Part shown: piece by piece, positions 1 through 51,269 of the stretch
Position numbering within the stretch: the first letter of the stretch is position 1
How the letters are laid out: the number at the start of each line of letters is the position of its first letter
Origin: a phage
Reading direction: 5' to 3' (one strand)
Sequence record: PZ445518.1
DNA length: 51,269 bases
Made by a program: the position numbers and the translations under genes
Notes under the pieces: generated by a model
Seen by the model: only the letters and a program-made list of their open reading frames with translations
The model's database searches: none
Told to the model about the DNA's origin: nothing

Positions 1-1569
1 ATGATCATATGGGAAGATTTGACGGCGGCGCAAAAGCGAGCCATTAAAGAAATCAGTGAGCATTCATTCGAAAAGATGATCAGAATCTGGTTTCAGTTAT
101 TGCAGGGGCAAAAATTCCAGAGCAACTGGCATTTTAGCTTATTGTGCAGTGAGGTAGAGAAGATCATCAATGGAGAGTCGCAGAATGTGATTTTCAACAT
201 TACGCCAGGTAGCGGTAAGACTGAGATTTTCTCGATCCACATGTCACCCTACGCGTCATTGAAAAGTCGGAAGGTGAGAAACCTTAACCTTTCGTTTAGT
301 GATGGACTTGTCCAGCAAAACAGCAACAGGATAAAGGAGATTATCGGTTCTCCTGAGTGGCAAGAGCTATGGCCAGGAAAACTGGCAAAGGCGAGCGCAA
401 AAGATCTCATAGTTACGGATGGCGGCAAGGTTAAATTGCAAGTTAACTCACGTTCTATTGGCGGACAGGTAACAGGTTTGCGTGGCGGCTATATGGACGA
501 TGGTTTTACTGGTATGCTGGTTCTGGACGATCCAGACAAGCCGGATGATATGCTTTCTAAGGTCAAGCGTGAGGCGATCCACATGCGGTTAAAAAACACA
601 GTGCGATCGCGTCGAATGAAAGACACTACGCCGATTGTTATGGTGCAACAGCGACTACACGTTAATGATTCCACCTGGTTCATGCTTAATGGCGGTATGG
701 GCGGTATTGAGTTTAAAGTTGTGAGCATTCCTGCGCTGGTTACGAAAGAATACCGCGAAACGCTTCCTGATTGGTTGAAGCCTGAATTTGATCGTGATGT
801 GTTGTCAAGTAAGCCAGTGATGATAGATGGCGTTGCTCATTATTCATTTTGGCCTGCGAAGGAAAGCGCGGAGGAATTGCTTGCATTGCGCAATGCAGAT
901 CCTTATACGTTCGCCAGTCAGTACCAACAGCAACCCATCGCGCTTGGCGGCAACGTGTTTAAAACAGAGTGGTTCCAGTATTACGGCAGCGGCGAAAAAT
1001 GCGCACTTCCTAAACCGGATCGCTTTGAATACACATTTATTACTGGTGATACCGCGCAGAAGGCCGGAGAGCTTAACGACTATTCAGTTTTTTGTTATTG
1101 GGGGATGTATAAGAATCGCGTTTACTTCATTGATGGCATTCGCGGAAAGTGGGAAGCGCCGGATCTTGAATTAAATTTTATTGCCTTCGTTAATCAGTGC
1201 TGGAAGCGCAATAAGGAGTGTGGCAGCTTGCGACGTATCCACATTGAGGATAAGGCCAGCGGCACGGGTTTGATTCAGGGGGCCAAAAAGAAGATCCCGA
1301 TTGATATAAATCCCGTTCAGCGAAGCAATGACAAGGTAACGCGAGCAATGGACGCCGCGCCAGTAATGAGGGCCGGACGTGTGGCACTGCCAGAAAGTCA
1401 TCCCATGTTACCTGAGATACTGGCAGAGGTTGCAGCGTTCACTTTTGACGATTCTCATCCCCATGATGATATTGTCGATAATATAGTTGATGCTGTTAAC
1501 GTCGAAATGAACTTGGCTGATGATCCGGTAGCAAGGATGAAAAAGCTGGCTGGTCTACGCAATAAATAG
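1..1569 (+). CDS. terL: terminase large subunit
   Basis: 522-aa ORF from base 1; P-loop-like GSGKTE near N-terminus; immediately upstream of portal; ATG at 1 overlaps inferred terS stop across window ends. Confidence 0.8.
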   Translation: MIIWEDLTAAQKRAIKEISEHSFEKMIRIWFQLLQGQKFQSNWHFSLLCSEVEKIINGESQNVIFNITPGSGKTEIFSIHMSPYASLKSRKVRNLNLSFSDGLVQQNSNRIKEIIGSPEWQELWPGKLAKASAKDLIVTDGGKVKLQVNSRSIGGQVTGLRGGYMDDGFTGMLVLDDPDKPDDMLSKVKREAIHMRLKNTVRSRRMKDTTPIVMVQQRLHVNDSTWFMLNGGMGGIEFKVVSIPALVTKEYRETLPDWLKPEFDRDVLSSKPVMIDGVAHYSFWPAKESAEELLALRNADPYTFASQYQQQPIALGGNVFKTEWFQYYGSGEKCALPKPDRFEYTFITGDTAQKAGELNDYSVFCYWGMYKNRVYFIDGIRGKWEAPDLELNFIAFVNQCWKRNKECGSLRRIHIEDKASGTGLIQGAKKKIPIDINPVQRSNDKVTRAMDAAPVMRAGRVALPESHPMLPEILAEVAAFTFDDSHPHDDIVDNIVDAVNVEMNLADDPVARMKKLAGLRNK

Positions 1570-1589
1570 CACTAATTGCTAAAAAGTTA
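1567..1589 (+). repeat. conserved 22-bp element, variant copy (no promoter geometry)
   Basis: AAATAGCACTAATTGCTAAAAAG after terL stop; followed by terminator, not by spaced -10. Confidence 0.5.
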
Positions 1590-1596
1590 TATAATC

Positions 1597-1626
1597 AAGG
1601 CTGGATTTTTCCAGCCTTTTTTATTA
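1597..1626 (+). terminator. rho-independent terminator-like hairpin
   Basis: AAGGCTGGA ttttt TCCAGCCTT followed by T-tract. Confidence 0.6.
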
Positions 1627-1639
1627 TGGAGATTTGACG

Positions 1640-2932
1640 ATGAGCGAAAAAACAAGGCTAGTTAAGGCCGATGGATACAACGAGATTTTCAAGGGTAGTA
1701 AGGGCAATGGGCGTGTAGAGTTGCCTTTCTTTATGCAGGGGTTCGAATACACCACGCACGATGATTTTTACATTCGTGACGGCCTAGCAAAACGAATCAT
1801 CGACGTTGTTCCAGAAGAAATGGTGACGCCTGGATTTAATATTGATGGCGTGGAAGATGAGGAAAGTTTTAGATCTTTGTGGGATGAGAAGCGACTAAAC
1901 GATAAAATCATTGATGCGCTTTGCTGGTCGCGTCTTTTTGGTGGCGCTGCAATCGTGGCAATCGTCCAGGATGGCAGGGCTTTAAAGTCACCTGTAGCGC
2001 CTGGTGCAATCCTTGAAGATGTTCGCGTTTACGATCGCTTTCAGGTTCGCGTAGAAAAGCGCGAAACTAATCCACGCAAGGTAAGATATGGTGAGCCATT
2101 AATTTACACCATTTCACCTGGTGCCGACTTGCCAGAATACCAGGTTCACTATTCGCGAGTCTGTATTATCGACGGTGAGCGGCTACCAAATCAGCGGCGT
2201 CAATCAAATGATGGGTGGGGTGAGTCGATCCTGAATAAGAGACTTGTTGAGGCTATTTGTGATTATAACTACTGCGAAAACTTAGCAACTCAATTGTTGC
2301 GACGTAAGCAACAGGCGGTATGGAAAGTTAAAGGTCTTGCTGATCTTTGTGATGATGATGATGGTGTTAGTGCCGCACGTTTGCGACTTGCTCAAGTTGA
2401 TGATGAGGGTGGCGTAGGCCGTGCGATCGGCATTGATGCGGAAGATGAGGAATATGATGTTTTAAATTCTGATATTTCTGCCGTCGATTCATTCCTGGAA
2501 AAGAAGATGGATCGCATTGTATCTCTTTCCGGCATCCATGAAATCATCCTCAAAAACAAGAACGTTGGCGGTGTTAGCGCGAGCCAAAACACGGCGCTTG
2601 AAACCTTCTGCAAGCTGATCGACCGAAAGCGAAAGGAAGAATACAAACCAATCCTTGAATTTCTGATCCCGTTCCTTATTCAAGAGGAAGAATGGAGCAT
2701 TCAGTTTGCGCCGTTAAGCGTTCCCAGCGAAAAGGACCAGGCCGAGATCTTGAACAAGAATATTGATTCTTTGAGCAAGGCTATTGACGGTCAATTCATG
2801 GATGCAGAAGAGGCGCGCGACACATTGCGAGCCATTGCGCCTAACGTTAAACTAAAAGACGGCAATGACATTAAATTACCTGAGCAAGACGTAGAGCCGG
2901 AGCCAGGAACAACAGAGGGTAGCAATCAATGA
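1640..2932 (+). CDS. portal protein
   Basis: ATG at 1640 with GGAG about 9 nt upstream (ORF-track start 1634 is TTG); ~430 aa; follows terL; stop overlaps next start (ATGA). Confidence 0.75.
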   Translation: MSEKTRLVKADGYNEIFKGSKGNGRVELPFFMQGFEYTTHDDFYIRDGLAKRIIDVVPEEMVTPGFNIDGVEDEESFRSLWDEKRLNDKIIDALCWSRLFGGAAIVAIVQDGRALKSPVAPGAILEDVRVYDRFQVRVEKRETNPRKVRYGEPLIYTISPGADLPEYQVHYSRVCIIDGERLPNQRRQSNDGWGESILNKRLVEAICDYNYCENLATQLLRRKQQAVWKVKGLADLCDDDDGVSAARLRLAQVDDEGGVGRAIGIDAEDEEYDVLNSDISAVDSFLEKKMDRIVSLSGIHEIILKNKNVGGVSASQNTALETFCKLIDRKRKEEYKPILEFLIPFLIQEEEWSIQFAPLSVPSEKDQAEILNKNIDSLSKAIDGQFMDAEEARDTLRAIAPNVKLKDGNDIKLPEQDVEPEPGTTEGSNQ

Positions 2933-3684
2933 TAGTGAAAGGCGTCGTTAAACAATGGCGCTTTCCTGAAGCAAGCGAGCGGCAATTGCGCCGCTCAATT
3001 CAGGAGGCGATAAGGGATCTTGTTGTGCTGATGCGCAGCAAAACAAAGGAAATGAAATTTGACGCGGACACCGAAGAAATCAACGCCGCAGAGGATGAGA
3101 TTAGTAGCTTCGCGTTAAAGCTAATAGCTGGCATCGCCGCATCACTTCCGGCTATCGGTTTTGCTGTTTATAAATTCAACGCGAAGCAATTTATTAACGT
3201 AGCCAAATCAACTGGAGGCAAGTCAAATTCAGCCGTTATCATCCTTATGGCTATTGGGGCCAATGCGAATGAGAGTTGGTATAGGACGCTATACGGTCAA
3301 TGGCATGACATGACGATCGCATCTCTTCAAAAGCTATTTGGAAACATCGTGTCTGACTGGTCAACCAATATTAGATTGGCAAACTTTCGCGGAATGAGAG
3401 ATAGCCAGGTTAATGAATTGGCTGGTAAGAGGTTCGCAGTGTATAGCTCTTGGGGTAAGACAAGGGCGGAAAACATCATAGGCGCTTGGAATAGTAGACT
3501 CATGCGCCAGCGTCTTTATGATTCAAAAGTAACTCATTATTTTTGGCATGGTATGCTTGATGACAGAGAGCGATTGCAGCATGTACAATGGGAAGGTAAG
3601 CGCATTGCGCTAGATTCTGAACATGATTTTCCTGGTGAGCCTTTCGGTTGTCGTTGTTGGGCCATACCAGATTGGAACAGTTAA
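2929..3684 (+). CDS. head morphogenesis / minor head protein (putative)
   Basis: 251-aa ORF translationally coupled to portal; position typical of minor head protein; no motif confirmed. Confidence 0.5.
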   Translation: MIVKGVVKQWRFPEASERQLRRSIQEAIRDLVVLMRSKTKEMKFDADTEEINAAEDEISSFALKLIAGIAASLPAIGFAVYKFNAKQFINVAKSTGGKSNSAVIILMAIGANANESWYRTLYGQWHDMTIASLQKLFGNIVSDWSTNIRLANFRGMRDSQVNELAGKRFAVYSSWGKTRAENIIGAWNSRLMRQRLYDSKVTHYFWHGMLDDRERLQHVQWEGKRIALDSEHDFPGEPFGCRCWAIPDWNS

Positions 3685-3694
3685 GAGGTATTAA

Positions 3695-4810
3695 ATGAAG
3701 GCAAAACAAAGATTTGATAGCGCCAAAGTAAAGGCGCACTTTGATGATAACGGGTTTTTAGTTGATCGCCCTATCGTGGCGCGAATTGGTTTACAAGTCT
3801 ATCAGACTCCTTTCGGTGAGCGCCGAGAATTTCGCCCTGCGTCAGAAGTATTCAAGGCCGACTCGCTCGCCACCTTTGCAGGGAAGCCGGTCACGGTTGG
3901 TCACGTCACGGTAACGCCAGAAAACGCCGAAAAGGTTGTAGTTGGTTCTTGTGCTGGCGCTGGTGTGCCGAACGGGATCGGCGTAGAGGTTCCGTTAAGC
4001 ATTTACTCAAAACGAGCAATCGAAAGCGCAAAGAAGCGAGACACGGCGGAAATTTCAGTTGGTTATACATCGGTTGATATTGATAAACCAGGCTGGGGCA
4101 ATAATAAAACTGGTGAGTACGTTTTCGATGAGGACGTTAGCGAAGACTGGAAACCTGATTCTCCTGATTGGGTTAAGTTTGATGCAATCCAGACTGAAAT
4201 CAAGGTAAACCACATCGCGTTAGTTTTCCGAGGTCGAGCTGGCATTGCAAAATTAAACCTTGATAGCCAGCAAGATTTTCCGTATAGTGACGACGTTATT
4301 AACAACAAAGAGGATCAAATCATGACTGTAAAAATTAAACTGGATGGCGCTGTAGAGTTTGACGTGCCGAAAGCGGTTGCGGATCACATTGAATCACTGA
4401 AAGCTGATACCAAAGCGCAGAAAGAAAAGGCTGACAGCCTGGAAGCTGAGCGAGACGCACTGCAAACCAAAGTAGATGGCATTCAGGATCAGATTGATGC
4501 CGCAGTCAAGAAGGCCAAAGAAGATGCCGAGCAATATGCTCAATTAGTGGCAGACGCTAAAGAGTTAGGCATCAAGTGCGACGGCCTGGATGCGAAAGCA
4601 ATCAAGGTTGCATACATCAAGGAAGTTATGGGCAATGACGTTTCTGATAAAACTGATGCCTATATCGAAACAGCTTTCGACATCGCCAAAAACTCTGATA
4701 AAATGGCGGCGCAGCGTAAGAGCATTAAAGGTGACTCTTTCGCGAATGAAAAGCAGGATGACGCAGGTTCTAAGCTGAATCCTAACGCTCGTTTTGAGAA
4801 ACTGAAATAA
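3695..4810 (+). CDS. capsid scaffolding protein (putative)
   Basis: 371 aa; C-terminal half Ala/Lys/Glu/Asp-rich coiled-coil-like; lies between head morphogenesis gene and capsid genes. Confidence 0.5.
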   Translation: MKAKQRFDSAKVKAHFDDNGFLVDRPIVARIGLQVYQTPFGERREFRPASEVFKADSLATFAGKPVTVGHVTVTPENAEKVVVGSCAGAGVPNGIGVEVPLSIYSKRAIESAKKRDTAEISVGYTSVDIDKPGWGNNKTGEYVFDEDVSEDWKPDSPDWVKFDAIQTEIKVNHIALVFRGRAGIAKLNLDSQQDFPYSDDVINNKEDQIMTVKIKLDGAVEFDVPKAVADHIESLKADTKAQKEKADSLEAERDALQTKVDGIQDQIDAAVKKAKEDAEQYAQLVADAKELGIKCDGLDAKAIKVAYIKEVMGNDVSDKTDAYIETAFDIAKNSDKMAAQRKSIKGDSFANEKQDDAGSKLNPNARFEKLK

Positions 4811-4822
4811 GGAGTAATTAAA

Positions 4823-5332
4823 ATGGCTAAAATTGGAGCAAGTTATTTTGACACTATGGCGCGTGCGCTTCCTGGTCAGGTATCCGATACTTCGGCATAT
4901 AACATCGACGGCGCTTGTGTTCTTGACAAGGAAGATGGCATCCCAATCCTGGTTGGCGTGGCTGTTAAGCTAAAAGGCGTTGACTCAATGGGTAATAAGC
5001 TGATCGACTCCATTTCCGCTGGCGGTGACGTTCCTTATGGCGTTGGCATCCGTTCTCACTTTCAAACAACGGCTGATAATGGTCGAATGGTTTATGAGGT
5101 TGGCGGCGGAATCAACGTTATGACAGAGGGCCGCGTTTGGATGATTGGAGATGATTCAGATAAGGCCAAAAAGCCATCGTATCGTGAGCCTGTAAAAATT
5201 GATGAAAACACTGGCAAGGTAAAAAGTGGTGGCGCTATCAATACCAACTGGATTTACACGGGAGATAAAACCACATTTGGAACTGGCGAAGATGTGTTGA
5301 CTTTGTTTGAAGTTCAGGTCTTCCCAAGCTAA
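4823..5332 (+). CDS. virion structural protein (possible capsid decoration), paralog of 5383..6165
   Basis: MAK start with strong RBS; shares YNIDG and W-I-TGD blocks with next gene; followed by terminator. Confidence 0.45.
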   Translation: MAKIGASYFDTMARALPGQVSDTSAYNIDGACVLDKEDGIPILVGVAVKLKGVDSMGNKLIDSISAGGDVPYGVGIRSHFQTTADNGRMVYEVGGGINVMTEGRVWMIGDDSDKAKKPSYREPVKIDENTGKVKSGGAINTNWIYTGDKTTFGTGEDVLTLFEVQVFPS

Positions 5333-5337
5333 AATTA

Positions 5338-5368
5338 AGGCGCTCGCTTGAGCGCCTTTTTTATTATG
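5338..5368 (+). terminator. rho-independent terminator
   Basis: AAGGCGCTC gctt GAGCGCCTT followed by TTTTTTATT. Confidence 0.65.
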
Positions 5369-5382
5369 TAAGGAGAAATGAA

Positions 5383-6165
5383 ATGGCTAAAGATTATTCA
5401 TCTGTTATGGGTCTTTCTTGCCCTGGTTGTTTGGTTGACTCTACTCGCTACAATATTGATGGAACTGGCGTTTGTGGTTCTGAGTCGATTATTGCTGGTA
5501 AGGTTGTTTTCTTCAAAGAGAGAGTAGAAGGTTATAGCATATTTGTTGATCATAAAGAGCATGATGCGGTTGTTGCTGGCGTCGCGCTAAGGAGCAACAT
5601 AACAACGACAGTTAACGAGGAAGACGGGTATTCAGACTACAAGGAAGGAGACGCCATCAACATTTTGACAAGAGGTGTTGTATGGTGTGTAACTCAAACA
5701 ATTGAATCTCCTCCTGAACATGGCGATCTTGTTTATGTTAACAATGATGGCTTTGTAGCAAAGAGTGACGGGGATGAAATCGTCGATGGCTGGATTTTTA
5801 CTGGTGACTTCTACAAGTTTGATGAAACAATAAACATAGTAGGAGTAAGGATAACGCCGCTTCATCATAGAAAATACCTTCTTACTGGTGCGATAATTGA
5901 GGCTGAAAATGGCTACATAGAGGGAACAGAGACGATTAATAACGTTCAATTAAAGGTAACGGTTGTTCCTACTTGGGCTGATGACAAAACGGGTCAGTGG
6001 ACAATTACAAACGAGCAAGATCCAAAGGTTGCCAGCGTTAGCCGTACAGGTCTTGTTGTTCCTACTGGTGTAGGAGGCAGAGTTAACGTCAACTGGACTG
6101 CTAATGATGGTTCTGGAGTTGCTGACCAGTTTGATATTGTATTTAAGAAAACCGCTGGCGAATAA
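5383..6165 (+). CDS. virion structural protein with Ig-like C-terminal region (possible capsid decoration)
   Basis: N-terminal half paralogous to 4823..5332; C-terminal Thr/Val/Gly-rich beta-type segment. Confidence 0.45.
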   Translation: MAKDYSSVMGLSCPGCLVDSTRYNIDGTGVCGSESIIAGKVVFFKERVEGYSIFVDHKEHDAVVAGVALRSNITTTVNEEDGYSDYKEGDAINILTRGVVWCVTQTIESPPEHGDLVYVNNDGFVAKSDGDEIVDGWIFTGDFYKFDETINIVGVRITPLHHRKYLLTGAIIEAENGYIEGTETINNVQLKVTVVPTWADDKTGQWTITNEQDPKVASVSRTGLVVPTGVGGRVNVNWTANDGSGVADQFDIVFKKTAGE

Positions 6166-6190
6166 CTGATAGCATAAAAAAACATTGCAC

Positions 6191-6210
6191 GTTTAACAAA
6201 AAGTGCTATC
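6191..6210 (+). repeat. conserved 22-bp element, inverted copy in late region
   Basis: GTTTAACAAAAAGTGCTATC upstream of major capsid gene, opposite to gene direction. Confidence 0.5.
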
Positions 6211-6214
6211 ATCT

Positions 6215-6242
6215 AGGCCGTTACATTTAACGGCCTTTTTTA
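6215..6242 (+). terminator. terminator-like hairpin immediately upstream of major capsid RBS
   Basis: GGCCGTTA cattt TAACGGCC followed by TTTTTT, which abuts GGAGG. Confidence 0.55.
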
Positions 6243-6255
6243 TGGAGGAAGCAAA

Positions 6256-7227
6256 ATGGCTAAAAAATACGATGAATTAGATGCTACCATTGTAGCAAAT
6301 CATTTACAGGTTCAGGGCGTTAAGGGTGATGCTTCTGATATGGGTATTTGGACCGCTCAAGAGCTACACAAGATCCGTTCAACGGCATACGAGAAAGAGT
6401 ATCCGGCAGGTTCCGCACTTCGCGTATTCCCTGTAACAAACGAGCTTTCTGATACTGATAAGACTTTTGAGTATCAGACTTTTGATAAGGTTGGCTACGC
6501 GAAAATTATCGCCGACTACACCGACGATCTGCCGACCGTGGACGCGCTGATGACTTCTGAATTTGGCAAGGTGTTCCGCCTGGGTAACGCTTTTCTGATC
6601 TCCATTGATGAGATTAAAGCAGGTCAGCGAACTGGCAAGAGCCTGTCAACTCGCAAGGCTAACGCTGCGCAAAATGCGCATGATCAGTTGATTAACTTCC
6701 TGGTGTTCAAAGGTTCCAAGCCTCATAAGATCGTTTCCGTTTTCGATCACCCTAACCTTACGAAAATTGTTTCTAAAGGATGGATGAGCCAGGATGGAAA
6801 CACCAAGTTCCCTGATGTGGCAAGCGATGAACTGGAGGCTGCAATCGAGACTATCGAGGAAGTAACCAAAGGTCAGCACCGCGCGACTAACATCCTGATC
6901 CCGCCGTCCATGCGTAAAGTCTTGACGGTTCGAATGGAAAATACCACTGAAAGTTATCTTGAATACTTCCAGAAGCAAAACGGCGGCATCACTATCGACT
7001 CTATCGCAGAGCTTGAGGATATTGACGGCAAAGGTACGAAAGGTTGCTTGGTTTACGAAAAAGATCCAATGAACATGAGCATTGAGATTCCAGAAGCGTT
7101 TAACATGCTTCCGGCGCAGCCAAAAGACCTTCATTTCAAGGTTCCTTGCACTTCCAAGTGTACTGGCCTTACTATTTACCGTCCGTTTACGATGGTGCTT
7201 ATTACTGGCTTGAAAAAGTCAGCTTAA
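6256..7227 (+). CDS. major capsid protein
   Basis: 323 aa; strong RBS GGAGG; terminator hairpins on both sides; position after scaffold and decoration genes. Confidence 0.7.
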   Translation: MAKKYDELDATIVANHLQVQGVKGDASDMGIWTAQELHKIRSTAYEKEYPAGSALRVFPVTNELSDTDKTFEYQTFDKVGYAKIIADYTDDLPTVDALMTSEFGKVFRLGNAFLISIDEIKAGQRTGKSLSTRKANAAQNAHDQLINFLVFKGSKPHKIVSVFDHPNLTKIVSKGWMSQDGNTKFPDVASDELEAAIETIEEVTKGQHRATNILIPPSMRKVLTVRMENTTESYLEYFQKQNGGITIDSIAELEDIDGKGTKGCLVYEKDPMNMSIEIPEAFNMLPAQPKDLHFKVPCTSKCTGLTIYRPFTMVLITGLKKSA

Positions 7228-7238
7228 TTAGATAACAT

Positions 7239-7270
7239 GGGGAGCCTTAAGGGTTCCCCTTTTTTTATTT
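7239..7270 (+). terminator. rho-independent terminator after major capsid gene
   Basis: GGGGAGCC ttaa GGGTTCCCC followed by TTTTTTTATTT. Confidence 0.65.
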
Positions 7271-7285
7271 ACGGAGTACACAAAA

Positions 7286-7552
7286 ATGAGCAAAACTTTA
7301 AAACTTAAAGTAACTGGCGTTTGCATGATTATTATGGACGGTAAGCGTTATCACCCTGGTGATGAGATTGAAATTGAATCTGATCGCATTAATGATTCCG
7401 CAATTGAATACCTGATCGCTCGCGGCGATGTGGAAGTTAAAGACAATTCCGAAATTAACGAGCAAATCAAGGAGAAAGCGGAGAAGAAGCGCAAAAAAGA
7501 TCCTACCGAGGGCAAGAGCCGCAAAGAGCTAGAGGATGGCGGCGAATATTAA
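7286..7552 (+). CDS. hypothetical protein
   Basis: 88-aa ORF with GGAG RBS; Lys/Glu-rich C-terminus. Confidence 0.4.
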
Positions 7553-7598
7553 TAATTGGGGCGCTTATGCGCCCCTTGTCATATCTGGAGAAAGCAAA

Positions 7599-8018
7599 AT
7601 GGTAGATGAATTTTACACAGACGCTGAAATCGTTCAGCAAATCGTAAAGTTGGCCCCACCAATGCAGCAGGTTGATCCCGATTTAATTGTGGCATGGATT
7701 GAGCTTGCTAAAGAATTTGTTTGCAAAAAACGGTTTAAAAACTCATACCCGAAAGCGGTTGCGCTTTACACTCTTCACCTTATGACCTTAGACGGGGCAA
7801 TGAAACAGGAAGGTGAAAGCGTAGAAAGCTATTCCCGCCGCGTTGCATCGTTCACTCTGACTGGTGAGTTTAGTCAGACGTTTGATCGAATTTCTTCCGA
7901 TACAAGCGGAAAGCAGATCCGACAAACGCCGTGGGGCAAAATGTACGAAGTGTTAAACCGTAAGCACGGTGGCGGCTTTGGACTTGTAACTGGATTGCGC
8001 CGGAGATGTTGCCGATGA
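7599..8018 (+). CDS. head-tail connector/adaptor (putative)
   Basis: ATG at 7599 after GGAG; in-frame with ORF 7536..8018; synteny only. Confidence 0.4.
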
Positions 8019-8389
8019 ATTACAATGAGATTGCAAGAATGGCTACTGCTGGGATTAACTTTTTCAGCGACGCTAACGGTATGTTTAAGTGCATCACGCA
8101 GCAGGGAGGGGTTGAGATTATCGGCGGAGAGGAAGTTGCCAAGCCTGAGATTTCAGTGATGATAAAGGGGCTTGTTAGATCTCCGAGGACTAGAGAGGTT
8201 GACGGTGAAACGATCCGAGTAACCGACAAGTTGGGGGTATTCACCAATGAAACTGAGATCAAAAATGGTTATCAGATTGAAATTGATGGCGATCGTTATG
8301 TTGTCGTTGAAGCAAGACCAGTCAGACAGACTAACATCACGGCAGCTTATCGTCCGATATTAAGGAGGATTGCAGTGCATGGCGGATAA
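8015..8389 (+). CDS. head-tail joining protein (putative)
   Basis: ATG overlaps upstream stop (ATGA); synteny only. Confidence 0.4.
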
Positions 8390-8822
8390 TTATAAGATCA
8401 GGGAATTTCACGGTGATATAAGCAGGTGGATTGATTCAGTAAGCAGCGGCCTTGTTGATTGCGTTGAAATGTTCGCGACAAACGTCCACGAGGATCTTGT
8501 AAAGCGTTCGCCAGTTGATACGGGCCGATATAAAGCTAACTGGCAGGTAACAGCAAACAAGCCGCCGCTATATGCTCTCAATCAATACGATCGCGATGGT
8601 AGTAAAACCATTGCAGAAGGCAAGCGAGCAATATATGCAATCATGCGGGGCGGTGGAGCGGTGCGGTCAATCTATTTTTCAAACATGCTTATTTACGCCA
8701 ATGCGCTTGAATACGGGCATTCAAAACAAGCGCCGTCCGGCGTGCTGGGAATCGTGGCGGTAAAGCTGCGATCCTATATGACTAAGGCAATAAAGGATTC
8801 GAGGGCAAAAAATGCACTATGA
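8370..8822 (+). CDS. neck / tail component (putative)
   Basis: 150-aa ORF overlapping neighbours; synteny only. Confidence 0.4.
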   Translation: MQCMADNYKIREFHGDISRWIDSVSSGLVDCVEMFATNVHEDLVKRSPVDTGRYKANWQVTANKPPLYALNQYDRDGSKTIAEGKRAIYAIMRGGGAVRSIYFSNMLIYANALEYGHSKQAPSGVLGIVAVKLRSYMTKAIKDSRAKNAL

Positions 8823-9213
8823 TTTAATGTTAGCGGCAAGAAAGGCGCTGGCGGAGGAATATGAATCACGATTCAAGATCGCCTATGAAAACGTTGATTT
8901 TGTTCCGCCTGGTGATGGTTCGATGTGGTTAAAATTTGACTACATGGAAGCCGACACAGATCGCATATCTCTTGATAGAAAATGCGTTTCTTATATCGGA
9001 TTGGTTCAGGTTGGAATTGTTATGCCTCCTGGCGGCGGCACTGATAAAGCGCGTTTGCTGGCTAAAGAGATTGCGAGATTTTTCTATGATGGTAGAATGT
9101 TTGAAACTGGCTATATTAGCGAGGGGGCAAACGTCCACGCATTACTAAAAAGTGAAACAGGTTGGTTCTTACCGATCCGTTTCAGTGTTAGGCTTGACAC
9201 AAAGGAGGAATAA
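8812..9213 (+). CDS. tail completion protein (putative)
   Basis: 133-aa ORF directly upstream of major tail gene. Confidence 0.4.
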   Translation: MHYDLMLAARKALAEEYESRFKIAYENVDFVPPGDGSMWLKFDYMEADTDRISLDRKCVSYIGLVQVGIVMPPGGGTDKARLLAKEIARFFYDGRMFETGYISEGANVHALLKSETGWFLPIRFSVRLDTKEE

Positions 9214-9215
9214 TC

Positions 9216-9878
9216 ATGCACTTGCCTAATGGTTCTCAAATTTTCATCGGCGTTAATATGGGTGATCCGATTCAGGCTACGGCTATTTCAAATGCTAATG
9301 ATCCTGTTTTTACGACTGCAAACACTCAAAGCATCAAAAAAGGCGCTTATGTTCTTATTGAAACATCTTCTTGGGGCAAACTTGTTAGTCGAGTGCTTCG
9401 AGTTAAGGAAGTATCAGGTAATGTAAGTGTTACTCTTGAGGGCGTTAGCACCAAAGATACAAACGTATTTCCAGAAGGAAAGAACACAGCAACTTTCCGA
9501 GAAGTGAAATCTTGGGTAGAGGTTCCTTGCGTGCAGGATCTTGCGCAGGACGGCGGCGAGCAACAGTATTACACTTATCAGTGTTTGGCTGATGACCAGG
9601 AGCAGCAGTTACCGACCTACAAGAGCGCGGTTTCTCTTACCTACACTTTCGCTCATGAATATGATAACCCGATTTATCCGATCTTGCGCGAGGCTGAGGA
9701 ATCCGGCGACGTAACCGCTTTGCGTATGTACGTGCCGAAAGCTAAAGAGATGCGTTGCTGGGCTGGCGTATTGTCTTTTAATGACATTCCGCAAACAACT
9801 ATGAACGAAATGGAAACTGTTTCCCTTTCTGTATCTCTGAAAGGCCGATTCACGTTCTTACCTTCCGACGTTAAGTAA
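9216..9878 (+). CDS. major tail protein (putative)
   Basis: 220 aa; RBS AAGGAGG; followed by strong terminator; upstream of chaperone and tape measure. Confidence 0.55.
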   Translation: MHLPNGSQIFIGVNMGDPIQATAISNANDPVFTTANTQSIKKGAYVLIETSSWGKLVSRVLRVKEVSGNVSVTLEGVSTKDTNVFPEGKNTATFREVKSWVEVPCVQDLAQDGGEQQYYTYQCLADDQEQQLPTYKSAVSLTYTFAHEYDNPIYPILREAEESGDVTALRMYVPKAKEMRCWAGVLSFNDIPQTTMNEMETVSLSVSLKGRFTFLPSDVK

Positions 9879-9881
9879 AAC

Positions 9882-9906
9882 AAGGGGCGTTGCGCCCCTT
9901 TTTTCA
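9882..9906 (+). terminator. rho-independent terminator after major tail gene
   Basis: AAGGGGCG ttg CGCCCCTT followed by TTTTTCATT. Confidence 0.7.
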
Positions 9907-9943
9907 TTCCTGTAAAATCAATCTATCAAATAAATTAATTCCA

Positions 9944-9965
9944 CTTTTAACAAAAAGTGCTATAA
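9944..9965 (+). repeat. conserved 22-bp element, inverted copy in late region
   Basis: CTTTTAACAAAAAGTGCTATAA just upstream of chaperone RBS; on minus strand it is followed after 19 nt by TAGATT. Confidence 0.5.
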
Positions 9966-9977
9966 GGAGATCTTAAG

Positions 9978-10295
9978 ATGGCAAAGATGAAACTAACGTT
10001 AGGCCCACTGCCTGATTTTAAGCTGCCTGTTTCTTTCGTGCTTCCAAATGGTGATGAGCAAGTTATTATTTTTACCGTGCGCCACAAGAAGGCAAGCGAA
10101 ATTCACGAACGATACACGGCAGAAAAGCCGATGAGCGACGTAGAAATGATCACCTTCCTTGCTTCCGGTTGGGATCTGGAAGATGAATTTAACGAGGAAA
10201 ACGTTGCTAAATTGCTGGATTATTACCCGTCTGCGTCATTATCGCTGACTGGTCATTATATGAAAGCGCTTGCGGGGCAGCGGGTAAAAAACTAA
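9978..10295 (+). CDS. tail assembly chaperone (lambda G-like)
   Basis: 105 aa, acidic; between major tail and tape measure genes; ends at slippery A_AAA_AAC. Confidence 0.65.
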   Translation: MAKMKLTLGPLPDFKLPVSFVLPNGDEQVIIFTVRHKKASEIHERYTAEKPMSDVEMITFLASGWDLEDEFNEENVAKLLDYYPSASLSLTGHYMKALAGQRVKN

Positions 10296-10612
10296 AGCGG
10301 GCGGTTTACCTGTTTTACCTCAAGCCGCCAACTGACGCACAATTAGAGGCCGTCGGCCTATCCCGTTCAGACTACGAAGGGGAGGAGCCGCCGGAGGTAA
10401 TTTTTGATGAATCAATGTTTCAATCTTGGGATCTGTTTTGCGCTATGCAGACGCAATGGAGATCGACTAGCGGCAGTGTGTATGGGTTCGACTATAACGT
10501 TTTGCCTATGCTTTTTGACATTTACAAGATTGAGGATCGGGAGATGGCGCTAAATGATTTGCGCATCATGGAACAAAAGGCGCTAGAAATGATTCATTCA
10601 AACAAAACATAA
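9978..10612 (+). CDS. tail assembly chaperone -1 frameshift fusion product (GT-like)
   Basis: Slippery heptamer A_AAA_AAC at 10286-10292; the -1 frame is open from there to the stop at 10612 and joins ORF 10415..10612. Confidence 0.5.
10286..10292 (+). promoter_or_regulatory. programmed -1 ribosomal frameshift slippery heptamer
   Basis: A_AAA_AAC in zero frame, ending one codon before the chaperone stop; -1 frame open to 10612. Confidence 0.5.
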
Positions 10613-10632
10613 GCGCCGCGAGGCGCTTTTTT
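10611..10632 (+). terminator. rho-independent terminator after chaperone frameshift ORF
   Basis: AGCGCC gcga GGCGCT followed by TTTTTTAA. Confidence 0.6.
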
Positions 10633-10651
10633 AATATCTGGAGGTTTTAAA

Positions 10652-13333
10652 ATGGCTGAAAAATACGCTGGCCTAACGCTAGGCGTTGACGTGTCGCAGG
10701 TCAACAATGCTGTTAAATCATTGCAGCAATTCAAGAAGGCAAACGACGACGCAAAAAAAAGCGTTAATGAATTTGTTGATTCTGAGGTTGTGGCCCGACA
10801 GCAAGCAAAACAGCTTGCCGAAGAACTGGCGCGCCAGAAAGCAGAATTTAAGAAAATCCAGGAGTCAATTGATCCCACTGCATCAAAGATTGATAAGCTG
10901 CGAAAGGCAGCGACACAGCTTGATGCGCTATGGAAAAAGGGCGTTGTTCCTGATCAGACTTTTTTTGAGCTTGGGGCAATTCTTGAGACGCAGCAAAACA
11001 AGCTGATCGCAACCAAAAAAGCGATGACAGAGGAAGGCCGCGCGGCGCTTGAGGAATCAAAGAACAAGGCGCGTGCAGCGGAAGAGGCTAAAAAATTCGT
11101 CCAGGCTTTGCGTGAGCAGGAAGAAGCAGCAGGAAAAAGCAAGTCTGAATTGCTGGAAATGAAAGCGGCACAGCTTGGAGTTAGCCAGGAGGCAGCACCT
11201 TACATCGCAAGGCTGAAAGAGCAGGAAAAGCAGATCCAGAAACTTGGGATTTCTACAGGCCAATACAAACAAGCAATGGCGCAATTGCCAATGCAGATCA
11301 CAGACGTGGTGACTTCACTTGCTTCTGGTATGCCAGTTTGGTTGGTCGCAGTCCAGCAGGGTGGACAGATCAAGGATTCTTTTGGTGGTGCATCCAATGC
11401 TTTAAAAGCGTTGCTATCTTTCCTGAATCCGGTAAACGTGGCGTTTGGCTTGCTTTCCGGCACGCTGGCAATTGCTGCATATAATGCCTACAAAGCACAG
11501 ACAGAGCTTGAGGCAATTAAAAAAACCGTTCAGGAAACAACTGGCTTGAGTGGTGAGTTTGCCGAAAAGATTGCTATAGGAATCAAGGAGCTTTCCGACA
11601 AGACAGGCGAAAGCGCCGAAGATCTGGCAAATGCTTACATCACCACGAAAGACGGCGCGAGCGAGGCGATTAAAAAACTGGTTGACGTTGGCATGACTTA
11701 TGATGACGCAAAAAAGAAAGTCAACGAGTACAAGGGCGCGTCTAGCTTTGTCAGCTTGAATAACGAAATTGCAAACCACAAAAACAAAGTCCTTGAGTTG
11801 GGCGATTCGTGGTATGAGGTTTTGAAAGCGAAGCGTGATTACGCTTCCCCGTCCGGCGGCCTGTTAGGTAAGGAGCTTGGCTATGTTAACCCTATGCTTA
11901 AGTTTGCACTTAACACTTATGAAGACATTGGAAAGGTCGTAAAAGATGCGAATAAGGACATGGCGGAACGAGCGGAGCGAATCGACAAAGAAAACCTGGC
12001 CTTAAACAGAGTGCGCGCAGCACAGGAGGCTTTAAACAAAGCCATTGAGGATCAGAAAAATGTGGCGCGTTCGGCTGATGAAGAACTGAAAAAGCGCGCG
12101 GCTGAAAACGTGGAGTTTAGGCGCAAAGAGCTTGAGGAAATCAAGAAGCAGGAGCAGAAAAAGAAAGAGGCTAAAGGGGGAATAGTTCGCGGCCCTACTG
12201 AGCAGCTTGATAAAGAGTTGTACGTTTTAAAGGCGCAACTGGAAACTCTTAAAGAGCATCGCACTGTTAACGATGTTATTTCTCGCCAGCGTAAATCTTT
12301 ATGGAGCATCGAAAAGCAGATCGAGATCCTGGAGAATGCGCAGAGCAAGCGTAAATTGACCGGAGCGGAACAGGCGCTACTAAACGAGCAAAAGGCCGTT
12401 CTTGAAATGGCAAGACAAAAAGCTGAGCTAGGGGATCAGATTGTTTTGCAGGAGCGCAAAAACAAGCTGGAGCAAGATAGTCTTAAGTTTATCCGTGAAA
12501 CTGAGGCTGCTATTGATGCGATTGGCCTTAAGCAACTTGGCTACACTGAAAAGCAGATCGAGCGTGAGCTAGAGTTACGCAAGCTGCGCACCGACTACGA
12601 GGCGCAAGGCGGAAGCGTTAGCGACGAAGTTTTTCAGCAAATGGAGACGAAACTTAAGCTGTATTACCAGGCACAAGACGAGGCGCAAGGCAACTGGTTA
12701 GCCGGAGCAAAGAACGCATGGGAGCTATTCGCGGAAGATGCAAACAATGCCTATGGCAATGTTCAGCAGATCGCAAGCGAGGCGTTAAACGGCCTTACAA
12801 ACCAATTAGCGAATTTTATCGCTACTGGCAAGGCAAACTTTAAAGACTTCTCGACGGCTATCATCAAAATGATTATTCAGATGATCACGAAAATGGTCGT
12901 CTTTAATGCGTTATCTGGCCTGATGGGTGGTCAAACCTGGACGATGGGGAGCTTGCTTAAGAATATTGGCGGATTTGCTGGCGGTGGATACACTGGCGAC
13001 GGCGGGAAGTATGAGCCAGCCGGAATTGTCCATAAAGGTGAATTTGTCATGACGAAGGAGGCGACGCAGCGTATTGGGGTAGGAAACTTGTACCGCATGA
13101 TGCGAGGCTATGCTAACGGCGGCGTTGTTGGTAGTTCCGGCTATACTGGCGGTGGCGCTGTAACTGGTGGAGCACCTCAATTTAACATCGGCGGGATTGA
13201 TGTTAGCATCACTAACGGAAACGATCCGAAGGGCATCGAAACTGGTGTTAAGATGATCTTTACTGATATGATTAAACGTTCCTGTATGCAGGGCGGCGAG
13301 GTTTACGAATTTGTTATGAGCAAGCGAGGTTGA
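10652..13333 (+). CDS. tail tape measure protein
   Basis: 893 aa, long coiled-coil-type Ala/Lys/Glu/Gln-rich stretches, Gly-rich C-terminal part; canonical position. Confidence 0.85.
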   Translation: MAEKYAGLTLGVDVSQVNNAVKSLQQFKKANDDAKKSVNEFVDSEVVARQQAKQLAEELARQKAEFKKIQESIDPTASKIDKLRKAATQLDALWKKGVVPDQTFFELGAILETQQNKLIATKKAMTEEGRAALEESKNKARAAEEAKKFVQALREQEEAAGKSKSELLEMKAAQLGVSQEAAPYIARLKEQEKQIQKLGISTGQYKQAMAQLPMQITDVVTSLASGMPVWLVAVQQGGQIKDSFGGASNALKALLSFLNPVNVAFGLLSGTLAIAAYNAYKAQTELEAIKKTVQETTGLSGEFAEKIAIGIKELSDKTGESAEDLANAYITTKDGASEAIKKLVDVGMTYDDAKKKVNEYKGASSFVSLNNEIANHKNKVLELGDSWYEVLKAKRDYASPSGGLLGKELGYVNPMLKFALNTYEDIGKVVKDANKDMAERAERIDKENLALNRVRAAQEALNKAIEDQKNVARSADEELKKRAAENVEFRRKELEEIKKQEQKKKEAKGGIVRGPTEQLDKELYVLKAQLETLKEHRTVNDVISRQRKSLWSIEKQIEILENAQSKRKLTGAEQALLNEQKAVLEMARQKAELGDQIVLQERKNKLEQDSLKFIRETEAAIDAIGLKQLGYTEKQIERELELRKLRTDYEAQGGSVSDEVFQQMETKLKLYYQAQDEAQGNWLAGAKNAWELFAEDANNAYGNVQQIASEALNGLTNQLANFIATGKANFKDFSTAIIKMIIQMITKMVVFNALSGLMGGQTWTMGSLLKNIGGFAGGGYTGDGGKYEPAGIVHKGEFVMTKEATQRIGVGNLYRMMRGYANGGVVGSSGYTGGGAVTGGAPQFNIGGIDVSITNGNDPKGIETGVKMIFTDMIKRSCMQGGEVYEFVMSKRG

Positions 13334-13335
13334 TA

Positions 13336-13686
13336 ATGAAGTTGGATCAGTTTAAGTGGTGTACGCAGGTTCAGAACGGCGGCGGGTCCATGACGTCATC
13401 AAATAACGATCGAGAGATTGCATTCGGTAACGGATACACTCAGGTAGCATCTGGAGGTTTTAACACAATCCGGCGAGAGTTTAGCATTGTTTACGCTGGG
13501 CTTGATTACAGAGATGTTGTCAAGTTCCTGAATGAGCACAGGCTAAAACCTTTCTTGTGGATCATGCCAGATGGAAGCCCTGGATTGTTTAGGGTTAAAA
13601 GCGGTAGCGTCGGGCTTACCCCATTGTCGCCAACCGTTCAGGAAGTAAAAGCCACTTTTACGGAACAATTTACATCAATGCAGTAA
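13336..13686 (+). CDS. minor tail protein (lambda M-like)
   Basis: Small ORF immediately after tape measure; synteny with lambda-type tail tip module. Confidence 0.55.
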   Translation: MKLDQFKWCTQVQNGGGSMTSSNNDREIAFGNGYTQVASGGFNTIRREFSIVYAGLDYRDVVKFLNEHRLKPFLWIMPDGSPGLFRVKSGSVGLTPLSPTVQEVKATFTEQFTSMQ

Positions 13687-13691
13687 TTTTA

Positions 13692-13717
13692 AAGCCGCCT
13701 TTGTGCGGCTTTTTTCT
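13692..13717 (+). terminator. rho-independent terminator
   Basis: AGCCGC ctttgt GCGGCT followed by TTTTTTC. Confidence 0.6.
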
Positions 13718-13749
13718 TGATGTTACAATGAGCAAAAAGGAGGTAGAAA

Positions 13750-14511
13750 ATGGCTAATAAAGAATCAGGTAGAGTTGAATTTGAGAACTGCCTACAAAGT
13801 TTGTACCCAGGCGAAATTATAACGCTTGTAGAGATTGACGGGACGAAGTTCGGAGCAAATATTTACCGATTTCACAATGAGAACATCTCTTATACTGCCG
13901 AGGAATTAATGCAAGCGCAGCAAACCGGAATCTTGCCGCCGAAAGATATTATTTTTCAGGGTGATGTTTACGGAGCGCGGCCTTTCGGTGTGAGCGGGAT
14001 TAACTTCACAAGTAACGGCAGGGCAGATAAGCCTCAGCTTATAGTGTCAAACCTTGACAGCAGGGTGAGCGCCATGATCAGAAATTACAATGGCATGATG
14101 CAAGCAAAGGTGACTTTCTGGATAACGGCAAAGGAATTTATCGGAGAAGGCGGAGCAATCAAAGATGGCGCTTACAGAAAATTGGTTTATTACATTGAGC
14201 GCCCAAGCCAGTACAATAGAGAGATAGCGAAATTTGATCTAACATCGCCTTACGATATGGATGGATTAATGATCCCGCCGCGCATCACTCAAAGCGTCTG
14301 CTATTGGGCGCAAAGGGGGTGGTACAGGAGCGGAAAGGGTTGCTCTTATAACGGATCGGCAATGTTCGATAAAGACAATAAGCCAGTAACAGATCCATCA
14401 CAAGACTATTGCGCCGGAACTGTAACGGCTTGCAAATTGAGGTTCGGTCAGCAAAACGAGTTGGATTTCGGCGGTTGCGCGGTGGCGTCACTGCTACGGA
14501 GGAATCAATAA
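13750..14511 (+). CDS. minor tail protein (lambda L-like)
   Basis: 253 aa with C-terminal Cys cluster (C..C..C..C) as in L-type tail tip proteins. Confidence 0.65.
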   Translation: MANKESGRVEFENCLQSLYPGEIITLVEIDGTKFGANIYRFHNENISYTAEELMQAQQTGILPPKDIIFQGDVYGARPFGVSGINFTSNGRADKPQLIVSNLDSRVSAMIRNYNGMMQAKVTFWITAKEFIGEGGAIKDGAYRKLVYYIERPSQYNREIAKFDLTSPYDMDGLMIPPRITQSVCYWAQRGWYRSGKGCSYNGSAMFDKDNKPVTDPSQDYCAGTVTACKLRFGQQNELDFGGCAVASLLRRNQ

Positions 14512-15242
14512 TGATTAGTGCAAAAATTAAACTTGAAATAATGCAGCACGTTAAAGAGGAATACCCTAAAGAGGCTTGCGGCGTCATAACTCAAAAGTCA
14601 CGGGTACAGAAATATCACCGCATAACCAACGTGCATGACGATCCAGAAAATCACTTTGAAATGGACGCCGTAGAATACGCTGAATCGCTCGACAAAGGCG
14701 AATTAATCGCGGTGGTGCATTCCCATTGCGGGGATGGTGCTAGCACGATACCGAGCGCGCACGACTCATGTATGTGCGATGAAATGGGTGTATCGTGGAT
14801 TATAGTTTCATGGCCCGAAGGTGATATGAGAATTGTCGAGCCGCAGGAGAGGCCGCTTATCGGTCGCCCGTGGTCGCTGGGGTCGTTCGATTGCTGGGGT
14901 CTTATCATGGCATGGCATAAACAGCACGGAGTAGTATTGAATGACTTCCGAAAGCCTTACGAGTGGTGGAAGTCAGAATATGGTGAAAATCTTTACCAGG
15001 ATAATTATTTGAAAGAGGGATTTGTTGAAACTAACGAGCCTCCAAAACCTGGTGATATGGTGATTATGCAACTATCATCACCAGTCTGGAATCATGCGGG
15101 AATTTATTTGGGTAACAACCAGCTATTACATCATGCGTTTGGAAAGCTATCTCGCATCGACTTGTATTCTGGATGGTATCAGGAGCACACTGTAAAAATT
15201 TGCCGACATAAGGATCTGAAATATGACATTGAAAGTAATTAA
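14511..15242 (+). CDS. tail assembly protein (lambda K-like, JAB/MPN + NlpC/P60)
   Basis: ATG at 14511 after GGAGG; HSHCGDGAS...SAHD JAMM-like motif followed by Cys/His hydrolase region. Confidence 0.7.
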   Translation: MISAKIKLEIMQHVKEEYPKEACGVITQKSRVQKYHRITNVHDDPENHFEMDAVEYAESLDKGELIAVVHSHCGDGASTIPSAHDSCMCDEMGVSWIIVSWPEGDMRIVEPQERPLIGRPWSLGSFDCWGLIMAWHKQHGVVLNDFRKPYEWWKSEYGENLYQDNYLKEGFVETNEPPKPGDMVIMQLSSPVWNHAGIYLGNNQLLHHAFGKLSRIDLYSGWYQEHTVKICRHKDLKYDIESN

Positions 15243-15819
15243 ACTATCCGGTTCCCTGGGGCGTAGATTTGGCGTCTTTCACAAAATGGCGGTTGACTCA
15301 TACCCCGAAGCAATACGCGCGTTATCTTCCCAGGTTGAAGGGTTCAAGGACTACATGCAAAGCGAAGTAGGATCGCGAATGAAGTATGCTGTATTCGTTG
15401 ATGGAAAAAACGTTGGTCAGCATGATGAAAAATCATGGAAGTGCGCGCGAGAGGTTCGAATAGTTCCTGTTCCAACTGGTTCTAAGTCCGGCGGCCTGTT
15501 CAATGTTGTTTTTGGTGCTGTAATTATGGCTACTGCGTTCATTACTGGCGGTGCAAGCCTGGCGGCTATGGGCGCTTTTGCATCTTCCGCATTTATGATG
15601 GGTGGGGCTATCGCGTTGGGCGGTGTAATGCAAATGATCTCACCGCAGCAGGGAGGAATGAAACTGCAAAGCCAATCATCGGAAAACAAGCCTTCTTACG
15701 CTTTCGGCGGTGCTGTAAATACCACGGCGGCAGGTTATCCGGTTCCTTTGCCATATGGATATAGGACAGTAGGCGGCGCAATCTGGTCGGCTGGCAGCTA
15801 CGCAGAAGATAAAGCATAA
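15223..15819 (+). CDS. tail assembly protein (lambda I-like)
   Basis: 198 aa with Gly/Ala-rich hydrophobic C-terminal half; between K-like and J-like genes. Confidence 0.55.
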   Translation: MTLKVIKLSGSLGRRFGVFHKMAVDSYPEAIRALSSQVEGFKDYMQSEVGSRMKYAVFVDGKNVGQHDEKSWKCAREVRIVPVPTGSKSGGLFNVVFGAVIMATAFITGGASLAAMGAFASSAFMMGGAIALGGVMQMISPQQGGMKLQSQSSENKPSYAFGGAVNTTAAGYPVPLPYGYRTVGGAIWSAGSYAEDKA

Positions 15820-15825
15820 AAAAAT

Positions 15826-15848
15826 ACCCGCCTTGCGCGGGTTTTTTT
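15826..15848 (+). terminator. rho-independent terminator
   Basis: ACCCGC cttg CGCGGGT followed by TTTTTTTG. Confidence 0.65.
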
Positions 15849-15897
15849 GTGCATTTATAATGTGCAAACCAAGAAACAGCACAAAAGGTTAAAAGTC

Positions 15898-18800
15898 ATG
15901 GCTAAATATATGATAAGCGGCAGTAAGGGCGGAAGCAAAAAGCCATACGTGCCAAAAGAGATGGAAGATAACCTGATCTCGATAAACAAGATTAAAGTTT
16001 TGCTGGCTGTATCTGATGGCGAGTGCGATCCAGATTTCACGTTGCGCGATCTTTATCTTGATGATGTTCCGGTTATTGCCAGCGATGGCACTGTTAACTA
16101 CGAGGGAGTTACGGCTGAATATCGACCAGGTACGCAGACGCAAGATTACATCCAGGGTTTTACTGACACATCAAGTGAGGTGACAGTTGCAAGAGATATT
16201 ACCGGAGACAATCCTTATGTTATTTCTGTTACAAATAAAAATCTATCTGCGGTAAGAATAAAGATCCTGATGCCAGTAGGCATTAAAACAGAGGATAACG
16301 GCGATCTTGTTGGCGTAAGGGTTGAGTATGCCGTAGATATGGCTGTTGATGGCGGTTCTTATAGCGAGGTTATGAGAGATGTAATTGACGGCAAGACAAG
16401 ATCAGGATACGACCGCAGCAGAAGGATTGATCTTCCTAAGTTTGATGAGCGCGTTTTAATCCGAGTAAAGCGACTGACTCCAGACAGCACATCTTCAAAG
16501 GTGACTGATAAAATCAAGCTGCAAAGTTACGCTGAGGTTGTTGATGCAAAATTCCGCTATCCTCTGACTGGACTTGTATTCGTAGAATTTGACAGCGAAT
16601 TGTTTCCTACGCAAATCCCTAACATTTCTATAAAAAAGAAATGGAAGATTATTAATGTGCCAAGCAACTATGATCCAATATCAAGAGAATATCACGGGTC
16701 ATGGGATGGGACTTTTAAAAAAGCGTGGTCAAATAATCCTGCTTGGGTTCTTTATGATCTGGTGACAAATCAGCGTTATGGACTTGATCAGCGAGAGTTA
16801 GGAATACAGATCGACAAGTGGAGCTTATACGAAGCGGGCGTTTACTGCGATCAGAAAGTTCCAGACGGTAAAGGCGGCACTGAGCCTCGCTACCTATGCG
16901 ATGTGGTGATTCAGAATCAAGTTGAGGCTTATCAGCTAATCCGTGACATTTGCTCAATCTTTCGCGGAATGAGTTTTTGGAATGGTGAGAGCTTATCAAT
17001 CGTGATTGATAAGCCGCGCGATCCATCATACGTGTTTACTAATGAAAACGTCATCAACGGTGATTTTCAGTACACAAACGCAAGCGAAAAAAGCATGTAC
17101 ACGCAGTGTAACGTGACGTTTGACGACGAACAAAACATGTATCAGCAGGACGTAGAGGGGGTTTTTGATACTGAGGCTGCATTACGATTTGGATACAATC
17201 CAACAAGCATTACAGCGATCGGTTGTACACGCAGGAGCGAAGCGAATCGTCGCGGTCGGTGGGTTTTGAAAACAAACCTTAGAAGCACTACTGTAAACTT
17301 TGCTACCGGACTAGAGGGGATGATTCCATCAATAGGTGATGTGATTGCTATCGCTGATAATTTTCAGAGCAGCAACCTAACGTTAAACCTATCGGGCCGA
17401 GTGATGGAAGTTTCAGGATTGCAGGTTTTCGTTCCGTTTAAGGTTGATGCTCGTCCTGGTGATTTTATTATCATCAACAAGCCGGACGGAAAGCCAGTTA
17501 AGCGCACGATCTCAAAGGTTAGCGCAGACGGAAAAACCATTGAGTTAAATATTGGATTTGGTTTTGATGTTAAGCCTGATACTGTTTTTGCGATTGACCG
17601 TACTGACCTTGCGTTGCAGCAATACGTTGTGACAACTATCAGCAAGGGTGATGACGAAAACGAGTTTACCTATTCAATCACTGCTGTAGAGTACGATCCG
17701 AACAAATACGACGAGATTGATTATGGAGTAAACATTGATGACAGACCGACTTCAATTGTTCAGCCTGACGTGATGGCAGCGCCTGAGAACGTTAAGATCT
17801 CATCTTATTCTCGCGTCGTGCAGGGTGTTAGCGTTGAGACTATGGTTGTTTCATGGGATAAGGTTCCTTACGCATCGCTTTATGAAATGCAGTGGCGAAA
17901 AGGTGATGGTAACTGGCTGAATACGCCGCAGACCGCTAACAAAGAGATAGAGGTAGAAGGGATTTACTCTGGCAACTACCAAGTAAGGGTGAGATCCGTT
18001 TCTGCAAGCGGTAACGCTTCCCCGTGGTCAAAGATTGCAACCGCCACTCTGACAGGTAAAGTTGGAGAGCCAGGAGCGCCGATTAATCTTACGGCTTCTG
18101 ATAATGAAGTTTTTGGCATTCGTGTCAAATGGGGTATGCCGGAAGGATCAGGCGATACGGCTTACATTGAGCTTCACCAATCGCCAGACGGAACGGTTGA
18201 AAACTCAAGTCTGCTTACGCTGATTCCATATCCTCAATATGAGTATTGGCATAGCACGTTACCAGCGGGGCAAGTTGTATGGTATAGAATCCGCAGCGTT
18301 GACAGAATAGGCAACGTTTCAAGCTGGACTGACTTTGTTCGCGGCATGGCGTCAGATGACGTTGAATCTGTTTTGGGCGACATTCTGGACAAGATTTTTG
18401 ATACAGAAGCTGGTCAAGAAATCAAAGAGAACGCCATAGACAGTGCCAATAAAATCAAAGACCAGGCGCAATCAATCATACAGAACGCGTTGGCAAATGA
18501 TGCAGATGTGAAGTGGACGCGAGTGCAAAACGGAAAGCGCAAGGCTGAATATGGTCATGCTCTTGAGCTTATCGCCAATGAAACAGAAGCGCGCGTAACT
18601 CAAATCGAAGAATTAAGGGCATCAATTGATGGCGAGATAACATCAAGCATCAAGACAGTGCAGGAGGCAATTGCCACTGAATCAGAGACGCGAGCGACTC
18701 AAATTCAGCAGCTTGATTCTAAATTCACAAAAGAAATCGACGGCGTGCGCAAGGATACTTCTGCAAGCATTAGCGATGTAAGGCAGACAATCACTAACGA

Positions 18801-19476
18801 GTCAGAAGCGCGCGCTCAGGCCGTTCAGCAGCTTGACGCTAAGTTCACGAAAGAGATAAACGACCTTGACGGAGTTATCAAAACAGAAGTCGAGGCTAAC
18901 ATCTCAGAAGTGAAACAGGCGATCGCCAATGAGACAGAGGCAAGGGTTCAGGCTGACCAGGCATTAACAGCACGATTTGGCGACGTTGAATCTGCATTGG
19001 TTGAAAAGTTGGATTCTTGGGCGAGCGTTGATTCAGTTGGGGCTAAATACGCTATGAAACTTGGCCTTACTTACAAAGGCCAGCAATACAGCGCAGGAAT
19101 GGTGATGCAGCTTTCGCAGGGTTCATCCGGCCTTATCTCGCAAATTTTGTTTGATGCTAACAGGTTCGCCATTATGACTAGCTCTACTGGAGGGACTTTT
19201 ACTTTGCCTTTCGTGGTTGAGAATAATCAGGTTTTCATTAATAGTCTTTTGGTGAAGAACGGTTCAATCACTAATGCGATGATTGGTAATGTGATTCAGT
19301 CAAACAACTTTGTTCAAAACCAGCAAGGATGGAGGCTTGATAAAAACGGAATCTTTGAGAATTACGGATCAACGCCAGGAGAAGGAGCTACTAAATTCAC
19401 CAATGAGGGATTGAAGGTAAAAGATGCAAACGGAGTATTGAGGGTTGAAGTCGGAAGGATTACCGGAAGCTGGTAA
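15898..19476 (+). CDS. central tail fiber / host specificity protein (lambda J-like)
   Basis: About 1190 aa from ATG 15898; internal ETEAR...QL.AKF repeats near C-terminus; last gene of tail module before bidirectional terminator. Confidence 0.85.
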   Translation: MAKYMISGSKGGSKKPYVPKEMEDNLISINKIKVLLAVSDGECDPDFTLRDLYLDDVPVIASDGTVNYEGVTAEYRPGTQTQDYIQGFTDTSSEVTVARDITGDNPYVISVTNKNLSAVRIKILMPVGIKTEDNGDLVGVRVEYAVDMAVDGGSYSEVMRDVIDGKTRSGYDRSRRIDLPKFDERVLIRVKRLTPDSTSSKVTDKIKLQSYAEVVDAKFRYPLTGLVFVEFDSELFPTQIPNISIKKKWKIINVPSNYDPISREYHGSWDGTFKKAWSNNPAWVLYDLVTNQRYGLDQRELGIQIDKWSLYEAGVYCDQKVPDGKGGTEPRYLCDVVIQNQVEAYQLIRDICSIFRGMSFWNGESLSIVIDKPRDPSYVFTNENVINGDFQYTNASEKSMYTQCNVTFDDEQNMYQQDVEGVFDTEAALRFGYNPTSITAIGCTRRSEANRRGRWVLKTNLRSTTVNFATGLEGMIPSIGDVIAIADNFQSSNLTLNLSGRVMEVSGLQVFVPFKVDARPGDFIIINKPDGKPVKRTISKVSADGKTIELNIGFGFDVKPDTVFAIDRTDLALQQYVVTTISKGDDENEFTYSITAVEYDPNKYDEIDYGVNIDDRPTSIVQPDVMAAPENVKISSYSRVVQGVSVETMVVSWDKVPYASLYEMQWRKGDGNWLNTPQTANKEIEVEGIYSGNYQVRVRSVSASGNASPWSKIATATLTGKVGEPGAPINLTASDNEVFGIRVKWGMPEGSGDTAYIELHQSPDGTVENSSLLTLIPYPQYEYWHSTLPAGQVVWYRIRSVDRIGNVSSWTDFVRGMASDDVESVLGDILDKIFDTEAGQEIKENAIDSANKIKDQAQSIIQNALANDADVKWTRVQNGKRKAEYGHALELIANETEARVTQIEELRASIDGEITSSIKTVQEAIATESETRATQIQQLDSKFTKEIDGVRKDTSASISDVRQTITNESEARAQAVQQLDAKFTKEINDLDGVIKTEVEANISEVKQAIANETEARVQADQALTARFGDVESALVEKLDSWASVDSVGAKYAMKLGLTYKGQQYSAGMVMQLSQGSSGLISQILFDANRFAIMTSSTGGTFTLPFVVENNQVFINSLLVKNGSITNAMIGNVIQSNNFVQNQQGWRLDKNGIFENYGSTPGEGATKFTNEGLKVKDANGVLRVEVGRITGSW

Positions 19477-19504
19477 AAAAGGGGGCATAGCCCCCTTTAA
19501 TTTT
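19475..19504. terminator. bidirectional terminator between convergent J-like gene and Cor-like cassette
   Basis: A-tract, GGGGGC ata GCCCCC, T-tract. Confidence 0.7.
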
Positions 19505-20117
19505 AATCATAGTGTGATGCATTTATAACCAAAACAGATGAAGCGGTGTAAATACCAACAGGTCCAGGAGTTTGTGCAACCTGCCTAGAAAAAGAGTAGA
19601 TCCCGTTACCATACGCGGCAGCTTGAGACTCAAAAATCATGAATCCACCTAAAGCCGGATTAGGAACAGAGTTTAATGCTGTCAGTGATGGCATTATGGC
19701 GCAAGGATAGCCCATGTTAACATCAAATGCGATCCCGCTTACGCCTACTTGCTTTGCATCTAGCGGCCTCATTTTTCCATGATAAACCATTTCACCATGA
19801 GCATTATAAAACGCTATGCCGTGACTACCTGGGGGAGTCACCATATTACTAAAAGCATAAACAATAACCTCACCCTGATTATCAGATCTATCAAGTCTTA
19901 TTGCGTGCCTTCCACCATTGTTAAATTGCGTGAATGATATGTATGATTTAGCGGTCAATCTAACAAAGAAAAAACATACCCTATCAACAGGAATTGACGA
20001 AGTAAAAACGGTTCCGGTATTAGCAGATATTACGGCCCGATCAATTAGATTAACTGGAGTGAAATCTGGACTTAACCATAACGATCCGTCTGATTTTTTT
20101 ATACTCATCCCGTACAT
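19503..20117 (-). CDS. hypothetical protein (third gene of Cor-like cassette)
   Basis: ATG 2 nt after upstream stop; ends at bidirectional terminator. Confidence 0.45.
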   Translation of the reverse strand: MYGMSIKKSDGSLWLSPDFTPVNLIDRAVISANTGTVFTSSIPVDRVCFFFVRLTAKSYISFTQFNNGGRHAIRLDRSDNQGEVIVYAFSNMVTPPGSHGIAFYNAHGEMVYHGKMRPLDAKQVGVSGIAFDVNMGYPCAIMPSLTALNSVPNPALGGFMIFESQAAAYGNGIYSFSRQVAQTPGPVGIYTASSVLVINASHYD

Positions 20118-20119
20118 TA

Positions 20120-20398
20120 TCACCCCCAAAAAGTATATATATATCTTGAATCAGATCCAGAAAGCCCACTCCATGTAACGGTGTCGCCACTTACCCCTAA
20201 GTTTGGTGCGCCAGGGTCGCCACCACGCCAGGAATTCATGCCAACATATATTGCTTTCAATGATTTACCTGGCGGCCTGTTTTGGTAAGTCTTGCTACCT
20301 GATGGCTGAGTGAATTTATCAAGGAAGAAAACAGGCGTTAAAAGACCTGTAACTTCCCTTCCTCGATCGTCATATATTGCATAACCATATTGCGCCAT
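20120..20398 (-). CDS. hypothetical protein
   Basis: 92-aa ORF translationally coupled to the lipoprotein gene. Confidence 0.45.
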   Translation of the reverse strand: MAQYGYAIYDDRGREVTGLLTPVFFLDKFTQPSGSKTYQNRPPGKSLKAIYVGMNSWRGGDPGAPNLGVSGDTVTWSGLSGSDSRYIYTFWG

Positions 20399-20673
20399 TA
20401 ATTACACCTCAAATCAATAAATTTACTTTCATTTTGCCAACGGTTGATAAATTTAACTTCTTTATTGTCAACGCTCAACCTGTATTGCTTTTGGCTGAAT
20501 CTGTTTTCTCGGACTGCATTAATTTTGACTTCATGTAATCCGTTAACAGGGAATGTTTTAACGTTAAATTTTGCCGTGCAATCGATCTCCTTGAAGTTGC
20601 CAGTAGGCGACGCTGCGCATCCTGTCAGAGCGGCTACAGTGGCGATAACTGCGATTAACTTTTTCATCTTCAA
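20398..20673 (-). CDS. outer-membrane lipoprotein, Cor-like superinfection-exclusion candidate
   Basis: Signal peptide plus lipobox LTGC (MKMKKLIAVIATVAALTGC); small size; next to tail genes as for cor in T1/phi80-type phages. Confidence 0.6.
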   Translation of the reverse strand: MKMKKLIAVIATVAALTGCAASPTGNFKEIDCTAKFNVKTFPVNGLHEVKINAVRENRFSQKQYRLSVDNKEVKFINRWQNESKFIDLRCN

Positions 20674-20698
20674 TACTCCTTAGTTGTTGTTGGCTGCA

Positions 20699-20744
20699 AC
20701 TATACACGATCTTGGGCATCGCGTTTAGCAAAAAGTGCTATTTG
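20699..20744 (-). promoter_or_regulatory. conserved-element promoter cassette (-10 TATAGT) for Cor-like operon
   Basis: Reverse complement of GTTTAGCAAAAAGTGCTATTTG, about 20 nt spacer, TATAGT, leader CAACAACAACTAAGGAG. Confidence 0.5.
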
Positions 20745-21110
20745 TTATTTTTTGTTTTCCGGTGTTATCGAATTTAAGACGGCGTAAATTTAGCGCAAAA
20801 TTTAGACAACATAAGATCAATAAACAATCAATAAAATAGATATATACATATAAAATCAATAGTTTATTTATTTATGTATGTATATTTGTTTTTTCTTGTT
20901 ATCTGCGTTTCTTGTGGTTTTGGTTGTTTGTGGTGATTTTTCTTTCTGAGTATCTGTATGTGCCATCATTCATGTGTATGTATATAATCCGGCGTATCTG
21001 AGAGAACAGGGGAACAAGAAAAATAACACACATTAATCATTAACTTATGAGTCAAATCTGTTTTCTTGCCATCTGAGAACGTTTAGAAAACAGAAAAAAC
21101 AAAACAGCTA
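20745..21110. promoter_or_regulatory. AT-rich divergent control region A
   Basis: About 365 bp without ORFs; TATTTATTTATGTATGTATAT and GTATCTGTATGTG word repeats; GGGAACAAGAAAAA..ACACATTAA box shared with region B. Confidence 0.5.
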
Positions 21111-21138
21111 TTGACTAAATCAACCAAATGGCTACAAT
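21111..21138 (+). promoter_or_regulatory. sigma70-type promoter for recombination module
   Basis: TTGACT, 16-nt spacer, TACAAT; about 30 nt upstream of exonuclease ATG. Confidence 0.6.
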
Positions 21139-21168
21139 GCACGCATAAAGCAACAAGGAGCATTAAAG

Positions 21169-22224
21169 ATGAGTGATTTTAACGCCTACACTAGCGAAGA
21201 AATGAGCAACGAGCTTTATCATGATCCTAACGCGTGGACGGCTGAATATGTCAGCGGTTCCAGCCTAGCGGAGATTTACAGCACTTGCCCGGCGTACTGG
21301 AAGTACAAGCCGCGCCAGGAAACTAAAGCACTTGTTTTCGGTACGCAGTCGCATACCAACTTTGAAAGCAAGGAGCTATTCGAAAAAACATATCGCCGCG
21401 CACCGTCGCAGGATGATTTTAAAGACCTGATCACTAGTCAAACGGCGTTAGCATCAAAGCTGAAATCTTTTGGCCTGAAAGGTACGACGGGTAAACAATA
21501 CCCTGAATTACTGGAAATGCTGTACAAGTGCGGCGAGGATCTCAATGTGTGGTGGCTTATCGAAATGATGGCAGAATGCCAGGCCGCAGCGGACGGAGTG
21601 CAGTTAATAGACGCTAAAGATTATGATGCCTGTGTAGCGATGCGGCGCGTACTTGAGGCCATACCGGAGCATAACGCTTGCATGAACAGCCCAACCGCGC
21701 AGCGTGAAATGTCAATATTTGGGATCATCAACGGCGTAAAAGTAAAAGTGCGTCTTGATCACGTTGACGTAAACAAGGATGTAAAGGCAACAATCATTAA
21801 CGGTTACGACGAAAAAGGCAGGCCGATTTATGAAGAAGTCACCTATCCAGAAGCGGTGATTATCACTGACTACAAAACAACGGTTAGCGCAAATCCGGTT
21901 GACTTCCAGCGCCTGGCTTACAATCACGGCTATTATCTTAAAATGGCTTTGCAACATGACTTATTCAAAAAGGCTTATCCAGACGAGGAAAGGCCAGTAA
22001 TTGTAAGATTGCTTGCGCAGGAGAAGAAAGAGCCTTACTTGCCGCTTGCTTTCCGCATGAATATTGAGCAATTGAAGATCGGGCGCATCCAGTACATGAG
22101 CGTGATCAACAAGTTCAACGTTTGCCAGCAGTTAGACGAATGGCCTTCGTATGCAAACGGGCAACCGGAAATTGATCTTGATACTCCTGATTGGGTTCGT
22201 GCTCAATTCAGGCATTATCTTTGA
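21169..22224 (+). CDS. PD-(D/E)XK family recombination exonuclease
   Basis: 351 aa; D...D/E-x-K arrangement (VRLDHVDV ... IITDYKTT); first gene of recombination module. Confidence 0.65.
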   Translation: MSDFNAYTSEEMSNELYHDPNAWTAEYVSGSSLAEIYSTCPAYWKYKPRQETKALVFGTQSHTNFESKELFEKTYRRAPSQDDFKDLITSQTALASKLKSFGLKGTTGKQYPELLEMLYKCGEDLNVWWLIEMMAECQAAADGVQLIDAKDYDACVAMRRVLEAIPEHNACMNSPTAQREMSIFGIINGVKVKVRLDHVDVNKDVKATIINGYDEKGRPIYEEVTYPEAVIITDYKTTVSANPVDFQRLAYNHGYYLKMALQHDLFKKAYPDEERPVIVRLLAQEKKEPYLPLAFRMNIEQLKIGRIQYMSVINKFNVCQQLDEWPSYANGQPEIDLDTPDWVRAQFRHYL

Positions 22225-22299
22225 TAAACTAAACAAATAGCTAAACTTTTATAATGGTTGGTGATATAATTCGCCAACCAGATAACGGGAGAATGAGGA

Positions 22300-22557
22300 A
22301 TGACAGACAAAGACAATGCCACATTATTGCATTTAGAACGATTCATTGATCGAGTAACCATTGCAATGAAAGAATTTATTAAGCCGATGAACATTAAAGA
22401 GTCGGAAGAAATGAAGACTTACATCAAGGACGTGGTTGCATCCATTGACAACGTTATCCTTGTTGCAACGATGAGCAAGGGAAACAAAGAGCGCGAGAGG
22501 TTGGTTGCTGAATCAACAGAAGAATTTATTAAAATGCTTGAAAGCGAGAAGGAATAA
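22300..22557 (+). CDS. hypothetical protein
   Basis: 85-aa ORF between exonuclease and annealing protein. Confidence 0.45.
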   Translation: MTDKDNATLLHLERFIDRVTIAMKEFIKPMNIKESEEMKTYIKDVVASIDNVILVATMSKGNKERERLVAESTEEFIKMLESEKE

Positions 22558-23214
<657 letters not shown>

Positions 23215-23257
23215 TAAACGGGGCGCTTGCGCCCCTTTTGTCATAGGAGAAAACAAA

Positions 23258-23710
23258 ATGCACGTTATTACAGGTGAGATTCGAAAAGAGCCAAAAGTAA
23301 AGCAAATGCCTAACGGCAGCACGCTATATGTTATTGAGCTTTCCGAACGATACAAAGACCGAGAAGGAAATTGGCAGTATACAAACTATGTGTTTTTCTT
23401 TAACGCGAAAACAGACGGCCTGAATGGTTGGTATGCTGAGGCGTTCCAGGTGGGCAAGGTTATTTCTGTTTCCTGCGATACCTTGCGAGTTGAAACGCGA
23501 GAATACAACGGAAAGATTTACAGTACCGTGCAGCCTGGCGGATTTGCAAACTTGCTATTTAGCCAGAGAGGTGAAAGCCAGCAACAATATCAGCAGCGAA
23601 CGCAAGGAGGATGGGGGCAACCACAACAGCAACAGCAACAAAATACTCAACAGCAGCCGCAGCAAAGCAATCAGCCTCCGATTGACTTTGACGACGATAT
23701 ACCATTCTGA
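23258..23710 (+). CDS. ssb: single-stranded DNA-binding protein
   Basis: OB-fold-sized N-terminal domain, Gln/Gly-rich linker, canonical acidic tail DFDDDIPF; ATG 23258 after GGAG. Confidence 0.8.
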   Translation: MHVITGEIRKEPKVKQMPNGSTLYVIELSERYKDREGNWQYTNYVFFFNAKTDGLNGWYAEAFQVGKVISVSCDTLRVETREYNGKIYSTVQPGGFANLLFSQRGESQQQYQQRTQGGWGQPQQQQQQNTQQQPQQSNQPPIDFDDDIPF

Positions 23711-23714
23711 TAAC

Positions 23715-23746
23715 AAAAAGCCCCGCATATGCGGGGCATTTTTTAT
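23715..23746. terminator. bidirectional terminator between ssb and tail-fiber-like gene
   Basis: AAAAAG CCCCGCAT at GCGGGG CATTTTTT. Confidence 0.75.
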
Positions 23747-24417
23747 TCTAACGTGGTTGGTTTGTTTACCAGTGCCGCTACAACCGCTTTTAGCTCGTCA
23801 ATTTCTTTTCTCATCTCATCGTTTTCCGCTTTCAGTTTCTTAACGTGGTGAATCAGTGGAACAGTGAGGCGGTCATACATAACGCCTTTCGCCACCATGC
23901 CATTACTTGAAGCAATGGCAGGATCTTCTCCTTCTTGCAGCGGTCGCCAGTGAACGTACTCCGGCGCAATTTCTCCAACCTCTTCCGCGATTAGCCCGTA
24001 CCATCCCCAATCTTTACGGTCGCTTTCACAAGTTGACCGATACCAAACAGGACGCATTTCAAGCATCAGATCCGCATATTCATCAATAACCGATTCTACG
24101 CTGCTCTTATAACGAGAAGAGGAAGTGGATCGTAAAACTTGCGACACTCCAGCATTTGGATCAAGCCATAAGTTTGCTGATTGAGCGGTTGTGTTAAGAT
24201 TAAATAAATAAAATGCATCGTTACCAGTTAGGGGGTAAAAACTCCCACTATACCTTCCGCTATCCAACTCGGATGATAGATCAGTTTGTTTTAGATACAG
24301 CTTCAACTTATTGTCAACATCAGTAGTTGATGCTTTTCCTGCGACATCCTGTTTTAGTGTTGAAACTTCATTTTTCAGCTTCGTTATATCACTAGGTATA
24401 ACAGTTACTGTAGCCAT
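23743..24417 (-). CDS. tail-fiber-like protein with C-terminal intramolecular chaperone (peptidase S74-like) domain
   Basis: SSSRYK Ser-Lys motif and WGWYGLIAEEVGEIAPEYV block resemble endosialidase-type chaperone domain; N-terminal coiled-coil. Confidence 0.55.
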   Translation of the reverse strand: MATVTVIPSDITKLKNEVSTLKQDVAGKASTTDVDNKLKLYLKQTDLSSELDSGRYSGSFYPLTGNDAFYLFNLNTTAQSANLWLDPNAGVSQVLRSTSSSRYKSSVESVIDEYADLMLEMRPVWYRSTCESDRKDWGWYGLIAEEVGEIAPEYVHWRPLQEGEDPAIASSNGMVAKGVMYDRLTVPLIHHVKKLKAENDEMRKEIDELKAVVAALVNKPTTLE

Positions 24418-24429
24418 TTTCCTAACTCC

Positions 24430-24708
24430 TTAAGCCCATTCTCTAATAGGCTGATCTAACTCAACCACGTATCCATTAAAAATTACGGCATCAAACTTAT
24501 CATCAATGATTCGCACATTGACGAAATAGCCGTCGTTCTTTCGCGCAATCTCATCGCCATCGTCAGATCGTGCAATTACTGTGTAAGTATTGCCGATCAC
24601 ATCGAGCAGGATTGTATCCTGAATGGATTCGTTTTCGTTCCATTCAATTTCTTCCAGAAAGGCGGAAAACTCCGCCTTGTCTACAAATTTCAGTGTTAAA
24701 TCACGCAT
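24430..24708 (-). CDS. hypothetical protein
   Basis: ATG at 24708 overlaps tail fiber stop (TAATG). Confidence 0.45.
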   Translation of the reverse strand: MRDLTLKFVDKAEFSAFLEEIEWNENESIQDTILLDVIGNTYTVIARSDDGDEIARKNDGYFVNVRIIDDKFDAVIFNGYVVELDQPIREWA

Positions 24709-26663
24709 TATACAATTTCCCCCAATTGATGATCTGTTAGTGCCTTGTGCCATATACGGAAGTTTCTAACGTGCCCGAAAAGATGACGTTCGCCCGTAGT
24801 TGTTTGTCCGCCAATCCTTATAGTAGCCGTTGATACTATATATCTCCATTCCGTTTTTGTTTCGCTTGATATTCTGGCATTACTTACACAACAAGTATTG
24901 TAATCACTCTTTACTCTCATTCCTATGATCATCTTTTTTAGTTTCGCATTCTCGTTAACCCTTCTGTTTGATTTACCTATATCGCAATAAGGGAATCCAT
25001 CACTATCGCCCTTGGCAGATCCGAAAGCAAGAATAATTTCCGCACCAGATTGATGACCTCCAGAACCAAAAACACGAGGCGCAGCACTTGGCGTCATACT
25101 CCAGTTTTTATGAGCTTCCACAAGCACTGTAAACGGCAAATTGTAAAGGTTGTTTTTTATTGGCAATGTAACCATATCGCTTGCCCTTGTTGTCGGACTT
25201 TCATTAGTTATAATGAATGATGAAGCGCAAGATCCAACCTCTACTTGAGGAGTTGTTAAATCCATAAAGCTATTTTCATCAAAAACTTCTCCTTGTTTAT
25301 TAACGACCTGTATTACCCCCCTAATGGAAGTTGATTCATCAGTAACTTTGTAAACTATTTCTGCAAAAATCCATTCCCCGTCTATGGTAGCGTTCTTTAG
25401 CACTATGTTTTTTGCGTCAACTCCAGAAGTTGCCACCCCTAAGTTATCGCAATCAATAATAGCAGAAGCAACAGAAGATAAAGGATCTCCCTTGTCAAAT
25501 CTTGCTGCAAATCTTACATTTTTCCCCTTAGCCCTAAAAGATATTGTAACTCCATCACCCTTTACAACTGCAATATTATTTGTAGTAAGTCCAGCTATAA
25601 TAGTGTAAGAGCCTACGCCACCTAAATATTTCCCTGGTTTAAATGTTGCATACTTAAACCCCCTTTCATCAGTCTTAGTTTCACCTCTTTCTAATCCTGT
25701 ATTTGGATTCCATGATTCAGGCTTATTTGAATTTACAAAATAGTTTGTTCTCTGCCCTTCAATCAAAAGACCATCCTTTTCAAATCTAGGTTCATCAATA
25801 GCAGCATCAGTAAGCAACCCAGACTTATTAATGTAAGTAGCGGTTGATGCACGTTTAAACTTAACAATCTTGTCACCTGGCATCGTGATCTCATCATCAC
25901 CTATGACAATCTTTTTGTATGACGGCGAGAATCCGGTGATCATATCCAGGGAATCATTAAATGGTATCCACACGTCAGGTAGAGGCTGCAATAAATCTTT
26001 GTAAGGTTCTGCGGCCTGTTTTGCGTATTCCTCCGCTTGATCTCGCGCACTTTCAGCGCCTGCCTTTGCGGTGTTCGCAGCATCACGCGCAGTTTCAGCG
26101 CCTTTTCTTGCAGTTTCAGCGCCAGTCTTTGCAGTGTTTGCAGCGTCGCGCGCGGATTCAGCGGCAGCCTTTGCAGTGTCAGCACCTTTCTTGCTATTCT
26201 CTGCATTTGTTGCGCTTGTCTTTGCGTTATTCTCGCTAGTTTTAGCTGCCTTCTGGCTTGCTGCGGCTGCGTCAGCATTTGTCTTTACGTCTTCCTGGAT
26301 CTTCTGTAGCTTATCCCAATCAAAATCCTTGATGATCTCAATAAATCCAGCAAGCTCCGACTCCTTTCCCTGGTAATAACGCAACGTTTCCGCTACGTCT
26401 TGCGCAAGACCGTCAACCGTTAACGAGTCATGAAGCAAGATCAGGTAATTTGTCTTCTGTACTACCGCGCCGCCAGTAGTAATTGCGCGAATGCTTGTAT
26501 CGCTAATCACTTCTGTAATCACAGCAGCTTGCAAAGGTTGAGCAAGAAAGAAAATAGTTGCGCCTGGGCGAATCAAGGTTAATTGCTCACGCCATTTTGT
26601 ACCGTAACCAGTTACATAACCTTGCGCGTCCATAGACGCTTGGCCTTGTCTGTAAATCGCCAT
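24708..26663 (-). CDS. tail fiber protein
   Basis: ATG at 26663 after AGGAGG; Ala-rich repeats (SARDAANTAK); C-terminal lectin/LamG-like region. Confidence 0.7.
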   Translation of the reverse strand: MAIYRQGQASMDAQGYVTGYGTKWREQLTLIRPGATIFFLAQPLQAAVITEVISDTSIRAITTGGAVVQKTNYLILLHDSLTVDGLAQDVAETLRYYQGKESELAGFIEIIKDFDWDKLQKIQEDVKTNADAAAASQKAAKTSENNAKTSATNAENSKKGADTAKAAAESARDAANTAKTGAETARKGAETARDAANTAKAGAESARDQAEEYAKQAAEPYKDLLQPLPDVWIPFNDSLDMITGFSPSYKKIVIGDDEITMPGDKIVKFKRASTATYINKSGLLTDAAIDEPRFEKDGLLIEGQRTNYFVNSNKPESWNPNTGLERGETKTDERGFKYATFKPGKYLGGVGSYTIIAGLTTNNIAVVKGDGVTISFRAKGKNVRFAARFDKGDPLSSVASAIIDCDNLGVATSGVDAKNIVLKNATIDGEWIFAEIVYKVTDESTSIRGVIQVVNKQGEVFDENSFMDLTTPQVEVGSCASSFIITNESPTTRASDMVTLPIKNNLYNLPFTVLVEAHKNWSMTPSAAPRVFGSGGHQSGAEIILAFGSAKGDSDGFPYCDIGKSNRRVNENAKLKKMIIGMRVKSDYNTCCVSNARISSETKTEWRYIVSTATIRIGGQTTTGERHLFGHVRNFRIWHKALTDHQLGEIV

Positions 26664-26678
26664 TTGTAAAATCCTCCT

Positions 26679-26700
26679 AAATAGCACTTTTTGCTAATGA
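26679..26700 (+). repeat. conserved 22-bp element, copy opposite to flanking genes
   Basis: AAATAGCACTTTTTGCTAATGA between primase terminator and tail fiber start. Confidence 0.5.
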
Positions 26701-26728
26701 CAATGCAGATAATAGCATTTTCAAGTGC

Positions 26729-26754
26729 AAAAAAAAACCCCGCATAAGCGGGGC
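26729..26754 (-). terminator. rho-independent terminator after primase
   Basis: Minus strand: GCCCCGC ttat GCGGGG followed by TTTTTTTTT. Confidence 0.7.
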
Positions 26755-26769
26755 AATACTAGCGGAGTT

Positions 26770-27699
26770 TTATAGCAGTGATTCGGGCTTGTAGAGTTTT
26801 CTTTCTACTCCCTGTTTAAAATTATCGTTAACAGGCATCATTATGTCAAGTCCTCTTTCCTCTGCCGCGATTATCACATCACGATCATCTTTCCGGCAGA
26901 CTACGCGCATTCTTCTTTCTCCTTTATATCTATGCGCAACCATTTCAAGATTTGAAGGAGTAAAACAGGCCCACACCTCTTGACCAGTTGATAAATGAAC
27001 ATGCTGAGAATCAACCCAATCAAGGCACAAATAGATCGTCTTATCTGTACTACCTGTTTTAACAACAGATCCGCGCGTGTAGTCGCGAGCTAAAAACCAA
27101 TCCTTTCCATCCTCATCAATGAAAAGCACGTTACACATTTCATCATCCAGCCCGTCATCATGCACCAGGTGACAAGGTAGCGCGTGAATGTATCGACCAT
27201 CCTTGACGCCGCAATCATAATGACAATCTTCCGGCGGATATATCCCCTCATAAACGCTTAAAGGTGTGCGATCGAATTTTAATGTTTTTGCCATCACTTT
27301 TTCGCAACATTCATGACTTGCCTGTTTCCCGAACGAGTAACCAGAAGAACGCGAAGCGCGTTTGTTTGCTCTGATCCTGTAATCTTGTGGCACTTTTCCG
27401 AGGAAGCGGCCCAAAATGTTGATGGCCTCGCTGTAAGGTTCGCCAGTTAATTTCATTAACCAACCGATCCCCGTGTCGTTGCCGCACACGTTGCAGATCG
27501 CGCCGCCGTCGCCCTCTTCATTTAGCTTATCAGTCCATCTAAAACGATCCTTACCGCCGCAGTGTGGGCAAGGTTGATGCTTTTTGTTGAAAACATCGCT
27601 ATGCAGTCCGCAAATGCTTTGTAGTGCTTCACGCCATAACCCCTTCATATATGGCAAAACATCTTCTTTCTGATAGGTCATAAAGTTTTCAGTATTCAT
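26770..27699 (-). CDS. DNA primase (zinc-ribbon type)
   Basis: CPHCGG...CNVCG zinc ribbon near N-terminus; ATG at 27699 just downstream of terminator hairpin. Confidence 0.65.
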   Translation of the reverse strand: MNTENFMTYQKEDVLPYMKGLWREALQSICGLHSDVFNKKHQPCPHCGGKDRFRWTDKLNEEGDGGAICNVCGNDTGIGWLMKLTGEPYSEAINILGRFLGKVPQDYRIRANKRASRSSGYSFGKQASHECCEKVMAKTLKFDRTPLSVYEGIYPPEDCHYDCGVKDGRYIHALPCHLVHDDGLDDEMCNVLFIDEDGKDWFLARDYTRGSVVKTGSTDKTIYLCLDWVDSQHVHLSTGQEVWACFTPSNLEMVAHRYKGERRMRVVCRKDDRDVIIAAEERGLDIMMPVNDNFKQGVERKLYKPESLL

Positions 27700-27709
27700 G
27701 GCAAACCTC

Positions 27710-27747
27710 AATAAAAAAGCCCAGCAAATATTATCATTTCGCTGGGC
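27710..27747 (-). terminator. terminator/attenuator hairpin between HTH gene and primase
   Basis: Minus strand: GCCCAGC..GCTGGGC followed by TTTTTTATT, immediately upstream of primase RBS. Confidence 0.55.
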
Positions 27748-27754
27748 CTTATCA

Positions 27755-28231
27755 TTAGCTATTCGTGCTGTTATCACCTTTGTAGAATCGTCCGCCTGGT
27801 TCGTAGTCTGAATTTTTGACTACGCGCAACATATCGTATTTGTCGCAACGGGTAGTAAGAGGCTTACCGTTAGAATCAAACCGCAGATCTGGACGACAAA
27901 ATGATGCGCGGTATCCTTTGCATCCATTATATTTGTAGTCGTTATGCACCTTTTGTGCTCCAGCGGCTGAAATCATACCACGCTTTCGCCACTGGTTAAC
28001 GACTTGCTGAGATACGCGCAGACGTCGAGCCATAGCAGGAACGCCGCCGTAATACTCGATCAGAATGTCAAGGCGAGATTTCAGGCTTGCTTTTACCTCA
28101 TCTCGCAGGATAAGAAATCCGGTTCGGTGTTTTCGTGGTTTTTTGTCTTTACCTCGTCGCGTTCCGTTGTTACCGTTAATAGTGCGCTTGTCGATCTCAC
28201 CCGTAGATACTGCAATTCGTGCATCTTTCAT
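27755..28231 (-). CDS. HTH DNA-binding protein (putative transcriptional regulator)
   Basis: Helix-turn-helix-like segment GGVPAMARRLRVSQQVVNQWRKRG; first gene of leftward operon from divergent region. Confidence 0.5.
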   Translation of the reverse strand: MKDARIAVSTGEIDKRTINGNNGTRRGKDKKPRKHRTGFLILRDEVKASLKSRLDILIEYYGGVPAMARRLRVSQQVVNQWRKRGMISAAGAQKVHNDYKYNGCKGYRASFCRPDLRFDSNGKPLTTRCDKYDMLRVVKNSDYEPGGRFYKGDNSTNS

Positions 28232-28241
28232 CTAGTCACCT

Positions 28242-28286
28242 CATAGCATTTTTTGTTAAAACAGTTTATTGTAATGAGTCTATTAT
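28242..28286 (+). promoter_or_regulatory. conserved-element promoter cassette (-10 TATTAT) upstream of helicase
   Basis: CATAGCATTTTTTGTTAAAAC, 19 nt, TATTAT. Confidence 0.5.
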
Positions 28287-28318
28287 ATACTCCAAATGGC
28301 ATTTTTTAAAGGTTTAAG

Positions 28319-30316
28319 ATGATTCCAAATATCGAAAAACAAATATCAGCATTAGGCGAGGCAGTAATAAAAAGCATCCAAGAGCGATTCACGGTTGGCA
28401 ATATAGTGCCTTATCCTTATCAGTGCGTTGCGTATGCAGAGATCGCAAAGCGCATGAAAAACTATGAGCATCCTTTCTTTGTTAAGGCTTCTGTATCGGC
28501 TGGCAAAACATTGATGTTTGCGATGGTTGCGGCGCAATGCCGCAAAATGGGATTGAAAATGATGGTCCTTGCTCGCCAGGCTGAAATTGTTGATCAGGAT
28601 TCGGAAGAGATCAGCAATCTTGGCGTGCCAAACTCAATCTATTGCGCCGGACTGAAAACAAAAAGCGCATACTTTCCGATCGTAGTCGGTTCTGAGGGCA
28701 CTGTAGTAAACGGATTGTTTAAGTCGTTAGGTGATTATGTTCCGCACGTTATCGGTATTGATGAATGTCACCAGGTGGATTGGGAGGATCTCGCGGACGC
28801 GATAGAAAATAATGAATCTTACCAGCAGATGACCACTAAGAAGGATTTGCCAGTACTGATTGGAGAAGAACAGCAATTTGATTCCAATGGCGATCCAATG
28901 TTCGGAACAGGGCGCACACAGTACACCGTAATAATCATGGAAATGATGCGCAGGTGTCGCGAGGCATACGGGCACGAATTGCGAATATTCGGCATGACTG
29001 GATCTGAGTTTCGCGGCGTGGTTCCAATACTGGTTGAAGATAAGAACAAAAAGGGATTCTGGCGTGAGCAAGTAACTAACATAGACACAAACTACTTAAT
29101 CAAATTCGGTTCGGTAGTGCCAACAAATTTCGGCGACGTCGGCGACCTGGGGTATGACCTTTCAGAGTTCGAGGCCAGTAGCGAGGACGGCGTTTCAGAC
29201 TTTGACGCTAAAACATTGCGCAAGATGGAAGAAAAGATCCATCAAGACGCAACAATGACACAGAAAATCATGGCTAAAGTCCATGAGATATGCAAAGACA
29301 GGAACGGAGTTTTAGTTACATGCGCAGGGGAAAGGCACTGCAAGGAGGCCGCCGCCGCACTGCCGCCAGGCGTTGAATACAGGATCATAACTGGCAAGAC
29401 TGGAGATAATCAGCGTAAAGAGTGGCTGAGGGAGGCATACGAGGGAAAAGTAAAATACATCTTCCAGGTACAGGCGCTTACCACTGGCGTTAACGTTCCG
29501 TTTTGGGATACTTCGGTAATACTGAGAAAGATAGGATCTCTAACATTGCTTATCCAGCTTTTGGGGCGCGGCATGCGACTGCTTAAGCAATGGCACATTG
29601 AACAGGGATTCAAGAAAAAAGATCATCTTGTATTGGATTTTGCAGGTACTATGGATGAGTTAGGTGATTTGTATTTCGATCCAATCCTTGAGCAAGCGCA
29701 ATTCCAAAAGAGATTTACAAACGGGAAAGAGCCTAAGACTTGTCCGATATGTGGAACGCTAAACAGCTTTTACGCTCGCCGATGTATGCACGTAGACGAT
29801 AACGGGAAGCGATGTGAGCATTTTTGGACTTACAGAATTTGCGAGGACCAGGTAGATCCGAGAACGAAAAAGATAATCAAGCGCGGTTGTGGAACAAAAA
29901 ACGACGTAGTGGCGAGAGTATGCCGTTGTTGCGATATTTCTCTTGTCGATCCTAACGAGAAGTTAAGCGGTAAGCACTACACCAAAAACGATTGGTGCAA
30001 CGTTAAATCTTTCCGCGTTGATATGACGAAAAACCAGAAAGGAATTATTTTTTGCTATGAGCTTGAGGCCAACGGCGATACGTTCAAGGCATACGAAAGA
30101 TTTTTCCCTGAGTCAGAAAGCAACATTTGCCGGACGATATGGAGAAAAATAGCATTGCAGCACATACCGGATCGCAAGATTGCTGGTATGGTGGCGAGCT
30201 ATAGAAATGCTCGTAAAATAATGTCATACGCTCATCACATCATGCCGCCTGTACGCGTAACGCATCGCAAAAACGGCAAAGGTGAGGATAACATTGCAAA
30301 ACGGGAGTTTGTTTAA
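28319..30316 (+). CDS. superfamily 2 DNA helicase with C-terminal zinc-finger region
   Basis: Walker A SVSAGKT, DExH box IDECH, C-terminal CxxC clusters. Confidence 0.8.
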   Translation: MIPNIEKQISALGEAVIKSIQERFTVGNIVPYPYQCVAYAEIAKRMKNYEHPFFVKASVSAGKTLMFAMVAAQCRKMGLKMMVLARQAEIVDQDSEEISNLGVPNSIYCAGLKTKSAYFPIVVGSEGTVVNGLFKSLGDYVPHVIGIDECHQVDWEDLADAIENNESYQQMTTKKDLPVLIGEEQQFDSNGDPMFGTGRTQYTVIIMEMMRRCREAYGHELRIFGMTGSEFRGVVPILVEDKNKKGFWREQVTNIDTNYLIKFGSVVPTNFGDVGDLGYDLSEFEASSEDGVSDFDAKTLRKMEEKIHQDATMTQKIMAKVHEICKDRNGVLVTCAGERHCKEAAAALPPGVEYRIITGKTGDNQRKEWLREAYEGKVKYIFQVQALTTGVNVPFWDTSVILRKIGSLTLLIQLLGRGMRLLKQWHIEQGFKKKDHLVLDFAGTMDELGDLYFDPILEQAQFQKRFTNGKEPKTCPICGTLNSFYARRCMHVDDNGKRCEHFWTYRICEDQVDPRTKKIIKRGCGTKNDVVARVCRCCDISLVDPNEKLSGKHYTKNDWCNVKSFRVDMTKNQKGIIFCYELEANGDTFKAYERFFPESESNICRTIWRKIALQHIPDRKIAGMVASYRNARKIMSYAHHIMPPVRVTHRKNGKGEDNIAKREFV

Positions 30317-30735
30317 TGGCTATAACTGATAAAGGAGATTATCTTGAGTTTTACGAAAGAGATCCAACCGACACGAGAAAGGAAGTTAATCACCAGATAG
30401 ATAGCTTTCAGTGGTTGACTTATGCTCATCCTTATTTGCTAGCTTGGCATACGGTAAACGAGAATGAGAAGTCGAAAGTAACGGCGATGATTGATCAGCA
30501 GTCCGGCTTGGTTAAGGGGGTAAGCGATTTCATCATCCTGATTGGTTCAAACGGAAAATACCCCTTTGCAGCGATTGAGATCAAACGAGTGAATAAATCA
30601 GGCAAGGGGAAAGCATCACCAGTCAGCGATGAACAAAAGGCTTTTTTGCGTCGCGTTCGCAGCTTAGGAGGATTCGCTGCGGTCGCCTACGGATTTAATC
30701 AGTTTAAGTTAGCTATTGAATACATGCTTAAATAG
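30316..30735 (+). CDS. VRR-NUC domain nuclease
   Basis: 139 aa with D-x(n)-E-x-K type block (DFIILIG...AIEIK); coupled to helicase. Confidence 0.6.
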   Translation: MAITDKGDYLEFYERDPTDTRKEVNHQIDSFQWLTYAHPYLLAWHTVNENEKSKVTAMIDQQSGLVKGVSDFIILIGSNGKYPFAAIEIKRVNKSGKGKASPVSDEQKAFLRRVRSLGGFAAVAYGFNQFKLAIEYMLK

Positions 30736-30775
30736 CACTTTTTGTTAAAACTGGCGCGATGGATTGCGCCATAAT
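30730..30775 (+). promoter_or_regulatory. conserved-element promoter cassette (-10 CATAAT) upstream of dam
   Basis: AAATAGCACTTTTTGTTAAAAC (contains stop TAG of VRR-NUC gene), 19 nt hairpin TGGCGCG..GCGCCA, CATAAT. Confidence 0.55.
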
Positions 30776-30812
30776 TCAATAACACGAGATGGCTTTTAAT
30801 AGCGGAGAAATG

Positions 30813-31541
30813 AAAATGGCTAAAGATATTTTAGATAAAGACACCCATGACGCATTTGTTAGCTTTGAGCAGTTGGAGAGAGAAACGTTTATAGGAAATG
30901 CTCTTGCAACTGGAGGCCATTACCAGGCAGTAAAGCCAAATCAATATTATAAGGTAAGCGGCAACCGATACGCTGGAAGCACTACGCCGGACGTTGTGCG
31001 CGATATGTGGAGCACACCTCAAGAGATCGTGGAGTGGATGGAATCAGAATTTGGCGAATACGATCTCGACGCGGCAGCAAGCCAGGAAAACGCAGTTTGC
31101 GAGAAGTTCTATAGCAAGGAAACAAACTGCTTAAAGCGTTGGTGGGGTAGCAACAAGCACGTATGGCTTAACCCGCCGTACAGCAACCCAACTCCATTTA
31201 TCAAGAAAGCAATTGAGCAAATGGAGCACAACAACCAAATTGATGTTTTGTTGCCATCCGACAACTCTACAGCATGGTTTTATGAGGCGCAGAAAAACGC
31301 GGCTGAAATCATCTGGATCACTGGCGAGGTTTACGAAGAGGGGGGAGTGGAATATTCCCGCACCGGAAGAATCGCCTTTGTGTCTGGATTGACTGGCGAG
31401 CCTGTACAGGGCAACAATAAGGGAAGCGTGATTTTTGTCATGCGCAAACTTAAAGAAGGCGAGGAGCAGAAAACGCGATACGTTAAGATCAGCGATATTT
31501 GCCCCTCTGTAACCGAACGCCGCGCGCGCAAACGGAGCTAA
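30813..31541 (+). CDS. dam: DNA N6-adenine methyltransferase
   Basis: NPPY catalytic motif (WLNPPYS) preceded by DLDAAAS SAM-binding-like block; start 30813 or 30819. Confidence 0.75.
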   Translation, partial: KMAKDILDKDTHDAFVSFEQLERETFIGNALATGGHYQAVKPNQYYKVSGNRYAGSTTPDVVRDMWSTPQEIVEWMESEFGEYDLDAAASQENAVCEKFYSKETNCLKRWWGSNKHVWLNPPYSNPTPFIKKAIEQMEHNNQIDVLLPSDNSTAWFYEAQKNAAEIIWITGEVYEEGGVEYSRTGRIAFVSGLTGEPVQGNNKGSVIFVMRKLKEGEEQKTRYVKISDICPSVTERRARKRS

Positions 31542-31545
31542 CACG

Positions 31546-31803
31546 ATGAAAAAAGAGAGAAGCGTTTATTTAAATGAAACTGGCGAGTGGTTGTTATTTC
31601 GCGCTATGGTGTGCGATGCACTTGATAAAAACCCTAACGTGAAAAAGATGATTGATTGCGATCCGTGGGAATTTTCAAGCGCATTAGATATGAGCTTTGA
31701 TGAGACAAGAAAACTCCCTCTTGAAAAATGGCACGAACAAATCAGAAATGATATGCAAGAGTTTGTAGATTCGTGGAATTTTCAGAACGGAATGATCCAC
31801 TAA
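31546..31803 (+). CDS. hypothetical protein
   Basis: 85-aa ORF; stop TAA followed by TAG of conserved element. Confidence 0.45.
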   Translation: MKKERSVYLNETGEWLLFRAMVCDALDKNPNVKKMIDCDPWEFSSALDMSFDETRKLPLEKWHEQIRNDMQEFVDSWNFQNGMIH

Positions 31804-31846
31804 TAGCACTTTTTGTTAAAACGCCCGGCATTTTGTCGGGCATAAT
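31801..31846 (+). promoter_or_regulatory. conserved-element promoter cassette (-10 CATAAT)
   Basis: TAATAGCACTTTTTGTTAAAAC, 19 nt hairpin GCCCGGC..GTCGGGC, CATAAT, then leader box CATCGAAACGAAC. Confidence 0.55.
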
Positions 31847-31872
31847 TATTTCATCGAAACGAACGTGAGGAA

Positions 31873-32058
31873 ATGAAAATGGTAGTATATAGCAAGAAAG
31901 CATTTGACAAGGCGCAACAAGCCGCACGCGAGGCGGTAAAAGGTGGAACGAAAAACAATATGCAGCTTGATTGGGGCGCTGCAATGATTCTACTTCGCGT
32001 TGCATATGGTCACTACCCATTAGAATTTGCGGAGGCATATTATAAGCATGAAGATTGA
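31873..32058 (+). CDS. hypothetical protein
   Basis: 61-aa ORF downstream of promoter cassette 31801-31846. Confidence 0.4.
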   Translation: MKMVVYSKKAFDKAQQAAREAVKGGTKNNMQLDWGAAMILLRVAYGHYPLEFAEAYYKHED

Positions 32059-32290
32059 ACAAGGTAGAGAGGCGGTATGGAATCACGCTAAAGAATGCGG
32101 AATAGCCGACGATATAAAGAAGATCGCGCAATACTTTGATATTGCAGATGTGAGCATAATTAGCGGCGATAAGATGACTTTCCTCAAGGAAAGGCCGCGA
32201 AAAATGGTAAGAGTTCCAGCAGTTCCAACAAAAATTGATTTCAAAGAGGCAATGGCTAAAATCCGAGAGCCTCGCAAATATTATAAATGA
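32048..32290 (+). CDS. hypothetical protein
   Basis: ORF 32027..32290 with internal ATG at 32048. Confidence 0.35.
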   Translation: MKIEQGREAVWNHAKECGIADDIKKIAQYFDIADVSIISGDKMTFLKERPRKMVRVPAVPTKIDFKEAMAKIREPRKYYK

Positions 32291-32384
32291 GGATAGTTAT
32301 CATGTGGCGCTTGTTTGTTCTACCGTTACCCGTTATCATCGCTGTTACAGTTATGTACCATATAGTGATGAGATAGGTGGCAGA

Positions 32385-33500
32385 ATGAAAAATGTAAAAA
32401 TTACAGATGAGCAATTCAAGATCGAACGGGCGGCGGGTAAGACATATAAACAGATCGCTCAAGAGTACGGAATGAATGTGAGAAGCGTCGAGCGTCGCGC
32501 GGCGCGACTTGCAAAGCAAGGCCAGGTATCCACCATTGGAGCGCCTTGTTTTGGCGTTCATGGTGAGTCAGTAATGACTGACAAAGAAGGCAACATAATC
32601 CTAAAGTGGACTAAAACCAGCAAGGATAAAGAGCAATTAGAAGCATTAATGCGCGCAGCAATGGAGGCATTTAGCGAGGAAGTGCCGCGATTAGATCCGG
32701 TTCCATTACAGGAGCGTGACTATAACGAAACGCTTTCCTTGTATCCGATCTTTGACATGCACTTAGGAGCTATGGCCCATAAGCACGAATGCGGCGAAAA
32801 TTGGGATACTGCCACGGCAGAGCGCGTTATGAATAACTTTATCGACTATGCTTTAATGTGCGCACCGGATAGCGAAAAGGCTGTCATCCTGATTGGTGGC
32901 GATATGCTGCATAGCGACGGCCTGGAGGCGGTTACACCTGCAAGCGGTCACGTACTGGATCAAGATAGTCGATATGCAAAATTGGTTTACGTTGCCATCC
33001 GTGCAATGCGACGCGCAATCAATAAAATGTTGTTAAAGCATAAACATGTTGAAGTCCAGATCGTAGAGGGCAATCATGACCAATCAGGAATGATTTGGCT
33101 ACGCGCAGCAATGGCGGCAGCATATGAAAACGAGCCGCGCGTTTACGTTGATGTTTCCCCTCGCGTTGTGCACCACACGCAATACGGAAAAACTTTCCTT
33201 GCGTACCATCACGGGCACACAGTGCGTAAACCGGAGGCTTTGCTAATGATGTGCGCGTCAGATTGGCGGGAGGACTTCGGAAACTCAAAAACGATGTATG
33301 CGCACGTAGGGCACTGGCATCACCAGACCGTGACAGAAACGTCGCTTGGCATCGTTGAGGTGCATAGCACCCTGGCGGCAAAAGACGCATACGCCGCGCG
33401 AGGTGGCTGGAGATCTCGACGCCGTGCGGCGGTTATCATTTACGACAAAGAGCATGGAGAGGTGGGGCGATTTGTTCACTATCCAGAAATGATGAATTGA
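32385..33500 (+). CDS. HTH + calcineurin-like metallophosphoesterase
   Basis: Phosphoesterase motifs D-x-H (FDMHLG), GD (GGDMLHSDG), GNHD, GH-x-H (HVGHWHH); N-terminal HTH-like segment; ATG 32385. Confidence 0.6.
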   Translation: MKNVKITDEQFKIERAAGKTYKQIAQEYGMNVRSVERRAARLAKQGQVSTIGAPCFGVHGESVMTDKEGNIILKWTKTSKDKEQLEALMRAAMEAFSEEVPRLDPVPLQERDYNETLSLYPIFDMHLGAMAHKHECGENWDTATAERVMNNFIDYALMCAPDSEKAVILIGGDMLHSDGLEAVTPASGHVLDQDSRYAKLVYVAIRAMRRAINKMLLKHKHVEVQIVEGNHDQSGMIWLRAAMAAAYENEPRVYVDVSPRVVHHTQYGKTFLAYHHGHTVRKPEALLMMCASDWREDFGNSKTMYAHVGHWHHQTVTETSLGIVEVHSTLAAKDAYAARGGWRSRRRAAVIIYDKEHGEVGRFVHYPEMMN

Positions 33501-33547
33501 TGAATTTTTATTTAAATCAATGACAAATTAAATCAAAAACTTGCAAG

Positions 33548-33580
33548 GGGGCGGCGTTTGTCGCCTCTTTTTTTTGTTTA
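33548..33580 (+). terminator. terminator-like hairpin followed by T8
   Basis: GGGGGCGGCG tttgt CGCCTC (imperfect stem) followed by TTTTTTTT. Confidence 0.45.
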
Positions 33581-33645
33581 ATTTTTTACCATGTACGTTT
33601 ATCATGCGGTCAATATATTGACTTTAATTAATATGGAGAATAAAA

Positions 33646-33861
33646 ATGAAAGATTTTATTAACGCAGCTACCGCCGGATCTGGCGGTTCATCTATCGCAA
33701 GCGCCGCTACAGGGCAGTTAACCATTGCTATTGCCAGCTTTGTTTTAATGGCTGCATTCGGTGCATGGGGCGCTTACCTTCGCTGGCGTGATAGTAAAAA
33801 ATTCCACGAGGCGATCGAAAAAGGTGATATTCAAAAAGCTATTGAAATCAGGGGCAAGTAA
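33646..33861 (+). CDS. holin (putative)
   Basis: 71 aa, hydrophobic transmembrane core, charged C-terminus; directly upstream of endolysin. Confidence 0.6.
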
Positions 33862-34352
33862 TGAGCATAAAGAACAAGGTAGCGGCTGCGGCCTTTGGCG
33901 TTGCGGTTGCCTTGACTTCTCCACTTCTTGAAGAGATCGAAGGGGTAAGATACAAGCCATACAAAGATATTGCTGGAGTATGGACGGTTTGCGCAGGAAT
34001 CACCGGACCAGATGTTATCCTGGGGAAAACGTACACTAAAAAAGAGTGTGATGCTTTGTTGGCTAAGCATATCCAGGTTGCTAAAAAGGAAGTTGACAAG
34101 CAAGTTAAGGTTGACATTCCTGATAGTATGCGTGCAGCAATGTACTCATTCACTTACAATGCAGGTGTGGGAGCTTTCAGAAATTCAACAATGCTGAAAC
34201 TCATAAACCAGGGGAAATTAAACGAGGCTTGCGATCAGCTTTATCGTTGGACTTATTACCATAACCAAAAAACAGGAAAGCGCGAGAAGTCTAAAGGCTT
34301 ACTTAACAGGCGCAAGGTCGAATACAAATATTGCACAATGGATCTGAAATGA
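33861..34352 (+). CDS. SAR endolysin (phage lysozyme, T4 lysozyme-like fold)
   Basis: N-terminal signal-anchor-release-type hydrophobic stretch; catalytic E-x8-D-x5-T ([16 protein letters not shown]). Confidence 0.8.
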
Positions 34353-34744
34353 TGAAGAATTTTTTACTTACACCAATCGCAATGGCGGTGATCTTGTCTG
34401 GATGTTCAAGCGTTACGCCACTGACCGGATTAATCGGCAGTAAGCCGGAAATCACAGCACAGGCTGGAGCGGAGAACGTGAAGCAGACAGTTGGCATTAC
34501 AGCAAAGCAGGACGCCAGCACAAAACAGGAAACCACAATAAAGGAATCTGCGGTTGACAAGGTGGACACGTCCAGCAAGAAGGATTTCACAACATCAACC
34601 ATTCAGGCCAATACCATCAAGGCAGACAAAATTCAGGTCGTGCAGGGTAATAACGGCAGATGGTACGATCCGGTAATCATATGCGTGGTTGTGTTAATTG
34701 TGCTGATTTGTCTTTACTGGAGAGAAAAGAAAAAGGAGGCTTAA
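34349..34744 (+). CDS. unimolecular spanin (u-spanin)
   Basis: N-terminal lipoprotein signal with lipobox LSGC plus single C-terminal TM helix ([16 protein letters not shown]); follows endolysin as in phage T1. Confidence 0.65.
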
Positions 34745-34760
34745 TGCCTCCTTTATTTTT
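34731..34760. terminator. bidirectional terminator between lysis cassette and convergent early genes
   Basis: AGGAGGC ttaat GCCTCCT flanked by A-tract and T-tract; overlaps u-spanin stop. Confidence 0.7.
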
Positions 34761-34984
34761 ATGCGTCGGGCCACATATGAGTTTCGTTTGTTGGCTTGTT
34801 CGATTCGTCGTACTGCCTTACTTCAATGCTGCAAGTGTCGCCGTACATTTCTGCAATCTTGCGCTCATTTTCAAACGCCGATTGCTCACTCCAGCCTGAA
34901 TCCTTATCGTAAACTGTCGGGATTTCAGAAGAAGATCCATTTGCATGATTGTATACGCGAACTACTAAAAACTTGCTGGACATG
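34759..34984 (-). CDS. hypothetical protein
   Basis: ATG at 34984 after AAAAGGA RBS; downstream of promoter cassette. Confidence 0.45.
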
Positions 34985-35020
34985 ATTTTTCCTTTTTGGT
35001 TGGTTCGTTTCGATGAAACA

Positions 35021-35066
35021 AATATACCCGACACAATGTCGGGAGTTTTAACAAAAAATGCTATTC
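35021..35066 (-). promoter_or_regulatory. conserved-element promoter cassette (-10 TATATT)
   Basis: Minus strand: GAATAGCATTTTTTGTTAAAAC, hairpin CCCGAC..GTCGGG, TATATT, leader CATCGAAACGAAC. Confidence 0.5.
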
Positions 35067-35255
35067 CATACGCTTTACTGTAACCAATAACACACCATCA
35101 TCATTGCATAAAACGTGTTCATTGGTGCTAAAAGCGCGCATATCTGAATAAAGCAGCGTAAGTAACGCATGAATAAGATCCTCATGTGATATTGAATTTA
35201 CGGCGCAGTGCTTCAAGATCTTGTCTATTAGCTTTTGCCTGGAACAATTCATCAT
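35061..35255 (-). CDS. hypothetical protein
   Basis: Stop TAG lies inside conserved element; overlaps 35182..35577 in another frame, so start uncertain. Confidence 0.3.
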   Translation of the reverse strand: MMNCSRQKLIDKILKHCAVNSISHEDLIHALLTLLYSDMRAFSTNEHVLCNDDGVLLVTVKRME

Positions 35256-35577
35256 CGCCCATCTCCCCTATTCTAGCCATATCCCTGATCCAGTCGTTGC
35301 GCATACCATCCAGGCTATACAATTCGAATCCGAAAGGCCGCTTTGACGATCCTTTGGACCAGTATTTTCCGCAGACTCCATCTATATAACCAGCCGTCAT
35401 CATTCTTGCGCAAAATTCCTTAGATGCAAGGCTGGCGAACATTCGCGGCGTAAGTCCGGCGGCCCGTGCGAGCCGCTCACATTCTCTATGCTGATAGATA
35501 AATTTGGCTATGTGCTGCCTGTTAAACCAATCGTATGACTCACACCATTTATACAGATCAAGCAAAAACATAATCAT
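35182..35577 (-). CDS. hypothetical protein
   Basis: 131-aa ORF; start overlaps upstream gene stop. Confidence 0.45.
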   Translation of the reverse strand: MIMFLLDLYKWCESYDWFNRQHIAKFIYQHRECERLARAAGLTPRMFASLASKEFCARMMTAGYIDGVCGKYWSKGSSKRPFGFELYSLDGMRNDWIRDMARIGEMGDDELFQAKANRQDLEALRRKFNIT

Positions 35578-37154
35578 CCCAGCAGTATTGGATTGACAAA
35601 AATAACACCATTAATCACACAAACATAATTTCTTTCTTCCAGCATTGGCAGTAAGTGCCCTTCTATCCTTTTCATTACGCCAGCCTGACCAACGAAAGGT
35701 TTTACCTTTCTCGCTGATTCGTACAGGGCGCGGATATTCAGAATACCTTTATTAGCCTTGCCGTGCCTCGTGATCAATTCAATCAATTTACCCATTTCAG
35801 CATCATCACCAGCATAACCAGAAGCATTGGCGGCGCTAATGTATGTTTTGCTCAATTCCTGAAACATGATCAACGCCTCTTGCATTGTTTCCACGTCGAT
35901 CTCTTTCGACTTCTGCGGGTATCCGGCAGGATTAAACCAGTTACGGATAACATGCAGGACGGAAGCAAGCCTGATCACCTGTTTATCCATTTTACCCAGC
36001 GCACCGCGTAACATTGTATGAGAATACTTTCCTCCGTCTGCAAGATGCGGTTCCATATCCTGGCGAGCAATGTTGAGCACTCGCATAGCTGAACGGCTTA
36101 TTTTCAGCGATATATTTGATTCGCTCATGATGTTATGCACCAATTGATAATATTGGGCTTTCAATTCAGAATCCACCGCCTCATAGGTAGAATCACCATT
36201 TTCATCAATGAATGAGCGACGGCCTAAGAATGATTCCTCTCGGACCAACAAAAAACGCTCACTAACACCGATGCCTCGCGATCCAGCGTCCATGATTCCG
36301 CTTATCGTTTCATCCTGGGCTATGACGCTCATACATCCAAGCGCGCGAAAACTCATATTATTGTCAGCATTAGCACGGGCAATTGATACGTGACCATTAT
36401 CCCACGCCTTAAGCACTAACTCACTGTTAGTCTTCCTTTCGCTATTTGCATAGGTCAAGCCTAACAGACTGTTAATACTTGTTGCTTCATCAGATATTAC
36501 GGCAAAGTTACCTTGCTTGTTGTTGATTTTCGCCAAGCCTTCTGGAGTTGTATCTGAAACAGGAAAAGTTATATCACACATTTTTTCCAGCTTTTCCTCC
36601 AGATCCTCTTTTTCCTGGTATAGAGATTCCATATCAGCGCCGGATCTTTCGCTTTTCATCTCCTTTGCAAGACCTGCCAGCTTTGCCTGTATTTTCTTTC
36701 TTTCCTTGCGGCGTTGCTCGTTGATCTTCTCAACTTCCGCAATCATCGGAGCAATAGCCATGCTGTTGATCGCAGATTTACCAGTTGACGGCGGCTGGCT
36801 TGTAACGACGTAAAGCGCAGTCGGCTGATCGGTTCCGTGATAGTCAACCGTAAAGCGTCCAAGCATAGCGGCAGAAATGCAGCCGATAAAGTGCATGTAA
36901 GCCGATGATTCAGGGAATTGAACGGATCGCGCAATGCTGCGTGATAACTTGCCGACAACATCAATATCATTACCAAGAGAAATAACGGGGTAGCGATCGT
37001 GACCGCTATTCACATCCTTTACGTCGCCCCAAAAGCTGGACGACTGGCGATAGCCGTTAGCCTGAATTGATACGCGAACTGGCGAAAGGTTCTGGCTTTC
37101 AGCCATAGCGATTATTTGTTGTGGAGTTAATTTGTTCGTTTCTAATGAAAACAT
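35574..37154 (-). CDS. P-loop NTPase, DUF3987 / primase-C-terminal-like replication protein (putative)
   Basis: 526 aa; Walker A-like PPSTGKS; size and placement among replication genes. Confidence 0.5.
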   Translation of the reverse strand: MFSLETNKLTPQQIIAMAESQNLSPVRVSIQANGYRQSSSFWGDVKDVNSGHDRYPVISLGNDIDVVGKLSRSIARSVQFPESSAYMHFIGCISAAMLGRFTVDYHGTDQPTALYVVTSQPPSTGKSAINSMAIAPMIAEVEKINEQRRKERKKIQAKLAGLAKEMKSERSGADMESLYQEKEDLEEKLEKMCDITFPVSDTTPEGLAKINNKQGNFAVISDEATSINSLLGLTYANSERKTNSELVLKAWDNGHVSIARANADNNMSFRALGCMSVIAQDETISGIMDAGSRGIGVSERFLLVREESFLGRRSFIDENGDSTYEAVDSELKAQYYQLVHNIMSESNISLKISRSAMRVLNIARQDMEPHLADGGKYSHTMLRGALGKMDKQVIRLASVLHVIRNWFNPAGYPQKSKEIDVETMQEALIMFQELSKTYISAANASGYAGDDAEMGKLIELITRHGKANKGILNIRALYESARKVKPFVGQAGVMKRIEGHLLPMLEERNYVCVINGVIFVNPILLG

Positions 37155-37182
37155 TCGTTAGCTTCTCCTTTGTGGGCCGTAA

Positions 37183-37230
37183 ATTTTAACGGCCCAATAC
37201 TACCCCGTTTTGTCAAAAAGTGCTATTTGA
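37183..37230 (-). promoter_or_regulatory. conserved-element promoter cassette (-10 TAAAAT)
   Basis: Minus strand: AAATAGCACTTTTTGACAAAA, 19 nt, TAAAAT inside hairpin GGGCCGT..ACGGCCC. Confidence 0.45.
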
Positions 37231-37498
37231 TCCGCTCTATTGCAACCAGAAGTCGATCAGGCTGGCGGTCGCTGTAGCATTCTCCTGTAATCCCATCCTT
37301 AAACGTAAAGTAAAGCGCCTTATGATATGAAAAACCAATCAGCCAACCTACCGCCGTTTTTTTGATGGGCCTGACTATATCGCCAGGCTTGAAGGTTTTT
37401 GTTGCTGAATGAGTCACCTTATAGCGATATTCAGCCTTGATCATAAGGCTTCTCGCTTCCGTGGTTTTTGTGGAATCCGTACTTTTTCCAAATGGCAT
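37223..37498 (-). CDS. hypothetical protein
   Basis: Stop TAG embedded in conserved element; start uncertain (overlaps HNH gene end). Confidence 0.35.
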   Translation of the reverse strand: MPFGKSTDSTKTTEARSLMIKAEYRYKVTHSATKTFKPGDIVRPIKKTAVGWLIGFSYHKALYFTFKDGITGECYSDRQPDRLLVAIERIK

Positions 37499-37952
37499 CT
37501 CTTGATGCTACAGCGCTATCAATTGATGCATGATAACCACCAGAAATACACCTGCCATCAACAGTTACTTGTACGCACCATTTAGACACCCTCTTATTCC
37601 ACATCACGCCAGTATAACCAGATTTATTTGTCGATCTCCTTGTGTGGTTTTGTGAGTTTTGTTTTCTTGTGACAAGCCGGAGGTTTTCGATTCTATTGTC
37701 ATCTCTTATGTGATTCACGTGATCTATCTCCATTCCTTTTGGTATTGTTTTTCCATGCATCCACCAAACAATCCAATGCGCCGGATACTCTCTGCCACCA
37801 ATACCTATACGTCTATATCCGTTTTTAGTTATATAACCTGCCTCATCGCCAATTTTTGCCCGTCTTCCTGATGGGCTTTTCCATAATAGACGACCATTTT
37901 CATATATAAATAAATTTAGAAGTACTTGCCTTGAAATTCCGCTATTGCACAT
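37431..37952 (-). CDS. HNH homing endonuclease with AP2 DNA-binding domain
   Basis: HNH motif EIDHVNHIRDDNRIENL...N; AP2-like SGYTGVMWNKRVSKWCVQV...GGYHAS; start overlaps upstream gene end. Confidence 0.75.
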   Translation of the reverse strand: MCNSGISRQVLLNLFIYENGRLLWKSPSGRRAKIGDEAGYITKNGYRRIGIGGREYPAHWIVWWMHGKTIPKGMEIDHVNHIRDDNRIENLRLVTRKQNSQNHTRRSTNKSGYTGVMWNKRVSKWCVQVTVDGRCISGGYHASIDSAVASRDAIWKKYGFHKNHGSEKPYDQG

Positions 37953-38143
37953 TTAAATCCCACCTCGCATCTTTCAAGAGTCCATTGCTCACCTTGAGCA
38001 TCAACAACGTAACCAGCTACAGCGCCTAAAACCCTTCCCATAATTATCTCATAGCGTTTCCCTTCCTTAAAATGCTGACCTGGCTTTACGCTGTTCATGT
38101 GGTGGTAAACTTTTGAGCATTTTATTGTTCTCTTCTTTGCCAT
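37916..38143 (-). CDS. hypothetical protein
   Basis: 75-aa ORF with AAGGAG RBS downstream of promoter cassette. Confidence 0.45.
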   Translation of the reverse strand: MAKKRTIKCSKVYHHMNSVKPGQHFKEGKRYEIIMGRVLGAVAGYVVDAQGEQWTLERCEVGFKCAIAEFQGKYF

Positions 38144-38174
38144 CGTTTATTTCTCCTTTCGTTTCGGTGAAGTG

Positions 38175-38220
38175 ATTATGCCAGGTTTTTACACCTGGCT
38201 TTTAACAAAAAGTGCTATTT
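38175..38220 (-). promoter_or_regulatory. conserved-element promoter cassette (-10 CATAAT)
   Basis: Minus strand: AAATAGCACTTTTTGTTAAAA, 19 nt hairpin GCCAGGT..ACCTGGC, CATAAT, leader CACCGAAACGAAAGGAG. Confidence 0.55.
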
Positions 38221-38925
38221 TGAGTTTGACTCAAATACGGCGCGAGCAAATCCGCGCGGAGTGAGGGAGCGGATCATCTTTGTGCGTGATGAATTGCCGC
38301 CAGTTTTGGCCCAGCCTGGATTATCTTTGTCTTTCTCTTTCGGCAGGATTAAAGCGCGTGGAGGAATAACAAAGCCGTTGCCAGTCCAGAGGCATGTTTT
38401 CTTAAAGTAGCGATCCCGCGCCGGAATAATATCAGGGAAGTCGGGATGTTTATCATCTTCCGGCAGATAGCCAGCGTAATCGCACGGATGGAACGTATAA
38501 TCAGGCTTACGCCATAACGTTGACAACTTGCCAACCGGATTTTCGATCATGTAAGGAACACCGAAATAATCAGCTATATCAGCCGCGATTCTGCAAGTGT
38601 CGGCGGCCTCATCCTGGAACGATGGATTCTCAAGGCGTTTTTTGGCCCAATGGCGAGATCCGCTATTTGCAAGGTCGGTGCAAGGAGGGAACGCCATAAT
38701 AAAATCAGGATTGCCCCACTCATTATTGATTGCCTTAACATAAAAAGCATCATCAATCCAGACGTTAACGTATTCGATATTCTCATGCTGTATGCGCACT
38801 GACTGGTAATCACCGTGATCGCCGCCGTCAGCATTAAAGCAAATGCACTTATATCCATTATCAGCCCAATCTTTAACGGCTTTACCAGATCCATCAAATA
38901 GGGAGAATATTAAACCTTTATACAT
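38215..38925 (-). CDS. SAM-dependent DNA methyltransferase-like protein (C5-cytosine methyltransferase-type motifs)
   Basis: Ordered motifs FDGSG (motif I-like), FPPC (PC motif), IENPVG (ENV motif); only ~236 aa; stop TAG inside conserved element. Confidence 0.45.
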   Translation of the reverse strand: MYKGLIFSLFDGSGKAVKDWADNGYKCICFNADGGDHGDYQSVRIQHENIEYVNVWIDDAFYVKAINNEWGNPDFIMAFPPCTDLANSGSRHWAKKRLENPSFQDEAADTCRIAADIADYFGVPYMIENPVGKLSTLWRKPDYTFHPCDYAGYLPEDDKHPDFPDIIPARDRYFKKTCLWTGNGFVIPPRALILPKEKDKDNPGWAKTGGNSSRTKMIRSLTPRGFARAVFESNSK

Positions 38926-38935
38926 CGTCATTACC

Positions 38936-39160
38936 TCAAAACGGAAAACAGCGCGGACAACCAGGATCGAAATCGCATCCACAATCATTAACAATCATAG
39001 TGGGATCTGCAAATATTGCGCTTGATTCAAGATCCATATCCATATCACCTAAAGCCTCATCAAGACTCTTAATTTTATATGCCACTTCAAGCGCCGCCTC
39101 TTTATTTAGTCCGGCATCTTCTGCCATTTGAAGGCGCTCAAAAAATCCTTCTTGACTCAT
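38936..39160 (-). CDS. hypothetical protein (acidic, Cys-rich C-terminus)
   Basis: 74-aa ORF; C-terminal CGCDFDPGCPRC. Confidence 0.45.
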   Translation of the reverse strand: MSQEGFFERLQMAEDAGLNKEAALEVAYKIKSLDEALGDMDMDLESSAIFADPTMIVNDCGCDFDPGCPRCFPF

Positions 39161-39273
39161 CGCATAATCCCCTTAATAACAGCCAAGATAATAGCCAGGC
39201 CAGCAGCAGTAACCAAAAAGCCAACCGCGCCAATAATCGAATAAAAAAAGAAATCAATAGCCTTATCTATCAT
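39157..39273 (-). CDS. small membrane protein (38 aa)
   Basis: ATG after GAGGTGGAA; single hydrophobic helix; stop TGA overlaps next ATG; below ORF-track size cutoff. Confidence 0.3.
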   Translation of the reverse strand: MIDKAIDFFFYSIIGAVGFLVTAAGLAIILAVIKGIMR

Positions 39274-39314
39274 TTCCACCTCATTTAAAAGGCGGCAAAA
39301 CGCCGCCATATTAA

Positions 39315-39542
39315 TTAAAGAGCACGCCAGCTTTGAATATAGAAAGCGTTTTCTTCCAGTAATTCTTTTACCTGATCTTTATTGTATTTGCGCACCTTAC
39401 CGCCTGGATGGATACCAATAAGATAGCCGCCTTTGCCCTCGGTGATAGTGATTTGGCTAATTCCGCAAGACTTATCAAGTTTTACAGCCACGCGGTGATG
39501 AGCGTCAATAGTTGCCATAATGTTTAAAACTTTTACTTTCAT
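39315..39542 (-). CDS. hypothetical protein
   Basis: 75-aa ORF in leftward early operon. Confidence 0.45.
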   Translation of the reverse strand: MKVKVLNIMATIDAHHRVAVKLDKSCGISQITITEGKGGYLIGIHPGGKVRKYNKDQVKELLEENAFYIQSWRAL

Positions 39543-39650
39543 TTAAATATCCTCAATTGAAATATGAATGGCGTCGTGCTCTTTTTCCGTCGCCGCCGTA
39601 ATGGTCATTTGCAGCCGATACCATCCAGGCATTTTTGAAAATAAATAGCC

Positions 39651-39863
39651 TCATTTCTTATTTTTCATCTTAAATTTATGGCCCGGAACACCAGCGCCAA
39701 TATAGCCATCGCTGTATTCCATTAAATAAAGGTGAAGACCATTATCTGAAATTACATGAGGATCTTCTTTGAGATTTCCCATTAGTGGATATTCTTTTTC
39801 GCGCGTGAATTTCCAAATTGAGTTATAAGTTTCTACGCATTTAAGTTTTAATTGCTTTGCCAT
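39651..39863 (-). CDS. hypothetical protein
   Basis: 70-aa ORF, coupled to upstream gene. Confidence 0.45.
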   Translation of the reverse strand: MAKQLKLKCVETYNSIWKFTREKEYPLMGNLKEDPHVISDNGLHLYLMEYSDGYIGAGVPGHKFKMKNKK

Positions 39864-40060
39864 TAGATGATCTCCATGTATGTTTCAAAGCCATTTAACT
39901 TGAACAGGCCGTTTTCACATTTGCGAACGTTCCAAGTTAGCCCTGAGTGGTACGCCTCCATATCATCAAGGTCAATGGTGATTTCAGCACCTTTCTTAAA
40001 CAAACATTTTTCGTGAGACTTGTCGCGCTTAACAACTTTAACATCAACCTGATTTTCCAT
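39863..40060 (-). CDS. hypothetical protein
   Basis: 65-aa ORF with GAGGA RBS downstream of promoter cassette. Confidence 0.45.
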   Translation of the reverse strand: MENQVDVKVVKRDKSHEKCLFKKGAEITIDLDDMEAYHSGLTWNVRKCENGLFKLNGFETYMEII

Positions 40061-40091
40061 CTTTAAATCCTCGTTTGTTGTCGATGCGCTT

Positions 40092-40139
40092 ACTATACCA
40101 ATCAGCAGCGCATCGTTTTTAACAAAAAGTGCTATTTAG
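40092..40139 (-). promoter_or_regulatory. conserved-element promoter cassette (-10 TATAGT in hairpin loop)
   Basis: Minus strand: AAATAGCACTTTTTGTTAAAAA, then 8-bp stem GATGCGCT..AGCGCATC enclosing TATAGT. Confidence 0.5.
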
Positions 40140-40399
40140 TCCAGAAATTCGATTTCACGCTCTCCAGTTAACGGATCTACAAGCCAGAATCCGAGCGGTT
40201 CGCCGTGAGCACCGCCATAGAATCCAAGCGCCGTCAGATCTTCACCTTTAACGAATACAAGGTTTCCGCTAAGGCTTACGTGAGACACGTTAACGATAAC
40301 CGGAAATGTGCGATCCTTAAATGCAGGCCGCAGGGCGTAACATCCGTTATTGAGCAATCGTGCTTTGCGCTTAACTGGAATAGGTGCATTAATTTTCAT
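40136..40399 (-). CDS. hypothetical protein
   Basis: 87-aa ORF with AAGGAG RBS; stop adjacent to conserved element. Confidence 0.45.
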   Translation of the reverse strand: MKINAPIPVKRKARLLNNGCYALRPAFKDRTFPVIVNVSHVSLSGNLVFVKGEDLTALGFYGGAHGEPLGFWLVDPLTGEREIEFLD

Positions 40400-40625
40400 G
40401 GTTATTACTCCTTATCGTAAAGATTTAAAGACGTATAGTTTATTGCGGTAACTATATATCCGCATTGTTATTTCTCGCAACGCAATATATTCCTTCCTGT
40501 TTTCCGGAATCCTGGCGAGCAATAACAGGCAGTATTTATAAGCGCGGTCAAGATTCCTTTCCGTGCCCCTGCAATATCCCTTGTTGCGCCTGGAGCGGCA
40601 CAGCCATAACAATTTCTTGAACATT

Positions 40626-40859
40626 TCAGATACGCCCATACAGATCGCAAACTTCATTGATAAAACAGCGTTGAGACTCTTTATCCTGCTTCTCAAACAT
40701 CGCACGGCACTCATAGCGGTGATTATGCACGATGACAACAACCATATTTTCAGGTGCTGACGGGTGACGCGCTGACGCGTCGCAGATTGAAACATCCATA
40801 CCCATCTCATGTGCTTTCTTGATCACATCCAACATTTTTTCTTCTCCTGCAATAAGCAA
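40626..40859 (-). CDS. hypothetical protein
   Basis: 77-aa ORF with protein-like composition; competing overlapping ORFs make this region ambiguous. Confidence 0.3.
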   Translation of the reverse strand: MLIAGEEKMLDVIKKAHEMGMDVSICDASARHPSAPENMVVVIVHNHRYECRAMFEKQDKESQRCFINEVCDLYGRI

Positions 40860-41089
40860 ACATCATTGATAAAATCAGCACGGCCCTTAATGTTGCTGAT
40901 GTGGAACGTCTTTTCAGCGTACAGGCCATCACCTTCAATCACGATCATTACGCGAGTCGGTTTATTCACGGGCGCACACGAAAAGAGTGGTCGCGCCGGA
41001 AGAAATTTAGTAGCCACATCCAGGTTAGCCCTGGCGGCCCTGCAAAACGCCTCCGCCAGATCCAAATCATTTTCGGTAATCACCGCCAT
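40823..41089 (-). CDS. hypothetical protein
   Basis: 88-aa ORF, coupled to upstream gene. Confidence 0.4.
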   Translation of the reverse strand: MAVITENDLDLAEAFCRAARANLDVATKFLPARPLFSCAPVNKPTRVMIVIEGDGLYAEKTFHISNIKGRADFINDVCLLQEKKKCWM

Positions 41090-41361
41090 TACTTCTTGAT
41101 CTCCTTACTGATAAATTTCAGCACCTGGCGCAAGAAAACTTCGTTGTTGATAGTCGCTGGCAATTCTTCTTTCACTTCTTGCGGCAGATAGATATTGCCG
41201 TGCCAGGTCAAGCAATCGTAGTTGATACGATAAGAGCAAAGCCACTCGCAATCGTTATCTGCTTCCCAAATGCAGAGTTGCAGAACATCGCCAAAATCTT
41301 CAACAGTCAGATCCAGACCGTGACGCTTAGCGAAATTGAAAGTGGTTTTGCTGATGTTCAT
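41089..41361 (-). CDS. hypothetical protein (first leftward early gene)
   Basis: ATG at 41361 after AGGAG; directly downstream of promoter cassette in divergent control region. Confidence 0.5.
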   Translation of the reverse strand: MNISKTTFNFAKRHGLDLTVEDFGDVLQLCIWEADNDCEWLCSYRINYDCLTWHGNIYLPQEVKEELPATINNEVFLRQVLKFISKEIKK

Positions 41362-41396
41362 TTACTATCTCCTGAGCGGTTCGTTTCGATGTGTGT

Positions 41397-41444
41397 AATG
41401 TACCCGATCAGGCGGCCTGAGTTTTAACAAAAAGTGCTATTTGA
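41397..41444 (-). promoter_or_regulatory. conserved-element promoter cassette (-10 TACATT) for leftward early operon
   Basis: Minus strand: AAATAGCACTTTTTGTTAAAAC, 19 nt, TACATT, leader CATCGAAACGAAC. Confidence 0.5.
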
Positions 41445-41979
41445 CGGTTAGCACCAGGATTGTGATCGAAATAATCAAAAGTAATCATTCGTAATCAAAT
41501 CACGTCAAAATGATGATTGCATTTGCAAATTTGATGAGAAAAGTAATCACGTTTAATCATTGGTTGCAGGGGAGATAGTGAAACCTTCCCCTCTTGCCTC
41601 ACTTTCCCGCCTGGCTGTCAGTGGTTGTTATGTTCCGTTCCCGCCTGTTCTTTTGTTGACCTTCCGCAAAATACGATAACAAAAAATAACAAACAATACC
41701 TATATAATACATTGAAAAATAAGGATTATTTATTTATATGTATCTATATATTATCTTTTGTTATCTTGGTTATTGTGGTATTTGGTGGGGGTATATAGTT
41801 TTTGTGTATCTATATGTGTGTATGGGTATGTAGGGGCATATATATCTATATGGCACTTTCCGCGAGAAAACTTCGATAACAGCCAATGATAACATTGATT
41901 TATAAGGAAAAATAACGCCAATATTGTTATTGTGCCACCATATAAAATTGATAAAACACGCGGGAACAAGAAAAAACAG
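41445..41979. promoter_or_regulatory. AT-rich divergent control region B (candidate operator/origin region)
   Basis: About 535 bp without ORFs; GTAATCA x3, palindrome ATTTGCAAAT, TTCCCGCCTG x2, TATGT/GTATCTATAT word repeats, GGGAACAAGAAAAA box. Confidence 0.5.
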
Positions 41980-42008
41980 TTGACACATTAAATAGCATTA
42001 TTGATAAT
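41980..42008 (+). promoter_or_regulatory. sigma70-type promoter for rightward early operon
   Basis: TTGACA, 17-nt spacer, GATAAT; about 30 nt upstream of ATG 42038. Confidence 0.6.
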
Positions 42009-42037
42009 GCCGACACCTAACAACCAGGAGGTAGAAA

Positions 42038-42502
42038 ATGAGCGAGCAATCATTAACTGACACGCTGCGCCGTGCAGCTATTATGCTGGCTAATGGCGAG
42101 GAAGAGGCGATCAAGATTCCTGACGCGTATTTGCAGGTCCACATGTTCGGCAAGAAGTCGGCAAGCAATCCGGCGGCCTACATTCGCCAGATCATGAGTC
42201 GAGTTCCAGAAGTCGCCGAGCGGGGGCGCGTATCCGTTACCCGTGGAGTTTACGGGCCGGAAGATGAAAACTTCGGTAGCACTTTCTACGAGGTGCGCAT
42301 TGTTGAAGGACGTCGCAAGGTTTACAACAAAGAGGCACTGGAAAGGGCAGTACGCCAGGCTAAGCGCAAGGTTGCAGAGGCGATCATTGATATGTCACCA
42401 AACCTAGCAAACTATGCGCCGGAAGAGTATGAAACATTATCAAAGGCCGTCGCTGACTTTCACGCGATGATCAAAAAAACTTTCCTGGAGGATGAGCAAT
42501 GA
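42038..42502 (+). CDS. hypothetical protein (first rightward early gene)
   Basis: AGGAGG RBS; downstream of TTGACA-N17-GATAAT promoter. Confidence 0.5.
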   Translation: MSEQSLTDTLRRAAIMLANGEEEAIKIPDAYLQVHMFGKKSASNPAAYIRQIMSRVPEVAERGRVSVTRGVYGPEDENFGSTFYEVRIVEGRRKVYNKEALERAVRQAKRKVAEAIIDMSPNLANYAPEEYETLSKAVADFHAMIKKTFLEDEQ

Positions 42503-42771
42503 AAAAGGCGTTAATCGGTGTTTTGGTGGCAATGGCATTCCTGACCGGATGTAAAGAAGATGGCGCGCATGTTGGCAATGTGCAGATGGCTAACCCTGGC
42601 GATGACTACAACGTAAGGGAGCTATTCACCGCTGACGGATGCACTGTTTACCGATTCTATGACGATCGCACTGTTTACTTCACCAACTGCAAGGGAACTA
42701 CTAGCTGGGAAGTGTCGAAAAGCAATGGCAAAGGCACGAAGACAGAACATATGACCGTCGAGACAAAATAG
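42499..42771 (+). CDS. lipoprotein (second putative exclusion-type lipoprotein)
   Basis: Signal peptide with lipobox LTGC (MKKALIGVLVAMAFLTGC); stop TAG inside conserved element. Confidence 0.6.
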   Translation: MKKALIGVLVAMAFLTGCKEDGAHVGNVQMANPGDDYNVRELFTADGCTVYRFYDDRTVYFTNCKGTTSWEVSKSNGKGTKTEHMTVETK

Positions 42772-42811
42772 CACTTTTTGTTAAAACTCAAAAACGATAA
42801 CCAGGCATAAT
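42766..42811 (+). promoter_or_regulatory. conserved-element promoter cassette (-10 CATAAT) driving structured leader
   Basis: AAATAGCACTTTTTGTTAAAAC (contains stop TAG of lipoprotein gene), 19 nt, CATAAT. Confidence 0.55.
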
Positions 42812-43013
42812 ACACACATAGACGGGCGGCAAGGATTGCTGCGGGAGAGGAGCGACGCAGGGGCTTGATCGAAGTGTCAGGATTCCCAACCGTGAGGCCA
42901 GAACTATCACACTCGCCACCAGGCAGAACGCTAGATAGGTCACTGAACTGAGGCTACCGACGAAGTGAAGCCCGTCACCAAAGATTAAACGGTTATTTAT
43001 GTGAAAGGGGTTA
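42812..43013 (+). ncRNA. GC-rich structured leader / candidate small RNA
   Basis: About 200 nt without convincing ORF; downstream of promoter cassette; 7-bp closing stem GACGGGC (42821-42827) with GCCCGTC (42970-42976). Confidence 0.3.
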
Positions 43014-43196
43014 ATGATGGATAAGATCATCAAAATGAGCGAAGTCAAGCCGGGAATGATGGTTAAATTTGCTGGCAAATATCGCCTAGTGCTGGATAAC
43101 TGCCGCAAAGAGAACATTCTTACAATTCGTGTAAATGGCAAGGCGCAGCTATTCGCCCCTAACGCAGATATTGACGTTGAAGTTAGAATTAAGTAA
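43014..43196 (+). CDS. hypothetical protein
   Basis: 60-aa ORF after long structured leader; RBS AAAGGGG. Confidence 0.45.
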   Translation: MMDKIIKMSEVKPGMMVKFAGKYRLVLDNCRKENILTIRVNGKAQLFAPNADIDVEVRIK

Positions 43197-43211
43197 TTAG
43201 GAGAAATCACC

Positions 43212-44336
43212 ATGTTAAAACTTGCTGACATTAAATTCCCGATCACCTTCGAATCTCGCGGCATTGGTCATTACATTTTTACTGATGAAAAAACATGCCA
43301 TAAGGTTAATATGAATAGCGACAAACTAAGCCCATCAACAATGGAGATTGAACACTTTATTGATGCGCACAATACGCAGTACAACGCACTTAAAGACTAT
43401 GGCTATGCAATGCCAGGCTACACATGTTTGCACTACAAGCCATATAAAGGCCAGGTGTTGCCAGTAAAAGAGAACAAGCAATTCCTGCTGGATAGCGAGG
43501 AGATTGTATACCCGATCACCTTTGAAACGGCAGGAAATAGCGTTGTGACTTTCACATCTCGCGACAACGGCACATATGGAAACGGCTTGAGAACAAGTTA
43601 TAATGTTGATTACTTCGTCGCCTGTCATAACATGGCTAATCCTAACAACGATAAGAACAAGGTGTACTACGTGCGCGATATTGAAAGGCAGTGGCCTAAG
43701 AAAGACTCCCAGGCAGAGATTCCGATGGTTCATATGAAAACCTGCGACTACAAAAAGCTGTGGTGCTTAAGTCTGGACAATATCAAGTATCCGATCACGT
43801 TCCGCACGACTGGTAAGTCAACGATTCGCTACACATCGCGCGAAAATGGCGTTTATAGCGATGGTACGAAATCAGGGTTGAAAGTTGATTTCTTTGTCAA
43901 CGGTCACAATAGATACAATCCGCACAACGAAGAGGATAAAGTGTACTACGTGGAAGACATTACAAAACACTTATTTGGAGAAACTCCATTCGGCGGCGGT
44001 AAGACGTCAATTCAAAAAATCATTGGCGATGAGATCCACAAAGCGGCTGCCGAAATGAAAGCTCCTGGAGGCTGGCGTATTGACAAGAGCGCATTTGCAA
44101 ATCAAGAAATCGTAACGCAGGGCGCAATTGAAGATATGCCAGTTGCAGCCACTCTAAAAGGAGTCCGGCTTGATGACGGCACCTGGTATGAAGTAACGGC
44201 TACACCAAAGACGATCGAGATTCATGATGACGTTGTTATCCTTCTGCTTCACTACGGCGGCTATAAAAACCGGACGATTGCAGGTGAGATCAGCATTAAG
44301 CGCGGAACGATGATTAAGTGGAAGGTGAAGATTTGA
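43212..44336 (+). CDS. protein with three tandem ~95-aa repeats (unknown function)
   Basis: Repeat units begin IKFPITFESRG / IVYPITFETAG / IKYPITFRTTG and each ends with a ..DKVYYV(R/E)DI-type block. Confidence 0.6.
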   Translation: MLKLADIKFPITFESRGIGHYIFTDEKTCHKVNMNSDKLSPSTMEIEHFIDAHNTQYNALKDYGYAMPGYTCLHYKPYKGQVLPVKENKQFLLDSEEIVYPITFETAGNSVVTFTSRDNGTYGNGLRTSYNVDYFVACHNMANPNNDKNKVYYVRDIERQWPKKDSQAEIPMVHMKTCDYKKLWCLSLDNIKYPITFRTTGKSTIRYTSRENGVYSDGTKSGLKVDFFVNGHNRYNPHNEEDKVYYVEDITKHLFGETPFGGGKTSIQKIIGDEIHKAAAEMKAPGGWRIDKSAFANQEIVTQGAIEDMPVAATLKGVRLDDGTWYEVTATPKTIEIHDDVVILLLHYGGYKNRTIAGEISIKRGTMIKWKVKI

Positions 44337-44412
44337 GTTTGCTCACTGCGGCGCACGTCGCCGCATGGATCGGATTGTTTTCCTACCTGTTTAGCTTTTA
44401 TTGAGGTGAGAG

Positions 44413-44565
44413 ATGGCTACCTGGATTTTGCTGATTCTTATGATTGATGGCGGCGTTGACCATATCGAAATGAATAGCCAGCAATCTTGCATTGAGGCAC
44501 GAGAGCAGATCAAGAACAACAACAGTTTTTATGCGTACACTCACACGCTATGTATTAAGAAATAG
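44413..44565 (+). CDS. small hydrophobic Cys-containing protein (50 aa)
   Basis: RBS GAGGTGAGAG; stop TAG inside conserved element; paralog of 45854..46015; below ORF-track cutoff. Confidence 0.35.
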   Translation: MATWILLILMIDGGVDHIEMNSQQSCIEAREQIKNNNSFYAYTHTLCIKK

Positions 44566-44604
44566 CACTTTTTGTTAAAACTCAAATGTGGGGCCAGGTA
44601 TAAT
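44560..44604 (+). promoter_or_regulatory. conserved-element promoter cassette (-10 TATAAT)
   Basis: AAATAGCACTTTTTGTTAAAAC, 18 nt, TATAAT flanked by GGCC..GGCC. Confidence 0.6.
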
Positions 44605-44634
44605 GGCCTCACTTTCAACGAAGGAGATAAAACG

Positions 44635-44856
44635 ATGTACATTAAAAATAAGATGAAATGCGTTTCCGTTAACTATGCTTGCTCTGGCATGTTCAAGCCT
44701 GGCGAAATCTATACGGCGCAAAAACTGAAAACATCAACCGGATCTTTTTACGTGAGCAATAGTAAGGGGTATCGCATGTTCCTGAACGGCGGCGAAGGCA
44801 CTAAGGTTATGGCACACGCTATGGTAATGGCTGAATTTGAGGAAGTGAAACAATGA
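44635..44856 (+). CDS. hypothetical protein (tandem paralog of next gene)
   Basis: ATG after AAGGAGA; shares PGE-IY / YxxFLNGxxGT / AEFEEV blocks with 44853..45098. Confidence 0.5.
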   Translation: MYIKNKMKCVSVNYACSGMFKPGEIYTAQKLKTSTGSFYVSNSKGYRMFLNGGEGTKVMAHAMVMAEFEEVKQ

Positions 44857-45098
44857 TCATTGAAAACAATTTTCTTTGCGTTAAGAGCAATAGACCATTC
44901 TTCACACCTGGCAAGGTGTACCAGGGCAAGAAGGACACAAGAGATGGTCACTCTTATCATGTTCACTGCAACAACGGATACAAGTTTTACCTTAACGGCG
45001 AGAATGGAACTGAGATTGTTGCGTTTGAAAACGTAGTTGCCGAGTTCGAGCAGATTACAGACGCGGAATTTGAGGAAGTGAAAGATGAAAACAAATAA
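44853..45098 (+). CDS. hypothetical protein (tandem paralog)
   Basis: ATG overlaps upstream stop (ATGA); paralogous blocks as above. Confidence 0.5.
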   Translation: MIIENNFLCVKSNRPFFTPGKVYQGKKDTRDGHSYHVHCNNGYKFYLNGENGTEIVAFENVVAEFEQITDAEFEEVKDENK

Positions 45099-45306
45099 GC
45101 GCGTCAAGCACAGGTTTACTGATAACCACGGCGACGCGATTGATGTATACAAGTTCGGCGATCGCGTGTTTATTGATGGCACGTTTGAAGGTGGTCGTAG
45201 GCCGGATTTTAGGTCGATACTTACCGTTGACCAAGTGCGCAAGCTGGCAGATAAGTTAAATGATCTGGCAGATGAAATAGAATACAAGCAAATCCATTTT
45301 AATTGA
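45085..45306 (+). CDS. hypothetical protein
   Basis: 73-aa ORF overlapping upstream gene by 14 nt. Confidence 0.45.
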   Translation: MKTNKRVKHRFTDNHGDAIDVYKFGDRVFIDGTFEGGRRPDFRSILTVDQVRKLADKLNDLADEIEYKQIHFN

Positions 45307-45317
45307 TAGGTTTTATA

Positions 45318-45857
45318 ATGAAAAAATACACTTTCGAACTATGGGGCAAGAAGTACGAATTAATCACCAGCAAGCCGATTGTTATCGTTGACCTGGACGG
45401 CACACTATCGGACGGATCGCATCGTTTGCATTTGCTGCCAACTGAAAGCTTGCACCTTACGGAATCGTGGCGCGAGTTTAACAGGGCCGCAGCAGGAGAT
45501 TCACCGATTAAAAGCACGATCGCGATTGTTAACGGTTTGTGGGTGTCGGGATTTGCCATCGTCATCTTGACCGGACGCAGCGACGAGGTGCGCTATGAAA
45601 CCTGCAAATGGTTGAATGAGAGCGGCGTGAAGTTTGACGAAATCATCATGCGCCGCCAGGAGGACAACCGAAAGGATACGGTTATTAAAGAAGAAGCCTT
45701 GCGCGCTATTGGCCTGGACAATATTGTTTGCGCCTTTGACGATTCGCCGAACGTTGTTAAGCACTTCCGCAGCCTGGGAATCACAACCTATCAGGTCACG
45801 GAATACGACAAGCCACACGCTCACCTGCAATCTCACGGCGTGGAGTGTTTAAAATGA
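45318..45857 (+). CDS. HAD-superfamily phosphatase / nucleotidase
   Basis: HAD motif I DLDGT (IVIVDLDGTLSD), motif II ILTGRS, downstream K and DD residues. Confidence 0.65.
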   Translation: MKKYTFELWGKKYELITSKPIVIVDLDGTLSDGSHRLHLLPTESLHLTESWREFNRAAAGDSPIKSTIAIVNGLWVSGFAIVILTGRSDEVRYETCKWLNESGVKFDEIIMRRQEDNRKDTVIKEEALRAIGLDNIVCAFDDSPNVVKHFRSLGITTYQVTEYDKPHAHLQSHGVECLK

Positions 45858-46015
45858 CTTGGTTGCTTTTAATCTTTGTCACAAGTTACAACTCCGCAGC
45901 TATTGAGTCGCAGGAGTTCCACGGCGAATCAAGATGCCAGGAAGCGCGAAAGCAAGTTATTCTCCACATGTCAGATAGTGGGAAGGATGTAACAGCGTTA
46001 TGCGTTCGTAAATAG
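45854..46015 (+). CDS. small hydrophobic Cys-containing protein (53 aa)
   Basis: ATG overlaps upstream stop (ATGA); stop TAG inside conserved element; paralog of 44413..44565. Confidence 0.35.
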   Translation: MTWLLLIFVTSYNSAAIESQEFHGESRCQEARKQVILHMSDSGKDVTALCVRK

Positions 46016-46056
46016 CACTTTTTGCAAAAAACAGATCATCGGGCTTGCTGTATAGT
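46010..46056 (+). promoter_or_regulatory. conserved-element promoter cassette (-10 TATAGT in hairpin loop)
   Basis: AAATAGCACTTTTTGCAAAAAAC, stem GGGCTT..AAGCCC enclosing TATAGT, leader CATCAACAACAAACGAGGA. Confidence 0.5.
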
Positions 46057-46087
46057 AAGCCCATCAACAACAAACGAGGATTAAATC

Positions 46088-46351
46088 ATGGCTAACAAGA
46101 TCGAGTTTTTTAAAGCTGTAGACATTATCGACGGCGCGCCTAGCTTCTTTGCTATCCATTCTATTGACGGCAAGGATATTGGGTACAACGTTATCCGTCG
46201 AGATGGAATCTCAAAAATTAGTGACCTGGTAGGCCATATTGTGTCAAACGGGAAATGCGCATGGCCCGATTCGCCACGAGAGCCACGCCGCCGCGACATG
46301 GTAGAGCCTGTTCTGCTTTACACTCTGGTAGTAGAGGGAGAAAATAAATGA
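46088..46351 (+). CDS. hypothetical protein
   Basis: ATG after GAGGA, downstream of promoter cassette. Confidence 0.5.
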   Translation: MANKIEFFKAVDIIDGAPSFFAIHSIDGKDIGYNVIRRDGISKISDLVGHIVSNGKCAWPDSPREPRRRDMVEPVLLYTLVVEGENK

Positions 46352-46533
46352 TTTGGTTACTTGCTTTTTTGGTTGCTTTTCTCTACATTTCAGGCTTATT
46401 TACGTTCCGCGCTTTTGTGAAATATTCTGGCACGACAGACAAGGACGATAAAATCGTTCTCGCTTTCTGGTTTGTTTGGGTGTGGTTAGCAATTTACGAG
46501 ATCATTAGAGACAAACAGAAATTTGAGTGGTGA
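46348..46533 (+). CDS. small membrane protein (two predicted TM helices)
   Basis: Two hydrophobic stretches; start overlaps upstream stop. Confidence 0.45.
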   Translation: MIWLLAFLVAFLYISGLFTFRAFVKYSGTTDKDDKIVLAFWFVWVWLAIYEIIRDKQKFEW

Positions 46534-46592
46534 TTCTTGCTATGGCGCATTCATGCAGTGCGCCATGTTGAGAAAACCTAAAGGGGGAGACG

Positions 46593-46742
46593 ATGCGTAA
46601 CTTTGAAAAAATCATTACCAAAAAGAAGCGTCGCGGGTACGATGAGCATGTGGAGCTTGTGAAAAAGCAACGCAAGAAGCGCAACGAAGACAAGAAGCGC
46701 GGGAAAAAAATTAATGCGATTTTTCGCTATGGAGATCATTAA
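46593..46742 (+). CDS. small highly basic protein (49 aa)
   Basis: ATG after AAAGGGGGAGA; Lys/Arg-rich; stop 2 nt before kinase ATG; below ORF-track cutoff. Confidence 0.3.
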   Translation: MRNFEKIITKKKRRGYDEHVELVKKQRKKRNEDKKRGKKINAIFRYGDH

Positions 46743-46744
46743 TC

Positions 46745-47335
46745 ATGAAACGAGACATTATCATCCTTAATGGGCCGCCAGGTTGCGGGAAGGACACTAT
46801 TGCAGCTTACCTAACGGGCCATCGTTACCCAGCGGTTAATGCGTCATTCAAACAGCCGATGTTCGATATTGCGTTTTCCATGCTTGGCACGACTCGATAT
46901 GATGAGTTTATTGACCTGTACAACGACCGAGAGCAAAAAGAAAAGCCTCAAGTTATCTTAGGCGGCAAGTCACCTCGACAATTCATGATCTGGATTAGCG
47001 AGGATGTAATGAAGCCAGTCTTTGGGGAGCAGTATTTCGGGCGTCGAATGGTTGAAGAGATTAACGAGATGTACCGAGATTTGGCGGTTGTGATCAGTGA
47101 TGGCGGATTCCACGAAGAAATCAAGCCGCTTGTTAAGGCAGGGCATGAAGTGCATATTTGCCGATTGCATCGCGACGGCTTCACGTTTGCTGGCGATTCG
47201 AGAGACTACATTGACCTGAGCGGTTATCACTATCGAATCCATCACTATGACTTCCACTTGCAGGACGGCAAGCCGGAACTGGCTGTAAACGAGATCGTCA
47301 ATGCTGTCAAATGGAAGCACACACAGATTAAATAG
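46745..47335 (+). CDS. deoxynucleoside monophosphate kinase-like P-loop kinase
   Basis: P-loop GPPGCGKDT and several collinear blocks resembling T4 gp1 dNMP kinase (recalled, not searched); stop TAG inside conserved element. Confidence 0.6.
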   Translation: MKRDIIILNGPPGCGKDTIAAYLTGHRYPAVNASFKQPMFDIAFSMLGTTRYDEFIDLYNDREQKEKPQVILGGKSPRQFMIWISEDVMKPVFGEQYFGRRMVEEINEMYRDLAVVISDGGFHEEIKPLVKAGHEVHICRLHRDGFTFAGDSRDYIDLSGYHYRIHHYDFHLQDGKPELAVNEIVNAVKWKHTQIK

Positions 47336-47375
47336 CACGAATTGCTAAACGCGGGGCGCAATGCCTCGCTATAAT
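47330..47375 (+). promoter_or_regulatory. conserved-element promoter cassette (variant element; -10 TATAAT)
   Basis: AAATAGCACGAATTGCTAAAC, 19 nt, TATAAT. Confidence 0.55.
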
Positions 47376-47405
47376 GCAAACACCAATCAACGAGAGGAAA
47401 CAATC

Positions 47406-47807
47406 ATGGTGGAGTTAAACGACATTCGCGTTGGAACAAAATTTCGCGTAACCTGGGCAGATAAATATTGTGGCGTTAGCAAGGGCCAGGTTGTTGCGGT
47501 GGATAGTATTTATCGTGGTGTTAGTGGTGACTTTCGCCGTCCGCGCATCAATAATGGCTATATCATTACTCGCCGTATTGGCTTTGATAATTATTGCGTA
47601 GTGGCGACTCAAGGAGTTTTGATTGAGCTTAAGAGAATCAGCGATCATCGCGGTCGTCATGTTAAGGCAATGAAAACACCATTTCAGCGAGCGAGATACG
47701 ATGCGCGACGTATGCGCCGACTTGCGCGAAATGCGATCAAGTTCAAAAAGCCTGGCGATGATTTTTACGGCATGTATAAGGGGATTGCGCGCAATGCTGG
47801 GAAATAA
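47406..47807 (+). CDS. hypothetical protein (basic)
   Basis: ATG 47406 after GAGAGGAAA, downstream of TATAAT of promoter cassette. Confidence 0.5.
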   Translation: MVELNDIRVGTKFRVTWADKYCGVSKGQVVAVDSIYRGVSGDFRRPRINNGYIITRRIGFDNYCVVATQGVLIELKRISDHRGRHVKAMKTPFQRARYDARRMRRLARNAIKFKKPGDDFYGMYKGIARNAGK

Positions 47808-47906
47808 CAATAACGCAACGAATCCTAAGACACCTTTTGATTTTCATTCCGCAATGATTGCGGTATTATCAATGCTACTTTTTCTTTATAGCATGAGGGC
47901 GCTACT

Positions 47907-48155
47907 ATGGTTTTTAACGCATTGAAACGACTGTTTAAGCCGGAATACCGGATCGTATTTTGCCGCGACTGTTCTACTTATCATGTGCAGCGACGCAGCT
48001 TAGGCGGCAATTGGCACTATGTTACAGACGACTTTTTCGGCATCATTGCCACTGAATTTAAGTATTACAGCGATGCTTATATGTACGTCAAGAAGCGCCA
48101 CCGCTTACGCAAGTGTCGTTTTTCCGTGCTGATTCACGTTAATGATTGTTACTGA
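47907..48155 (+). CDS. hypothetical protein (Cys-containing)
   Basis: 82-aa ORF. Confidence 0.4.
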   Translation: MVFNALKRLFKPEYRIVFCRDCSTYHVQRRSLGGNWHYVTDDFFGIIATEFKYYSDAYMYVKKRHRLRKCRFSVLIHVNDCY

Positions 48156-48162
48156 GGTGAAA

Positions 48163-48345
48163 ATGAAAACTGGTATTATTATTCTTTTCCTGATTCTTTT
48201 CGGCAGTCATTTAACCATTAACTATGAGGGCATTATGGCCTTTTGGGGCAACTTGATGATGTTTGCCGCTGGTTCAATTGCTGGCTACTCTGACGGGAAA
48301 AAGGATGGTGTGCGCAAGATGCTGATGGGGCTTAAACAAAAATAA
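48163..48345 (+). CDS. small membrane protein
   Basis: ATG 48163 after GAGGTGA; two hydrophobic segments. Confidence 0.4.
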   Translation: MKTGIIILFLILFGSHLTINYEGIMAFWGNLMMFAAGSIAGYSDGKKDGVRKMLMGLKQK

Positions 48346-48356
48346 GGGGATATGAA

Positions 48357-48647
48357 ATGGCAAACAAAACTTACCGCAAACTACTGGTTAACGCTTTTGA
48401 AAACATCGCGCAGTGTAACAAGTGGAACGACTCTAAACACTCGCCAATCACAATGAAGCGCGCCGGATTCAAAAATACTCGTTCATGGGCGCGAGCTTTC
48501 GCAGCTTGCTATATGCCGGATGGCGGACTAGGGGTGATGAACGATTTTTTGATCAACATGATAGAGGAAGCGGCGCGAGAGGATCGACCGCTGACACAGC
48601 GAGATTTTGACGGCTTCGCGCGCGATGAGCTTTACTATCTGAGTTAA
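48357..48647 (+). CDS. hypothetical protein
   Basis: 96-aa ORF; stop TAA immediately followed by TAG of conserved element. Confidence 0.5.
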   Translation: MANKTYRKLLVNAFENIAQCNKWNDSKHSPITMKRAGFKNTRSWARAFAACYMPDGGLGVMNDFLINMIEEAAREDRPLTQRDFDGFARDELYYLS

Positions 48648-48690
48648 TAGCACTTTTTGTTAAAACTTCCGCAAGGGCATTTGGTAAAGT
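48645..48690 (+). promoter_or_regulatory. conserved-element promoter cassette (-10 TAAAGT in hairpin loop)
   Basis: TAATAGCACTTTTTGTTAAAAC, stem AAGGGCA..TGCCCTT enclosing TAAAGT. Confidence 0.45.
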
Positions 48691-48722
48691 GCCCTTATTG
48701 AAGCGAAACAGAGGAAAGCGCA

Positions 48723-48935
48723 ATGAAAATCAAAATCACCAAAATCGACACTATCAACGGCGACGGATCAATCACTCTTGAGCAATGTGGCTTGGTTGTT
48801 GGTGATGTGCTGGAAGTTGACGGACATTTCAGCGACGGATCTTATTGTGTTATTGCGCCGCGCAACAGCGAGTTTATCAAGGCTGGCGACAATATTAGTG
48901 TTAACCATGACGAATGCGAGGTAGTAGAAGAATGA
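48723..48935 (+). CDS. hypothetical protein
   Basis: 70-aa ORF downstream of promoter cassette. Confidence 0.45.
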   Translation: MKIKITKIDTINGDGSITLEQCGLVVGDVLEVDGHFSDGSYCVIAPRNSEFIKAGDNISVNHDECEVVEE

Positions 48936-49165
48936 TCACGATTAACCTTTCAGAGAAGCAAGCATATCAAGTGATGCGCTACATTTCTGGCTTTGGTATG
49001 GAAGGCGCTATGGGTGAAGTTGCGGATCAGATTTGCCGTCAACTTACACCAGCACCAACGCGAGCGGCAGAAACTGCCGCATGGCGCAACGAGGCTGGAT
49101 ACATCCAGAAAGCTATTGAAGACTGGAAGCGCATAAACGAGACTATGGAGGAATCAGGTTTATGA
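48932..49165 (+). CDS. hypothetical protein
   Basis: ATG overlaps upstream stop (ATGA). Confidence 0.45.
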   Translation: MITINLSEKQAYQVMRYISGFGMEGAMGEVADQICRQLTPAPTRAAETAAWRNEAGYIQKAIEDWKRINETMEESGL

Positions 49166-49476
49166 TTTATATTCACTACTACCAAATCGGAACTAACGAG
49201 AACAAGAAAGAGCATCGTTTCATCCATGATGATTTGGACAAGGCAAAGGCACAGCAACAGGTTTTAGGCGGTGTCATTCAGGCTTTTGAGCCTGTAGAAG
49301 ATATTGAGTACCGCGAGCATTTAAAAGATGTTGTTATTGATGAGATCTCTTGCTTGATTGATGATATGACAAATCACGGCCCTGGTTCACCGTGGGAAGA
49401 TGCAGGATCTGTAACGTGGGATAAGGCCAAAGTTAAGACGCTAAACAACTTTCGAGAGATTCTCGACGGTTTTTAA
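49162..49476 (+). CDS. hypothetical protein
   Basis: 104-aa ORF, start overlaps upstream stop. Confidence 0.5.
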   Translation: MIYIHYYQIGTNENKKEHRFIHDDLDKAKAQQQVLGGVIQAFEPVEDIEYREHLKDVVIDEISCLIDDMTNHGPGSPWEDAGSVTWDKAKVKTLNNFREILDGF

Positions 49477-49537
49477 TTAAAAACGCATAGCCGTTAGAGC
49501 GCCTAAATCGCATTCTAACGAGCTATTTTTCTGGTAA

Positions 49538-49675
49538 GGTGATTTAATGGATGAGTACAAACAACCCTCGCAATGGTGCAAAGAGAAGCAGGAGGAAGCA
49601 CTTGAGCGCGGAGATGTAGAAGAAGCTATGAACTATTTCAAACTTGCGGAAGAATGGAAGGGGAGAGGATACTGA
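49538..49675 (+). CDS. small acidic protein (45 aa)
   Basis: ATG 49538; stop TGA overlaps ATG of next ORF; below ORF-track cutoff. Confidence 0.3.
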   Translation, partial: GDLMDEYKQPSQWCKEKQEEALERGDVEEAMNYFKLAEEWKGRGY

Positions 49676-49905
49676 TGTTCGGCATGAACGAGGCGCAATT
49701 CAACGCAGCTAAACGCCAGGCTAAAAAGTGCGGCGAGGCAATGAAAGCGGATGTGGAAAAGCGCGGGAAGTATGTTGATGAAGTAATGAAGGGAATCATT
49801 GCAGAACACTACCAGCCAATCGCGCCAATGTTGACGATCACTCAATTCATTTGGCTATGTGGTTACTTGCGCGGACGTTGGGGGAACGCTTTCGACAGGG
49901 AATGA
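49675..49905 (+). CDS. hypothetical protein
   Basis: Internal ATG of ORF 49654..49905 coupled to upstream stop. Confidence 0.45.
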   Translation: MFGMNEAQFNAAKRQAKKCGEAMKADVEKRGKYVDEVMKGIIAEHYQPIAPMLTITQFIWLCGYLRGRWGNAFDRE

Positions 49906-49934
49906 TTGACAACTCTTTCCTGATTGGTTAGCAT
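49906..49934 (+). promoter_or_regulatory. sigma70-type promoter
   Basis: TTGACA, 17-nt spacer, TAGCAT, directly after stop of 49675..49905. Confidence 0.45.
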
Positions 49935-50067
49935 GGCGTCGTTTACATAAGAGCGGCTTTGTCCGAACGCGTGACGCGATAGTCACACAACAACGGCGAT
50001 ATGCAGGAGGTTTTTGCAATGCAAAATAATCCGTAAGACGTATCGCCTTTTTTAATGGAGATCCAAA

Positions 50068-50301
50068 ATGATTAAATACAAATTAACCGTTTCTTTCCGT
50101 GATACCGTTATTCATCCTTTCTACAATAGCTTTGTTAACAGCTTTACAGTAGAAGCGACAAGTGATCAGCTTGACGGTGACGAAACTTGCATTTCTATCG
50201 GCAATGTTGCTTATCCGATTCACAACATTACCAGCATTAAGCGTGAGGTTGTCGCTGATGAATTACAAAGTGAAGATGACGATCCGGCGAATGGGGCGTA
50301 A
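50068..50301 (+). CDS. hypothetical protein (acidic C-terminus)
   Basis: 77-aa ORF after GGAG, downstream of promoter 49906-49934. Confidence 0.45.
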   Translation: MIKYKLTVSFRDTVIHPFYNSFVNSFTVEATSDQLDGDETCISIGNVAYPIHNITSIKREVVADELQSEDDDPANGA

Positions 50302-50439
50302 CTGCCAATCATGCAAACAGGAATATGAATGCGTAGTCGATGCTCTTGATGAACTGGAAGCAGTAGCAAAAGCAAAAGAGCAATCGGGCGCTAATCCTGA
50401 AACACATCAATTTTCAATTAATCTTGTGAGGGCTTTACA

Positions 50440-50664
50440 ATGATCGCATTATCTTTCTGCATTGGTTTTATCATGGCTATCATTATCTTTTCCGTTGTCA
50501 TGCGCTTTGCTTATAAGTTCGTGATTAATAAAGGTTGGTACGCTTCTGCCATCTGGAGCGAAAAACAAAAGAAATGGCTTGTACGTGGTCAATACCTGAT
50601 GATCGGCAGCAAGATCCTAAATTCCATTCGAGCCAAAGATGGAAAAGTAAAATATACAGCTTAA
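50440..50664 (+). CDS. small membrane protein
   Basis: N-terminal hydrophobic helix; followed by strong terminator. Confidence 0.45.
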   Translation: MIALSFCIGFIMAIIIFSVVMRFAYKFVINKGWYASAIWSEKQKKWLVRGQYLMIGSKILNSIRAKDGKVKYTA

Positions 50665-50692
50665 AAATTACCCGCCGCACGGCGGGTTTTTT
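50663..50692 (+). terminator. rho-independent terminator before terS
   Basis: ACCCGCCG cac GGCGGGT followed by TTTTTTATT. Confidence 0.7.
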
Positions 50693-50705
50693 ATTGCCAG
50701 TTGTT

Positions 50706-50714
50706 TGGTATAAT
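50706..50714 (+). promoter_or_regulatory. extended -10 promoter for terS-terL
   Basis: TGgTATAAT between terminator 50663-50692 and terS RBS. Confidence 0.45.
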
Positions 50715-50742
50715 CAGGCATCTAACCAAAGGAGGATTAACA

Positions 50743-51269
50743 ATGGCTAAAAACGTTGAGCCTGCTGTAAAGGCATTAAATTTCAAAGAGTTATATAATA
50801 AAACTTATGGCGATATTGTCACGCTAAACAACCGCCACAAGTACACGCCGGAACAGGTTTTTGATATGGCGATCCGCTATTTCACTTGGGCAGAAGAGAA
50901 TCACATCCAGGCGGCTGAAACTGCTTCCTTTCAGGGTGACGTGTACGAGAGCAGAGTTTACAAGCCTCGCGTTTTCACGGTTAACGGATTCAGCTTGTAT
51001 CTCGGCGTGACTGAGGCTGCCGTAAGCAAATGGCGTAAAGAGCCTGGATTCTGCGATGTGATGGAGTTTGTTGATAAAGTAATTTACGAGCAAAAATTCC
51101 AGCTTGCGGCAAATAACATGATTAATGCTGGATTTATCGGTAAAGAGATCGGCGTAGAGAAGCCAGCAACAGTGAGCGTTGAAGCTAGCGCGGCAGCTAA
51201 TGCAAGCATTGACGCAGTAACTGCCGATGAGGTGAAAGAGGCTGTTATTGATATTCTGGAGCAACTTTA
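50743..51269 (+). CDS. terS: terminase small subunit (runs to window edge; stop completed by base 1)
   Basis: RBS AAAGGAGG; HTH-like TVNGFSLYLGVTEAAVSKWRK; directly upstream of terL across the window junction. Confidence 0.7.
   Translation, partial: MAKNVEPAVKALNFKELYNKTYGDIVTLNNRHKYTPEQVFDMAIRYFTWAEENHIQAAETASFQGDVYESRVYKPRVFTVNGFSLYLGVTEAAVSKWRKEPGFCDVMEFVDKVIYEQKFQLAANNMINAGFIGKEIGVEKPATVSVEASAAANASIDAVTADEVKEAVIDILEQL

What the first reader, a model, noticed from the sequence alone, without database searches (positions are those of the whole stretch)
45318..47335. Nucleotide-metabolism pair: HAD phosphatase and T4 gp1-like dNMP kinase, possible link to DNA modification
45318..45857 carries HAD motifs (DLDGT, ILTGRS) and 46745..47335 carries a GKD P-loop with several collinear blocks resembling T4 gp1 deoxynucleoside monophosphate kinase (recalled alignment, not searched). 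Phage-encoded dNMP kinases often accompany non-canonical nucleotide pools, which is notable given the extra methyltransferase-like gene. An alternative reading is a split polynucleotide kinase-phosphatase for RNA/DNA end repair.
Basis: partly seen in the sequence, partly recalled or inferred. Interest (0 to 1): 0.4.

Follow-up and report, generated by a model that had tools for sequence, protein, structure and literature searches.

The report
T1-type phage phosphatase and dNMP-kinase pair
Two early genes of the T1-like phage JK16, a stand-alone PNKP-type 3'-phosphatase and a T4-gp1-like nucleotide kinase, are real and already annotated; they form a conserved linked pair that most likely feeds recycled host nucleotides into phage DNA synthesis, and nothing ties them to unusual DNA bases.

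Summary
The window is Shigella phage JK16 (Drexlerviridae). RefSeq already names 45318-45857 'polynucleotide kinase' (really only its HAD phosphatase half) and 46745-47335 'dNMP kinase'.

The HAD protein matches Pfam HAD_PNKP. Its model superposes best on Pnkp1 and T4 Pnkp, and it keeps every catalytic residue of the T4 phosphatase. The kinase fails T4's narrow Pfam family DNMK. It does share PHROG 139 with T4 gp1, aligns with gp1 end to end by profile, and has gp1 (1DEK) as its best structural match. T4 Pnkp's kinase domain matches only at the P-loop.

The DNA-modification idea finds no support. The pair occurs throughout T1-like phages, most of which are very restriction-sensitive. The window has no base-modifying nucleotide enzymes. 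Characterised relatives phosphorylate canonical dNMPs.

New here: the two genes are tightly coupled. All 80 HAD-selected loci have the kinase downstream on the same strand, and 68 of 80 kinase-selected loci have the HAD upstream. Three natural HAD-kinase fusion proteins exist. In some phages another phosphoesterase takes the HAD's place.

Best reading: a host-nucleotide salvage module, untested biochemically. A split end-healing enzyme remains a live rival (about 0.25).

The parts
45318..45857 (+). Stand-alone PNKP-type HAD (DxDxT) 3'-phosphatase, 179 aa (JK16 gp38)
46745..47335 (+). T4-gp1-like P-loop (GKD) nucleotide kinase, 196 aa (JK16 gp42)
45854..46533 (+). Three small ORFs (45854-46015, 46088-46351, 46348-46533) inserted between the two genes in this lineage; not part of the conserved pair
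   Evidence: PHROGs of unknown function: phrog_5579, phrog_25318, phrog_9755. In more distant phages the HAD and kinase are only 3-21 bp apart. In T1 an HNH endonuclease gene fills the gap.
46593..46742 (+). 49-aa very basic ORF abutting the kinase start, unannotated in RefSeq
   Evidence: ORF list. Conserved immediately upstream of the kinase in 13 of 80 related loci. Function unknown; possibly co-translated with the kinase.

Best explanation
The two genes are the T1-family early 'phosphatase then kinase' module.

Shown:
- gp38 is a stand-alone homologue of the 3'-phosphatase half of T4 polynucleotide kinase-phosphatase and has a complete DxDxT catalytic set.
- gp42 is a divergent member of the T4-gp1 / T5-Dnk dNMP-kinase fold family.
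- The two genes are inherited together, in one orientation, often a few bases apart, and are occasionally fused.

Inferred: T1-like phages degrade the host chromosome and re-use its nucleotides, and they rely on the host replisome. In that setting the kinase phosphorylates 5'-dNMPs released from host DNA to dNDPs, and host Ndk then makes dNTPs. The phosphatase removes 3'-phosphates from DNA ends, oligonucleotides, 3'-dNMPs or pdNp. Breakdown products then become exonuclease substrates or ordinary 5'-dNMPs that the kinase can use.

The module therefore boosts the canonical dNTP supply. It does not signal modified bases.
For: Identity of the parts: as listed under 'parts'.

NMP-site residues of gp1 (Table 2 of PMC10653934) and their counterparts in the 121-sequence family:
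- K14/D15/T16 correspond to K16/D17/T18.
- R68 corresponds to R62 (110/121).
- R132 corresponds to R78 (121/121).
- M135 corresponds to M/L81.
- W152 corresponds to F98.
- D175 corresponds to D119 (120/121).
- E181 corresponds to E125 (121/121).
- R197 corresponds to R143.
- D204 corresponds to D151 (121/121).
- At window residue 41, just after strand 2, where I recall T4 Pnkp's general base Asp35, no acidic residue is conserved (28 E, 25 D, 16 K, 9 Q of 121).

Coupling:
- 68/80 kinase-selected loci have the HAD upstream on the same strand.
- 80/80 HAD-selected loci have the kinase downstream on the same strand, gap 6-2171 bp.
- Three fusion proteins with the HAD at the N-terminus and the kinase at the C-terminus exist: P0258, P0387, P0265.

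Nucleotide-metabolism context of more distant homologues (34-38% identity, same signature motifs):
- Vequintavirus naam: kinase, then an NT5C-type HAD deoxyribonucleotidase (PF06941, 27.3 bits against a cut-off of 24.8), then thymidylate synthase and a ribonucleotide reductase.
- Chaseviridae SA91KD: DNA ligase, kinase, dUTPase.
- Autographiviridae KF2: MazG, exonuclease, endonuclease VII, kinase.

Literature:
- T1 and TLS degrade the host genome and re-use the nucleotides; TLS Gp09 and Gp14 are annotated PNK and dNMP kinase (PMC11447400).
Against: - No member of this subfamily has been assayed.
- Two gp1 residues that bind the dNMP phosphate are not kept: K37 corresponds to F40 and R177 to G121. 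Invariant K36 and R153 lie nearby and might substitute.
- The NMP-binding domain is about 36 residues shorter than in gp1.
- T4's own Pfam family DNMK is not matched.
- A 3'-phosphatase and a 5'-dNMP kinase are not obviously consecutive steps of one pathway. Tight coupling of a phosphoesterase with a kinase is the hallmark of end-healing enzymes.
- Some phages that lack the HAD have a calcineurin-like phosphoesterase, the kinase and an ATP-dependent DNA ligase in a row.
- E. coli already has Tmk, Gmk, Cmk and Adk, so the benefit would be quantitative only.
Confidence: 0.55

Rival explanations
1. Split, re-invented polynucleotide kinase-phosphatase. The HAD removes 3'- or 2',3'-cyclic phosphates and the gp1-like kinase phosphorylates 5'-OH ends of broken DNA or RNA. 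The host ligase (LigA), or a phage ligase in other lineages, can then reseal breaks made by host nucleases or defence systems.
For: - The HAD is specifically PNKP-type and has all catalytic residues.
- It never occurs without the kinase in 80/80 loci.
- Three natural fusions have the phosphatase at the N-terminus and the kinase at the C-terminus. From my own recall, that is the domain order of mammalian PNKP.
- Where the HAD is missing, a calcineurin-like phosphoesterase (PF00149, phrog_221) sits in its place and an ATP-dependent DNA ligase follows the kinase, in L027, L034-L039 and L081.
- In SA91KD a DNA ligase gene directly precedes the kinase.
- Known Pnkp enzymes pair a 5' kinase with non-homologous phosphoesterases: HAD in T4, calcineurin-type in Clostridium thermocellum (my own knowledge).
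Against: - The kinase resembles gp1, not Pnk. Against T4 Pnkp it aligns only over the 29-column P-loop region, while against gp1 it aligns over 180 columns.
- Residues that hold the nucleotide base and phosphate in gp1 are invariant in this family.
- No conserved carboxylate occupies the position of the general base of 5'-OH kinases.
- No ligase is annotated in the window.
- Other homologues sit beside ThyA, RNR, dUTPase and an NT5C nucleotidase.
- The metallophosphoesterase could be a nuclease rather than a phosphatase; it has no informative PDB relative.
Confidence: 0.25
2. One reading: the kinase exists to phosphorylate a non-canonical dNMP, as T4 gp1 does for hm-dCMP, so the pair signals hypermodified virion DNA, possibly together with the extra methyltransferase.
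For: - T4 gp1's physiological role is hm-dCMP phosphorylation (annotation note).
- The close relative FritzSarasin (Bas04; kinase 94% identical) is unusually resistant to restriction-modification systems, and this is unexplained (PMC8594841).
Against: - The pair is present across Drexlerviridae, including T1, and in 1466 phage records. Most Drexlerviridae are highly sensitive to restriction, and no genomic feature correlates with resistance (PMC8594841).
- No hydroxymethylase or thymidylate-synthase homologue, dCTPase, dUTPase, glucosyltransferase or deazaguanine gene is annotated in the genome.
- The two methyltransferases are a Dam (PF05869) and a phrog_757 DNA methyltransferase.
- T5 Dnk and PP_1964 act on canonical dNMPs (PMC10653934).
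Confidence: 0.04
3. Pool-balancing or counter-defence pair. The kinase and phosphatase act antagonistically on mononucleotides, as a substrate cycle like cellular dNK/5'-nucleotidase pairs. They would reshape dNTP pools or offset host nucleotide-depleting defences, rather than serve bulk salvage.
For: - In Vequintavirus the kinase homologue is adjacent to an NT5C-family 5'(3')-deoxyribonucleotidase.
- The window HAD also has weaker similarity to class B acid phosphatases (PF03767, E 1.5e-9) and to phrog_420, the family of that NT5C-like protein.
- T4 Pnkp's phosphatase hydrolyses the mononucleotide 3'-TMP (PMC3592404).
Against: - The best matches by far are polynucleotide phosphatases, not nucleotidases.
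- The literature searched gave no evidence linking this family to nucleotide-depletion defences.
Confidence: 0.12

Closest known systems
T4 gp1 deoxynucleoside monophosphate kinase (PDB 1DEK/1DEL; Pfam PF21448 DNMK; phrog_139), with T5 Dnk and P. putida PP_1964 in the same dNMPK sub-tree (PMC10653934)
   Same: - Same PHROG over the same profile span.
- GKD-type P-loop.
- Counterparts of gp1 R68, R132, M135, W152, D175, E181, R197 and D204 are conserved.
   Different: - Only 14-17% identity in the structural alignments.
- Does not reach Pfam DNMK.
- About 36 residues are missing from the NMP-binding domain.
- gp1 K37 and R177 are not conserved.
- It has its own invariant signature: SFK..., SPR, SE..KP.FG, DGGF..E, DSR.Y.
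- It is paired with a phosphatase, which T4 gp1 is not.
- Substrate untested.
3'-phosphatase domain of T4 polynucleotide kinase-phosphatase (PseT, residues 148-301; PDB 1LTQ, 5UJ0) and Capnocytophaga Pnkp1 (4XRP)
   Same: - Pfam HAD_PNKP.
- Every catalytic and essential residue is conserved at matching spacing.
   Different: - Stand-alone 179-aa protein with no Pnk-type kinase domain.
- It has an extra N-terminal beta-hairpin (aa 1-17).
- It has a longer, highly conserved cap segment (aa 30-66, LLPTE.L.LTESW.EFN) that is modelled with low confidence.
- No RNA ligase partner in the genome.
Mammalian PNKP and Clostridium thermocellum Pnkp (end-healing enzymes built from a phosphoesterase plus a P-loop kinase; my own knowledge)
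   Same: - The rare fusion proteins P0258, P0387 and P0265 have phosphatase-then-kinase order, as in mammalian PNKP.
- The phosphoesterase-kinase-ligase gene order in HAD-less phages recalls the kinase, metallophosphoesterase and ligase domains of CthPnkp.
   Different: - The kinase here belongs to the gp1 (NMP-kinase) branch, not the Pnk branch.
- No end-healing activity has been shown.

Membership tests
T4 gp1 / dNMP kinase family | Match to the curated family model (Pfam PF21448 DNMK) above its gathering score | tested here: not met
   PF21448 is not among the hits at E<=1 for the window protein. T4 gp1 scores 357.9 bits against it. NCBIfam also gives no hit.
T4 gp1 / dNMP kinase family | Remote homology to gp1 over the whole length (shared PHROG, profile alignment) | tested here: met
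   phrog_139: E 1.9e-50 for the window protein and 1.8e-65 for gp1, over the same profile span. hhalign of the 121-sequence family against gp1: 96.3%, E 1.2e-9, 180 columns. A narrow 27-sequence profile gave only 85.7% over 75 columns and did not find 1DEK by HMMER.
T4 gp1 / dNMP kinase family | gp1 fold: P-loop core plus helical NMP-binding domain and lid | tested here: met
T4 gp1 / dNMP kinase family | Conservation of the gp1 ATP- and dNMP-binding residues (Table 2 of PMC10653934) | tested here: inconclusive
   Kept: K14, D15, T16, R68, R132, M135, W152 (as F), D175, E181, R197, D204. Not kept: R11, S12, K37 (F40), R177 (G121), H206.
T4 gp1 / dNMP kinase family | ATP-dependent phosphorylation of dNMPs to dNDPs | not testable with these tools
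   Needs an enzyme assay. None was found in the literature for this subfamily.
PNKP-type HAD 3'-phosphatase | Match to Pfam PF25109 HAD_PNKP above its gathering score | tested here: met
   76.3 bits against a cut-off of 27.6, E 3.4e-21, covering 138 of 143 profile positions.
PNKP-type HAD 3'-phosphatase | DxDxT nucleophile and acid-base, the motif II Ser/Thr, the motif III Lys and the motif IV Asp that binds Mg (T4 D165, D167, S211, K258, D278; PMC3592404) | tested here: met
   D25, D27, T85, K124, D142. All are invariant or at least 90% conserved in 22 homologues.
PNKP-type HAD 3'-phosphatase | Fold closest to solved Pnkp phosphatase domains | tested here: met
PNKP-type HAD 3'-phosphatase | Hydrolysis of 3'-phosphate from polynucleotide ends | not testable with these tools
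   Needs an enzyme assay.
Bifunctional polynucleotide kinase-phosphatase (T4 Pnkp type) | Pnk-type 5'-OH kinase domain: P-loop GxxGxGKS plus the general base Asp35 and Arg38 (residue roles from my own recall) | tested here: not met
   The HAD ORF has no kinase domain. The neighbouring kinase aligns with T4 Pnkp only over 29 P-loop columns. 1ltq is absent from the top 50-60 structural matches. No conserved acidic residue lies after strand 2.
Bifunctional polynucleotide kinase-phosphatase (T4 Pnkp type) | Kinase and phosphatase functionally linked (fused or co-inherited) | tested here: met
   Conserved HAD-then-kinase synteny in 68/80 and 80/80 loci, and three fusion proteins.
Nucleotide-level DNA hypermodification pathway | Presence of a base-modifying nucleotide enzyme (dCMP or dUMP hydroxymethylase, deazaguanine synthesis genes and the like) together with the kinase | tested here: not met
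   None is annotated in the 84 CDS of JK16. Only Dam (PF05869) and a phrog_757 methyltransferase were found. Small hypothetical ORFs were not all profiled.

The most novel reading that the evidence does not exclude
The gp1-like kinase and its obligate PNKP-type phosphatase partner, fused in a few phages, could constitute a previously unrecognised class of nucleic-acid end-healing enzyme. In it, an NMP-kinase-branch (gp1-like) domain rather than a Pnk-branch domain would phosphorylate 5'-OH polynucleotide ends. It would be widespread in T1-like and other enterobacterial phages (more than 1400 genomes) and would repair breaks inflicted by host nucleases or defence systems.
Probability: 0.2. Interest if true: 0.6.

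Novelty: already known. Interest (0 to 1): 0.27.

Why it matters
As the finding was stated, it matters little. Both genes are already annotated in this very genome and discussed for T1, TLS and KanT1, and the hinted link to exotic DNA chemistry is not supported.

The follow-up does sharpen two points:
- The gene called 'polynucleotide kinase' across hundreds of T1-like genomes is only a 3'-phosphatase.
- That phosphatase is coupled, evidently as a unit, to a gp1-like kinase whose substrate nobody has tested.

The pair sits in a phage family that recycles host DNA by unknown enzymes. A simple pair of enzyme assays would either pin down part of that salvage route or reveal a new kind of end-healing enzyme. 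Either result would correct the annotation of more than 1400 phage genomes.

Tried and rejected
- Sequence searches against the PDB with the single kinase sequence and with a narrow 27-sequence profile did not detect T4 gp1; only P-loop matches to AAA+ ATPases appeared. Homology showed only with PHROGs, a broader profile and structure.
- NCBIfam gave nothing useful for either protein.
- The promoter and terminator scan of 41500-51269 was at chance level. It found no strong terminator between the two genes. The strongest promoter-like site is at 41980 and a strong terminator lies at 50670-50687, which is compatible with one early transcription unit but proves nothing.
- I tried to fetch Pseudomonas phage M6 to test relatedness to 5-hmdU DNA kinases. 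The accession I recalled was wrong and returned phage TLS, so that comparison was not done.
- The metallophosphoesterase that replaces the HAD in some phages has no informative PDB relative and is not detectably related to the Drexlerviridae 'DNA repair exonuclease'. Whether it is a phosphatase or a nuclease is open.
- Literature searches linking dNMP kinases or the T1 'pnk' to anti-defence functions found nothing relevant. The retron Eco2 paper mentions PNK only as a reagent.
- A single-sequence locus search with the Era103 HAD returned only 4 loci.
Full report
**Source and observation**

The window is a rotated copy of Shigella phage JK16 (NC_049814.1 / MK962751.1; Drexlerviridae, Tempevirinae, Warwickvirus). 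It is 100% identical over three blocks.

The two ORFs named in the finding are real and sit at exactly the stated coordinates. They correspond to RefSeq gp38, annotated 'polynucleotide kinase' with a note 'HAD superfamily IIIB', and gp42, annotated 'deoxynucleoside monophosphate kinase'.

**The phosphatase (45318-45857)**

Pfam's best family is HAD_PNKP (PF25109, E 3.4e-21, 76 bits against a cut-off of 27.6). The PHROG is phrog_415 (E 1e-64).

- A 22-sequence profile finds only three PDB sequences. All are polynucleotide kinase-phosphatases: Pnkp1 4xrp, and T4 Pnkp 5uj0 and 1ltq.
- According to PMC3592404, the T4 phosphatase uses Asp165 as nucleophile, Asp167 as acid-base, Ser211 and Lys258 to hold the phosphate, and Asp278 for Mg. 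These correspond to D25, D27, T85, K124 and D142.
- R176, R213, D254 and D277 correspond to R36, R87, D120 and D141, with identical D-to-R spacing in motif I. All are invariant or nearly so in the family.

There is no kinase domain in this ORF. The common annotation 'polynucleotide kinase' is therefore a misnomer: this is a stand-alone PNKP-type 3'-phosphatase.

**The kinase (46745-47335)**

No Pfam family reaches its threshold, and T4's own family DNMK (PF21448) is not matched. Simple PDB sequence searches see only P-loops. Four lines of evidence nevertheless place it with T4 gp1:

- T4 gp1 and the window protein hit the same PHROG (phrog_139) over the same profile span.
- A 121-sequence family profile aligns globally with gp1 at 96.3% probability (E 1.2e-9, 180 columns). 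One insertion of about 36 residues lies in gp1's NMP-binding domain.
- The same profile aligns with T4 Pnkp only over 29 P-loop columns. 1ltq does not appear among the best structural matches.

I mapped the gp1 substrate-site residues tabulated in PMC10653934 onto the family. The P-loop K/D/T, R68, R132, M135, W152, D175, E181, R197 and D204 have conserved counterparts. K37 and R177 do not: they fall on F40 and G121. The family has its own invariant K36 and R153.

Membership in the narrow T4 family is not met, and the substrate is inferred.

**Coupling of the two genes**

This is the main addition to what was known.

- Among 80 IMG/VR loci selected by the kinase, 68 have the HAD upstream on the same strand. 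In the more distant ones the gap is only 3-21 bp.
- Among 80 loci selected by the HAD, all 80 have the kinase downstream on the same strand, with gaps of 6-2171 bp.
- In JK16 three small ORFs and a basic 49-aa ORF lie between the two genes. In T1 an HNH endonuclease gene does.
- A full-database profile search found two proteins that fuse an N-terminal HAD_PNKP to a C-terminal kinase of this family: P0258 (403 aa) and P0265 (461 aa). A further search added P0387. The linkers are conserved.
- The P0258 phage contig also carries the 'DNA repair exonuclease' (phrog_704) right after the fusion.
- Fusions are rare: three clusters in all.
- The sampled loci are mostly related siphoviruses, so part of the synteny is shared ancestry.

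**Context elsewhere**

Kinase homologues with the same signature motifs sit among DNA and nucleotide-metabolism genes in unrelated phages:

- Vequintavirus naam: the kinase is followed by an NT5C-family HAD deoxyribonucleotidase, thymidylate synthase and a ribonucleotide reductase.
- Chaseviridae SA91KD: DNA ligase, kinase, dUTPase.
- Autographiviridae KF2: MazG, exonuclease, endonuclease VII, kinase.
- Klebsiella-phage-like contigs that lack the HAD (L027, L034-L039, L081): a calcineurin-like metallophosphoesterase (phrog_221) precedes the kinase, and an ATP-dependent DNA ligase follows it.

The kinase thus recurrently sits beside a phosphoesterase, from three different families.

**Interpretation**

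T1 and TLS degrade the host chromosome and re-use its nucleotides, and the responsible genes are unknown (PMC11447400). T1-like phages encode no DNA polymerase, according to the same paper.

PMC10653934 places T5 Dnk and P. putida PP_1964 in the same dNMPK sub-tree as T4 gp1. T5 Dnk phosphorylates all four canonical dNMPs, and PP_1964 supplies the cellular TMP kinase function. [quoted passage not shown]

The best-supported reading (confidence 0.55) is a salvage module. The kinase converts 5'-dNMPs from host DNA to dNDPs. The phosphatase clears 3'-phosphates from ends, oligonucleotides, 3'-dNMPs or pdNp.

The main rival (0.25) is that the pair is a functional polynucleotide kinase-phosphatase built with a gp1-like kinase. 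In its favour are the obligate coupling, the fusions and the phosphoesterase-kinase-ligase cassettes. Against it are the gp1-like nucleotide pocket, the lack of a conserved general base, and the ThyA/RNR/dUTPase neighbourhoods.

**The DNA-modification hint is not supported (about 0.04)**

- The window encodes only an ordinary Dam and one further DNA methyltransferase.
- No base-modifying nucleotide enzyme is annotated.

One loose end remains. FritzSarasin, a close relative, is unusually restriction-resistant for unknown reasons (PMC8594841). The pair cannot explain this, because sensitive relatives carry it too.

**Verdict**

The finding is real but ordinary and already annotated. Interest is low to moderate, and it rests on the newly documented coupling and on the untested substrate of a kinase present in more than 1400 phage genomes.

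Noticed in passing
window 41636-42222 (JK16 record 14867-16038): The GenBank/RefSeq JK16 record carries a perfect tandem duplication of about 586 bp that the window has only once. This accounts for the length difference of 51854 versus 51269 bp. It may be an untrimmed assembly overlap or a terminal repeat.
   Followed up: partly
window 45857 (end of the HAD ORF); proteins P0121, P0122, P0128, P0150, P0154: Close relatives (92-96% identical) encode longer HAD proteins. Forms of 236-237 aa have an extra C-terminal small domain of about 57 aa. Forms of 206 and 264 aa have a Cys-rich CxxxxC...CxxC insert. In the window the HAD stops at 179 aa and an unrelated small ORF (45854-46015) follows.
   Followed up: partly
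window 46593-46742 (+): A 49-aa, extremely basic ORF ends 2 bp before the kinase start codon. It is not annotated in RefSeq, but it is conserved at the same place in 13 of 80 related loci.
   Followed up: partly
window 44635-44856 and 44853-45098 (+): Two adjacent small ORFs just upstream of the HAD gene are paralogues (36.6% identity, E 3e-15). Function unknown.
   Followed up: partly
window 43212-44336 (+): A 374-aa protein of unknown function (phrog_7116) matches its PHROG in three stretches. The repeats show a recurring 'ITF.T.G...Y.S...G.Y' pattern.
   Followed up: no
L027 980-3579; also L034-L039 and L081: In Klebsiella-phage-like contigs that lack the HAD, the kinase is flanked by a calcineurin-like metallophosphoesterase (phrog_221) upstream and an ATP-dependent DNA ligase downstream. 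A 5'-3' exonuclease and endonuclease VII lie before them. This looks like a possible heal-and-seal cassette.
   Followed up: partly
L089 3498-4699 (Escherichia phage naam): In Vequintavirus the kinase homologue overlaps the start of an NT5C-family HAD 5'(3')-deoxyribonucleotidase (phrog_420). Thymidylate synthase and a ribonucleotide reductase follow. This is a second, different HAD partner for the same kinase family.
   Followed up: partly
L065 9962-10609: In one relative the kinase is split into two ORFs, apparently a frameshift or pseudogene, and no HAD is found within 10 kb. This may be joint decay of the pair.
   Followed up: no
phage records MG065687.1 (A136), MG065662.1 (A142) and about 20-39 others: Records labelled 'Campylobacter phage' (host C. 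jejuni) match this enterobacterial T1-like region, 20 of them at DNA level and A136 at 78.6% protein identity for the kinase. They are probably contaminants or mislabelled deposits.
   Followed up: no
window 38215-38925 (-): The second 'DNA methyltransferase' (phrog_757) has no Pfam or NCBIfam match. It occupies the position where TLS has a gene annotated dcm. The close relative FritzSarasin is unusually restriction-resistant (PMC8594841).
   Followed up: partly

What the first reader, a model, noticed from the sequence alone, without database searches (positions are those of the whole stretch)
50743..51269. terS reading frame is closed by base 1 of the window, so the window is a full unit genome linearised at the terL ATG
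terS is open through 51267 (last codon CTT) and the final two bases TA plus base 1 (A of the terL ATG) form TAA, giving the overlap TAATG. That is the same stop/start coupling seen between other gene pairs here. It implies the sequence is circularly permuted or terminally redundant and was opened at terL, that terL is complete, and that terS is about 175 aa.
Basis: inference. Interest (0 to 1): 0.45.

Follow-up and report, generated by a model that had tools for sequence, protein, structure and literature searches.

The report
Phage genome opened at terL start
The window is the complete genome of the T1-like coliphage JK16, cut open for display at the first base of its large terminase gene, so the neighbouring small terminase gene only appears to lose the last base of its stop codon; this is an ordinary bookkeeping effect, not new biology.

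Summary
An ORF starts at ATG 50743 and stays open for 175 codons to 51267. The last two bases (TA) plus base 1 (A) form TAA, which overlaps the ATG of a 522-aa ORF (1..1569) as TAATG.

The window is 100% identical to Shigella phage JK16 (NC_049814; Drexlerviridae, Warwickvirus), rotated. In that record, which is opened elsewhere, the sequence runs straight across the 51269/1 joint. RefSeq annotates terS 24559..25086 and terL 25086..26654, a one-base overlap. Fifty-one related phage records and one metagenome contig also cross the joint without a break. Six public Warwickvirus records are opened at the same base. In the one I inspected, terS is demoted to a stop-less misc_feature.

Both proteins are full length. 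TerS is a homologue of P22 gp3. The real virion ends are not at the joint. Relatives use pac-type headful packaging, and the pac-equivalent region is the divergent untranslated region at 41362..42037, about 9 kb upstream of terS.

There is one caveat. The GenBank JK16 record has a perfect 585-bp tandem duplication (window 41636..42220) that the window and its relatives lack. It is probably an assembly artefact.

Verdict: already known, low interest.

The parts
50743..51269 (+). terS (small terminase subunit), 175 codons plus the first two bases (TA) of its TAA stop. The third base of the stop is window base 1.
   Evidence: Translation. Pfam PF16677 GP3_package E=3.8e-11, 43.5 bits against a cutoff of 29.4. 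phrog_606 E=2.3e-53, covering residues 7-174. PDB 3P9A (P22 gp3) E=1.7e-15. RefSeq CDS 24559..25086 in NC_049814.
1..1569 (+). terL (large terminase subunit), 522 aa, complete. Its ATG shares base 1 with the terS stop codon.
   Evidence: ORF list. phrog_38 E=3.1e-107; Terminase_6C E=8.6e-11, above cutoff. The upstream in-frame stop is 7 codons before ATG 1 with no other start codon between. The N-terminus aligns with TLS and T1 TerL. RefSeq CDS 25086..26654.
51258..51261 (+). GGAG Shine-Dalgarno-like element for terL, inside the 3' end of terS, 8 nt before the ATG.
   Evidence: Read directly from the sequence...CTGGAGCAACTTTAATG. Its function is inferred.
50730..50735 (+). AGGAGG ribosome-binding site of terS, 7 nt before ATG 50743.
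   Evidence: Read directly from the sequence.
50670..50693 (+). Intrinsic-terminator-like hairpin (ACCCGCCGCACGGCGGGT followed by TTTTTT) that closes the early small-ORF cluster just upstream of terS. T1 has an annotated terminator in the same place.
   Evidence: Terminator scan. T1 annotation: terminator 8322..8344 before terS 8396.
41362..42037 (.). Divergent untranslated region between the leftward and rightward early genes. It is the syntenic equivalent of the mapped pac / left-end region of TLS and of the T1 record break, and so the most likely site of packaging initiation. It lies about 9 kb upstream of terS, not at the window joint.
   Evidence: The TLS record starts at its assigned pac (AGATTT at position 1; HindIII at 5876 and EcoRV at 2733 match the paper). 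TLS gp01 is a homologue of window ORF 42038..42502, 29% identity, E=2e-17. In SU57 the likely genome end was placed in a UTR by PhageTerm and a change in read frequency; its pac site itself was not identified, and the authors state that pac lies in the corresponding region in T1 and other T1-like phages. The densest TGATT/AATCA cluster in the window is at 41469..41588. Location is by inference only.
41636..42220 (+). 585-bp segment that is tandemly duplicated in the GenBank/RefSeq JK16 record (14867..15453 = 15452..16038) but present once in the window.
   Evidence: blastn of the window against JK16 and of JK16 against itself. Single copy in 14 relatives and in IMG/VR contig L010.

Best explanation
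The window is the complete, non-redundant genome sequence of Shigella/Escherichia phage JK16 (Drexlerviridae, Tempevirinae, Warwickvirus). It is treated as a circle and re-linearised so that base 1 is the A of the terL start codon, a common annotation convention. In this genus terS and terL overlap by one base (TAATG), so cutting at the terL ATG removes the last base of the terS stop codon. terS then appears to run off the end of the record.

Biologically, the overlap is an ordinary stop/start junction. A ribosome that terminates terS at TAA sits on the terL ATG, with a GGAG 8 nt upstream, so the two terminase subunits are probably translationally coupled (inferred).

The joint is not a physical DNA end. 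Like T1 and TLS, the phage most likely packages concatemers by the headful mechanism from a pac site in the divergent untranslated region near 41.4-42.0 kb. That would give partially permuted, terminally redundant virion DNA, which assembles as a circle (inferred from relatives).
For: Shown here:
- The window equals JK16 at 100% identity, rotated, with window base 1 = JK16 25086.
- JK16 and 50 other records opened elsewhere are continuous across the joint, as is an independent IMG/VR contig.
- RefSeq annotates terS 24559..25086 and terL 25086..26654.
- TerS and TerL identities rest on Pfam, PHROG and PDB matches.
- Their termini align with T1 and TLS orthologues, and ATG 1 is the first start codon in the ORF.
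- Nine RefSeq gene pairs use the same one-base overlap.
- Six public Warwickvirus records (OR896819, OR896828, OR896836, OR896827, OR896823, OR912983) start at the same base, and four of them are shown to end at the terS TA. In the one inspected, OR896819, terS is reduced to a 525-nt misc_feature 'similar to terminase small subunit'.
- The window has no terminal repeat of 8 nt or more.

From the literature:
- Starting phage genomes at terL is a convention implemented in Dnaapler (PMC11783317).
- TLS packages by pac-initiated headful packaging with about 1 kb redundancy (PMC11447400).
- T1-like genomes are circularly permuted (PMC7718038).
- A Warwickvirus was scored 'Headful (pac)' (PMC13507304).
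Against: No reads or virion-end data for JK16 were available, so the packaging mode and pac position rest on homology and synteny only. The GenBank record is 585 bp longer than the window, so the unit genome length is 51,269 bp only if that duplication is an artefact. Translational coupling is inferred from the geometry, and T1 and TLS keep the two genes 24 and 11 nt apart, so the overlap is not required in the family. I could not establish who rotated the sequence or with what tool.
Confidence: 0.94

Rival explanations
1. The window is not the full unit genome. The 585-bp tandem duplication in the GenBank JK16 record (window 41636..42220 twice) is real, the true unit is 51,854 bp, and the window has collapsed it.
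For: The deposited record carries two perfect copies. Tandem duplications do arise in phages.
Against: Fourteen relatives that share this stretch at 97-98% identity have one copy, and so does the IMG/VR contig. The two copies are 587/587 identical. The duplication produces a truncated duplicate ORF: gp29 at 15269..15475 has the same start as gp30 at 15854, offset by exactly 585. JK16 was assembled with the overlap assembler MIRA from 2x250 reads and the record was evidently rotated by hand to a gene boundary, since position 1 is the end of the primase CDS. That is how an untrimmed contig-end overlap becomes an internal tandem repeat (inference).
Confidence: 0.1
2. The pac site lies in or next to terS, as in P22 where pac is inside gene 3. 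The window would then be opened close to the real first-headful end, not at an arbitrary point.
For: TerS is a clear homologue of P22 gp3. The 8-mer GAAGATTT, the core of the P22 pac sequence, occurs at window 13..20.
Against: The full 22-nt P22 pac has no match with up to 3 mismatches. GAAGATTT occurs 3 times against 3.4 expected by chance. At 13..20 it simply encodes the conserved TerL residues W-E-D-L shared with TLS and T1. In TLS the pac end was mapped by restriction analysis about 8.8 kb upstream of terS, and the record coordinates of the HindIII and EcoRV sites agree. The T1 record break and the most likely SU57 genome end lie in the same left-end untranslated region.
Confidence: 0.04
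3. The joint is a true physical end (a cos site or DTR boundary between terS and terL), or sequence such as an inserted gene is missing between 51269 and 1.
For: Some Warwickviruses do carry an extra gene exactly here: BEK12A and BEK26 have a 163-aa homing endonuclease gene between terS and terL. Some phages also place cos next to the terminase genes.
Against: The JK16 record itself, 100% identical to the window, is continuous across the joint with no insertion. A fixed end at that position would cut through the terS stop codon and the terL start codon. Relatives are headful packagers.
Confidence: 0.01

Closest known systems
Shigella phage JK16 (MK962751.1 / NC_049814.1; Warwickvirus JK16)
   Same: 100% nucleotide identity over all 51,269 bases, with the same gene order and the same terS/terL one-base overlap.
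   Different: The record is opened at the end of the primase gene, whereas the window is opened at the terL ATG. The record also carries a second tandem copy of a 585-bp segment (window 41636..42220) that the window lacks.
Citizen Phage Library Warwickvirus record OR896819 (ExeQuayColi), with OR896836, OR896828, OR896827, OR896823 and also OR912983
   Same: These records are linearised at exactly the same base (the terL ATG is position 1). Searches show OR896819, OR896836, OR896828, OR896823 and OR912983 ending on the terS ...CTTTA. They are about 98-99% identical to the window in the regions compared.
   Different: They are different isolates. In OR896819, the only one whose annotation I read, the stop-less terS is annotated only as a misc_feature 'similar to terminase small subunit'. 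This shows the practical cost of the convention.
Escherichia phages TLS (AY308796) and T1 (AY216660), the reference T1-like phages
   Same: The layout is the same: a left-end untranslated region, about 8.4-8.8 kb of small early ORFs, a terminator, then terS, terL and portal. TerS is 174-175 aa and TerL 522-527 aa, and they align end to end. Packaging by the headful (pac) mechanism is published for TLS.
   Different: Their records are opened at or near the pac end, not at terL. terS and terL are separated by 11 nt (TLS) or 24 nt (T1) and do not overlap. Nucleotide similarity in the pac-region UTR is only patchy.
P22 gp3 small terminase (PDB 3P9A; Pfam PF16677)
   Same: Sequence homologue of the window's TerS: E=1.7e-15 over residues 34-144, with the Pfam score above the gathering threshold.
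   Different: The P22 pac site lies inside gene 3. No P22-like pac sequence is detectable in or near the window's terS, and relatives place pac about 9 kb upstream.

Membership tests
Warwickvirus JK16 genome (Drexlerviridae; Tempevirinae) | Whole-genome nucleotide identity and collinearity with the exemplar NC_049814.1 | tested here: met
   Three collinear blastn blocks cover every window base at 100% identity. The only difference is one copy against two of a 585-bp segment. Taxonomy line.
Small terminase, P22 gp3 type (Pfam PF16677 GP3_package / phrog_606) | Profile match above the curated threshold over the full domain | tested here: met
   PF16677 43.5 bits against a 29.4 cutoff, residues 33-132. 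phrog_606 E=2.3e-53, residues 7-174 of 175. PDB 3P9A E=1.7e-15.
Small terminase, P22 gp3 type | Binds a pac sequence and recruits TerL | not testable with these tools
   No binding data. The pac sequence of this genus is unknown. No P22 pac motif was found.
Large terminase (phrog_38; Terminase_6C nuclease domain) | N-terminal ATPase with a Walker A motif plus a C-terminal RNaseH-like nuclease domain, full length | tested here: met
   phrog_38 E=3.1e-107 over residues 4-509. Terminase_6C 42.5 bits against a 22.6 cutoff, residues 409-500. A P-loop-like TPGSGKTE is visible in the alignment. No PDB sequence hit at E<=0.01.
pac-type headful packaging with partial circular permutation and terminal redundancy (T1/TLS type) | Sequence assembles as a circle, with no fixed terminal repeat or cohesive end in the record | tested here: met
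   The window ends share no repeat of 8 nt or more. The joined ends recreate a sequence found uninterrupted in 51 records opened at many different points.
pac-type headful packaging with partial circular permutation and terminal redundancy (T1/TLS type) | Submolar pac fragment, or a read-start peak with directional decay, in virion DNA | not testable with these tools
   No reads or digests of JK16. Support comes from relatives only: TLS restriction mapping, SU57, and Warwickvirus vB_EcoS-149_6D scored 'Headful (pac)' by PhageTermVirome.
Translationally coupled overlapping gene pair (stop/start overlap) | The stop codon of the upstream gene overlaps the start codon of the downstream gene, with a Shine-Dalgarno-like element 5-10 nt upstream | tested here: met
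   TAATG at 51268..51269 plus 1..3, and GGAG at 51258..51261 with an 8-nt spacer. The same geometry occurs at 8 other RefSeq gene pairs.
Translationally coupled overlapping gene pair (stop/start overlap) | terL translation depends on terS translation | not testable with these tools
   This needs reporter fusions or terS nonsense mutants.

The most novel reading that the evidence does not exclude
The divergent untranslated region about 9 kb upstream of terS holds the still undefined pac site of Warwickviruses. The exceptional cluster of TGATT/AATCA motifs at 41469..41588 (7 in 120 nt against a window mean of 0.6) would be the TerS recognition array. The TLS pac assignment aligns weakly to about 41527. 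The left edge of the 585-bp duplicated block in the JK16 record (41636) would then mark where pac-cut molecules begin, so the GenBank 'duplication' would be a fossil of the first-headful end and not a random assembly overlap.
Probability: 0.2. Interest if true: 0.2.

Novelty: already known. Interest (0 to 1): 0.05.

Why it matters
It matters mainly as quality control. The window can be treated as a complete circularised phage genome with intact terS (175 aa) and terL (522 aa), and no biology should be read into the 51269/1 break.

It also shows a small practical pitfall. Rotating phage genomes to the terL ATG removes the terS stop codon whenever the two genes overlap. In at least one public Warwickvirus record (OR896819) this has turned terS into a non-coding misc_feature. 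Rotating to the terS start, or to the pac-region UTR as in T1 and TLS, avoids the problem.

The comparison also flags a probable 585-bp assembly artefact in the RefSeq exemplar of Warwickvirus JK16.

Tried and rejected
(1) P22-type pac at the joint. TerS is a P22 gp3 homologue and GAAGATTT sits at 13..20. However, the 22-nt P22 pac has no match with up to 3 mismatches, and the 8-mer occurs 3 times against 3.4 expected and encodes the conserved WEDL of TerL. Rejected as a signal.

(2) Direct nucleotide homology between the T1 or TLS record ends and the window UTR. blastn with word size 7 gave only 18-35-nt hits at E of about 1e-3, most of them to the dispersed 21-nt repeat. A MAFFT alignment is only patchy. 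It is usable as a hint, not as a mapping.

(3) Terminal repeat between the window ends: none of 8 nt or more.

(4) An alternative upstream terL start: none, because an in-frame stop lies 7 codons upstream.

(5) PDB sequence search for TerL: no hit at E<=0.01. I did not pursue structure prediction because the PHROG and Pfam identification is unambiguous.

(6) Looking for how the six terL-started records were rotated. The Citizen Phage Library paper mentions Pharokka but not reorientation, so the tool used is inferred, not shown.

(7) The sigma-70 scan around terS found nothing above shuffled expectation on the + strand.

Full report
**Observation**

The last 527 bases of the window start with ATG at 50743, preceded by AGGAGG at 50730..50735. 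They translate to 175 sense codons ending ...ILEQL, with CTT at 51265..51267. The remaining two bases are TA. Joined to base 1 (A) they give TAA, and that A is also the first base of the ATG of ORF 1..1569, which is 522 aa.

**What the window is**

A megablast of the last 1.5 kb and of the first 25 kb against GenBank phages gives 100% identity to Shigella phage JK16 (MK962751.1 / NC_049814.1; 51,854 bp; Drexlerviridae, Tempevirinae, Warwickvirus). A full comparison gives three collinear blocks, all at 100% identity:

| Window | JK16 record |
|---|---|
| 1..26769 | 25086..51854 |
| 26770..42222 | 1..15453 |
| 41636..51269 | 15452..25085 |

The window is therefore the JK16 sequence rotated so that base 1 is record position 25086.

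**Is anything missing at the joint?**

I built an artificial 422-nt sequence from window 51109..51269 followed by 1..261 and searched it against the phage collection.

- It is found uninterrupted in one piece in 51 records, 18 of them at 100% identity. These include JK16 itself at 24925..25346, in records opened at many different places.
- RefSeq annotates JK16 terS at 24559..25086 and terL at 25086..26654, the same one-base overlap.
- An exact 44-mer across the joint also occurs in an independent metagenome-derived contig, IMGVR_UViG_3300018479_000051. That contig runs collinearly from window-equivalent 40661 through 51269 into 1..2408.

So there is no extra sequence between 51269 and 1.

*terS*
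- Matches Pfam GP3_package above the gathering score.
- Matches phrog_606 'terminase small subunit' over residues 7-174.
- Matches the P22 gp3 chain 3P9A at E=1.7e-15.

*terL*
- Matches phrog_38 at E=3e-107 and carries the Terminase_6C nuclease domain.

Aligned with the T1 and TLS orthologues, TerS ends at the homologous C-terminal residue and TerL begins at the homologous MI/LIWEDL. On the circular molecule an in-frame stop lies 7 codons upstream of ATG 1 with no other start codon in between. terS is therefore 175 aa and terL is a complete 522 aa.

**The overlap itself**

Among 78 same-strand neighbouring CDS pairs in the RefSeq annotation, nine have a one-base overlap (eight TAATG, one TGATG) and twelve have the four-base overlap (ATGA type). 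The terS/terL junction is therefore typical of this genome.

A GGAG lies 8 nt upstream of the terL ATG, inside terS. The likely mechanism is ordinary termination-reinitiation coupling, which would tie TerL synthesis to TerS synthesis. This is inferred from geometry only.

The overlap is not universal in the family:
- T1 and TLS separate the genes by 24 and 11 nt.
- Two Warwickviruses, BEK12A and BEK26, have a 163-aa homing endonuclease gene inserted exactly at the joint, again started by a TAATG overlap with terS.

**Why the sequence is opened here**

Six public Warwickvirus records begin at precisely the same base: OR896819, OR896836, OR896828, OR896827, OR896823 and OR912983. Searches show five of them (all except OR896827) ending on the terS ...CTTTA.

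In OR896819, the one record whose annotation I read, terL is CDS 1..1569. terS is only a misc_feature at 50732..51256, 'similar to terminase small subunit': 525 nt with no stop.

Starting phage genomes at terL is a documented convention, implemented for example in Dnaapler (PMC11783317). Other records of the genus start at the terS ATG (record_from 367). The break is thus a bookkeeping choice. I could not determine who rotated this particular sequence.

**Where the real ends probably are**

Published evidence on relatives:
- TLS, in the same subfamily, packages by a pac-initiated headful mechanism with about 1 kb of redundancy and 3-4 headfuls per concatemer (PMC11447400).
- The TLS record starts at the assigned pac (AGATTT at position 1). 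Its first HindIII site (5876) and EcoRV site (2733) match the mapped fragments.
- T1-like genomes are described as circularly permuted. [quoted passage not shown] Its pac site was not identified, but the authors say pac lies in the corresponding region in T1 and other T1-like phages (PMC7718038).
- A Warwickvirus of the AV105 species was scored 'Headful (pac)' by PhageTermVirome (PMC13507304).

Mapping this onto the window:
- TLS gp01 is homologous to window ORF 42038..42502, at 29% identity and E=2e-17.
- In T1 and TLS, terS lies 8.4-8.8 kb from the left end and, in T1, follows an annotated terminator. The window has the same layout, with a terminator-like hairpin at 50670..50687.
- The pac-equivalent region of the window is therefore the divergent untranslated region 41362..42037, about 9 kb upstream of terS.
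- Within it, 41469..41588 has the densest TGATT/AATCA cluster of the whole window (7 against a mean of 0.6 per 120 nt). A weak alignment puts TLS position 1 near 41527.

This localisation is an inference. No reads were available.

I tested and rejected a P22-like pac at or in terS. The 22-mer has no match. The 8-mer core occurs at the chance rate, and at 13..20 it simply encodes the conserved WEDL.

**The one discrepancy**

The GenBank JK16 record is 585 bp longer than the window. Record positions 14867..15453 and 15452..16038 are identical, a perfect tandem duplication of window 41636..42220 with a 2-bp CG junction. Several points suggest it is an artefact:

- Fourteen relatives that share this stretch at 97-98% identity have one copy, and so does the IMG/VR contig.
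- The duplication creates a truncated duplicate ORF: gp29 starts exactly 585 bp before gp30.
- JK16 was assembled with MIRA 4.0.2 from 2x250 reads (PMC6832132).
- The record starts exactly at the end of the primase CDS, which implies manual rotation.

The simplest reading is that an untrimmed contig-end overlap became internal when the record was rotated (inference, about 0.9). If so, the window's 51,269 bp is the correct unit length.

The overlap sits in the pac-region UTR. That may be coincidence, since the region contains low-complexity AT-rich sequence, or it may reflect pac-cut ends. Only the reads can decide.

**Verdict**

The feature is a linearisation artefact on a known, already annotated phage genome, combined with an ordinary one-base stop/start overlap between the terminase genes.

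- Novelty: already known.
- Interest: low.
- Useful by-products: the note that terL-anchored rotation breaks terS annotation in this genus, and the probable 585-bp artefact in the RefSeq exemplar.

Noticed in passing
window 41636..42220 (JK16 record 14867..16038): The GenBank/RefSeq JK16 record has a perfect 585-bp tandem duplication of this segment that the otherwise identical window lacks. Relatives and an IMG/VR contig have one copy. It creates a spurious truncated ORF (gp29). It is probably an untrimmed MIRA contig overlap that became internal when the record was rotated.
   Followed up: partly
window, + orientation at 6185, 9939, 20717, 35040, 37202, 38194, 40111, 41416; reverse complement at 26677, 28240, 30728, 31799, 42764, 44558, 46008, 47328, 48643: A dispersed family of about 21-nt intergenic repeats, TTTTAACAAAAAGTGCTATTT, with at least 17 copies. 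It resembles the '18 intergenic 21-base repeats' reported for TLS. The T1 record ends carry AGCAAAAAGTGCTAT as well. Its function (promoter or regulator site) is unknown.
   Followed up: no
window 41469..41588: The highest density of TGATT/AATCA motifs in the genome (7 in 120 nt against a mean of 0.6), including four GTAATCA. It lies in the divergent UTR and weakly aligns to the TLS and T1 record ends. It is a candidate pac or regulatory array.
   Followed up: partly
window 41700..41860 and 20864..20924: A very AT-rich stretch (14-38% GC) with three TATCTATAT copies (41736, 41802, 41838), flanked by TTCCGC...CGATAAC repeats (41659, 41853). A 61-nt stretch that is 70% similar lies in the other divergent intergenic region, at 20.9 kb.
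   Followed up: no
L009 (Escherichia phage BEK12A MN158210) 528..1019; equivalent to the window 51269/1 joint: In BEK12A and BEK26 a 163-aa homing endonuclease gene is inserted exactly between terS and terL. It starts on the same TAATG overlap and overlaps terL by 35 nt. The joint can evidently host a mobile-element insertion in this genus.
   Followed up: partly
L007/L008 (OR896819 ExeQuayColi) 50732..51256 and 1..1569: This public record is opened at the terL ATG, so terS has no stop codon and is annotated only as a misc_feature 'similar to terminase small subunit', with no protein record. Five further records (OR896836, OR896828, OR896827, OR896823, OR912983) are opened at the same base; one search lists 'similar to terminase small subunit' under the match for OR896828, OR896836 and OR896823 as well.
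   Followed up: yes
window 26040..26186 (inside minus-strand ORF 24708..26687) and 18571..18946 (inside ORF 15847..19476): In-frame periodic repeats (21/42-nt and roughly 100-130-nt spacing) lie inside the two large tail protein genes (families D6 and D9). They are probably repeated structural motifs of tail fibre proteins.
   Followed up: no
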